Shown piece by piece: positions 1-32,000 of a DNA stretch of 32,000 bases. The DNA lies in contig NC_003364.1 in NCBI RefSeq assembly GCF_000007225.1, positions 900,001 to 932,000 of the forward strand, given 5' to 3'. The position numbers and the translations under genes are program-made. The notes under the pieces were generated by a model. It made no database searches, was not told the DNA's origin, and was given only the letters and a program-made list of their open reading frames with translations. Origin of the DNA: Pyrobaculum aerophilum str. IM2. Lineage in GTDB: Archaea; Thermoproteota; Thermoprotei; Thermoproteales; Thermoproteaceae. Position 1 is the first letter of the stretch, and every line of letters begins with the position of its first letter.

Positions 1-863
1 GGAGAAGCCTCGAGATTTATAGAAGGTTCGCAGAGCCCAGAGAGGTAGTTTCTGTAGATATACTGCCCCGCTGGGTAGATCTCTCCAACATAAGCCACAT
101 ACCCCACGAAGTTGTTGACAGGGTAGATGGAGTTAGACTTAGCCCAGACGAAATCGCGGTGATTACAAAAGACTACCTCATCCCCGTGAGGGCAATTGTC
201 TCATCACTGCGTAAGGCCCTTAAGTTCTCTAACTCATATGGATTTCTTAAGGCAGACGGACGGCGGGTATACGTAATTGCCGATGGTAGGAGAATTGAGG
301 GAGATGTGATTGTCCTCGCCGCCGGTTATAGAAACAGTATCATAGCCAGAGAGGCGGGCATTGAACTCCCCCTGGCCCCCTATGAGTGTTACGCAGTGGC
401 GTTTATAGTAGGGCGGAAGGTGTGGCGCTACAGTATTGGCGATTACGTACTGGGGTGGTACGGAAGGCCGACAATGCCGCCGATTTACATAGCGGGGAAT
501 GGCTGCGGGAAATACGGCGAGGGGTCGCCCCCCAATTATACAAAGAGAATGGCGAATTTAATATCACAACGAATAGGAACGGCCATCCCCCTTTTCTTAA
601 AAGTGGGATATTGCGAAGTGGGGCCTCACGGCGGTCCGCTATATGGGAAACACCCGCTTTTCGACAACTTGTACATATTAGGCGGGTTTAACGGATACGG
701 CAGCATGGTCGGCCCCGCGTTGGCCGAACGCCTAGCGGATTTATTAGAGGGCAGGGGGATAGACGACGAGTTTAGGATTGAGAGGGCGCCGAAGGCCCAG
801 TTTGATCCTTGTCAAGTGGCTGAGAGACACGACTGGGGAGCCGTTCTGCTACGTAACACTTAA
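1..863 (+). CDS. FAD-dependent oxidoreductase (DAO / glycine-sarcosine oxidase-like), 5'-partial
   Basis: The frame of ORF 159..863 stays open back to position 3, so the gene starts outside the window. The C-terminal segment LGGFNGYGSMVGPALAERLADLL is typical of the DAO-family FAD-binding C-terminus. Confidence 0.65.
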   Translation, partial: RSLEIYRRFAEPREVVSVDILPRWVDLSNISHIPHEVVDRVDGVRLSPDEIAVITKDYLIPVRAIVSSLRKALKFSNSYGFLKADGRRVYVIADGRRIEGDVIVLAAGYRNSIIAREAGIELPLAPYECYAVAFIVGRKVWRYSIGDYVLGWYGRPTMPPIYIAGNGCGKYGEGSPPNYTKRMANLISQRIGTAIPLFLKVGYCEVGPHGGPLYGKHPLFDNLYILGGFNGYGSMVGPALAERLADLLEGRGIDDEFRIERAPKAQFDPCQVAERHDWGAVLLRNT

Positions 864-906
864 AAACCTAGGGAAAAGCCGGGCCGTGAGTAAAGAGCGA
901 GAGAAA

Positions 907-1053
907 ATGGTATTGATCTCCTTTCACGTGCCCCGATCCTACGTGGAAGTTCTTGACGAATTAGTAAGGATGGGAGTCTATCCGAGTCGTAGCGAGGCTA
1001 TAAGGGCGGCGCTCAGAGAGCTCCTGGGCAAATACAAGCCCGACGGAATTTAA
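907..1053 (+). CDS. small ribbon-helix-helix (CopG/Arc-like) DNA-binding protein, 48 aa
   Basis: Starts at an internal ATG of ORF 778..1053. MVLISFHVPRSYVEVLDELVRMGVYPSRSEAIRAALRELL fits a beta-strand plus two helices RHH pattern. The upstream part of the ORF overlaps the oxidoreductase gene and is Arg-rich junk. An alternative GTG start lies at 886. Confidence 0.55.
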   Translation: MVLISFHVPRSYVEVLDELVRMGVYPSRSEAIRAALRELLGKYKPDGI

Positions 1054-1076
1054 AAATACACTACTCACGTCGCTTT

Positions 1077-1889
1077 ATGCTCGGCGCGATCTCGGCGTTT
1101 ATAGCCACTCTCGCCTTTTCTATAAACGCCCCTTTGGCATATGCCGCATTTAAAAGAGGAGTGTCATCGCAGACTCTTGTTGCAATTCGCAATGTAATTG
1201 CTTTTATAATTCTGCTACCGCTGGCGGACTTTAAAATAAGCCTATCTACTCTCCTCGTCGTGATGCTATCAGCGCTTTTAGGCCCGGGGCTGGGGGATTA
1301 CGCGTATTTCAAGGCCATTGCCCAGAGCGGAGTGGCCACGGCGGTAACTATTGGGTATACGTATATCTTCACTACTCAAATTTTTGCAACTGCTCTAGGC
1401 GTAGAGCACCCAAGGGCCTTAACAATCATAGGGGCTTTGTTGGCTTTTATAGGCATTTATATAGCCCTGGGCGGGAGGCCGCGGGGACTTGGCGTGTTAT
1501 ACGGAGTCTTGGCGTCAATCTCGTGGGGCGCGGCGTCGGCGGCGCTCGGCGCCGCCTCTAAGGATGCAAGCCCCTTCACAATAGCAGTGATTAGATCGGC
1601 CGTATTGGCGCCTCTCTTCTCTCTATTTTCTAATTTTAGCGAAGCGAAAAAGGGCGGGATTATATACGCCGCTTTATCAGGCGTCGTCGGCTTGGCGCTT
1701 GGATCGACGGCTTTTATATATGCCATGTCGCAAATAGGCGTAGCCGCTACTGTAATAGCCACTTCTCTAACGCCTATTTTATCCCAGCTATTGGACAGAG
1801 CCGTTAACAAAGCAACGATATACCCTAAACATATATTAGGAGCAACATTAGTGGGATTAGGGACTGCCATTAGCATGACGAATAACTAG
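1077..1889 (+). CDS. EamA/DMT-superfamily permease
   Basis: 270 aa, about 10 hydrophobic helices arranged as two similar halves, Gly/Ala-rich, typical of EamA-domain transporters. Confidence 0.7.
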   Translation: MLGAISAFIATLAFSINAPLAYAAFKRGVSSQTLVAIRNVIAFIILLPLADFKISLSTLLVVMLSALLGPGLGDYAYFKAIAQSGVATAVTIGYTYIFTTQIFATALGVEHPRALTIIGALLAFIGIYIALGGRPRGLGVLYGVLASISWGAASAALGAASKDASPFTIAVIRSAVLAPLFSLFSNFSEAKKGGIIYAALSGVVGLALGSTAFIYAMSQIGVAATVIATSLTPILSQLLDRAVNKATIYPKHILGATLVGLGTAISMTNN

Positions 1890-1896
1890 ACCGCTG

Positions 1897-1902
1897 AAAA
1901 AA
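1897..1902 (-). terminator. oligo-T tract downstream of tatA
   Basis: A6 on the plus strand gives T6 on the minus strand, about 23 nt after the tatA stop. Archaeal termination commonly occurs at oligo-T. A mirrored T6 at 1931-1936 (+) lies about 40 nt after the convergent EamA gene. Confidence 0.3.
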
Positions 1903-1924
1903 TGAGGAGCTGACGACGGGCTGA

Positions 1925-2221
1925 CTATGATTTTTTCAACTCCGCTAGTTTTTTGTTTATCTCGTCTAAAATCTGCTCTTTGGTTTTACCCTCAGTTGAT
2001 ATGCCAAGCGATCTTGCCATTTCGATAATCTTCTGATCTATTTCCTCTTTCTTCTCCTCGCGTTTATGTTCCTCTACTCCAGACGCCGCCCTTCTGAACT
2101 CTCTAATCGCTTCTCCCATACCTCTAGCTAGAGCTGGTAGTTTGCTAGGCCCCCAGATCAGTATAATCACAAGTGCTATTAGGATTAAAATCATTTCCTG
2201 CACGCCTACGAATAGATACAT
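1925..2221 (-). CDS. tatA: Sec-independent (Tat) translocase subunit TatA/E
   Basis: N-terminal TM helix followed by WGPSKLPALARGMGEAIREFRRA, the TatA hinge and amphipathic-helix signature, then a charged tail. Confidence 0.85.
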   Translation of the reverse strand: MYLFVGVQEMILILIALVIILIWGPSKLPALARGMGEAIREFRRAASGVEEHKREEKKEEIDQKIIEMARSLGISTEGKTKEQILDEINKKLAELKKS

Positions 2222-2239
2222 GTGTATGATAGACTTACC

Positions 2240-2272
2240 TCCTTAATAAATTTTGAAAGGTTTATTTATTCG
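2240..2272. promoter_or_regulatory. divergent tatA / tatC promoter region (two TATA-like boxes)
   Basis: ccttaataaattt (2240-2252) is centred about 26 nt from the tatA ATG at 2221. ggtttatttattc (2258-2272) is centred about 22 nt from the tatC GTG at 2288. Confidence 0.4.
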
Positions 2273-2287
2273 CTGTAATGGTATGCT

Positions 2288-3130
2288 GTGATCGATAGGC
2301 CGCCGCGCGACAAAGAGATGCCAATCTGGGAGCACCTTGCCGAGTTGGGACAACGCCTAAAGAGAGTTCTCATAGCTTCCCTCATAGTCTTTTTAATCAT
2401 GTGGCTACCTGCCCCCTTGACAGGAGCCGGCAATCCCCTTACTACAGTTCTTTTTAACGTTGATTTATATAGGCCATTTGGCTACTGGCTCTTCTATCAA
2501 TCAATTGAGCCCATTGTAACAGAGTTGAATAAGACTACAAGAATACAGATAGTTCTTATATGGGGCCAAGTGTGGAATCCGCTTGCCTCTGTGGTGTATT
2601 CCTCTGCGTATATAACGGCGTTGATAGTATTCCCCTATTTTGTATATGAAATGTGGAAATATATAAAGCCAGCATTATACCCCCATGAGGAGAGAGCAGT
2701 AAAGAAATATCTGGGGGGATCACTCATCTTGTTTTATCTCGGCAATTTGTTCAGTATATACGTCATTTTTCCCGCTGTTTTTCGGTTCACAGCTAATTTC
2801 GCCACTATATTGGGGTTGTCTCAAATCGTTGACATCTCATCGGTGGTTAATACTTGGATTACTCTAGCCCTCATGAGCGGGGTTATATTTGAAACCCCTG
2901 TGGTTATGGCAATACTGTCTGAAATATGTGTGTTAAATCCATATTCAGTCCAGGAATATAGACCTGTTGTATATGCTGCAGCTCTAATCCTTATCGCAGT
3001 GATCACTCCAGATCCTACTGTCGTATCAACCATTCTTCTATTCATACCATTTATACTTCTCTTCGAGCTAGGTTTAGTATTTAGCAAGCGTATATTCAAG
3101 AGGTGTCCAGAATTTCAAAGGCCGCGGTAA
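2288..3130 (+). CDS. tatC: Sec-independent (Tat) translocase subunit TatC
   Basis: GTG start. The N-terminus MPIWEHLAELGQRLKRVLI matches the TatC HL.ELR.R motif. Six predicted TM helices, 280 aa. Confidence 0.85.
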   Translation: MIDRPPRDKEMPIWEHLAELGQRLKRVLIASLIVFLIMWLPAPLTGAGNPLTTVLFNVDLYRPFGYWLFYQSIEPIVTELNKTTRIQIVLIWGQVWNPLASVVYSSAYITALIVFPYFVYEMWKYIKPALYPHEERAVKKYLGGSLILFYLGNLFSIYVIFPAVFRFTANFATILGLSQIVDISSVVNTWITLALMSGVIFETPVVMAILSEICVLNPYSVQEYRPVVYAAALILIAVITPDPTVVSTILLFIPFILLFELGLVFSKRIFKRCPEFQRPR

Positions 3131-3957
3131 AGCCCGTAGAGATATAAGAGTTTATGTGTTGCAGACCAGCCGCCCGGCGCCTGGCGAATTAAATCCCATT
3201 TGACCAAGTAGCCTATTTGCCACGGGCTGGCAAAATCTTGAACATAGCCGTGGCTCAAAACCCCCTGAGATGCCAAGTCCTCGACCAAGTTAATATCTAA
3301 GCCCAACACGTCCACAACTCTTAATAACGCTTTGGTATAGTCGGGGGGCTCTGCGCGGCAATCATCGTCAGAGGGAGACACTGGCGTGAGCCTAACCTCT
3401 CCCTTGGTGACTGAGACGTCCCCCACAGCTTTAACGTATTTTTCCCTAACAAACGGCGGGGCTGAGGAGTGGAAAATGATCTCCCCCGGGAGGTCCGCGG
3501 GCCTGGTGGTTAATATCTGTACCTCCGCCCCGGTCAGCAAAGCGTAATTTACTATAATTGGGGCGTATTTCTGGTAGCCGAAGCGCAAATCCACTGCCAC
3601 GGACTCAACGCCTGTAGACATTAGTGAAATTGCGGCGATTACTGGGTCTGGAAACGGCGCCACGCATTTTGCCCCTCCCTGTCCTTGTGGAATTAGCCTC
3701 GCCGCCCAGGACTTCTCCAGGGGGATTTGCACAAATAGCAAAACTGCATCTACCTCTGTCAAGCCCAAATCAGCTTGATCAATAAGCGCGCCGAGAACGT
3801 TCACGCCATATATCTCCATTAACGCCCTAGCTAGGTGTAAATAGGAGCTTAGCCGCGGCGCGGGCGGGGGGCATTTACACATAGGCGAAATTACCGAGGA
3901 AGTCTCGCCCAGCGTGTTCACGCCCATGCTGTAATCGATGATTTGTACTACTGCCAC
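3115..3957 (-). CDS. hypothetical protein, 280 aa
   Basis: Long ORF with normal amino-acid composition, divergent from 3988..4353 across a 30-nt spacer containing tttatata. No motif I recognise. Confidence 0.55.
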   Translation of the reverse strand: MAVVQIIDYSMGVNTLGETSSVISPMCKCPPPAPRLSSYLHLARALMEIYGVNVLGALIDQADLGLTEVDAVLLFVQIPLEKSWAARLIPQGQGGAKCVAPFPDPVIAAISLMSTGVESVAVDLRFGYQKYAPIIVNYALLTGAEVQILTTRPADLPGEIIFHSSAPPFVREKYVKAVGDVSVTKGEVRLTPVSPSDDDCRAEPPDYTKALLRVVDVLGLDINLVEDLASQGVLSHGYVQDFASPWQIGYLVKWDLIRQAPGGWSATHKLLYLYGLYRGL

Positions 3958-3987
3958 ATGTTTATATAGACGGGTTATTTAAGAGAC

Positions 3988-4353
3988 GTGAGCGTTGCCG
4001 GAATAAGGTTCGACTATATTCACGCCGAGAGGCTGGGAGTCCCCCCGCCGGGCGCCCAGCTCCAAATGAATATGCAGGTTATGATAGAGGGGGAGCGGGC
4101 TGTTAAGAGAAGCGGCGTCACTGAAATACCCTTTACTGTTAGCATATCCTCTGCTCCAAGCGTCGTCACAGTCACAATTAGAGGCGTTGCCGCGATACAG
4201 GGCGATGTTGACGTGAAAAACCTCCCGCCGCATGTGGCCGCGCCAATAATGCAAGCGGCGCTTTTCGAGGCGGCTCTAATAATGAGAGAGCTCGGCTTCC
4301 CGCCGCCTCTCCCAATCCAGCCCCAGCCTCCTCAAACGCCCCACTATGCGTGA
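3988..4353 (+). CDS. hypothetical protein, 121 aa, possible SecB-like fold
   Basis: GTG start. Strand-strand-strand-strand-helix pattern with a C-terminal segment AAPIMQAALFEAALIMRELGFPPPLPIQP. This resembles the SecB CP..LFPYARE.I....G.FP.L.L.P region. Similarity is by eye only. Confidence 0.5.
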   Translation: MSVAGIRFDYIHAERLGVPPPGAQLQMNMQVMIEGERAVKRSGVTEIPFTVSISSAPSVVTVTIRGVAAIQGDVDVKNLPPHVAAPIMQAALFEAALIMRELGFPPPLPIQPQPPQTPHYA

Positions 4354-4400
4354 TGACCCAACCCCGGCATAGAGCTGTGATGTGATATCTCGAGGGCTGA
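4350..4400 (+). ncRNA. candidate C/D-box sRNA (about 51 nt)
   Basis: C box GUGAUGA at 4350-4356, 13-nt spacer, degenerate D' UAGA at 4370-4373, C' GUGAUGU at 4377-4383, 13-nt spacer, D box CUGA at 4397-4400. It overlaps the stop of 3988..4353 and the annotated GTG start of the MFS gene. Confidence 0.35.
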
Positions 4401-5488
4401 ATTTATTCCCCCTGGTTTTATTCTCCCGCGGCGTTTATTCGCTAATGTGGTTTTTCCTCGCGCCAGTACTCCCGGCTATTTTAAGGGAATTCCGCGTAGA
4501 TCCAGCTTACGCCGGGCTTCTCCCCGCCGCGTTTATTATTGGCGCCGCAGTTACGCAAATTCCGGCGAGTTATTTAGGGGCTGTGTACGGCCACGACAAA
4601 GTTGCCGGTCTTGGGATGTTAATCTTCGGCGTATCCTCGGCCTTGCTACCGCTATCTCCCAGTTGGGAGTGGCTTCTTTTGCTAAGAGCAGTGGGCGGCG
4701 TCGGCGCTGGGCTCTTCTTCTCAACGGCCGGCGCTGTGTTAATCGCCTTGAGGCCAAGGGCTGTGGGCTCGGCCCTGGGCTGGTATAACGCGTCGTTTAA
4801 TATCGGCGCTTTTGTCGGCTATTACTGGGGCTTTGTGGCCTCTGCCATTGGCTGGAGGGCTGCCATTGCCCTTCCAGGCCTCTTATCCGCGGCTCTCGGC
4901 GTCTTACTGCTCAGAGGCGTCGGCATAAAGACCTCTACTTCTATAAGCCGTAGCGCTTTAATTTACGGACTGGCCTCATTCCCCTTTTGGGGCGCAGTGT
5001 ATGCCGCCAATAACCTCACAGCCACGTGGCTACACTTATTTAAAGGGATTAGCGAGGATTTAGCCGGGGCTCTCTCCTCGGCCGCCATGATATCGGGATT
5101 CTTCGGCGGGTTTGTGGGCAGGCTGTACGACAGAGTTAAGAGGAAAACCTATCTCCTCATTGGAGCGCCCATATTGGCGGCGCTTGGATATATAACAATT
5201 CCCAGCGCCCCTTTGGAGGTTATTCCCATTTTGGTGTTTTTATACGGCATTTCCTTTAACGCCTATATTACCTCTGTATATACTACTGCGTCAAAGAGGG
5301 CGGAGAATCCGGCATCAGCCTTAGCGATAATCAACGTATTAAATATGGCTCTGGGGCTCCACTTTAGCTACGCCTTCTCTTGGCTCATGACGCAATGGGC
5401 TAAAGCCCCGTGGCTTATGTTATCCGCCCTTGCCCTTCTTTCAGCTTTTTCTACATATATAGTTATAAATAGGTTAAAGATTTATTAA
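4382..5488 (+). CDS. MFS transporter
   Basis: 368 aa, about 11-12 TM helices, Gly/Ala-rich with an MFS-like loop. The start is uncertain (GTG 4382, or ATG 4445 at MWFFLAP). Confidence 0.7.
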   Translation: MISRGLNLFPLVLFSRGVYSLMWFFLAPVLPAILREFRVDPAYAGLLPAAFIIGAAVTQIPASYLGAVYGHDKVAGLGMLIFGVSSALLPLSPSWEWLLLLRAVGGVGAGLFFSTAGAVLIALRPRAVGSALGWYNASFNIGAFVGYYWGFVASAIGWRAAIALPGLLSAALGVLLLRGVGIKTSTSISRSALIYGLASFPFWGAVYAANNLTATWLHLFKGISEDLAGALSSAAMISGFFGGFVGRLYDRVKRKTYLLIGAPILAALGYITIPSAPLEVIPILVFLYGISFNAYITSVYTTASKRAENPASALAIINVLNMALGLHFSYAFSWLMTQWAKAPWLMLSALALLSAFSTYIVINRLKIY

Positions 5489-5508
5489 TAGAAAGCTTCA
5501 CGCAACAA

Positions 5509-6405
5509 GTGAAAGTGGTTATCGCCCTTGGGGGCAACGCCTTCAATAAACCCGGCGAGCCGATAAACCAAGACGCCCATTTGAAAAACATAGAGGCGGC
5601 GGCGAAAATAATTCAGAGGATTGTACAAGAGGGGCATCAAGTGGTGGTAACCCACGGCAACGGCCCCCAAGTGGGGTATTTCGCAGAGCTTCAGCGAGAT
5701 AGCCAAGCTTTTAAGCTCGACGCCATTAACGCCTTGACACAGGGACTGTTGGGCTACCTCATTGTATCTGCGCTGGATAAGGCGCTCGGGAGGGGGAGAT
5801 CTGCGGCGTTAGTCACAAGAGTAGAGGTGGACTGTTCCGATCCAGCGTTTAAGACTCCGACGAAATACATAGGGCCTATTTACTCTGAGGAGGAGGCTAA
5901 GAAACTCGGCGTAATGTACGGCTGGCAGTTTAAACAAGACCCGCGCGGCGGATGGCGGAGAGTAGTACCGTCTCCCACGCCGCTGAGGATAGTAGAAATC
6001 GATATAATCAAGCGGCTGGCCGACGCCGGTTATGTAGTGGTGGCTGCTGGCGGCGGCGGAATACCCGTCTGCGAAAATACAGGCGTCGAGGGAGTTGTGG
6101 ACAAGGACTTGGCCTCTTCCCTCCTCGCAATTGAGTGGAAGGCCGATTTACTCATAATTTTAACTGACGTTGACGGCGTTTATCTCAATTTCAAAAAGCC
6201 CGGCCAGAGGAAGCTGGACGCCGTCCGCGTTGACGAGCTTGAGAAGTACTATGCCGAGGGCCATTTCCCGCCTGGCTCAATGGGTCCAAAGGTGCTCGCC
6301 GCAATTAACTTCATACGCAACGGCGGGAAGAGGGCGGCTATTGGGGCATTGGAAGAGGGCTATGAGGTCTTTAAAGGGGTGCGGGGAACTCAGATTATCC
6401 CCTAG
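5509..6405 (+). CDS. arcC: carbamate kinase
   Basis: VVIALGGNAF, VVTHGNGPQVG and AAGGGGIPV motifs of the carbamate kinase / amino-acid kinase family. 298 aa. Confidence 0.9.
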   Translation: MKVVIALGGNAFNKPGEPINQDAHLKNIEAAAKIIQRIVQEGHQVVVTHGNGPQVGYFAELQRDSQAFKLDAINALTQGLLGYLIVSALDKALGRGRSAALVTRVEVDCSDPAFKTPTKYIGPIYSEEEAKKLGVMYGWQFKQDPRGGWRRVVPSPTPLRIVEIDIIKRLADAGYVVVAAGGGGIPVCENTGVEGVVDKDLASSLLAIEWKADLLIILTDVDGVYLNFKKPGQRKLDAVRVDELEKYYAEGHFPPGSMGPKVLAAINFIRNGGKRAAIGALEEGYEVFKGVRGTQIIP

Positions 6406-7661
6406 GCGAGGAATTGGGAAAGAGGCTTCTCTACTTCAATCCTTTTCTCTAAGTCTCTAACTTTGATAACTCCCTTTTCTAACTCCTTTCGGCCAATAAT
6501 TATTATGTGTCTAGCCCCGACTTTTAACGCGTATTCAAAGGCGTCTTTTAGACCTTTTTCTCCTAACTCTACCACGACGCTATAGCCCTCTGTCCTCAGT
6601 TTTTTTGCAACCGCTGCCGCGTATTTATAGGCGTCGTCATCAAAAATATATATGTAGTAGTCCAGCGGCCTTTCCACGTTCTGTATTCCCACCGCCTCCA
6701 TTAGCCTCTCTACGCCTATGGCAAATCCCAGCGCCGGGGTTTTCACCCCGCTGTACAGCTCCAGGAGATCGTCGTAACGCCCGCCGCCGCCGACGGCGAG
6801 TTTGTACTCCCCCACAAAGGCCTCGAAGACTATTCCAGTGTAGTAATCCAGCCCCCTTACAATTGACATATCGAATTTAAGCCTTTCCATCGGGACCGAC
6901 GCCTCCAGGTACTTCACAATTTTTTCATAACTAGCCCCTAACGCCTTGTCAAGTTTATACAACAGCTCAACAGCTTCTTGAATAGTAATTTCAGTGGCCG
7001 TGTTGTATATCTCTTCGGCGATTTCCTTAGATACCCCACCCCCTGTCATTATCTTAATCACGTCTTCGCGCGGCAGTTTGAGCTTTTTGTCAAGCGCTTT
7101 ATATATAATATCTCTATACGGCGCAACGCCGAGGTGTTCAAGCAGTTTGTCAACAGCTCTCCTGTCATTTATCCTCACGTAAAAGTTAGAGGCGCCGGCC
7201 GCCTCAAGCGATGCGATTAATAATTGAATTACCTCGGCGTCGGCCCTGGGGCTGGAGGAGCCGACTAGCTCCACGCCGAATTGGTAAAACTCGCGATATC
7301 TCCCGTGTTGCGGCTCATCGTATCTAAAGACTTTTGTGAAGTAGTACCAACGCACTGGCCTTGGCAGTTCTAAGTTATATGAAAGGACTCTGGCCACGGG
7401 CACCGTCATGTCGAACCGGAGGCCTAAATCCCTCCCGGCCTTGTCCTTGAAGTAATATATCTCATTAATGACGTCTTGCCCGGCCTTTTTCGCCAGTACT
7501 TCAAAGTGTTCTACCACAGGCGTCTCCACGCGCCTATACCCAAAGGACTCGGCCACTTTACACAAAACCTCTTCCATGTGCCTTAAAGCGTAATACTGCG
7601 GAGGCAACCAATCCCGCATCCCGCGCACTGGCCTCCTCAAGTGATCAGGCAGGCCGCTCAT
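6402..7661 (-). CDS. hisS: histidine--tRNA ligase
   Basis: RGMRDWLP, FRYDEPQHGRYREFYQFGVE and GGGGRYD class-II HisRS motifs, plus a C-terminal anticodon-binding domain. Confidence 0.95.
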   Translation of the reverse strand: MSGLPDHLRRPVRGMRDWLPPQYYALRHMEEVLCKVAESFGYRRVETPVVEHFEVLAKKAGQDVINEIYYFKDKAGRDLGLRFDMTVPVARVLSYNLELPRPVRWYYFTKVFRYDEPQHGRYREFYQFGVELVGSSSPRADAEVIQLLIASLEAAGASNFYVRINDRRAVDKLLEHLGVAPYRDIIYKALDKKLKLPREDVIKIMTGGGVSKEIAEEIYNTATEITIQEAVELLYKLDKALGASYEKIVKYLEASVPMERLKFDMSIVRGLDYYTGIVFEAFVGEYKLAVGGGGRYDDLLELYSGVKTPALGFAIGVERLMEAVGIQNVERPLDYYIYIFDDDAYKYAAAVAKKLRTEGYSVVVELGEKGLKDAFEYALKVGARHIIIIGRKELEKGVIKVRDLEKRIEVEKPLSQFLA

Positions 7662-8698
7662 AACGCCCTCCTCTCCACGGCTTCTTGAACTACGTCAACA
7701 CCTTGTTGTTTCACAACAGCTATAAGCCTTGGAAATAGCCTATTAGACAGCCCTATATTCTCGGGAGGAGTGACCCCGGGATCTAGGTCTTTAATCACAT
7801 ATAGCATGCCCACCGCCACGCTCCCCGTGGCGACTTGCATAGCCGTCCAATTGCCGCGAGGCTTGACAAGCACCTCGTATTGTATCTTCTTCTCCCCGCG
7901 CGTTCCCACAACCCTCATGTACACCACGTCTTGCACGTCGAATTTAAGCCTTGACAGAAGTTTTGCAGTAATTAGCCGGGGGGGCGGCTCGCCCTCCTCT
8001 TCCATAAAGCCCAAATCGCGGATAAGCCGTATTTTCTCCACGTGGCCGGGCCACCTCAGAGTTTTCTCGTACATATTAGGGACGTCTAGAGTCCTCAACA
8101 AAGTGCGCAACCCATCGGTGTAGAAAGCCTCGAGCACGCCAATAGGCGAGTGAATAAGCTCTACATCGCCTAGCGGGTCCACTGATATGATTTGACCCCC
8201 CTTCTTGATCCTGGCGGGCCTGGTGTATTCCTCAATTAAATCAAGGGGACTCCACGTAATTGAGTAACCGAGGGGCCCCACTGGCCTCTGGGGTATGCCG
8301 CCGACGTATATCCCCAGCTCGTCGACTCGCCCCAAATCGGCCACAATTCTGCCCGCGAGGACGTTGCTAAGCCCCGGCGCCACCCCGGCGTCTGGCACGT
8401 ATCTCGCCCCGTTTTTAACAGCCACATCATGTAGTGAAAAGGGATCCTCGGCGTAGAATGAAATGTCCACGACGTCAACACCCGCCTCTAATGCCCTTTT
8501 CGACGCCTTATATGCGACGTTTCCCGGCAAGGCGTTAATTACAAGGTCGTACCCCTTTACCTCCACCTCCAACGCGTCTTGAGGGACGGCGGCGGGGCAA
8601 TTCTTTGCCTTGTCCACAACTACTACCTCGTGTCTTTGAGACAGAGATTCGTAGACATATCTCCCTATGTGCCCGCAGCCCAATAGCAATATCCTCAC
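7658..8698 (-). CDS. saccharopine dehydrogenase-like NAD(P)-binding oxidoreductase
   Basis: N-terminal Rossmann motif MRILLLGCGHIGRYV. Length and the C-terminal domain fit the saccharopine dehydrogenase family. ATGA overlap with hisS. Confidence 0.75.
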   Translation of the reverse strand: MRILLLGCGHIGRYVYESLSQRHEVVVVDKAKNCPAAVPQDALEVEVKGYDLVINALPGNVAYKASKRALEAGVDVVDISFYAEDPFSLHDVAVKNGARYVPDAGVAPGLSNVLAGRIVADLGRVDELGIYVGGIPQRPVGPLGYSITWSPLDLIEEYTRPARIKKGGQIISVDPLGDVELIHSPIGVLEAFYTDGLRTLLRTLDVPNMYEKTLRWPGHVEKIRLIRDLGFMEEEGEPPPRLITAKLLSRLKFDVQDVVYMRVVGTRGEKKIQYEVLVKPRGNWTAMQVATGSVAVGMLYVIKDLDPGVTPPENIGLSNRLFPRLIAVVKQQGVDVVQEAVERRAL

Positions 8699-8726
8699 AA
8701 GTTGACTAATCCCTTGCGTATTTATA

Positions 8727-9746
8727 TTATTTGAAGACTCTTAACTCAGAAAATACATAATTTGCAATATACCCGGCTATTACTCCTAACACGTACGACG
8801 CGTAAATCCACAGCCCCAGTAGGGCTAGGCCGTTTGTAACGAGGTAGTTAGTAATATTTCCAATAGCCGTTGCCAAGTGGTATTTAGCCCACCCGGCGAG
8901 GAACGGCGTTTGCCGATCTGCAAAAGTCCAGCTCCTGTTGAGCACGTAATTAGACGTCAAGCTCACCTCTATTGCCGCGGCCGTGGAGATCAGCGGCGGG
9001 AGCCAGCCCAGCGCGTATATAACCATTAGCGCAATGCCTATCCCAGTGGCCCCCACAGCGGCGAATTTTAAAGGGCGCCACCGCGAGAGGACTAATAGCT
9101 GGCGGAGGAAGTCGAATATGTGCCTCCTCCCCAGTTTAGACCTCCCCCGCGTCCTCCGGCCGAAGACAAAGGGCACTTCGACGATACAAGCGGGCTTGCA
9201 CTGGGCCAGCACGTCGAGGAGAATTTTGTAAAGGCCTGTGGGCTTTACGCCCGCTATGCAGTCTCTACTGTAGGCGAAAAAGCCCGAGACTGGGTCCTTA
9301 ACGCCCCTTGCCTCCGGCAGTAAGAGCCTAGCCAGCATCACGGCGCCTCGCGACACTATTTTTCTCGCCAAGGGCCAGCCCACCACCATCCCCCCCTTTA
9401 TATACCTGGAGGCTATTGCCAAACACCCCCTCTCCGCCTCCCGCACAAGCGCCGGGACTATTTCAGGCGGGTGTTGCAAGTCGGCGTCCATTACCACCAC
9501 TATGCGGCCCGAGGCGGCCCTCGCCCCCTCCACCACTGCGCTTGAGAGGCCCCCCCTCCTCTCGCGGACTATGACCTTAACCGGATACCTAGAGGCAAGC
9601 CCCCTGGCCACTTCAGCAGTCCCGTCGGGGCTGTTGTCGTCAACTATAATTATTTCATAGCCCTCTCTCAACGCCCCATCCAGCCGTTGTACAAGCTCCG
9701 CTAAGTTCTCAGCCTCGTTATAAGTGGGCACTACTACAGATATCAT
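8727..9746 (-). CDS. GT2 glycosyltransferase, dolichol-phosphate mannose synthase-like, with C-terminal GtrA-like membrane domain
   Basis: VVVPTYNEAENL, IIVDDNSPDGT and MDADLQHPP motifs, with 4 C-terminal TM helices. Confidence 0.85.
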   Translation of the reverse strand: MISVVVPTYNEAENLAELVQRLDGALREGYEIIIVDDNSPDGTAEVARGLASRYPVKVIVRERRGGLSSAVVEGARAASGRIVVVMDADLQHPPEIVPALVREAERGCLAIASRYIKGGMVVGWPLARKIVSRGAVMLARLLLPEARGVKDPVSGFFAYSRDCIAGVKPTGLYKILLDVLAQCKPACIVEVPFVFGRRTRGRSKLGRRHIFDFLRQLLVLSRWRPLKFAAVGATGIGIALMVIYALGWLPPLISTAAAIEVSLTSNYVLNRSWTFADRQTPFLAGWAKYHLATAIGNITNYLVTNGLALLGLWIYASYVLGVIAGYIANYVFSELRVFK

Positions 9747-9833
9747 ATCCCCCTCTGGCTACAGCCATTGGCGAATCTATAAACATTCTTTATAAATCAC
9801 ATTAGAACCGTAAATATTAAATACTGCCCGTAG

Positions 9834-10859
9834 GTGGATTTTGTGGAGTTAAAACAGCTCTTTGACGGAAAAGTCTCTTTCATTTACGGCGCCAGCGGCA
9901 CTGGCAAGACGATATTAGTCTCTAAAGTGGCAATGGAACTGGCAAAAGAGGGGAGGAGGGTTGTGTGGGTTACGTTTAACGAGGGAAGGGACACTCTATT
10001 TAATACTTGGAGTAGTTTTGGGTGGGATCCCCGTTTAGTAGCAGTCTTCGACTATCCATACGTCCCACAGTATAAAGAGACGTTGTTTAACCAAGTTATA
10101 GACTTGGCCTATAAAGAAAAGGCGGAGGTCTTCATCGTCGACGGCGTGGAGGCGATAGTCTTCGATAGGGCGACGGCCGACGCGTTTACTAAAATGGGCA
10201 TACACACCATAGTGGGCATAGAAACTAGGCACAACCCTATGGCTGATATTGCAGACGTTATTATAAAACTGACGGCTAGGTATACAAGCTACGCAACTAT
10301 TAGGAGAGTTGAAATCCAGAAGGCCAGGGGGATCCGCGTTGAAAAGCCCGTGTACTACATGGCAATTCTCCACAGCGGTCCCGTTCTATTATCTGATGAA
10401 CACGCAGTCGCCGCGGAGCAGGCGAAAGTCCCGGCCCCCGGCCACCTGGCCAGTCTTATAAAGGAGGTACCTTTAGGCGTCAACATAGCGCTTTACGGCC
10501 CACACCAGAGGCTGACGGCGGCAGTAGTCGATGCGCCAAACGCCATCGCCTATGTGCACAAGCCGTATCAATTGGGGTTTTTCAAAAGGGCGAGGCCGAG
10601 GCTCGTGTCAATATATGCCCATAGGAGGCTTGAGCACTACGCCGAGAAAGTACTCTCTAGATATATTATTACGCTTGACGCCGAGTTGATACCCAGGGCG
10701 TATAGGCGGTTTAGGAGCCCAAATGCCGTGTGGATTGATATTTACACGTCGCCTCCTACCAACGCAGACTACGACTACGTCTTTTATGTAGATAGGAACA
10801 AAATTAGAGTAGACCACTCGCCTGAGCCTTTGGAAAGCCAAGAGCTACCTCTCCAATAG
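9834..10859 (+). CDS. KaiC/RecA-superfamily ATPase-like protein
   Basis: Walker A YGASGTGKT and Walker B-like EVFIVDGVE in the N-terminal half. The second half lacks a P-loop. An alternative GTG start at 9843 sits about 25 nt after TATA aaatattaaata. Confidence 0.7.
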   Translation: MDFVELKQLFDGKVSFIYGASGTGKTILVSKVAMELAKEGRRVVWVTFNEGRDTLFNTWSSFGWDPRLVAVFDYPYVPQYKETLFNQVIDLAYKEKAEVFIVDGVEAIVFDRATADAFTKMGIHTIVGIETRHNPMADIADVIIKLTARYTSYATIRRVEIQKARGIRVEKPVYYMAILHSGPVLLSDEHAVAAEQAKVPAPGHLASLIKEVPLGVNIALYGPHQRLTAAVVDAPNAIAYVHKPYQLGFFKRARPRLVSIYAHRRLEHYAEKVLSRYIITLDAELIPRAYRRFRSPNAVWIDIYTSPPTNADYDYVFYVDRNKIRVDHSPEPLESQELPLQ

Positions 10860-11741
10860 CTCTAACACCTTCTCGAGAGGCGGCTGAAGCTCTGCCTCGA
10901 TGGGAGCCCTGCCGCCTAAGATCTTTAACATCTCCTCCTCATACGCCGGCTTCTCCTCAGTTTTGTAGAACAAGCCAATAGGTATCTTCCCCACGGGATC
11001 TATAGTGGGCCACTCCAGCGCCTTTTTATAAGCTTGGAAGTAGTCCCTTGGGTCGTGGCCGCTTTCCTCAAGTTTGTAAACTCTAGCCCTGAACCAGTCG
11101 TAGGTATTCACTTTGTTAAACGTCACACAAGGGCTCAATACGTCCACAAGCGCAAAGCCTCTGTGAGATAACGCCTCTTTTATGAGCTTGGCTAAGTGGG
11201 CCACATCTCCGCTAAACCCCCTGGCCACGTAAGTGGCCCCAGCTGCTAAGGCCAGCGCCAGCGGGTTCACCGGCTCGTCTATTGACCCATAGGGTGTGGT
11301 CTTTGTCTTAACCCCCTTTAGAGTAGTAGGCGACATCTGGCCTGTGGTTAAGCCGTAGACTTGGTTGTTCGACACTATATACGTAATGCCTATATTACGT
11401 CTGGCGGCGTGTATCATGTGATTTAGGCCAATTCCGTATCCGTCTCCATCGCCGCCTACGACCACTACTTTTAACTTGGGGTTGGCTATCTTAATCCCAG
11501 ATGCAATTGCCACTGCCCTGCCGTGCAGACCATGTATGCCGTAGGTCTTCATGAAGTGGGGTAGCTGAGAACTACAGCCAATTCCCGACACCACGACCAC
11601 TTGTTCATTTGGCAGAGAAAGCTCAGCCAGAGCCCTCCTTAAGGCCTCTAATATGCCATAGTCGCCGCATCCTGGGCACCAAATAGGCGGCCTGTTAACG
11701 GCGTAGTCCAAGGGCTTCTTCAATTCGACTTTCATATCCAC
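10845..11741 (-). CDS. 2-oxoacid:ferredoxin oxidoreductase, beta (TPP-binding) subunit
   Basis: WCPGCGDYGIL and GGDGDGYGIG TPP-binding motifs. 298 aa. Overlaps the upstream alpha subunit by 10 nt. Confidence 0.9.
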   Translation of the reverse strand: MDMKVELKKPLDYAVNRPPIWCPGCGDYGILEALRRALAELSLPNEQVVVVSGIGCSSQLPHFMKTYGIHGLHGRAVAIASGIKIANPKLKVVVVGGDGDGYGIGLNHMIHAARRNIGITYIVSNNQVYGLTTGQMSPTTLKGVKTKTTPYGSIDEPVNPLALALAAGATYVARGFSGDVAHLAKLIKEALSHRGFALVDVLSPCVTFNKVNTYDWFRARVYKLEESGHDPRDYFQAYKKALEWPTIDPVGKIPIGLFYKTEEKPAYEEEMLKILGGRAPIEAELQPPLEKVLELLER

Positions 11742-13360
11742 TCCCTCAATTCGTCTACACTAAAGGGCTCCCCCCACCATTTTAAAACCCGCCTAGTCAC
11801 CTTTACCCCTTTTGAGGATAAATAGTCGGCGAACTGCCCCCTGTAATTTACCTCTACAACGACGACTTCCTTCGCCGAGTTGAGGCGCTCGGCCCACGAG
11901 TCTAAGCGCATTGGGTATAAATCTCTGAACAGCGCAAGTCCAATGCCTCTCTCCGCCGAATAGTCCAACAGGGGCATAGAGGTAGAACCCCATCCCACTG
12001 CGTATATATCCCCGTCGCTTTTGATAAGGGGCGGCTCCATCTCCTCTGCGATTTTGGCGAGCTTGCGCATACGCTTATCGTGCATGGCCCTTCTCACCTC
12101 TGGCAAATGCCTGTCAGTTATTACGTCGCCTCTCTCGTCGTGCTCATCGCTTGTGGCTATGTGCATCCCGCCGGGAACGCCGGGAATAGTCCTCGGCGAT
12201 ACGCCGCTTTCTGTTATCTTATACCTCTTGTACTCCTCCCACACCAGCGGGCTCTGGAGCAACTCCCCCCTTTCTATTTTAAATCTGTGGGGATCGAACT
12301 CCACAGTGGCCAGAGACTCTGTGAAGTACAAGTCGATTAAGACTATTACTGGCACTTGGTATTTCTCGGCGATGTTAAACGCCTTGGCGGGGGCGTAGAG
12401 TCCCTCCTCAATCCACCTCGGGGCAATTACGGCGTGTGGATATTCGCCATGTGACGGCGATAAGGCCATTAACAGATCTGACTGCTCCGTCTCCGTGGGG
12501 AGGCCAGTACTGGGGCCGCCCCTCTGTGCCAAGAAAACCACTACAGGCGTTTCTAACATAGCCGCGAGGCCGAAGGCCTCATGCATTAGATCAAAACCGC
12601 CTCCGGAGGTCCCAGTAGCCGCCCTCACCCCTGCATAAGAGGCCCCAATAGCCATGTTAATCGCCGCTATCTCGTCCTCCGGCTGCACCACGGCGACTCC
12701 GAATTTAGGCCCCCACTCTGCGAGCCAGTGAAGTATGGGGCTGGCTGGCGTCATGGGATATGCCGCGTAGAATTTCATTCCGGACATAACAGAGCCGAGG
12801 GCTAGGGCCTCTGCGCCCGACATTAAAACCCTAGGATCTCCCAGCCTCTCCACCTCCGCTACGGGCGCGAACTTACTAGAGGCGAAGTTGTATGCGTCTT
12901 CTAAAACCGCTATGTTCGCCTCGGCAATTTTCTCCCCCCGCTCCCCGAACTCTTTCCTTATCTGATCGGCTATATGCTTGGGATTTAGCCCGAGCAGTGC
13001 GGCCAAAGCCCCAAGCGACGCCACGTTGCGCATTATGCGATTCCCGTGCTTTGTTGCAATTTCAGAAAGGGGCACCTCTTTCTCTGAAATTATATAACGC
13101 GCCATGCCTCTGTATGCCGCAAGAGCCGTTTCATTTAACGCTATTAACACGTCAACCCGCCTCCACTGGCCGTGGCTATATATCTTTCTGTCGGATACTC
13201 TTATCTGATAGAACATTGTCGGGTTGCCCTTTATTATCGAGCCGTACTGCCGGTATCCAAACACGTGGTAACCCATTCTTGCAAATACGGAGGCCAAAGT
13301 CCTCCCCGTAGTTTCAACTCCCTCCCCTTGAGCTCCGCTGATTCTAATCGTCAAATCCAT
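11732..13360 (-). CDS. 2-oxoacid:ferredoxin oxidoreductase, alpha subunit (fused gamma-alpha type)
   Basis: The N-terminal gamma-like domain (IRISGAQGEGVETTG) is fused to an alpha domain (AAYPMTPAS). This is the two-subunit crenarchaeal OFOR architecture. Confidence 0.9.
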   Translation of the reverse strand: MDLTIRISGAQGEGVETTGRTLASVFARMGYHVFGYRQYGSIIKGNPTMFYQIRVSDRKIYSHGQWRRVDVLIALNETALAAYRGMARYIISEKEVPLSEIATKHGNRIMRNVASLGALAALLGLNPKHIADQIRKEFGERGEKIAEANIAVLEDAYNFASSKFAPVAEVERLGDPRVLMSGAEALALGSVMSGMKFYAAYPMTPASPILHWLAEWGPKFGVAVVQPEDEIAAINMAIGASYAGVRAATGTSGGGFDLMHEAFGLAAMLETPVVVFLAQRGGPSTGLPTETEQSDLLMALSPSHGEYPHAVIAPRWIEEGLYAPAKAFNIAEKYQVPVIVLIDLYFTESLATVEFDPHRFKIERGELLQSPLVWEEYKRYKITESGVSPRTIPGVPGGMHIATSDEHDERGDVITDRHLPEVRRAMHDKRMRKLAKIAEEMEPPLIKSDGDIYAVGWGSTSMPLLDYSAERGIGLALFRDLYPMRLDSWAERLNSAKEVVVVEVNYRGQFADYLSSKGVKVTRRVLKWWGEPFSVDELREWI

Positions 13361-13378
13361 GAATCTAATTCGAATGAT

Positions 13379-13432
13379 AGATAAAAATGTTAATTATAAA
13401 TCATGCACATGCCTGGCGAACAAAATATAAAT
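13379..13432. promoter_or_regulatory. divergent promoter region (OFOR operon / 13458 gene)
   Basis: tttttatcta on the minus strand is centred about 24 nt from the OFOR-alpha ATG at 13360. aaaatataaat (13422-13432) lies about 30 nt before the GTG at 13458. Confidence 0.4.
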
Positions 13433-13457
13433 CTTACGCACCGCGGAAGTCCCCGCA

Positions 13458-13934
13458 GTGAACCAACGTTCACCACGTAGAGAAAATGGTGAACTACGCT
13501 TAGCCCTTAAAAAACCGGCCGAACCCATGGCCATGGACATTATTGCCATAATGAGAGGGCCCGGCCCGGGGCTTTACTATGTAGCGACGTCGCCTCCCCA
13601 TTGCGGCGTATTGAAGCTCAGGCTTGCGGAACTCCCCACAAATCTAGAGCCCCCATTCCGGGCCACGTATTTAAAGACTAGACACGGCACGGCATTAATA
13701 AACATCACAAGAATTGACCTAGACCAGTTCCTCCTGGACCACTACGAACATTTAATAGAGGGCGAGGTAGAGGCCGGCGTACTGAGAGGAGTTGTTTGCA
13801 ATAAAGAAATCACTGCGAAAGTCTTAGACAAGTCCATAACAGGCCCCGTTCTCGCCGCCGTGCCTGTGACTAAAGGCAGAAAAATCCCCCACATTATTCC
13901 GACACTGCTCGCCTACAAGCTACAGATAACTTAG
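13458..13934 (+). CDS. hypothetical protein
   Basis: 158-aa ORF with no recognised motif. The start is either GTG 13458 (fits the TATA spacing) or ATG 13527. Confidence 0.5.
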   Translation: MNQRSPRRENGELRLALKKPAEPMAMDIIAIMRGPGPGLYYVATSPPHCGVLKLRLAELPTNLEPPFRATYLKTRHGTALINITRIDLDQFLLDHYEHLIEGEVEAGVLRGVVCNKEITAKVLDKSITGPVLAAVPVTKGRKIPHIIPTLLAYKLQIT

Positions 13935-13960
13935 CACCAGACTACGCCCACATCACGCCC

Positions 13961-14512
13961 TTACTCTAAAACCTCCTCTTCTCGAAACCAAAATCTTATT
14001 TCTCTCTCGGCTTCGGACGGACTATCCGACGCGTGGACCAAGTTAAAAACCACCCTCCCCTCCTCAGCCGCTAAGTCAGGCGAGTCAATTGAGTAGTCGC
14101 CCCTTATTGTCCCCGGCGGCGCCGAGTGAGGCGACGTGGGGCCCACCAGCTTTCTGACGATTTCAACAGCCCTATTCCCCTTTAACACCATTACAACGAT
14201 AGGCCCCGATGTCATGTACTTAACTAAACTACGTTTAATAATCCGACCTACCTCCACGGGATCGTCAGTGCCAATCTTCGCCCTTGGATCTATGCCAAGC
14301 TCTTGATACGCCTTTAAAAGCTTCTGCCCCGCCGACCGGAGCCATTCCTCTGATGAGGGGTAAAATCTCTCTATTTCCTCTGGAGATGCCTTAACCATTT
14401 TGAGGGCTACTATCTTTAGGCCAGCTTTTTCAAACCTAGAAATAATCTCGCCGACAAGCCCCCGCGCCACTGCGTCTGGCTTCAGTATGAGTAGAGTTTT
14501 CTCAACAGGCAT
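13961..14512 (-). CDS. ndk: nucleoside diphosphate kinase
   Basis: TLLILKPDAVARGLVGEIISRFE and NLVHASDS (catalytic His) motifs. Start moved to the internal ATG at 14512, which sits 24 nt downstream of a TATA box. Confidence 0.9.
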   Translation of the reverse strand: MPVEKTLLILKPDAVARGLVGEIISRFEKAGLKIVALKMVKASPEEIERFYPSSEEWLRSAGQKLLKAYQELGIDPRAKIGTDDPVEVGRIIKRSLVKYMTSGPIVVMVLKGNRAVEIVRKLVGPTSPHSAPPGTIRGDYSIDSPDLAAEEGRVVFNLVHASDSPSEAEREIRFWFREEEVLE

Positions 14513-14530
14513 AATTAGAGCGAAAAAAGC

Positions 14531-14541
14531 AATATTTATAG
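14531..14541 (-). promoter_or_regulatory. ndk TATA box
   Basis: The minus strand reads ctataaatatt, centred about 24 nt upstream of the ndk ATG (leaderless geometry). Confidence 0.5.
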
Positions 14542-14569
14542 CATGCACGTATCAAAGTGGATACCCCTC

Positions 14570-14699
14570 CCCCCGCCCTCTGCCACAACGGCGTCAACGC
14601 CGTAGAAGGCCCCTTGCGTGAAACACCCCCAAGAGACGCCGAATTTCCGCGGTAGGCCTCTGGTAGCGCTACTTTTACACACGCCGCCTTAATTGTCAT
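14570..14699 (-). pseudogene. 5' remnant of the long paREP2a-like gene (homolog of 22102..22947), frameshifted and truncated
   Basis: It shares the ATGACAnTTAA stop/start overlap and about 130 nt with 22805..22947. It lacks 9 nt (one VKA repeat) and 7 nt (frameshift). Homology stops about 25 nt before the ndk TATA box. Confidence 0.6.
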
Positions 14700-14994
14700 C
14701 GTTCCTGTGTGCCACCTTAATCCAGTCGTCCACAAGCTTTATCTCAGGCCTTAGGTACACTCCCTGCGGCGTGTCAAATACGTAAAATGTGGCCATTTTT
14801 TCGCCCACCTTGCACACCGCCCTTTTCTCCGTGACAAAACACGACATGGGCTTCTCCCTCCATTCCCCTTCCCACCAAAATGCGCGTCTAAGGGCGTATT
14901 CGCTGATTAGAGGCTCGGCGTATTTTTCGCCGTATTCGGCGATTGCGGCCTTTGCCATTTCGCACATTCCGTAATACAGTTCAAGCCTTTTCAC
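14689..14994 (-). CDS. small conserved protein, 101 aa, RRAFWWEGEW motif (paREP2a-like), unknown function
   Basis: GTG start conserved in both copies. I counted 9 differences over 100 aligned residues versus 22937..23242. The same domain forms the C-terminus of 22102..22947. Confidence 0.7.
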   Translation of the reverse strand: MKRLELYYGMCEMAKAAIAEYGEKYAEPLISEYALRRAFWWEGEWREKPMSCFVTEKRAVCKVGEKMATFYVFDTPQGVYLRPEIKLVDDWIKVAHRNDDN

Positions 14995-15158
14995 TAATTT
15001 GCCCTCCTCGCCCGGCAGGACGGGCCACTTAAAACATCTGCGATGCCAGTCCTTCAGCGCGGCCGTGACTTGGCTTTTCAGGTCAAGCCTCCTCCTTCTT
15101 CCTCCACTCCAGTGCGCGGAGCCGCTCGTTCTTTATGTAATCTATGGCGCGTAGCCAT

Positions 15159-15205
15159 TTGCGTTAAAATATTGCGTTAAATCTCGCTTAAGTTGTTTTT
15201 AAAAA
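15159..15205 (+). promoter_or_regulatory. candidate promoter region of the giant gene: direct repeat TTGCGTTAAA x2 plus tttttaaaaa
   Basis: A perfect 10-nt direct repeat lies at 15159-15168 and 15172-15181 (13-nt period), embedding ttaaaatatt. A second A/T box at 15196-15205 is about 18 nt before the GTG at 15219. Confidence 0.3.
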
Positions 15206-15218
15206 GGCGCGGAAATAC

Positions 15219-18200
15219 GTGGAAGAGACGCCGGGATGCATTGCGGCGGTAGAGGAGGCAGTCAAGCCGGCGGTTGTAGCCGCGGCCGGCCTGGCCGGAT
15301 ATGCAACGCTACACGACGGGCTGTACTCTACGGCCGTTGTGTCAGCGACGGCCGCGGCTGTAATACTGGCGAGAGAGGGGGCCTTTGAGAGGGCAGTGGA
15401 GTACGTAAGAAGAGCCGCCGAAGCGGCGTATGAGGCGGCCCGCGAAATATTCCAAAAGGCGAAAGTGACGTTGCAGAGGCTCTACGAGTTATTCGTTGAA
15501 GCAATTGCAAGAGCCCTTGACTACGTAAGGGCGCATTGGTTTATTATCGCGGCGGCCGGGCTAATAAGCTGGCTTGCGGCACAGCAATTGGACTATACGC
15601 TGTGGCAAGACCACGTGGCGAAATTCGCGCCGCTGATCGCCGGCGTGCCAGCATTTAAGGAGTTCAAGACAGCCCTCGGCGACAGCGCCCCAGAATTGCT
15701 CAAGGCGGCTGAGGAGGCGTTGAAGTACAGGTCTGAAGGCGCAGTGGAGAGGCTGTTTGAAGAGGCCAGAGGGGCCGTTGGGAAGAGCTCTAAGCCGTGG
15801 CCCGACTTGAGGAAGGCGGCTAGGAATGTGGAAATGTTCGGCAAAAGGGTTATAAAGCCGGAGCACGCCGCTGTGGCGTGGGCCCTATTAGAGGCCGGGC
15901 TGAAAGAGCTCAGTGGCGTGAAAGACAAGGCACTGTCTACCCTTAAAGAGGCTATGGATAAACTGTCTAAGGAAGGGGAGACGGAGATATCTGCAAAGGA
16001 GATATCAGAATTTGTGAAAAGGGCACACGACATAGCGCATCACCTTGAGCTGTTGTTTGAACAAATCACGGAAAACGCTGAGAAGTACGGTAAAGCAGAG
16101 GAGATAAGAAGAGCCTTTACCGTGACTGGGGTGGCCGAAGAGCTGGCCGAGGCGCCTAAGACCGACTTTGACAGGCTCGGCGATGCCACTCTTGCCGACA
16201 AAGTCATAGCGTTTTTTGAAAGCTTAGCAGAGGGCACTTCGTGGAGCCGCGTTGTGCTAAACGCAATGGAGAGGGGAGAGGCGTACGTGGCGTTGATTAG
16301 AACGCCGAGAAGCGCAACAGTCAAATACGGCGTCAAAGCAGAGGGAGGGGCCAGGGATAGGGCGAAGAGGCTGGGCACTCTCATCGCCCGCCTTGCCCAC
16401 TGGCTAGCTGAGCGGGGAGTGGATAAAGCCGTGATAAGATGTGAAGGCAATACAGTGAAAATTATGGTAAACGGCGAGATTGTAGCCGAAGTAGAGACGA
16501 GGGCAATCAAGGAAGAGGAAGAGAGAATAGTCTATCGCGTAAGAGGCAAATGGGCAGAGGAAGAGGGCGAAAAAGCCAAGGAGCTGGCCGCGGAAATGGA
16601 GCCTGGTAGGGCGGAGGATTACGAGCTAAGGGCACTGTTGGTTACAGATGGCGGTTATGAAGTAGAGGGCGATGTTTATGCCGCGACTACCTCCGTAGCG
16701 CAAGCCGCTTTGTACAAGCGCTTCGGCATGAAGGTGTCGTATGCGGGAGTAGGCAACTTAGCTGAAGAAGGCTTTAAGCCGTTGCTTGAAGCGAGACTCT
16801 ACGAAAAGAGAGGGGGTAAAAAAGTGGTGGAAATGATAAGGCGTGATTTAGAAGATGGCTTAAAGGCCTTGTTAGGTGACGCGAAACTGAGGGAGGAGCT
16901 TAAGGAAAAAGCGTTAAGGCTCCTCGGCGAGATAGAAATCTCAGTGCACGATGCCGACAAGGAAACTGAAGAGGGAAGACAGAGGGTAGAGGAGGCGAGG
17001 AGGAAAATAGAAGAGAGAATTGTCAAGTTCCTGACTGAGCTTCGCCTTGGCGAGAACGGCTCCGTCTGTCTTGCAAATTGCCAATTTGGCGAGCCTACGC
17101 TGACTCCCAAACACGAGCCCTACACCCGCGTAATTGCGCCTCTCATACACTACATTGCGTCAGAGGCGCCAGAGGAGGAGATAGCAAAATTCCTCGCATA
17201 TGCAGTGCTCTTCGATGGGAGCGTAAGGCGGGATCGAGTGACGCTGGCACTGGGCAACTTCCGCGTTGATGACGCGTCAAAACGCCTTCCGCTTGATATA
17301 TACGACAAGGTGGCTCTGTATATAATCCTCGCCGCGAAATACAGCGTAGGCATTAAGGGAGTGTACGTGAGAAAGGGCGAAGCTAGGATATACTTCAACA
17401 CTGAACATGCCACAAAGATGTTCGCCACTGCGTGGGGGAATCTATGCGCCTTGTGGAGGTTTAGCAGAGAGAGCGGCCTATACGCTGACCACGTCTTTAA
17501 AAAACTTGAGGGCATTAGAAAGTATGTAGAGAGTTATGTAGACAAGGTGAGGATTGAGCACATCCTCCGCGGCGATAAAGTAACCGTCGTGTTTAAAGAC
17601 GAGAGGGGGGATGAAATTGCTCACATAAACATTAGATGGGACGGCGAAAGTCTACACGCCAACTTTGAAGGCATGAGGAAGAGGGCAGAGCAGCTAGTCT
17701 CAATACTGAGCGCCATGGGCGCCAAGGTTAAGGTTAAGGAATACAGCGGAAAGTGGCGCATAGAGCTTACTACAGATTCCATCACCGCCATCCGCCGCAA
17801 GGAGTGGCTTGACGCAGTTAGGACTCTCATAGAGGAGCTACATAACAAGGACATAATTAACAAAAGGCAGAGAGAGCGGTTGTTGAATGAAATAAGCGCC
17901 GGGCCTAACGTCGTTGAGATAGCCGGCGTGGAGTTAAGCGTTATGGAGATAAGAACTGAGAAACGCAGAGGATTGATAATTATATACCATCCAAGGTCGG
18001 CAAATACCTTTGACACCGCCATGAAAACGCTTAGGAGAGCCGGCTTCGTGGAGGGGGTACACTTCACTGCTAAGAGGCCACAGGGGGGCAAATATGGCCA
18101 TGTATACATCAAGATACCTGCAGGTTTGTGGAAACTGGAGGAACTGAAGAGACAAGGCGTAGAGTGGGCCAAGAGGGCGCTTAAGCGCTTGGAAGAAATT

Positions 18201-18680
18201 GCAAAGGCAAGGGGCTTCTACGACCTACTGGAGGGGTACCTCAAGCCTGCCAGGGAGGCCGAGACCGTCGACCCTAGGGGATTAGTGGTAGAAGACGCCG
18301 AGAAGGGGATAAGGGCTGTAATAAGGGACGTAAAGGTGGTGCGGGAGGGCAACAGGTCAATGGTCGTGGTGGAGTACGAAACAAGCGGTGAGGTGAAGTC
18401 ATTCAAATTTGCTTGGAACGTAGTAACGACTAGTGGGGCCGTCATAGCCAGCATTAGGCTAAATGAAGAAAAAGCCATCGTTTTAGTCGCCCTAACGGGC
18501 GACGAGACAATAAAGAAAAAGAGGGGAAGCGTGCAACTTTCCGCTAAACATCTATTCGCCTTGGCAAGGCTTAGGGGAATTGGATGGGAGCTGTTGAGGT
18601 GGTACACAGAAGTGATGAGTGAGAAATGGCGAGATAACGGCAAAAACCCCTCTAACCACCTCGCCTCAAAAGGAGAATAG
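15219..18680 (+). CDS. giant protein, 1153 aa (paREP2b-like), unknown function
   Basis: Uninterrupted 3.46-kb ORF with purine-rich codons. Residues 734 to about 1131 are homologous to 23330..24526. No convincing enzymatic motif. Confidence 0.8.
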   Translation: MEETPGCIAAVEEAVKPAVVAAAGLAGYATLHDGLYSTAVVSATAAAVILAREGAFERAVEYVRRAAEAAYEAAREIFQKAKVTLQRLYELFVEAIARALDYVRAHWFIIAAAGLISWLAAQQLDYTLWQDHVAKFAPLIAGVPAFKEFKTALGDSAPELLKAAEEALKYRSEGAVERLFEEARGAVGKSSKPWPDLRKAARNVEMFGKRVIKPEHAAVAWALLEAGLKELSGVKDKALSTLKEAMDKLSKEGETEISAKEISEFVKRAHDIAHHLELLFEQITENAEKYGKAEEIRRAFTVTGVAEELAEAPKTDFDRLGDATLADKVIAFFESLAEGTSWSRVVLNAMERGEAYVALIRTPRSATVKYGVKAEGGARDRAKRLGTLIARLAHWLAERGVDKAVIRCEGNTVKIMVNGEIVAEVETRAIKEEEERIVYRVRGKWAEEEGEKAKELAAEMEPGRAEDYELRALLVTDGGYEVEGDVYAATTSVAQAALYKRFGMKVSYAGVGNLAEEGFKPLLEARLYEKRGGKKVVEMIRRDLEDGLKALLGDAKLREELKEKALRLLGEIEISVHDADKETEEGRQRVEEARRKIEERIVKFLTELRLGENGSVCLANCQFGEPTLTPKHEPYTRVIAPLIHYIASEAPEEEIAKFLAYAVLFDGSVRRDRVTLALGNFRVDDASKRLPLDIYDKVALYIILAAKYSVGIKGVYVRKGEARIYFNTEHATKMFATAWGNLCALWRFSRESGLYADHVFKKLEGIRKYVESYVDKVRIEHILRGDKVTVVFKDERGDEIAHINIRWDGESLHANFEGMRKRAEQLVSILSAMGAKVKVKEYSGKWRIELTTDSITAIRRKEWLDAVRTLIEELHNKDIINKRQRERLLNEISAGPNVVEIAGVELSVMEIRTEKRRGLIIIYHPRSANTFDTAMKTLRRAGFVEGVHFTAKRPQGGKYGHVYIKIPAGLWKLEELKRQGVEWAKRALKRLEEIAKARGFYDLLEGYLKPAREAETVDPRGLVVEDAEKGIRAVIRDVKVVREGNRSMVVVEYETSGEVKSFKFAWNVVTTSGAVIASIRLNEEKAIVLVALTGDETIKKKRGSVQLSAKHLFALARLRGIGWELLRWYTEVMSEKWRDNGKNPSNHLASKGE

Positions 18681-18883
18681 AAAGTTTAACACGCTTTTCT
18701 CTATAAAATGTCACTATAAATCATCTACCGCTTTCCGTAAATGGAATACGAAGACCCGATAGTTTAATAGCACTTGTTACAGAACTCACACATCACTTTA
18801 AACACCTTTACCCCTCGGCAGTCCGCAAGCTCTCTGAACCACAACACTAACGCCACTGCAACTAACGCATAAAACATGTATAC

Positions 18884-20122
18884 TTATAGAAGAGTAAGCC
18901 ATACTAGCGGCAACACTAATCCCAGCGCTGTAGTGGCTAACGCGGTATACGACGAAGTGACGTTGTCGGCAAGAGGACCTGGCGCCTCGGCAATAATCCT
19001 AATAGCCCTTAAATAATACGGCGTAGCTAAGGCGCTGTTAAGCACAACCCAGGCCACTAGAAAAGCCGCCAGCCACGGCTGCGGGTATGCCAGTATTAAT
19101 AACACAAGGAAGAGCTTAGGCCAGAAGCCTAAAAGCGGCGGCAGTCCTAAAAGCGAGAGGACGTTTAGCACATTTAACACGCTCCTCCGGGGGGGCGACA
19201 AGTCTGAGAGGTATGTGGACAAATAGCCAAATACCCCTGCCTTTGCCAAGCCGGAGGCCAATGCCTCTAATACCACTACTAAAACGGCCAAGTCCGCCGC
19301 AGACACCCTTACCCCAAAGAGATTTGGCGAGTTCGCAGGCTCTCCAAGCCACCACACCAGCGCCACTGCGGCAAGCGCATAGGACATGTGGGCAATAGAG
19401 GAGTAGGCCATGATCCTCCCCAGAGTCTTGGCTGTTAGGCCCGCCACATTTGCTACAAGCATAGAAACAAGCGCCACGATTAAAGCTATTAGGCCAACTT
19501 CCCTGGGCGCGCTGGCGCTTCTAAAAATTGACAATAAAACAAATAGGGCCGTTACTTTGCTAAACGCGGCCAGTGCCGCCGCGCCTCTCGGCGAGCTGAG
19601 GGCGTAGGCGTCAACAACCCACGCGTGAAACGGGGCAATGCCCAGCTCGAACATAAAGCCCAGTATAGTTATGTAAAGTCCCTGCGGCAACCCGGAAACT
19701 CCCAGCACGTAGCCCAGCACAATTAACACCTTGCCCACGCCTGAAAACACGAGGTACTTCGCCGCCCCCTCTACGTTCTCCCTGGCCCTCCCCATGGCCA
19801 AAAGCCCGTACACAGCCGCCGTTACTAACGCCAAGGCAATTAGCCCGTAGACTACTGGCTGTGCGGCGTAATAGACATACGCGGCGAGCACAGTTGCAAC
19901 AGCTGAGAAAGCCAGCGCTAAGCCGAATGTGCCAAGCCGCCAGTCTATAGAGAGAGAAAGCGCAATTAGCGACACAACGACGCCGATTGGCAATTTAAGA
20001 AAAGCCGACAAAATTAACAACGCCAATGAAGCGACCACTGCAATATAGCGCCCATCTATTTTTAACGCCGCCGGCGCCGCAAGCGACAACGCAAGCACTA
20101 AGTAGGCTATTAAGTCGATCAT
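18884..20122 (-). CDS. nuoN: NADH-quinone oxidoreductase subunit N
   Basis: Polytopic antiporter-like subunit. GIAPFHAWVVDAY and MAYSSIAHMSYAL motifs. ATGA overlap with nuoL. Confidence 0.85.
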   Translation of the reverse strand: MIDLIAYLVLALSLAAPAALKIDGRYIAVVASLALLILSAFLKLPIGVVVSLIALSLSIDWRLGTFGLALAFSAVATVLAAYVYYAAQPVVYGLIALALVTAAVYGLLAMGRARENVEGAAKYLVFSGVGKVLIVLGYVLGVSGLPQGLYITILGFMFELGIAPFHAWVVDAYALSSPRGAAALAAFSKVTALFVLLSIFRSASAPREVGLIALIVALVSMLVANVAGLTAKTLGRIMAYSSIAHMSYALAAVALVWWLGEPANSPNLFGVRVSAADLAVLVVVLEALASGLAKAGVFGYLSTYLSDLSPPRRSVLNVLNVLSLLGLPPLLGFWPKLFLVLLILAYPQPWLAAFLVAWVVLNSALATPYYLRAIRIIAEAPGPLADNVTSSYTALATTALGLVLPLVWLTLL

Positions 20123-21972
20123 ATTAACACGAGGAGGAGCAGTGTTACTAATATTCCAACAATGCCGTATAAGACGTACAGGCTCAAATTCCCAGTTATA
20201 AGCCTCCTCGCCCAGTTAGATACCGACTCGAATACCCCCGGCAAGACGTTGTGGTATAGGCCATCAAAGAGTCCCTTATCGAAAACCACATAGATAAACT
20301 TGGCGAACCAGGTGAATAACGACGGAAAGACTCCGTCGTATAATATGGGCAAGTAGAACCTCCTGTAGAGCACCTCCCACAACGGCCTTAGGGACTCCGA
20401 CTTAAAACCCGGCAGCCATATGTACAAGACAAAACCTGTGAGAAAACCGGCGAGGACGGCCAGCAAGGCCTCAGTGACTGGGAATTTAACCACAGCTGCG
20501 AAATAACCGCCGAGCGCTATAGTGGCCACGGCGAGGGCGGTGTAAGGTAGCCACATTACAGGATGCGCTTCGTGTACCTCCTCGGGCTCTTTCCCGTGTA
20601 TAAAAGTCAAGCCCAGCAGGCGCAAGCCGTATATCGGCGTGATGAAAAGTAATAAGTACAAGACCGGGAGAAGTAGGTCGAAGTGATACGCGTGAGCCGC
20701 CTCAAAGACGTTTTCCAATGCTAGGTCTTTTGTAATATAGCCAATAAACGGCGGTATGCCCACGAGACTGAGCATAGACAACGCCATGGCTACCGCTGTT
20801 ATTTTCATGTGCCGCCACAGCCTCCCCACATCGCCAATAAAACGCGTGCCGGCTTCGTGTATAACAGCGCCGAAGCCCATGAACAAAGACGCTTTAGACA
20901 CGGCGTGTCCCACTATGTGTAAAAATGCGTAAAATAACAAGACGGAGAGCGCTTCCTCTTCGTGCAGGCCGAGGAGGCCGGCCGCGCCTGTGGCCGCCGC
21001 TATAATGCCGAGATTGGCGGCTGTAGAGCCAGCTAGCACGAGTTTAAACTCCATTGCGCTGAGCGCTATTAACGTGGCAGTCAAAGCAGTAACTACTCCG
21101 ATCGCCATTACGATCCAGAAGTATAGCTGCGCGCCGCTCACCAGCGAAAAAATAGGCGCAGTCACAATTAGGACATAAACCCCAGCTTTAACCATAGTAG
21201 CGGCGTGTATTAGTGCGGATACGCTAGTAGGACCCGTCATGGCCGTGAGCAACCACTCGTGGAAGGGGAACTGCGCGCTTTTAGTGAACGGCCCAAGAGC
21301 AAAGAAGAGAAGCGGGATAACTCCAAGAGCCTTGAGAGACTCCGCGTTTTCAAGCCCTTTCAGCGAAACAGTCCCTGCAGTTATGAAGAAAATGGCGATT
21401 GCGATAAGGAAAAAGGCGTCGCCGAAGCGGACTGTTAAAATCGCGCGGAGGCCGGCCTTACTGGGAGTCCACCAGTAGGGCACTCCCAACACTCTCTCCT
21501 CCCTCCCGACCCACTTGTCGTACTCATCTCTATACCAGTGGCCAATTAACGCCCACGACGCCAGTCCCACCCCTTCCCAGCCCGCGAGGAGGAACCACAG
21601 ATTATCTGCGTAGACTATTATCATCATTGAAGTGGCAAAGAAACCGAAGAAGAACCAATACCAGCCAGGCCTGTAATCCCCCTCCATATATTTCACCGAG
21701 TATAGAGATATTGCGGCGACGAGCCATGCGACGAGAACTCCCATTGGAAGACTGTATTCGTTCAGCCTCACTTTTATCTCAGCGCCTATTGACTGTATCC
21801 AAGCAACGCCGTAAACCCCCGGCGATACGGCGAAATAGATATACGTAGCGAGCAACGCGGAGAGGAAAGTCCCCGTTGTTACGGCCCACGCCTTGAATTT
21901 TTCAGAGGCGCTGAAGAGGGAAATCACTGAGGCCAGTAGCGGTATGAAAATGGCAAGAAATACTACTTCCAT
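20119..21972 (-). CDS. nuoL: NADH-quinone oxidoreductase subunit L
   Basis: 617 aa. LLAGWEGVGLASWALIGHWY is the NuoL signature. A long C-terminal extension is present. Confidence 0.9.
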   Translation of the reverse strand: MEVVFLAIFIPLLASVISLFSASEKFKAWAVTTGTFLSALLATYIYFAVSPGVYGVAWIQSIGAEIKVRLNEYSLPMGVLVAWLVAAISLYSVKYMEGDYRPGWYWFFFGFFATSMMIIVYADNLWFLLAGWEGVGLASWALIGHWYRDEYDKWVGREERVLGVPYWWTPSKAGLRAILTVRFGDAFFLIAIAIFFITAGTVSLKGLENAESLKALGVIPLLFFALGPFTKSAQFPFHEWLLTAMTGPTSVSALIHAATMVKAGVYVLIVTAPIFSLVSGAQLYFWIVMAIGVVTALTATLIALSAMEFKLVLAGSTAANLGIIAAATGAAGLLGLHEEEALSVLLFYAFLHIVGHAVSKASLFMGFGAVIHEAGTRFIGDVGRLWRHMKITAVAMALSMLSLVGIPPFIGYITKDLALENVFEAAHAYHFDLLLPVLYLLLFITPIYGLRLLGLTFIHGKEPEEVHEAHPVMWLPYTALAVATIALGGYFAAVVKFPVTEALLAVLAGFLTGFVLYIWLPGFKSESLRPLWEVLYRRFYLPILYDGVFPSLFTWFAKFIYVVFDKGLFDGLYHNVLPGVFESVSNWARRLITGNLSLYVLYGIVGILVTLLLLVLI

Positions 21973-21993
21973 AGCCCTCTTTATTTCTAAAGT

Positions 21994-22006
21994 TTTTTAT
22001 ATATTG
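21994..22006 (-). promoter_or_regulatory. TATA box upstream of nuoL
   Basis: The minus strand reads aatatataaaaaa, centred about 28 nt upstream of the nuoL ATG at 21972. Confidence 0.45.
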
Positions 22007-22010
22007 TCTA

Positions 22011-22101
22011 GGCCTTTTGCGTTAGGCACCCCCGCGAAACGCCGAATTTTCTGGGCAGTTCAAAGGCCTCGGGGAGTTTAACGCGCCTGCACTCCTTAAC
22101 G
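22011..22101 (-). pseudogene. degenerate remnant of the paREP2a-long 5' module
   Basis: ggccttttgcgttaggcacccccgcgaaacgccgaatttt...aaaggcctc...ccttaacgc aligns by eye to 22840..22947 and 14610..14699. It directly abuts the nuoL TATA box. Confidence 0.45.
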
Positions 22102-22947
22102 CTAAGCGTCTCCATCGCCCCTATGCGCCACTTTTATTCTGTCTTGGTAGAGGGGTATTTTCGGCTCTAGGTACACCCCGTCCTCCCCGTAGTGTACGCT
22201 GAACTCCAGTTTTGCACTCCCCACTTGACAAAAGGCCTCATATGCCACTATGAGACACGACGCGGGCGCCCCCATCCACTCCCCGTCCCACCAAAAGGCC
22301 CTCCTCAGCGAGAAGTCAGAGGCGTATAGTGACGCCCTCCCTCCCAGCTCTCTCTTTATGGCCTTGTACAACTGGCACATTGCCACATACTCCTCAAGCC
22401 TCTTCACAATCCCCTCTATCAAGCCCATCGGCTCGCGGCCGAAACACTGCCTATGCCACTGGGCCACCGCTCTGTACAACTCCCTCCTCAACTCCCTCCA
22501 CGCCTTCTGGCTCTTAAGGGCCTCTCTGGGCGGGCTCTTCAAAAACTCCACAATCCCCCTAACACATCCCTCGGCCGTCGGCCTCTTGCACAGCCACTTG
22601 TCCACCTCAACGCCGTTTACATAAACAGCGTCTTGCGCCAGCTCAACTTCGTATTTCGCCGCCAGCTCGTAAAGCGCGTCTGCAAAATACTGCGGCAGTC
22701 TGTAGCTTCCCTCTTCCCTCTCCTCTCTCCGCTTGTAAACTGCCAGATAGCGTTTAGCGATTGCGTCGTAGGGTAGCACGTAGCGGAAATACAGGCCTTT
22801 AACGCCCCCCTCTGCCACAACGGCGTCAACGCCGTAGAAGGCCCCTTGCGTGAAACACCCCCAAGAGACGCCGAATTTGCGCGGTAAGGAAAAGGCCTCT
22901 GGTAGCGCCACTTTTACACACGCCGCCTTAACCGCCTTAACTGTCAT
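22102..22947 (-). CDS. long paREP2a-like protein, 281 aa (N-terminal module, linker and C-terminal WWDGEW domain)
   Basis: The C-terminal ~100 aa (VKRLEEYVAMC...RRAFWWDGEW...RIKVAHRGDGDA) is paralogous to the 101-aa proteins. The ATG overlaps the upstream gene's stop within ATGACAGTTAA. Confidence 0.7.
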   Translation of the reverse strand: MTVKAVKAACVKVALPEAFSLPRKFGVSWGCFTQGAFYGVDAVVAEGGVKGLYFRYVLPYDAIAKRYLAVYKRREEREEGSYRLPQYFADALYELAAKYEVELAQDAVYVNGVEVDKWLCKRPTAEGCVRGIVEFLKSPPREALKSQKAWRELRRELYRAVAQWHRQCFGREPMGLIEGIVKRLEEYVAMCQLYKAIKRELGGRASLYASDFSLRRAFWWDGEWMGAPASCLIVAYEAFCQVGSAKLEFSVHYGEDGVYLEPKIPLYQDRIKVAHRGDGDA

Positions 22948-23242
22948 CGCCCCTATACGCCACTTTAATCCAGTCGTCTATTAACTTGATTTCTGGCCTT
23001 AGGTACACTCCCTGCGGCGTGTCAAATACATAAAACGTTGCCATCTTATCGCCTACTTTACACACAGCCTTTTTCTCCGTCACGAAACACGACATGGGCT
23101 TTCCCCTCCACTCCCCTTCCCACCAAAATGCGCGCCTAAGGGCGTACTCACTAATTAGCGGTTCGGCGTATTTCCCCCCGTATTCGGCAATTGCCATTTT
23201 CGCCATTTCGCACATGCCGTAGTAAAGCTCTAGCCGCTTCAC
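22937..23242 (-). CDS. small conserved protein, 101 aa, RRAFWWEGEW motif (paREP2a-like), copy B
   Basis: Same length and same GTG start as 14689..14994. The ORF-track extension to 23320 (TTG) lies in a frame not shared with copy A, so I trimmed it. Confidence 0.7.
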   Translation of the reverse strand: MKRLELYYGMCEMAKMAIAEYGGKYAEPLISEYALRRAFWWEGEWRGKPMSCFVTEKKAVCKVGDKMATFYVFDTPQGVYLRPEIKLIDDWIKVAYRGDDS

Positions 23243-23329
23243 TAATTTGCTCCCTCCCCCGGCAGGATTGGCCACCTGAAGCATCTGCGATATCACTCCT
23301 TCAGCGCGGCCATTTTTCAAGCCGCGTGG

Positions 23330-24526
23330 ATGTTCGCGACGGCGTGGGCTGAGCTCTCGCGGCTGTGGAGATTTGGCATAGAGAATGGCCTATACGCCGA
23401 CCACATTCTTAATAAGCTTGAGGGCATTAGAAAACACGTGGAGGAGTACGCTAACAGGCTGAGGATTGAGTACACGCTGTACAGCCTCCCCGGCGTTGAC
23501 CCGTGGGTAGAGGTGAGGTTTAAGGACGAGAGGGAGAATGAGATAGCCCACATAAACATTAGGTGGTATCATAATAAGCTACATGCCTTCTTTAACGGCG
23601 CTAAAGAAAAGGCGGAAAGACTGGCCTCAATACTAAACGCATTGGGCGCCAACGCGGAGGCGAAGGAGTATGATGGAGGGTGGCGCGTAGACCTCACAAC
23701 CGACTCCATCACAGCAATACGCCGTGCGGAGTGGCTTGAGGCAGTTAGAGCCCTTGTTGAGGAGCTACACAAGAGGGGAATAGTAAACGAGGAGCAGAGG
23801 GATAGATTGCTGAAGGAGATCATCGCCGGGCCTAACACAATTGAAATCGCCGGAGTGGAGTTGAATGTTCGGCAAGAGTCCGTGGGCAAATCCAAGACGC
23901 TGGAGGTTATGTACAAACCAAGATCGCCTACCGCCTTCAACGCCGCCGTGAAGGCGCTTAGAGACGCTGGCTTTGTTGAGGGAGTACACTTCACCGCGAA
24001 AAAGCCAGAGGGCGGCGTGCAGGGATACGTATACATTAAGTTGCCTGCCGGCCTTTGGCGTTTAGAGGAGCTGAGGAGGCAGGGCGTTGATTGGGCCGAC
24101 AAGGCGCTGAGGCGCCTTGAGGAGATTGCAAAGGCGAGGGGCTTCTCCGAGATACTTGAGGAGTATCTCAAACCGGCTATAGAGGCCGAGACCGTTGACC
24201 CGAGGGGGCTGGTCGCAGAAGACGCCGAAAGGGGGATTAAGGCAGTTGTAAGAGATGTGAGGGTGGTGCGGGACGGCGACAGGCCGAGGGTAGTTGTGGA
24301 GTATGAGGTAAACGGCGAAGCGAAGTCTTTTTCTTTCATCTGGGGCGTGAGAAAGGGAGGGATAGTTATGGCAAACGTGTGGTTAGTTGAAGAAAGAGCC
24401 GCCGTTTTAGCAACCATAACGGGCGACCAGACAATAAGGGGGGAGGGGCGTAACCGGGTTCTTTCCGCTAAACATCTATTCGCCTTGGCGAGGTTCAAGG
24501 GAGTGGGCTGGGAGCTGTTGAGGTAG
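23330..24526 (+). pseudogene. 5'-truncated paREP2b-like gene (equivalent to residues 734 to ~1131 of the giant protein)
   Basis: It begins exactly at the deletion junction and has lost the promoter and 733 codons. It ends at TAG where copy A has TGG (Trp), with a second stop 8 codons later. Confidence 0.7.
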
Positions 24527-24568
24527 TACACAGAGGCGATGAAAGAATAAGAGCCCAGCGCCTCTTTC

Positions 24569-26014
24569 CTAGCCGCGGAGACTCCACAAGCGCGCAACCT
24601 CTATAGTTTTATATACATTGTCTGCGAGAGCTGTTGAAAACGGAGGCAGAAAGAACAACACTGATATAAAGGCCGTCACGACTATTGACACGAGGGCTAT
24701 ATCCACAGGGCCTTTGTCCTCGCGCCTGTGAGGGCCGAAGAACACCACGCGGATTGTGTTAAAGGCGTATATAGCGGTGACGAGCAAAACTAAGGCGTAC
24801 GGTATATAATTGAGGTAATCCGCGCCGAAGTGTTTGGCATATGCCACTGTTAGGACAATTTCTGAGACCATGCCCACCGACAGAATCCCCGCCAAGTTTA
24901 AAAAGCCGACTATGGCGGCGCCTGCCAGCTCCGGGCGCCAGCCGTATAAACCGCCCATTTTCTCAATGTCGCGGGTGTGTAAGTGCATTATGAAATACCC
25001 CGCGGTCATGAAGAGCACCGCCTTGCCCAGCCCGTGGGATAAGTAGAGCAGCGCGGCTGCTGTATAGCCGTAGGGGTTGAGGAGCGCCACGCCCAAGAGG
25101 AGGTATCCCATCTGCGACACGGTAGAATAGGCGAAGAGCCTCTTCACGTCTTTTTGTAAATAGGCCATGAGGCCGCCATATATCGCCGTAGCAATTGCGT
25201 AATAAATCAACCACTGGGCCCAGCCGCTGGGAATTACATACATGGCAATAGCCGCAATTAAATACCCCCCTATGCCCACGAGGACCGGGGATAAGAGCGC
25301 AGACAGCGGAGTGGGCGCCTCGGCGTGGACGTATGGAAGCCACATGTGTACGCCCAGCGTCGCCATTTTAATTAACGCGCCGACGAGAATGAGGAGGAAG
25401 GCCAAGGCGTCGGCCCCCAGGTTATAACTGGCGATATTCTCCGCCAATAAGGGGACGTAGTATACCTCCTTGAGATATAGGAGTATAAAGCCGGCTAACA
25501 CCAAGAAGGCCCCTATGTGAGACCAAACTAAATACATTATAGTGATTCTCACCCTGTCTCCATACCCGTAGTAGAGGATTTGAAACAGAGAGGCAATTAG
25601 GGCTATTTCAATAAACACGTAGACCATGATTAAATTCGCCGCAATAAAGGCGCCGGCTAGTCCGCCCAAGAAGAAGCCGTAAGTGAGGTAGAAAACCGCA
25701 GTGTCCCTGCCCAGCTCCTCCCCCCTGTGCTCCATATACGGAGGAGAATATAAAGCCACTAACATCCCAACCAGCGCCACAGTGAAGGCAAAGAGCCCAT
25801 TAAAGGGCAGAATCCTAAAGGCCAGTAGGTCGAAGCCGCGAAAAGAGCCCTCCACTAAATCCAAGCCGCCAAATGTTGCGTAACCTGTGACAGCGAGTAA
25901 GGGCACGAGGGCTACGGCTGAGATGTACCCCGCGAGGTAAGGAGAGCGCTTGGCGGCTACATACGCGGCAAGAGACAGCACCATTGGGATTAAAACCGTG
26001 GCTAAGATAATCAT
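24569..26014 (-). CDS. nuoM: NADH-quinone oxidoreductase subunit M
   Basis: HMWLPYVHAEAPTPLSALLS, LFAYSTVSQMGYLLLG and HTRDIEKMGGL match NuoM signatures. Confidence 0.9.
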   Translation of the reverse strand: MIILATVLIPMVLSLAAYVAAKRSPYLAGYISAVALVPLLAVTGYATFGGLDLVEGSFRGFDLLAFRILPFNGLFAFTVALVGMLVALYSPPYMEHRGEELGRDTAVFYLTYGFFLGGLAGAFIAANLIMVYVFIEIALIASLFQILYYGYGDRVRITIMYLVWSHIGAFLVLAGFILLYLKEVYYVPLLAENIASYNLGADALAFLLILVGALIKMATLGVHMWLPYVHAEAPTPLSALLSPVLVGIGGYLIAAIAMYVIPSGWAQWLIYYAIATAIYGGLMAYLQKDVKRLFAYSTVSQMGYLLLGVALLNPYGYTAAALLYLSHGLGKAVLFMTAGYFIMHLHTRDIEKMGGLYGWRPELAGAAIVGFLNLAGILSVGMVSEIVLTVAYAKHFGADYLNYIPYALVLLVTAIYAFNTIRVVFFGPHRREDKGPVDIALVSIVVTAFISVLFFLPPFSTALADNVYKTIEVARLWSLRG

Positions 26015-26304
26015 GGCTCCCGTCCAGCGGTGATGCTAGACACGTCTGTTTGTTTTGTGAGGGCGTAATTCCGGTATATCAACGCGGCCAGTATCGACGC
26101 CTCGGATACTGATACCATCACTAGGATTAGAACTCCGTAAAAGGCCAACACTGGGTTCGAGGCCGCGGCCGGCGCTAAGGCGGCAAAGGCGCCTACAGTG
26201 ACTAGCTCCAGCGATATCAATATCCTTACCAAGTTTTTAGTCACAGCTATTGAATAAATGCCGAGGACTATTAACAAGAGACCTACGACTACGGCGGGGC
26301 TCAT
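26011..26304 (-). CDS. nuoK: NADH-quinone oxidoreductase subunit K
   Basis: 97 aa, three TM helices with a conserved membrane Glu (SLELV). ATGA-type overlaps on both sides. Confidence 0.85.
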   Translation of the reverse strand: MSPAVVVGLLLIVLGIYSIAVTKNLVRILISLELVTVGAFAALAPAAASNPVLAFYGVLILVMVSVSEASILAALIYRNYALTKQTDVSSITAGREP

Positions 26305-26726
26305 ACCCTCCTAGCCACCTCAATGCTTATTACTAGTGAAATCACGGCCACCCCTATTAACAACACCACAGCAGTTATTAAATCGCCGGTGTTAACCACT
26401 AGGGCCTTGCCCGGCTGTGTGGAGAAATACGTTGCGAATAAAACGGCCGCTGTGAGGGCTAACAGCGTAGTGGCTGTGAAATACTTGCCGCCCCACCTAT
26501 GAGCCCCTCCGTACATAGCGGCTGTTATGAGAACTAAGAGCATTACAGCGCCTATATAAATTACAAATATTAGAAACGCAGAGGCGAACTGTAATAAGTA
26601 GGCGTAGTAGGCCCCCACAGCGCCTGCTGTGGCGGCGAGGCTGATAGCAGAGTAAACATTATCTCGCGAGTAGACAGTTAACAACCCGAAAAACAAAGCC
26701 GCCGAGAGGAGTAGTATATCTATCAT
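26301..26726 (-). CDS. nuoJ: NADH-quinone oxidoreductase subunit J
   Basis: 141 aa, polytopic, in the position expected for NuoJ. Shorter than bacterial NuoJ. Confidence 0.75.
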   Translation of the reverse strand: MIDILLLSAALFFGLLTVYSRDNVYSAISLAATAGAVGAYYAYLLQFASAFLIFVIYIGAVMLLVLITAAMYGGAHRWGGKYFTATTLLALTAAVLFATYFSTQPGKALVVNTGDLITAVVLLIGVAVISLVISIEVARRV

Positions 26727-26745
26727 GAGGATTTTAGTAAAGACG

Positions 26746-26761
26746 CATTTTTAAAATATTA
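26746..26761 (-). promoter_or_regulatory. internal TATA box upstream of nuoJ
   Basis: The minus strand reads taatattttaaaaatg, centred about 28 nt upstream of the nuoJ ATG at 26726, within the 100-nt nuoI-nuoJ gap. Confidence 0.4.
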
Positions 26762-26797
26762 CCGCCAGCGCCTAGTTAGTTGCGGACTTTCTCTAAC

Positions 26798-26802
26798 AAA
26801 AA
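26798..26802 (-). terminator. short oligo-T tract after nuoI
   Basis: The minus strand reads ctttttgtt about 25 nt after the nuoI stop. A weak signal. Confidence 0.2.
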
Positions 26803-26826
26803 GATATTTGTGTACTTTTTTGAGCC

Positions 26827-27294
26827 TTATTGCACCTTTATCTTTTTTGGCACTCCTCCAATATATTTTATTGTTACTTTTACCGGCTTGAAGGGATCTT
26901 GTACCTTCGGCGGCTCTCTTTCCATATCCGGCGTATAGATCATCTCTTTATAATCGTACCAAGCCAGCTCCATAATATCCGTGGGGTAGAGGGCCTCAGT
27001 GGGACAGATGTCAATACAGAAGTGGCACATAATACAGCGGCCGTAGTCTATGCCGGGGTATCTTTTCGTGTTTGGCGCTAGGTACATTTTTATAGCGTTT
27101 GTTGGGCATATCCTCGCACACAAAAAGCATGAAGTACACTTCTCGGTCCAAAGCCCTATCCAGCCCCTCATTCTTCCATACTCCAGCTTCTCATAGGGGT
27201 AGTATATAGTAATACGCTCTGGTTTTACAAAGTTCTTAACAGCAACTCTAAAAGCGTCAATTGTGGCCTTCACAACAGACGCGACTCCGCTCAT
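26827..27294 (-). CDS. nuoI: NADH-quinone oxidoreductase subunit I (2x[4Fe-4S])
   Basis: CTSCFLCARICP and CIMCHFCIDICP cluster motifs. Start placed at the ATG that forms an ATGA overlap with the nuoH stop (27291-27294). Confidence 0.9.
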   Translation of the reverse strand: MSGVASVVKATIDAFRVAVKNFVKPERITIYYPYEKLEYGRMRGWIGLWTEKCTSCFLCARICPTNAIKMYLAPNTKRYPGIDYGRCIMCHFCIDICPTEALYPTDIMELAWYDYKEMIYTPDMEREPPKVQDPFKPVKVTIKYIGGVPKKIKVQ

Positions 27295-28340
27295 GGCGAC
27301 ACCCCCAGTAGCCTTAGCGCTGTTGACCACGCCACTGCCACTACCCCGAGTAGTAGTAATCCGCGCCAGCCTAGCGCGAGAGTCTGATCAAGTCTTAAAA
27401 CCGGCATAACTGCCCTCAAGAATGCGAAGAAAAACATCAAAACGCTCGTCTTGACGAACACCCATACTGCGAGCATTAAGTGCCCTATAATATCCTGCGG
27501 CCAGGGACCGGGCGAGAAGCCGGGCAAGGCCCAGCCGCCTAGGAACAAGAGAGTTGCTAAGTAGGAATAGGAGAAGGTGGCGTAGTAAGTGCCCCCGGCG
27601 AAGGAGAGGACTAAGAAGATGCCGCCATAATCGCTGTACGGCCCCGTGGCGACGTCGCCTTCGTAATCCGCTATCTCAAAGGGGAATCTAGCCGTGGCCA
27701 TCGCTGTAGCTATAATGAAGACAAGGAAGGCTATTGGGTTTAGCACAGCGCCTGTCAAAACCGTCTGTTTATTCACTATTTCTAAGGGGTTTAAAGTGCC
27801 GTAAAGTATGACCATGGCTAAAACTGAGACTATCAAAGGAATTTCATACGCCGCCACTAACAACGCCTCACGCGCAGCGCCTATATAGGCAAATTTATTA
27901 TTAACAGACCACCCAATTATGACAATTATAATAGACACGAGGAGCAGAATAACTAATGAAAACACAAAGCCGTAGGGGAGCAGGCCGGCGTCTTTTATTA
28001 GCCTAAGCTCAGGCGTGAGGGGAAGTAAAAGCGAGGCGCCGAAGGCGAGAGTTACGAAAATCGGCGGACCCCAGACGAATAGAACTTTATGCGCCCCCCT
28101 TGGCACTATCGGCTCGCTTATGATAAACTTAAAGGCGTCTGCAAGAAGCTGTAAATATCCGCCGAGTAGCGGCGATACGTGGTAAGGCCCTACGCGCATC
28201 TGGACTCTCGCCGCGGCTTTGCGCTCGAACCACACCACTGTAAGGAGAATAACGCTTGAGACTGCGAACATCAGCACGAAGAACCAGAGACGTGCCGAAA
28301 AGAGGAGCGAGATATCCATATCTATTAGTAAAATTGCCAT
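27291..28340 (-). CDS. nuoH: NADH-quinone oxidoreductase subunit H
   Basis: 349 aa, 8-9 TM helices, with RVGPY and LADAFKF motifs typical of NuoH/ND1. Confidence 0.9.
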   Translation of the reverse strand: MAILLIDMDISLLFSARLWFFVLMFAVSSVILLTVVWFERKAAARVQMRVGPYHVSPLLGGYLQLLADAFKFIISEPIVPRGAHKVLFVWGPPIFVTLAFGASLLLPLTPELRLIKDAGLLPYGFVFSLVILLLVSIIIVIIGWSVNNKFAYIGAAREALLVAAYEIPLIVSVLAMVILYGTLNPLEIVNKQTVLTGAVLNPIAFLVFIIATAMATARFPFEIADYEGDVATGPYSDYGGIFLVLSFAGGTYYATFSYSYLATLLFLGGWALPGFSPGPWPQDIIGHLMLAVWVFVKTSVLMFFFAFLRAVMPVLRLDQTLALGWRGLLLLGVVAVAWSTALRLLGVSP

Positions 28341-28349
28341 TTTAATTTA

Positions 28350-29576
28350 TTACCTGTCTTGTTCAGGCGGGAAATAGCCAAATGAGCCGTAAATGGCCGG
28401 CAGATCCATAAGCCTTGCCCCTATAAATGCCCTAATCATTGCGCGGAGGTTCTGCCAGGACGGAGTGGAGATTCTCACCCGATAGGGCTTCTCGGTCCCG
28501 TCGCCAAATACCTGAAAATAATACCTCCCCCTTCCGCCCTCTGTCACGCCGACCCCCTCGCCTTGGGGGAGCATCGTGGTAAACAAAGCGCCGAGTCTTA
28601 TTAGCTCATTGGCCTTTTCTCTCTGCTTTGGCGGTATTCTGTGCAGTAACGCCTCGCCGACTAGCGGGCCGTCCCTGGGGACCCGGTCCAGGGCTTGTCT
28701 AATTATCCTCGCGCTCTGCCTTATTTCGCATATTCTGACCATAGTCCTGGCCAGCGCATCTCCGCCGTCTTCCACGCACACCTCCCACTCAAATTCATCG
28801 TACACGCCGTATTTATACGCCCTCCTGGCGTCCCATTCTATCCCAGATCCCCTTGCCCCAGGCCCAGTGGCCATAAGCCTCGCCGCGTCCTCCTTGCTTA
28901 AATACCCAACGTCTTTTAGGCGGTAGTAGCCAACGGGGTTCTTGACCACAACTCTCATAAACTCATCCACTTTCTTCTCTAAGTAGTCTAAAAAGCCCCT
29001 TGTCTGTTCGTAAAAGGCGTCTGGAGGCGCGGTGCGGACGCCGCCAGGGAGCACCCACGTGGGAGTTGTCCTCGAGCCAGACGCCATGGCCCACAGTTGC
29101 ACAAGCAATTCGCGGAGGCCGTACGCCCACATAAAGCCAGTGGATGAGCCGATCATTATGGCGTGGAGCCCCAAGTCGTAGAGGTGTGTGGAAATGCGGC
29201 TGAGCTCGCCCATGATTACTCTGAGGTACTGAGCTCTGGGGGAGACGTCGTATTTAGCAAGCCTTTCTATGGCCAAGGCGTAGGCCCACGTGACGTTTAT
29301 GGCGTCGGGGAGCGAAAGCCTTTCAAATAGAGGGATGTTCTGAATCCAGTGTCTAGTCTCGCCGAGCTTTTCCATTGTCCTGTGTACATAGCCCGGATCG
29401 GGAGTGACGTTTACCACTACGTCCCCATCAACTTCAATTATGAACCTGGTATGGCCGCTTGACGGATGTTGCGGGCCCCAAAAAATATCGAGGACCCGGC
29501 GTCCGCCTTCTAATCTCTCTTCTTTTAAAATGAGGCCGTACTCCTCTGTCCTCATAAACAGAGATAAATTGTCCAT
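28350..29576 (-). CDS. nuoD: NADH-quinone oxidoreductase subunit D
   Basis: WGPQHPSSGH and the overall 49-kDa subunit pattern. The ORF-track start at 29690 adds an Arg-rich leader. I prefer ATG 29576 or 29555, next to the A/T box gatatatagattaaaaatg. Confidence 0.9.
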   Translation of the reverse strand: MDNLSLFMRTEEYGLILKEERLEGGRRVLDIFWGPQHPSSGHTRFIIEVDGDVVVNVTPDPGYVHRTMEKLGETRHWIQNIPLFERLSLPDAINVTWAYALAIERLAKYDVSPRAQYLRVIMGELSRISTHLYDLGLHAIMIGSSTGFMWAYGLRELLVQLWAMASGSRTTPTWVLPGGVRTAPPDAFYEQTRGFLDYLEKKVDEFMRVVVKNPVGYYRLKDVGYLSKEDAARLMATGPGARGSGIEWDARRAYKYGVYDEFEWEVCVEDGGDALARTMVRICEIRQSARIIRQALDRVPRDGPLVGEALLHRIPPKQREKANELIRLGALFTTMLPQGEGVGVTEGGRGRYYFQVFGDGTEKPYRVRISTPSWQNLRAMIRAFIGARLMDLPAIYGSFGYFPPEQDR

Positions 29577-29706
29577 TTTTAATCTATATATCTCTGCCGC
29601 TCCTCGCCAGACTGCATGGGCTAAAACGCCTAGAGCGGCCATAACTTGGCTCTTCAGCCTAAGCCCCCCTCTTTTCCTCCTCCATTCCAATACGGCCGTC
29701 TATTCT

Positions 29707-30045
29707 TTAATAGCGCGGATATCTACCGCCCCTGGCGGCGCGCCGTCTTGTCCGCCTTAGCCCCGTTAACCAAAACGCAGTCCCGCGCAAATCTGCAGAC
29801 ACTTCAAAAAGCGCGATACCTCGGAGGCTCGTCGCTCTTCTCCTACCTCCGCCAGGTAACTCCTCTCGTAGGACTCGTAAGGCGTATGTAATATACATAC
29901 ACCACTGAGCCCCAGCCTCTGCTGCCACTGCGTCCATCCCCCTAAAGGCTCTTTGCGTGAGATGCCCCCAAGACACTCTAAACCTCCTCGGTAGCTCGCC
30001 CCCGGCTTTACGGCTTTAAACCCCCGACATCCCTATACTGTGTTA
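29707..30045 (-). pseudogene. fossil of a long paREP2a-like gene filling the nuoD upstream intergenic region
   Basis: gtatagggATGtcgggggtttaaagccgtaaagcc...gtgtcttgggggcatctcacgcaaagagcc aligns by eye with the start of 22102..22947. This includes the tail of a preceding 2a domain. The region is frameshifted and the remaining ORF is Arg-rich. Confidence 0.5.
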
Positions 30046-30058
30046 TATCCCCCAGCTC

Positions 30059-30982
30059 TTGGCGGCGGTGTTGATATATGAGGCAGTCCACCTATTGGCC
30101 GAGTTTCTTATGAAGAGGCCTCCAGGCGGCAGGTGCAACGCCGTTGTCATCATGCCGACGCGTGGGGATAGGGATTTAGGCCGATTTGCGGGCTACGTCG
30201 ATTTTGTAGTCGTTGACAGCGAGGCGGCGGCGGAAAGAGCCGAGGCCGCGGGGCTGAGGTGGGTTTTGAACAAATATAGGGGTAAGTCGGGGGCATTGGC
30301 CACGGCCCTAGAGACTATTGATGCCGATTTATACGTCTTTATTGACGACGACGCCTACCCCGGGGAGTGGATTGGGCTTTTAAAAGGCATGTGCGGGAGG
30401 TTCGCCACGGCTTATAGGTGGGTTTTAGACCGTTTGCAAAACGCCTTTTCGCTAGGCGGCTTCGACTGGATGGTGTGGCCGGCTACAAGGTTTCTCTACG
30501 GCGGCGCCATGACTGTGCCAGCGGCGCGCAGAGCCGACGCTATAGAGGCGTTGAAAAAATGCCCCGTTGACGACATGGCTTTAACCGCTCTGGCAGAGCG
30601 TATAGAAGTCTTGCCCTTATTAATACCAATGGATCCAGCGGAGGGCACTTGGGAGTTCTCTATAAGGCAGGCAGTGGCGGCAAAACTGGGAAACCTGACC
30701 CTCTGGGCAGTCGAGCTTATTTACTACTGGGCTTGGACAATATTTGCGTTTTTCTTCCCCCCGCTCTTTGCCGTTCACGCTGTCCGCACGGCGCTGAGAT
30801 CCCGCCGCGCCCTCGGCGAAGTCGACTGGCTACAAGTTCTGCTCTCGCCAATAGAAAGGCCCTTGCAGGCGGCGATTTTTCTGGCCTCTGCCTTCAAGCG
30901 GTGTTTCACATGGAGAGGGGCGGCCGTGTGTAAAAAATGCAGAATAACCCGGCGGACGGCCCGCGCCTCAACCGGCGTCTAG
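30059..30982 (+). CDS. GT2-family glycosyltransferase-like membrane protein (ceramide glucosyltransferase/HpnI-like pattern)
   Basis: NKYRGKSGALATAL, YVFIDDDAYP (DxD) and LYGGAMTV segments, with C-terminal TM helices. The start is uncertain (TTG 30059, GTG 30068, ATG 30110). Confidence 0.5.
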   Translation: MAAVLIYEAVHLLAEFLMKRPPGGRCNAVVIMPTRGDRDLGRFAGYVDFVVVDSEAAAERAEAAGLRWVLNKYRGKSGALATALETIDADLYVFIDDDAYPGEWIGLLKGMCGRFATAYRWVLDRLQNAFSLGGFDWMVWPATRFLYGGAMTVPAARRADAIEALKKCPVDDMALTALAERIEVLPLLIPMDPAEGTWEFSIRQAVAAKLGNLTLWAVELIYYWAWTIFAFFFPPLFAVHAVRTALRSRRALGEVDWLQVLLSPIERPLQAAIFLASAFKRCFTWRGAAVCKKCRITRRTARASTGV

Positions 30983-31093
30983 CCTGCTGAGCGTTAAGGC
31001 ACGGCTGAGCAATAGCTAACGTCGTCGGCCTCGGGTTGCCGCCGTTTGTTTTGTCGCTACGGAGGATTTTTTAAATTGGATGTCGGGGGGCTT

Positions 31094-31249
31094 ATGCCGT
31101 TGGTAGTGGAGGTGTTGGGGATTCACGCCCACGTGTTGAGGAGGTATGGCGTGTTGCCAGATGAGGAGGTGGGCTCGGCGGTGGCCAAGCTTAAAGCCGC
31201 CGCCCCACACCTCGCGGAGTTTTTACGAGAGGCGGCCTCGTTGCAATAA
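31094..31249 (+). CDS. small hypothetical protein, 51 aa
   Basis: The ATG lies 23 nt downstream of the centre of attttttaaatt (31066-31077). Predicted helical. No homolog recognised. Confidence 0.3.
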   Translation: MPLVVEVLGIHAHVLRRYGVLPDEEVGSAVAKLKAAAPHLAEFLREAASLQ

Positions 31250-31371
31250 TACTGAGTGTGGCGCATTGGCGGGGAGTTGTTGTCAGAAGATGGCGATGCG
31301 CTCGGCACAACGGGAATCGGCGAAGTAAGGAGCCGTGTCGCTTGCACTGCGGCGCTTTTTAGGCGCATCTG

Positions 31372-31387
31372 TATATTTTAAATATAG
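31372..31387 (+). promoter_or_regulatory. folE TATA box
   Basis: tatattttaaatatag is centred about 25 nt upstream of the in-frame GTG at 31404. Confidence 0.5.
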
Positions 31388-31403
31388 TTATCGGCTTATC
31401 TGC

Positions 31404-31967
31404 GTGATTACCGATAGGAAGGCAAAGGCCAAGCCTGAGAGGGGGGTTGAGGAGTTGCTGGAGTACCTGGGGGAGGATCTTACCAAGCCCGGAGTCCTTA
31501 ACACTCCCAAGCGGTTTGTGAAGGCTATGGAGGAGCTGACGCGGGGGCTTAGGGAGCCGCCTCCTGAGGTGGTTTTCTTCCCACTTGAATACGACGTCGA
31601 ATTGGGCCCCGTGGTTATTGAGAATATAGGGGCGGTCTCTCTCTGTGAACACCACTTGCTCCCTATTTTATTGAGAATATCTGTTGCCTACGTCCCTGGG
31701 GACGGCGTCCCCGGCTTGAGCAAAGTGATTAGGCTGGTCAAGTGGGCGGCTGCACGGCCGATTATGCAAGAACGTTTTACAGAGTGGCTCGCCGATTTGT
31801 TAATGGAGAAGCTGAGGGCTAAGGGAGTTCAAGTAAAGGTATGCGGCGTTCACATGTGTTCTTTCATTAGAGGCGTGAAAGACGAGCATCACAATATGAT
31901 AACTGAGGCCAGGCGGGGGGAGATTGACGTGAAGCTGAGCTGTAAGAGGCCTTTGGGCTGTAGATGA
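31404..31967 (+). CDS. folE: GTP cyclohydrolase I (FolE type)
   Basis: TPKRFVKAMEELT, SLCEHHLLP and LSKVIRLVKWAAARPIMQERFT motifs. Start trimmed from 31335 to the GTG that fits the TATA spacing. Confidence 0.85.
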   Translation: MITDRKAKAKPERGVEELLEYLGEDLTKPGVLNTPKRFVKAMEELTRGLREPPPEVVFFPLEYDVELGPVVIENIGAVSLCEHHLLPILLRISVAYVPGDGVPGLSKVIRLVKWAAARPIMQERFTEWLADLLMEKLRAKGVQVKVCGVHMCSFIRGVKDEHHNMITEARRGEIDVKLSCKRPLGCR

Positions 31968-32000
31968 GAATTGTCGTAACTGGCGCCAGCGGGGGTATTG
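31964..32000 (+). CDS. NAD(P)-binding Rossmann protein (SDR/epimerase type), 3'-partial
   Basis: MRIVVTGASGGI is the first 12 codons of a TGxxGxxG Rossmann fold. ATGA overlap with the folE stop. Confidence 0.45.
   Translation, partial: MRIVVTGASGGI

What the first reader, a model, noticed from the sequence alone, without database searches (positions are those of the whole stretch)
22011..24550. A decayed copy of the module sits inside the complex I gene cluster, between nuoM and nuoL
Seen in sequence: nuoD-H-I-J-K-M run head to tail on the minus strand with 4-nt overlaps or short gaps. A 2.5-kb block of paREP2-like sequence (22011-24550) then separates the nuoM stop (24569) from the nuoL start (21972). 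nuoL-nuoN are again coupled by an ATGA overlap. A TATA-like box (aatatataaaaaa) lies 28 nt upstream of nuoL, immediately after the last repeat fragment. Inference: the block either inserted into a formerly contiguous operon, or occupies and has expanded a pre-existing inter-operon gap. Either way nuoL-nuoN must now be transcribed separately from nuoD-M, or by read-through across 2.5 kb that includes an oppositely oriented gene fragment.
Basis: partly seen in the sequence, partly recalled or inferred. Interest (0 to 1): 0.7.

Follow-up and report, generated by a model that had tools for sequence, protein, structure and literature searches.

The report
Repeat-gene module splitting complex I operon
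A 2.6-kb block of Pyrobaculum-specific "paREP2" repeat genes inserted exactly at the overlap of two respiratory complex I genes (nuoM and nuoL). Some strains of the same species still have the uninterrupted site, and the insertion copied a promoter-like sequence so that the downstream genes probably keep their own start signal.

Summary
Window 22010-24592 is paREP2 sequence lying between nuoM (stop codon 24569-24571) and nuoL (ATG 21972) of Pyrobaculum aerophilum IM2. It is a true insertion. All 18 related Pyrobaculum and Thermoproteus loci have nuoM and nuoL adjacent, overlapping in Pyrobaculum. Two conspecific contigs with 100% identical NuoL (L080, L084) carry the empty site. The insertion duplicated at least 31 bp of the old junction. 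The left copy keeps the nuoM 3' codons, changing the tail from LWK* to LWSLRG*. The right copy keeps a TATA-like box and the nuoL start. That box is ancestral: it sits inside the nuoM 3' end in the Pyrobaculum relatives, with anomalous codon choice. It was not brought by the repeat. "Decayed copy" is only partly right. The block holds an intact 281-aa paREP2a, a C-terminal-domain paREP2a, a 35-codon stub and a 398-aa short paREP2b. The short form recurs at other loci, and its ORFs show dN/dS of 0.04-0.38. Full-length paREP2b (about 1150 aa) has a LAGLIDADG-like domain that the short form lacks. Two further paREP2 insertions lie in the same cluster, one between nuoN and ndk and one upstream of nuoD. 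Transcription could not be tested.

The parts
24569..26014 (-). nuoM, filled allele of 481 aa. The C-terminus is changed from ...EIAGLWK* in the empty allele to ...EVARLWSLRG*.
   Evidence: ORF. Pfam Proton_antipo_M and best NCBIfam hit NDH_I_M. Comparison with the 478-aa NuoM of L080. The 481-aa form is found in at least 23 contigs and 36 collection blocks.
24593..24623 (-). Left copy of the duplicated ancestral nuoM/nuoL junction (AGACAATGTATATAAAACTATAGAG+GTTGCG). It still codes for the NuoM C-terminus and contains the original TATA-like box at about 24607-24619.
   Evidence: The region aligns to L080 9965-9995, which also aligns to window 21979-22009. A possible diverged continuation runs to about 24581: 10 of 15 in register, shuffle p about 0.04.
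24551..24592 (.). 42-nt junction spacer between the natural paREP2b stop and the duplicated junction. It supplies the new nuoM tail and stop. Its origin is unresolved.
   Evidence: No significant similarity to the ancestral sequence beyond the first 18 nt or so. A 19-mer from it occurs only in this same allele in metagenomes.
23330..24550 (+). Short paREP2b, convergent with nuoM. It is equivalent to residues about 733-1130 of full-length paREP2b and lacks the LAGLIDADG-like domain. In IM2 a TGG-to-TAG change at 24524-24526 ends the ORF 8 codons before the natural TAA (24548-24550).
   Evidence: Pfam PF07775, E=2e-127. 71% nt identity to window 17417-18618. C-terminal comparison. Other filled alleles keep TGG and encode 405 aa. 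The short subfamily is shown. dN/dS is 0.24-0.38.
23304..23329 (.). Junction between the short paREP2a and the short paREP2b. It is the site of the old deletion of about 2.3 kb, shared with locus L115, which removed the a/b intergenic region and the first 730 or so codons of paREP2b. A further 63-nt deletion between GCGCGGCC direct repeats is absent from L115.
   Evidence: Alignments with module 1, L092-L095 and L115.
22937..23320 (-). Short paREP2a, carrying the C-terminal PF07903 domain only. Its 5' 25 codons or so are disrupted by a nonsense change and a frameshift relative to L115. The conserved core starts at about GTG 23245.
   Evidence: Pfam E=7.5e-60. Alignment A2. 84% nt identity to module 1 (14573-15064). 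dN/dS against module 1 is 0.04. The 5' comparison with L115 was read from the sequences.
22102..22947 (-). Full-length, intact paREP2a of 281 aa. Its start overlaps the stop of the short paREP2a (ATGA).
   Evidence: Pfam E=9e-63. Family members are 277-305 aa and align end to end. 88% nt identity to L092-L094. dN/dS is 0.27-0.32.
22008..22115 (-). 35-codon N-terminal stub of a third paREP2a (METLSVKECRRVKLPEAFELPRKFGVSRGCLTQKA*). It is cut off at the right-hand insertion junction (22010|22009).
   Evidence: Alignment A2. In L092 the homologous unit runs to 82 codons, and in L091 it is a full 278-aa gene.
21973..22009 (-). Right copy of the duplicated junction, which is the putative nuoL promoter. 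The TATA-like box is at 21993-22005, centred about -27 from the nuoL ATG. Compared with the empty allele it has 8 differences (7 substitutions and one inserted A), 7 of them giving A.
   Evidence: differences at 22002, 21997, 21990, 21985, 21982, 21981, 21980 and 21978. The sequence is the same in 7 of the 8 filled contigs; L087 has one further G-to-A. The AT-rich box at -35 to -22 is shared only with nuoD and nuoJ.
18884..21972 (-). nuoL (20119-21972) and nuoN (18884-20122), coupled by an ATGA overlap. Both are intact.
   Evidence: Full-length alignment to orthologues.
14557..18904 (.). Second paREP2 module, inserted between nuoN and ndk in the same orientation. It contains a paREP2a stub, the short paREP2a (14689-14994, -) and a full-length 1153-aa paREP2b (15219-18680, +).
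   Evidence: The site is empty in conspecific contig L083 and in related genomes where nuoN is followed by ndk.
29610..29994 (-). Third, truly decayed paREP2a remnant of about 130 codons, matching family alignment positions up to about residue 190, with frameshifts and stops. It lies between the divergent gene starting at 30059 and the nuoD promoter and ATG (29555).
   Evidence: Relatives have only 60-100 nt there. It is also present in L080.

Best explanation
A compact paREP2 gene module inserted once into the 10-nt nuoM/nuoL overlap of the P. aerophilum complex I gene cluster. The module consists of a short paREP2b on one strand, and a short paREP2a, a full paREP2a and a stub on the other. 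The insertion is still polymorphic in the species.

The insertion duplicated at least 31 bp of the junction.
- The left copy lets nuoM keep an open C-terminal end.
- The right copy carries a TATA-like box plus the nuoL start. That box was already embedded in the last codons of nuoM.

nuoL-nuoN can therefore be transcribed from a formerly internal promoter. That promoter, freed from coding constraint, has become AT-richer.

The module has no enzyme of its own that could move it, because the short paREP2b lacks the LAGLIDADG-like domain of full-length paREP2b. Its genes are nevertheless conserved, and they are being overwritten by gene conversion from paralogous copies.

Shown: the insertion, its polymorphism, the duplication, the ancestry of the box, the composition of the block, and the selection signatures.
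Inferred: promoter use, adaptive AT-enrichment, gene conversion, and how the module moved.
For: Insertion.
- 18 of 18 related loci have nuoM and nuoL contiguous with no paREP2.
- L080 and L084 (NuoL 100% identical, flanks 99.5%) have the empty site. Eight other contigs with the same NuoL are filled.
- The left junction is identical in the 10 filled contigs compared. The right junction is identical in 7 of 8, and L087 has one extra G-to-A. This points to a single insertion event.

Duplication.
- L080 9965-9995 aligns to both window 24623-24593 and window 22009-21979.

Ancestral promoter.
- TATATA lies about -31 to -25 before nuoL in 9 of 11 Pyrobaculum sequences.
- The Tyr codon there is TAT in 9 of 10 relatives, against 11-51% usage in the nuoM and nuoL genes of those relatives.
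- The preceding Val/Ile/Leu codon ends in TA in 10 of 10 relatives, against 14-25% usage.
- Only nuoD, nuoJ and nuoL have an AT-rich box at -35 to -22.
- The right copy has 8 differences in 31 nt, 7 of them giving A.

Composition of the block.
- Pfam hits.
- Full-length family sizes.
- The canonical architecture is seen at other sites.
- The short paREP2b subfamily, and the deletion junction shared with L115.
- dN/dS of 0.04-0.38.

Gene conversion.
- pS between strains is 0.11-0.12 inside the block, against 0-0.011 in nuoD, nuoH and nuoM (0.037 in the short nuoK of one strain).

LAGLIDADG-like domain of full-length paREP2b.
- PF14528 scores 31-32 bits, above the 22.5 cut-off, in remote homologues.
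- D666-G667 is invariant across 40 sequences.
- The AlphaFold model shows an alpha-beta-beta-alpha-beta-beta-alpha unit at residues 652-751.
- Foldseek top hits are I-OnuI, I-PanMI, I-DmoI, the bI3 maturase and WhiA.
Against: - No transcript data exist here, so read-through from nuoJKM across the block is not excluded. No strong terminator was found (that scan is bacterial-type).
- The duplicated copies are far more diverged than expected from flanks that are 99.5% identical. The right copy differs at 26% of positions, and the distal part of the left copy at about 30%. Adaptive change is an inference, not a demonstration.
- SNPs between filled and empty strains cluster in the 2 kb left of the block: 32 of 40, p=5e-12. 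The polymorphism may therefore be old, or have been exchanged by recombination, rather than recent.
- The other insertion (nuoN|ndk) has no duplication. Instead about 41-45 nt were replaced. There is therefore no uniform insertion signature.
- The LAGLIDADG assignment rests on weak Foldseek E-values (0.015-0.2) and on Pfam hits in remote homologues, not in the window protein itself.
Confidence: 0.8

Rival explanations
1. The 2.5-kb interval is an old inter-operon gap that paREP2 sequence merely filled or expanded. On this view nuoD-M and nuoL-N were always separate units with a spacer between them.
For: nuoL appears to have had its own TATA-like box before the insertion, so two transcription units may indeed be ancestral.
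Against: There is no spacer in any relative. nuoM and nuoL overlap in the Pyrobaculum loci where the start is clear and lie about 30-50 nt apart in Thermoproteus. Conspecific empty alleles overlap by 10 nt.
Confidence: 0.02
2. The block is ancestral to P. aerophilum, and the empty alleles (L080, L084) arose secondarily. This could have happened by precise excision, or by import of an uninterrupted nuoJKM-nuoL segment from a lineage that never had the insertion.
For: SNPs cluster in the 2 kb adjoining the site, at 1.6% against 0.15% further away. Filled alleles occur in strains more divergent from the window overall (98-99% identity including the block) than the empty-site strains are. The junction copies are strongly diverged, which suggests age.
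Against: Excision by recombination between the two copies cannot regenerate ATTGCGGGGCT, which is absent from both copies. The outgroups show that the contiguous state is ancestral for the genus. Import by recombination is not excluded. If it happened, it would change only the history of the empty alleles, not the fact of an insertion.
Confidence: 0.25
3. nuoL-N are expressed only by read-through from the upstream nuo promoter(s) across the block. On this view the TATA-like box is just coding-sequence debris.
For: No clear terminator lies between nuoM and nuoL. The paREP2a genes lie in the sense orientation, have no recognisable promoter of their own, and would themselves need read-through.
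Against: There is nucleotide-level conservation of TATATA against codon preference. The box is retained and AT-enriched in the non-coding copy. It sits at -27, which suits leaderless Pyrobaculum transcripts (own knowledge: Slupska et al. 2001). Read-through would have to cross 1.2 kb antisense to paREP2b. Contig L096 places nuoD-M next to unrelated genes, although this could be a MAG chimera.
Confidence: 0.2
4. nuoL-N, bracketed by two co-oriented paREP2 modules, is a composite cassette that was moved in as one unit.
For: The repeats flanking nuoL-N are direct: 508 nt at 84% identity and 1223 nt at 71%.
Against: The two insertions segregate independently. L080 and L084 lack the nuoM|nuoL block but have the nuoN|ndk module, and L083 shows the reverse. 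The gene order nuoM-L-N-ndk is ancestral.
Confidence: 0.02

Closest known systems
paREP2a / paREP2b repeated gene families of Pyrobaculum (Pfam PF07903, PF07775). They are called 'putative transposons' in the P. oguniense genome paper (PMC3558965).
   Same: The block's ORFs are members by sequence and are annotated under these names in IM2. As reported for P. oguniense against P. arsenaticum, the copies mark strain-specific insertions and deletions and rearrangement points.
   Different: In the papers searched I found no description of these features. They are a defined three-gene module architecture, a short non-autonomous-looking subfamily, a LAGLIDADG-like domain in the long form, and an empty/filled polymorphism inside the nuo cluster.
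Free-standing homing endonuclease genes inserted between conserved genes ('intronless homing', e.g. phage T4 seg/mob genes; own knowledge)
   Same: The insertion lies between conserved genes. It is present or absent within one species. Flanking markers are more diverged next to the site. A LAGLIDADG-like domain occurs in full-length paREP2b.
   Different: The copy at this site lacks that domain. paREP2 modules sit at many unrelated sites. No cleavage site or activity is known. The LAGLIDADG fold is also used by non-nuclease proteins such as maturases and WhiA.
IS elements and transposons inserted in operons
   Same: A multi-copy element interrupts an operon, and a target duplication flanks it.
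   Different: There are no terminal inverted repeats and no transposase family hit. The duplication is 31 bp or more at this site and absent at the nuoN|ndk site. The paREP2a-side end is truncated at a different point in every locus.
Integrative elements that duplicate the 3' end of their target gene so that the gene stays intact (e.g. tRNA-gene-targeting integrases; own knowledge)
   Same: The duplication of the junction preserves both the upstream gene's end and the downstream gene's start signals.
   Different: No integrase gene is present. The repeats are diverged, not identical. The target is not a tRNA gene.
Non-autonomous deletion derivatives of autonomous mobile elements (MITE-like logic; own knowledge)
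   Same: The short module shares one old internal deletion with a copy at another locus (78% identity). It lacks the candidate catalytic domain.
   Different: Its ORFs are kept under purifying selection. That is unlike inert deletion derivatives.

Membership tests
PaRep2a (PF07903) | Sequence match to the family model above the gathering score | tested here: met
   210 bits (22102-22947) and 200.6 bits (22937-23320), against a cut-off of 25.
PaRep2a (PF07903) | Full-length architecture of 277-305 aa, with the N-terminal LPEAF..PRKFGVSWGC motif plus the C-terminal domain | tested here: met
   Met for 22102-22947 (281 aa, aligned end to end). Not met for 22937-23320 (C-terminal domain only) or for the 35-codon stub.
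PaRep2b (PF07775) | Sequence match to the family model above the gathering score | tested here: met
   426 bits against a cut-off of 20.4.
PaRep2b, long form (about 1150-1300 aa) | N-terminal helical region plus the LAGLIDADG-like unit with the invariant D-G motif (residues about 652-751 of the 1153-aa protein) | tested here: not met
   The block's ORF starts at the equivalent of residue 733. It belongs to the short subfamily of about 405 aa.
LAGLIDADG homing endonuclease (applied to full-length paREP2b, window 15219-18680) | LAGLIDADG motif ending in a conserved acidic residue and Gly, on an alpha-beta-beta-alpha-beta-beta-alpha core | tested here: inconclusive
LAGLIDADG homing endonuclease | Site-specific DNA cleavage of the empty allele | not testable with these tools
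   This needs purified protein and L080-type target DNA.
IS element / DNA transposon | Terminal inverted repeats | tested here: not met
   No inverted repeat pairs the two ends of either module.
IS element / DNA transposon | Recognisable transposase | tested here: not met
   No Pfam, NCBIfam, PHROG or PADLOC family other than PaRep2a/b was found.
IS element / DNA transposon | Short target-site duplication of constant length | tested here: not met
   The duplication is 31 bp or more at nuoM|nuoL. There is none at nuoN|ndk, where about 41-45 nt were replaced.
Integrase-type integrative element | Integrase gene and identical att repeats | tested here: not met
   There is no integrase domain. The flanking repeats are about 75% identical.
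Complex I membrane-arm genes nuoL, nuoM and nuoN | Family model match and conserved gene order | tested here: met
   Best NCBIfam hits are NuoL, NDH_I_M and NuoN, all below the curated cut-offs. Pfam gives Proton_antipo_M. The synteny nuoD-H-I-J-K-M-L-N-ndk holds in most of the 18 loci that span it.

The most novel reading that the evidence does not exclude
paREP2 modules may be endonuclease-driven selfish elements. On this reading, full-length paREP2b is a LAGLIDADG-type nuclease that cuts empty sites. The module, including short copies that lack the nuclease and are served in trans, is then copied in by recombinational repair. That would explain several observations together:
- the presence/absence polymorphisms at nuoM|nuoL and nuoN|ndk
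- the clusters of flanking SNPs, read as co-conversion or mutagenic repair tracts
- the lack of transposon ends
- the at least 10-fold excess divergence of the block, read as conversion among copies

A corollary is that the insertion forced, or exploited, an operon-internal promoter, which then evolved to be stronger.
Probability: 0.2. Interest if true: 0.7.

Novelty: new member of a known kind. Interest (0 to 1): 0.5.

Why it matters
This case shows, at single-nucleotide resolution and with the empty allele available from the same species, how an essential respiratory operon tolerates being split by a lineage-specific repeat module. The downstream genes already had a promoter-like box hidden in the upstream gene's last codons, and the insertion duplicated it.

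Filled and empty strains form a natural experiment. They can be used to test promoter use and promoter evolution in a hyperthermophilic archaeon with leaderless mRNAs.

The work also gives the long-unexplained paREP2 families a concrete anatomy:
- a three-gene module
- long and short forms
- purifying selection on the ORFs
- conversion among copies

It further yields a testable biochemical lead, the LAGLIDADG-like domain in long paREP2b.

Tried and rejected
- **PHROGs and PADLOC:** no meaningful hits for any paREP2 protein.
- **PDB sequence searches:** nothing with the 1153-aa protein or with the 40-sequence profile.
- **paREP2a structure:** the AlphaFold model is of low confidence (pLDDT 61) and Foldseek found no informative match, so its function stays unknown.
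- **Viral contigs:** they hold no paREP2b relative.
- **Metagenome scan:** a 19-mer from the junction spacer found only the same allele plus unrelated chance matches, so no donor copy was identified.
- **Sigma-70 and intrinsic-terminator scan:** uninformative for an archaeon.
- **Terminal inverted repeats:** none found.
- **Longer duplication, rejected:** I first thought the duplication ran about 85 bp into nuoL, because of a 15-nt exact match (TTCATCGCCTCTGTG) to nuoL of L005. That stretch is in fact the paREP2b C-terminal coding sequence (YTEAMKE), and a shuffle test shows no similarity beyond about 18 nt.
- **One-off deletion, rejected:** I first read the 398-aa paREP2b as a deletion unique to this site. 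The same deletion junction occurs at another locus, L115.
- **Diverged nuoN tail, not supported:** the similarity between the new and old nuoN tails is not convincing at nucleotide level.
- **Literature:** no transcript data for this locus were found.
- **Exact-protein look-ups:** these failed for the 398-aa ORF, P0112 and P0139.
Full report
**What is there**

The window comes from Pyrobaculum aerophilum IM2. The 1153-aa, 281-aa and 398-aa ORFs are 100% identical to proteins that NCBI names paREP2b, paREP2a and paREP2b of that strain, on a 2,222,430-bp record.

On the minus strand the complex I genes run in this order:
- nuoD (true ATG about 29555)
- nuoH, nuoI, nuoJ, nuoK
- nuoM (24569-26014)
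- then, after a gap, nuoL (20119-21972) and nuoN (18884-20122), which share an ATGA overlap

The interval between nuoM and nuoL contains, reading down the minus strand:
- the antisense of a 398-aa paREP2b ORF (23330-24526, plus strand; Pfam PF07775, E=2e-127)
- a 127-aa paREP2a ORF (22937-23320; PF07903, E=7.5e-60)
- a 281-aa paREP2a ORF (22102-22947; E=9e-63), whose ATG overlaps the previous stop
- a 35-codon N-terminal paREP2a stub (22008-22115)

**It is an insertion, and it is still polymorphic**

A scan of one genome per species with NuoL returned 18 Pyrobaculum and Thermoproteus loci. I mapped the window's proteins onto them.
- In every case nuoM is immediately followed by nuoL. The two genes overlap by a few nucleotides in Pyrobaculum and lie 30-50 nt apart in Thermoproteus.
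- In most of them nuoN is followed by ndk.
- None has any paREP2 match there.

A look-up of contigs that encode exactly the window's NuoL gave conspecific alleles.
- L080 (GCA_038741535.1) and L084 (a Logan assembly) have a 478-aa nuoM overlapping nuoL by 10 nt. This is the empty site.
- Eight other contigs run from nuoL into the paREP2a stub. These are filled.
- The filled-allele NuoM (481 aa) occurs in at least 23 contigs and 36 collection blocks.
- The left junction is identical in the 10 filled contigs compared. The right junction is identical in 7 of 8, and L087 has one further G-to-A. This points to a single insertion event.

The pre-existing-gap alternative is excluded.

**Anatomy of the junction**

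- Empty allele: ...GCAGACAATGTATATAAAACTATAGAGATTGCGGGGCT|ATGGAAGTAG... Here nuoM ends ...EIAGLWK*, overlapping the nuoL ATG.
- Filled, left side: identical through CTATAGAG, then GTTGCGCGCTTGTGGAGTCTCCGCGGCTAG. NuoM now ends ...EVARLWSLRG*.
- Filled, right side: the paREP2a stub ends ...CAAAAGGCCT, followed by AGACAATATATAAAAAACTTTAGAAATAAAGAGGGCT|ATGGAAGTAG.

Positions 9965-9995 of L080 align to both sides of the block. At least 31 bp of the junction are therefore present twice.

A further 15-18 nt of the left copy look like a diverged continuation. They match 10 of 15 in register, with a shuffle p of about 0.04. Nothing beyond that is similar.

By this comparison the block is 22010-24592, or 2583 bp.

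**The TATA-like box is ancestral**

It is in fact the duplicated nuoM 3' end. The evidence that it predates the insertion is as follows.
- In 9 of 11 Pyrobaculum sequences the last codons of nuoM contain TATATA, about 31-25 nt before the nuoL ATG.
- The Tyr codon there is TAT in 9 of 10 relatives, although TAT makes up only 11-51% of Tyr codons in the nuoM and nuoL genes of those relatives.
- The preceding Val/Ile/Leu codon ends in TA in 10 of 10 relatives, against 14-25% usage. Its first base varies.
- This pattern suggests selection on the nucleotides themselves. The species are related, so the counts are not independent.
- Within the window, only nuoD, nuoJ and nuoL have an AT-rich box at -35 to -22. 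The translationally coupled genes nuoH, nuoI, nuoK, nuoM and nuoN do not.

From my own knowledge, Pyrobaculum mRNAs are mostly leaderless, with a TATA box about 27 nt upstream of the start codon (Slupska et al. 2001). The position therefore fits a nuoL promoter that existed before the insertion.

The non-coding right copy differs from the empty allele at 8 positions in 31 nt. Seven of those differences give A, including several in the -12 to -7 region. I read this as release from coding constraint plus selection for a stronger promoter. That is an inference.

The degree of divergence is not explained by the 99.5% identity of the flanks. The right copy differs at about 26% of positions, and the distal part of the left copy at about 30%. 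This remains a real puzzle.

**History of the polymorphism**

Between the window and the empty-site contig L080, 32 of the 40 left-flank differences lie in the 2 kb next to the block (24593-26600). That is 1.6% against 0.15% further away (binomial p=5e-12). These differences are mostly synonymous.

Two readings fit. The polymorphism may be older than the genome-wide divergence of these strains. Alternatively, one allele may have been exchanged by homologous recombination.

Secondary excision cannot have produced the empty allele. Its ATTGCGGGGCT sequence is absent from both copies, and it matches the outgroups.

**Is it a "decayed copy of the module"?**

Only in part.
- Full-length paREP2a proteins are 277-305 aa. 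The 281-aa ORF aligns end to end with them, so it is intact.
- The same architecture recurs at unrelated sites in other strains: paREP2b divergent from a short paREP2a, then a long paREP2a, then a stub or a full third paREP2a. It is seen in L090, L092-L095 and L091.
- Window 23314-22010 is 88% identical to L092 7633-8935.
- Full-length paREP2b proteins are about 1150-1300 aa. The 398-aa ORF corresponds to residues about 733-1130.
- Short paREP2b proteins of 405-410 aa, starting at the same MFATAW, occur in several paralogous copies at 75-79% identity.
- One such locus, L115, has the same a/b deletion junction. The window has only a further 63-nt deletion between GCGCGGCC direct repeats. The large deletion therefore predates the nuo insertion, and the block is a member of a compact module lineage.

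The ORFs carry signatures of purifying selection:

| ORF compared | dN/dS |
|---|---|
| short paREP2b vs L115 | 0.24 |
| short paREP2b vs orthologous alleles L097 and L096 | 0.28, 0.38 |
| short paREP2a vs module 1 | 0.04 |
| long paREP2a vs L092 and L090 | 0.27, 0.32 |

Genuine decay is limited to four things:
- a TGG-to-TAG change 8 codons before the natural paREP2b stop, present in IM2-type alleles but not in L096, L097, L100 or L102
- a disrupted 5' end of the short paREP2a
- the loss of the a/b intergenic region
- the stub

None of the block's genes has a recognisable promoter box. The paREP2a genes lie in the sense orientation downstream of nuoM, so they could be expressed by read-through.

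**Unusual evolution of the block**

Between filled strains, synonymous differences in the short paREP2b reach pS of 0.11-0.12. The adjacent nuoD, nuoH and nuoM have pS of 0-0.011, and the short nuoK of one strain has 0.037. A 10-fold or greater excess with identical junctions is best explained by ectopic gene conversion from paralogous paREP2 copies. This is an inference.

**What paREP2b may be**

Several lines point to a LAGLIDADG-like unit in the long form.
- In a 40-sequence alignment of long paREP2b homologues, D666-G667 is invariant within a motif reading FLAYAVLFDGSV or YATAIAGDGxV.
- Four remote homologues score above Pfam's cut-off for LAGLIDADG_3 at the aligned position.
- An AlphaFold model (pLDDT 77.6) shows an alpha-beta-beta-alpha-beta-beta-alpha unit at residues 652-751, followed by similar repeats.
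- The best Foldseek matches in the PDB are all LAGLIDADG proteins: I-OnuI, I-PanMI, I-GzeII, I-DmoI, the bI3 maturase and WhiA. The statistics are weak, with E of 0.015-0.2.
- The window protein itself does not hit the Pfam model.

I rate this as a good lead, not a demonstration. I found no paper in the held library that links paREP2b with LAGLIDADG. One genome paper calls PaREP2b a putative transposon.

The nuo-site copy lacks this region, so it cannot be autonomous if that domain drives mobility.

Other tests gave the following.
- There are no terminal inverted repeats.
- There is no transposase or integrase.
- The paREP2a-side end is cut at a different point in each locus.
- The paREP2b-side end coincides with the paREP2b stop codon.

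The way the module moves is therefore unknown.

**Context**

Two more paREP2 insertions lie in the same gene cluster, both co-oriented with the first.
- A 4.35-kb module with the full-length paREP2b lies between nuoN and ndk (14557-18904). It is absent in conspecific L083 and in the relatives. There it replaced about 41-45 nt and gave nuoN a new six-residue tail of the same length. There is no duplication.
- A frameshifted paREP2a remnant lies upstream of nuoD (about 29610-29994).

The two polymorphic insertions segregate independently, which excludes a composite cassette.

One MAG contig, L096, follows the window from nuoD to codon 33 or so of the long paREP2a. It then continues into unrelated genes. 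This is either a repeat-mediated rearrangement that physically separates nuoD-M from nuoL-N, or an assembly chimera.

**Verdict**

The finding is a well-resolved, polymorphic insertion of a known Pyrobaculum repeat-gene module into an essential operon. It includes an instructive duplication of an embedded promoter-like box.

It is a new instance of a known kind of event, of moderate interest. The paREP2b LAGLIDADG lead and the conversion signature are the most novel by-products.

Transcription of nuoL-N, the function of paREP2a, and the insertion mechanism all remain to be tested.

Noticed in passing
window 14557-18904: A second paREP2 module (stub, short paREP2a, and full-length 1153-aa paREP2b) is inserted between nuoN and ndk. 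The site is empty in conspecific contig L083 and in related genomes. The insertion replaced about 41-45 nt, including the last 6 codons of nuoN (IAYLLL* became VWLTLL*, the same length), with no target duplication. Eight SNPs against L083 cluster within 100 nt on the ndk side.
   Followed up: partly
window 29610-29994: A frameshifted, stop-containing remnant of about 130 codons of a long paREP2a sits between the divergent gene starting at 30059 and the nuoD promoter. It matches family alignment positions up to about residue 190. Relatives have only 60-100 nt there. The long nuoD ORF (TTG at 29690) is an artefact, and the real ATG is at about 29555.
   Followed up: partly
window 17172-17471 (residues 652-751 of the 1153-aa paREP2b): This is a LAGLIDADG-like unit. 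D666-G667 is invariant in 40 homologues. Pfam LAGLIDADG_3 scores above its cut-off in remote homologues. The AlphaFold topology is alpha-beta-beta-alpha-beta-beta-alpha. Foldseek top hits are meganucleases, a maturase and WhiA. The link was not found in the searched literature.
   Followed up: partly
window 23300-24550 against L096, L097 and L102: Between strains that share the identical insertion junctions, the paREP2 block differs at pS of 0.11-0.12. The adjacent nuoD, nuoH and nuoM differ at pS of 0-0.011, and the short nuoK of one strain at 0.037. This suggests ectopic gene conversion among paREP2 copies.
   Followed up: partly
L096 9140-13446 (GCA_036754085.1, DAIOPL010000011.1): This contig matches the window from nuoD through the block to codon 33 or so of the long paREP2a. 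It then continues into unrelated genes (Ribonuc_L-PSP, isochorismatase, EF-1alpha) instead of nuoL. It is either a rearrangement at the repeat or a MAG chimera. The break lies within 8 nt of the point where the window's own stub is cut (ACGCA motif).
   Followed up: partly
window 24524-24526: A TGG-to-TAG nonsense change lies 8 codons before the natural paREP2b stop. It is present in IM2-type alleles (window, L098, L099, L101, L103). It is absent in L096, L097, L100, L102, L104 and L105, which encode 405 aa.
   Followed up: yes
window 26748-26761 and the nuoI-nuoJ gap of about 100 nt (26727-26826): nuoJ has a fully AT box (TAATATTTTAAAAA) at -35 to -22. The cluster may therefore consist of three transcription units: nuoDHI, nuoJKM and nuoLN.
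   Followed up: no
L003 13157-13705 and L004 7933-8484: In Pyrobaculum sp. WP30 and one MAG, ndk alone is inverted relative to nuoN. In the other relatives it is co-oriented.
   Followed up: no
L002 (P. oguniense TE7) upstream of nuoH; L014 3241-3660: In P. oguniense there is no match at 40% identity or more to nuoD or to the two upstream genes before nuoH. In MAG L014 only the last 140 codons of nuoD are present. These may be further rearrangements at the 5' end of the cluster, or assembly problems.
   Followed up: no
L091 136-972: In another P. aerophilum-type assembly, a full-length third-type paREP2a (278 aa, N-terminus METLSVKKC like the window's stub) lies directly upstream of carA, in the same orientation, and overlaps its start. 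This is another case of a paREP2a end abutting a host operon.
   Followed up: no
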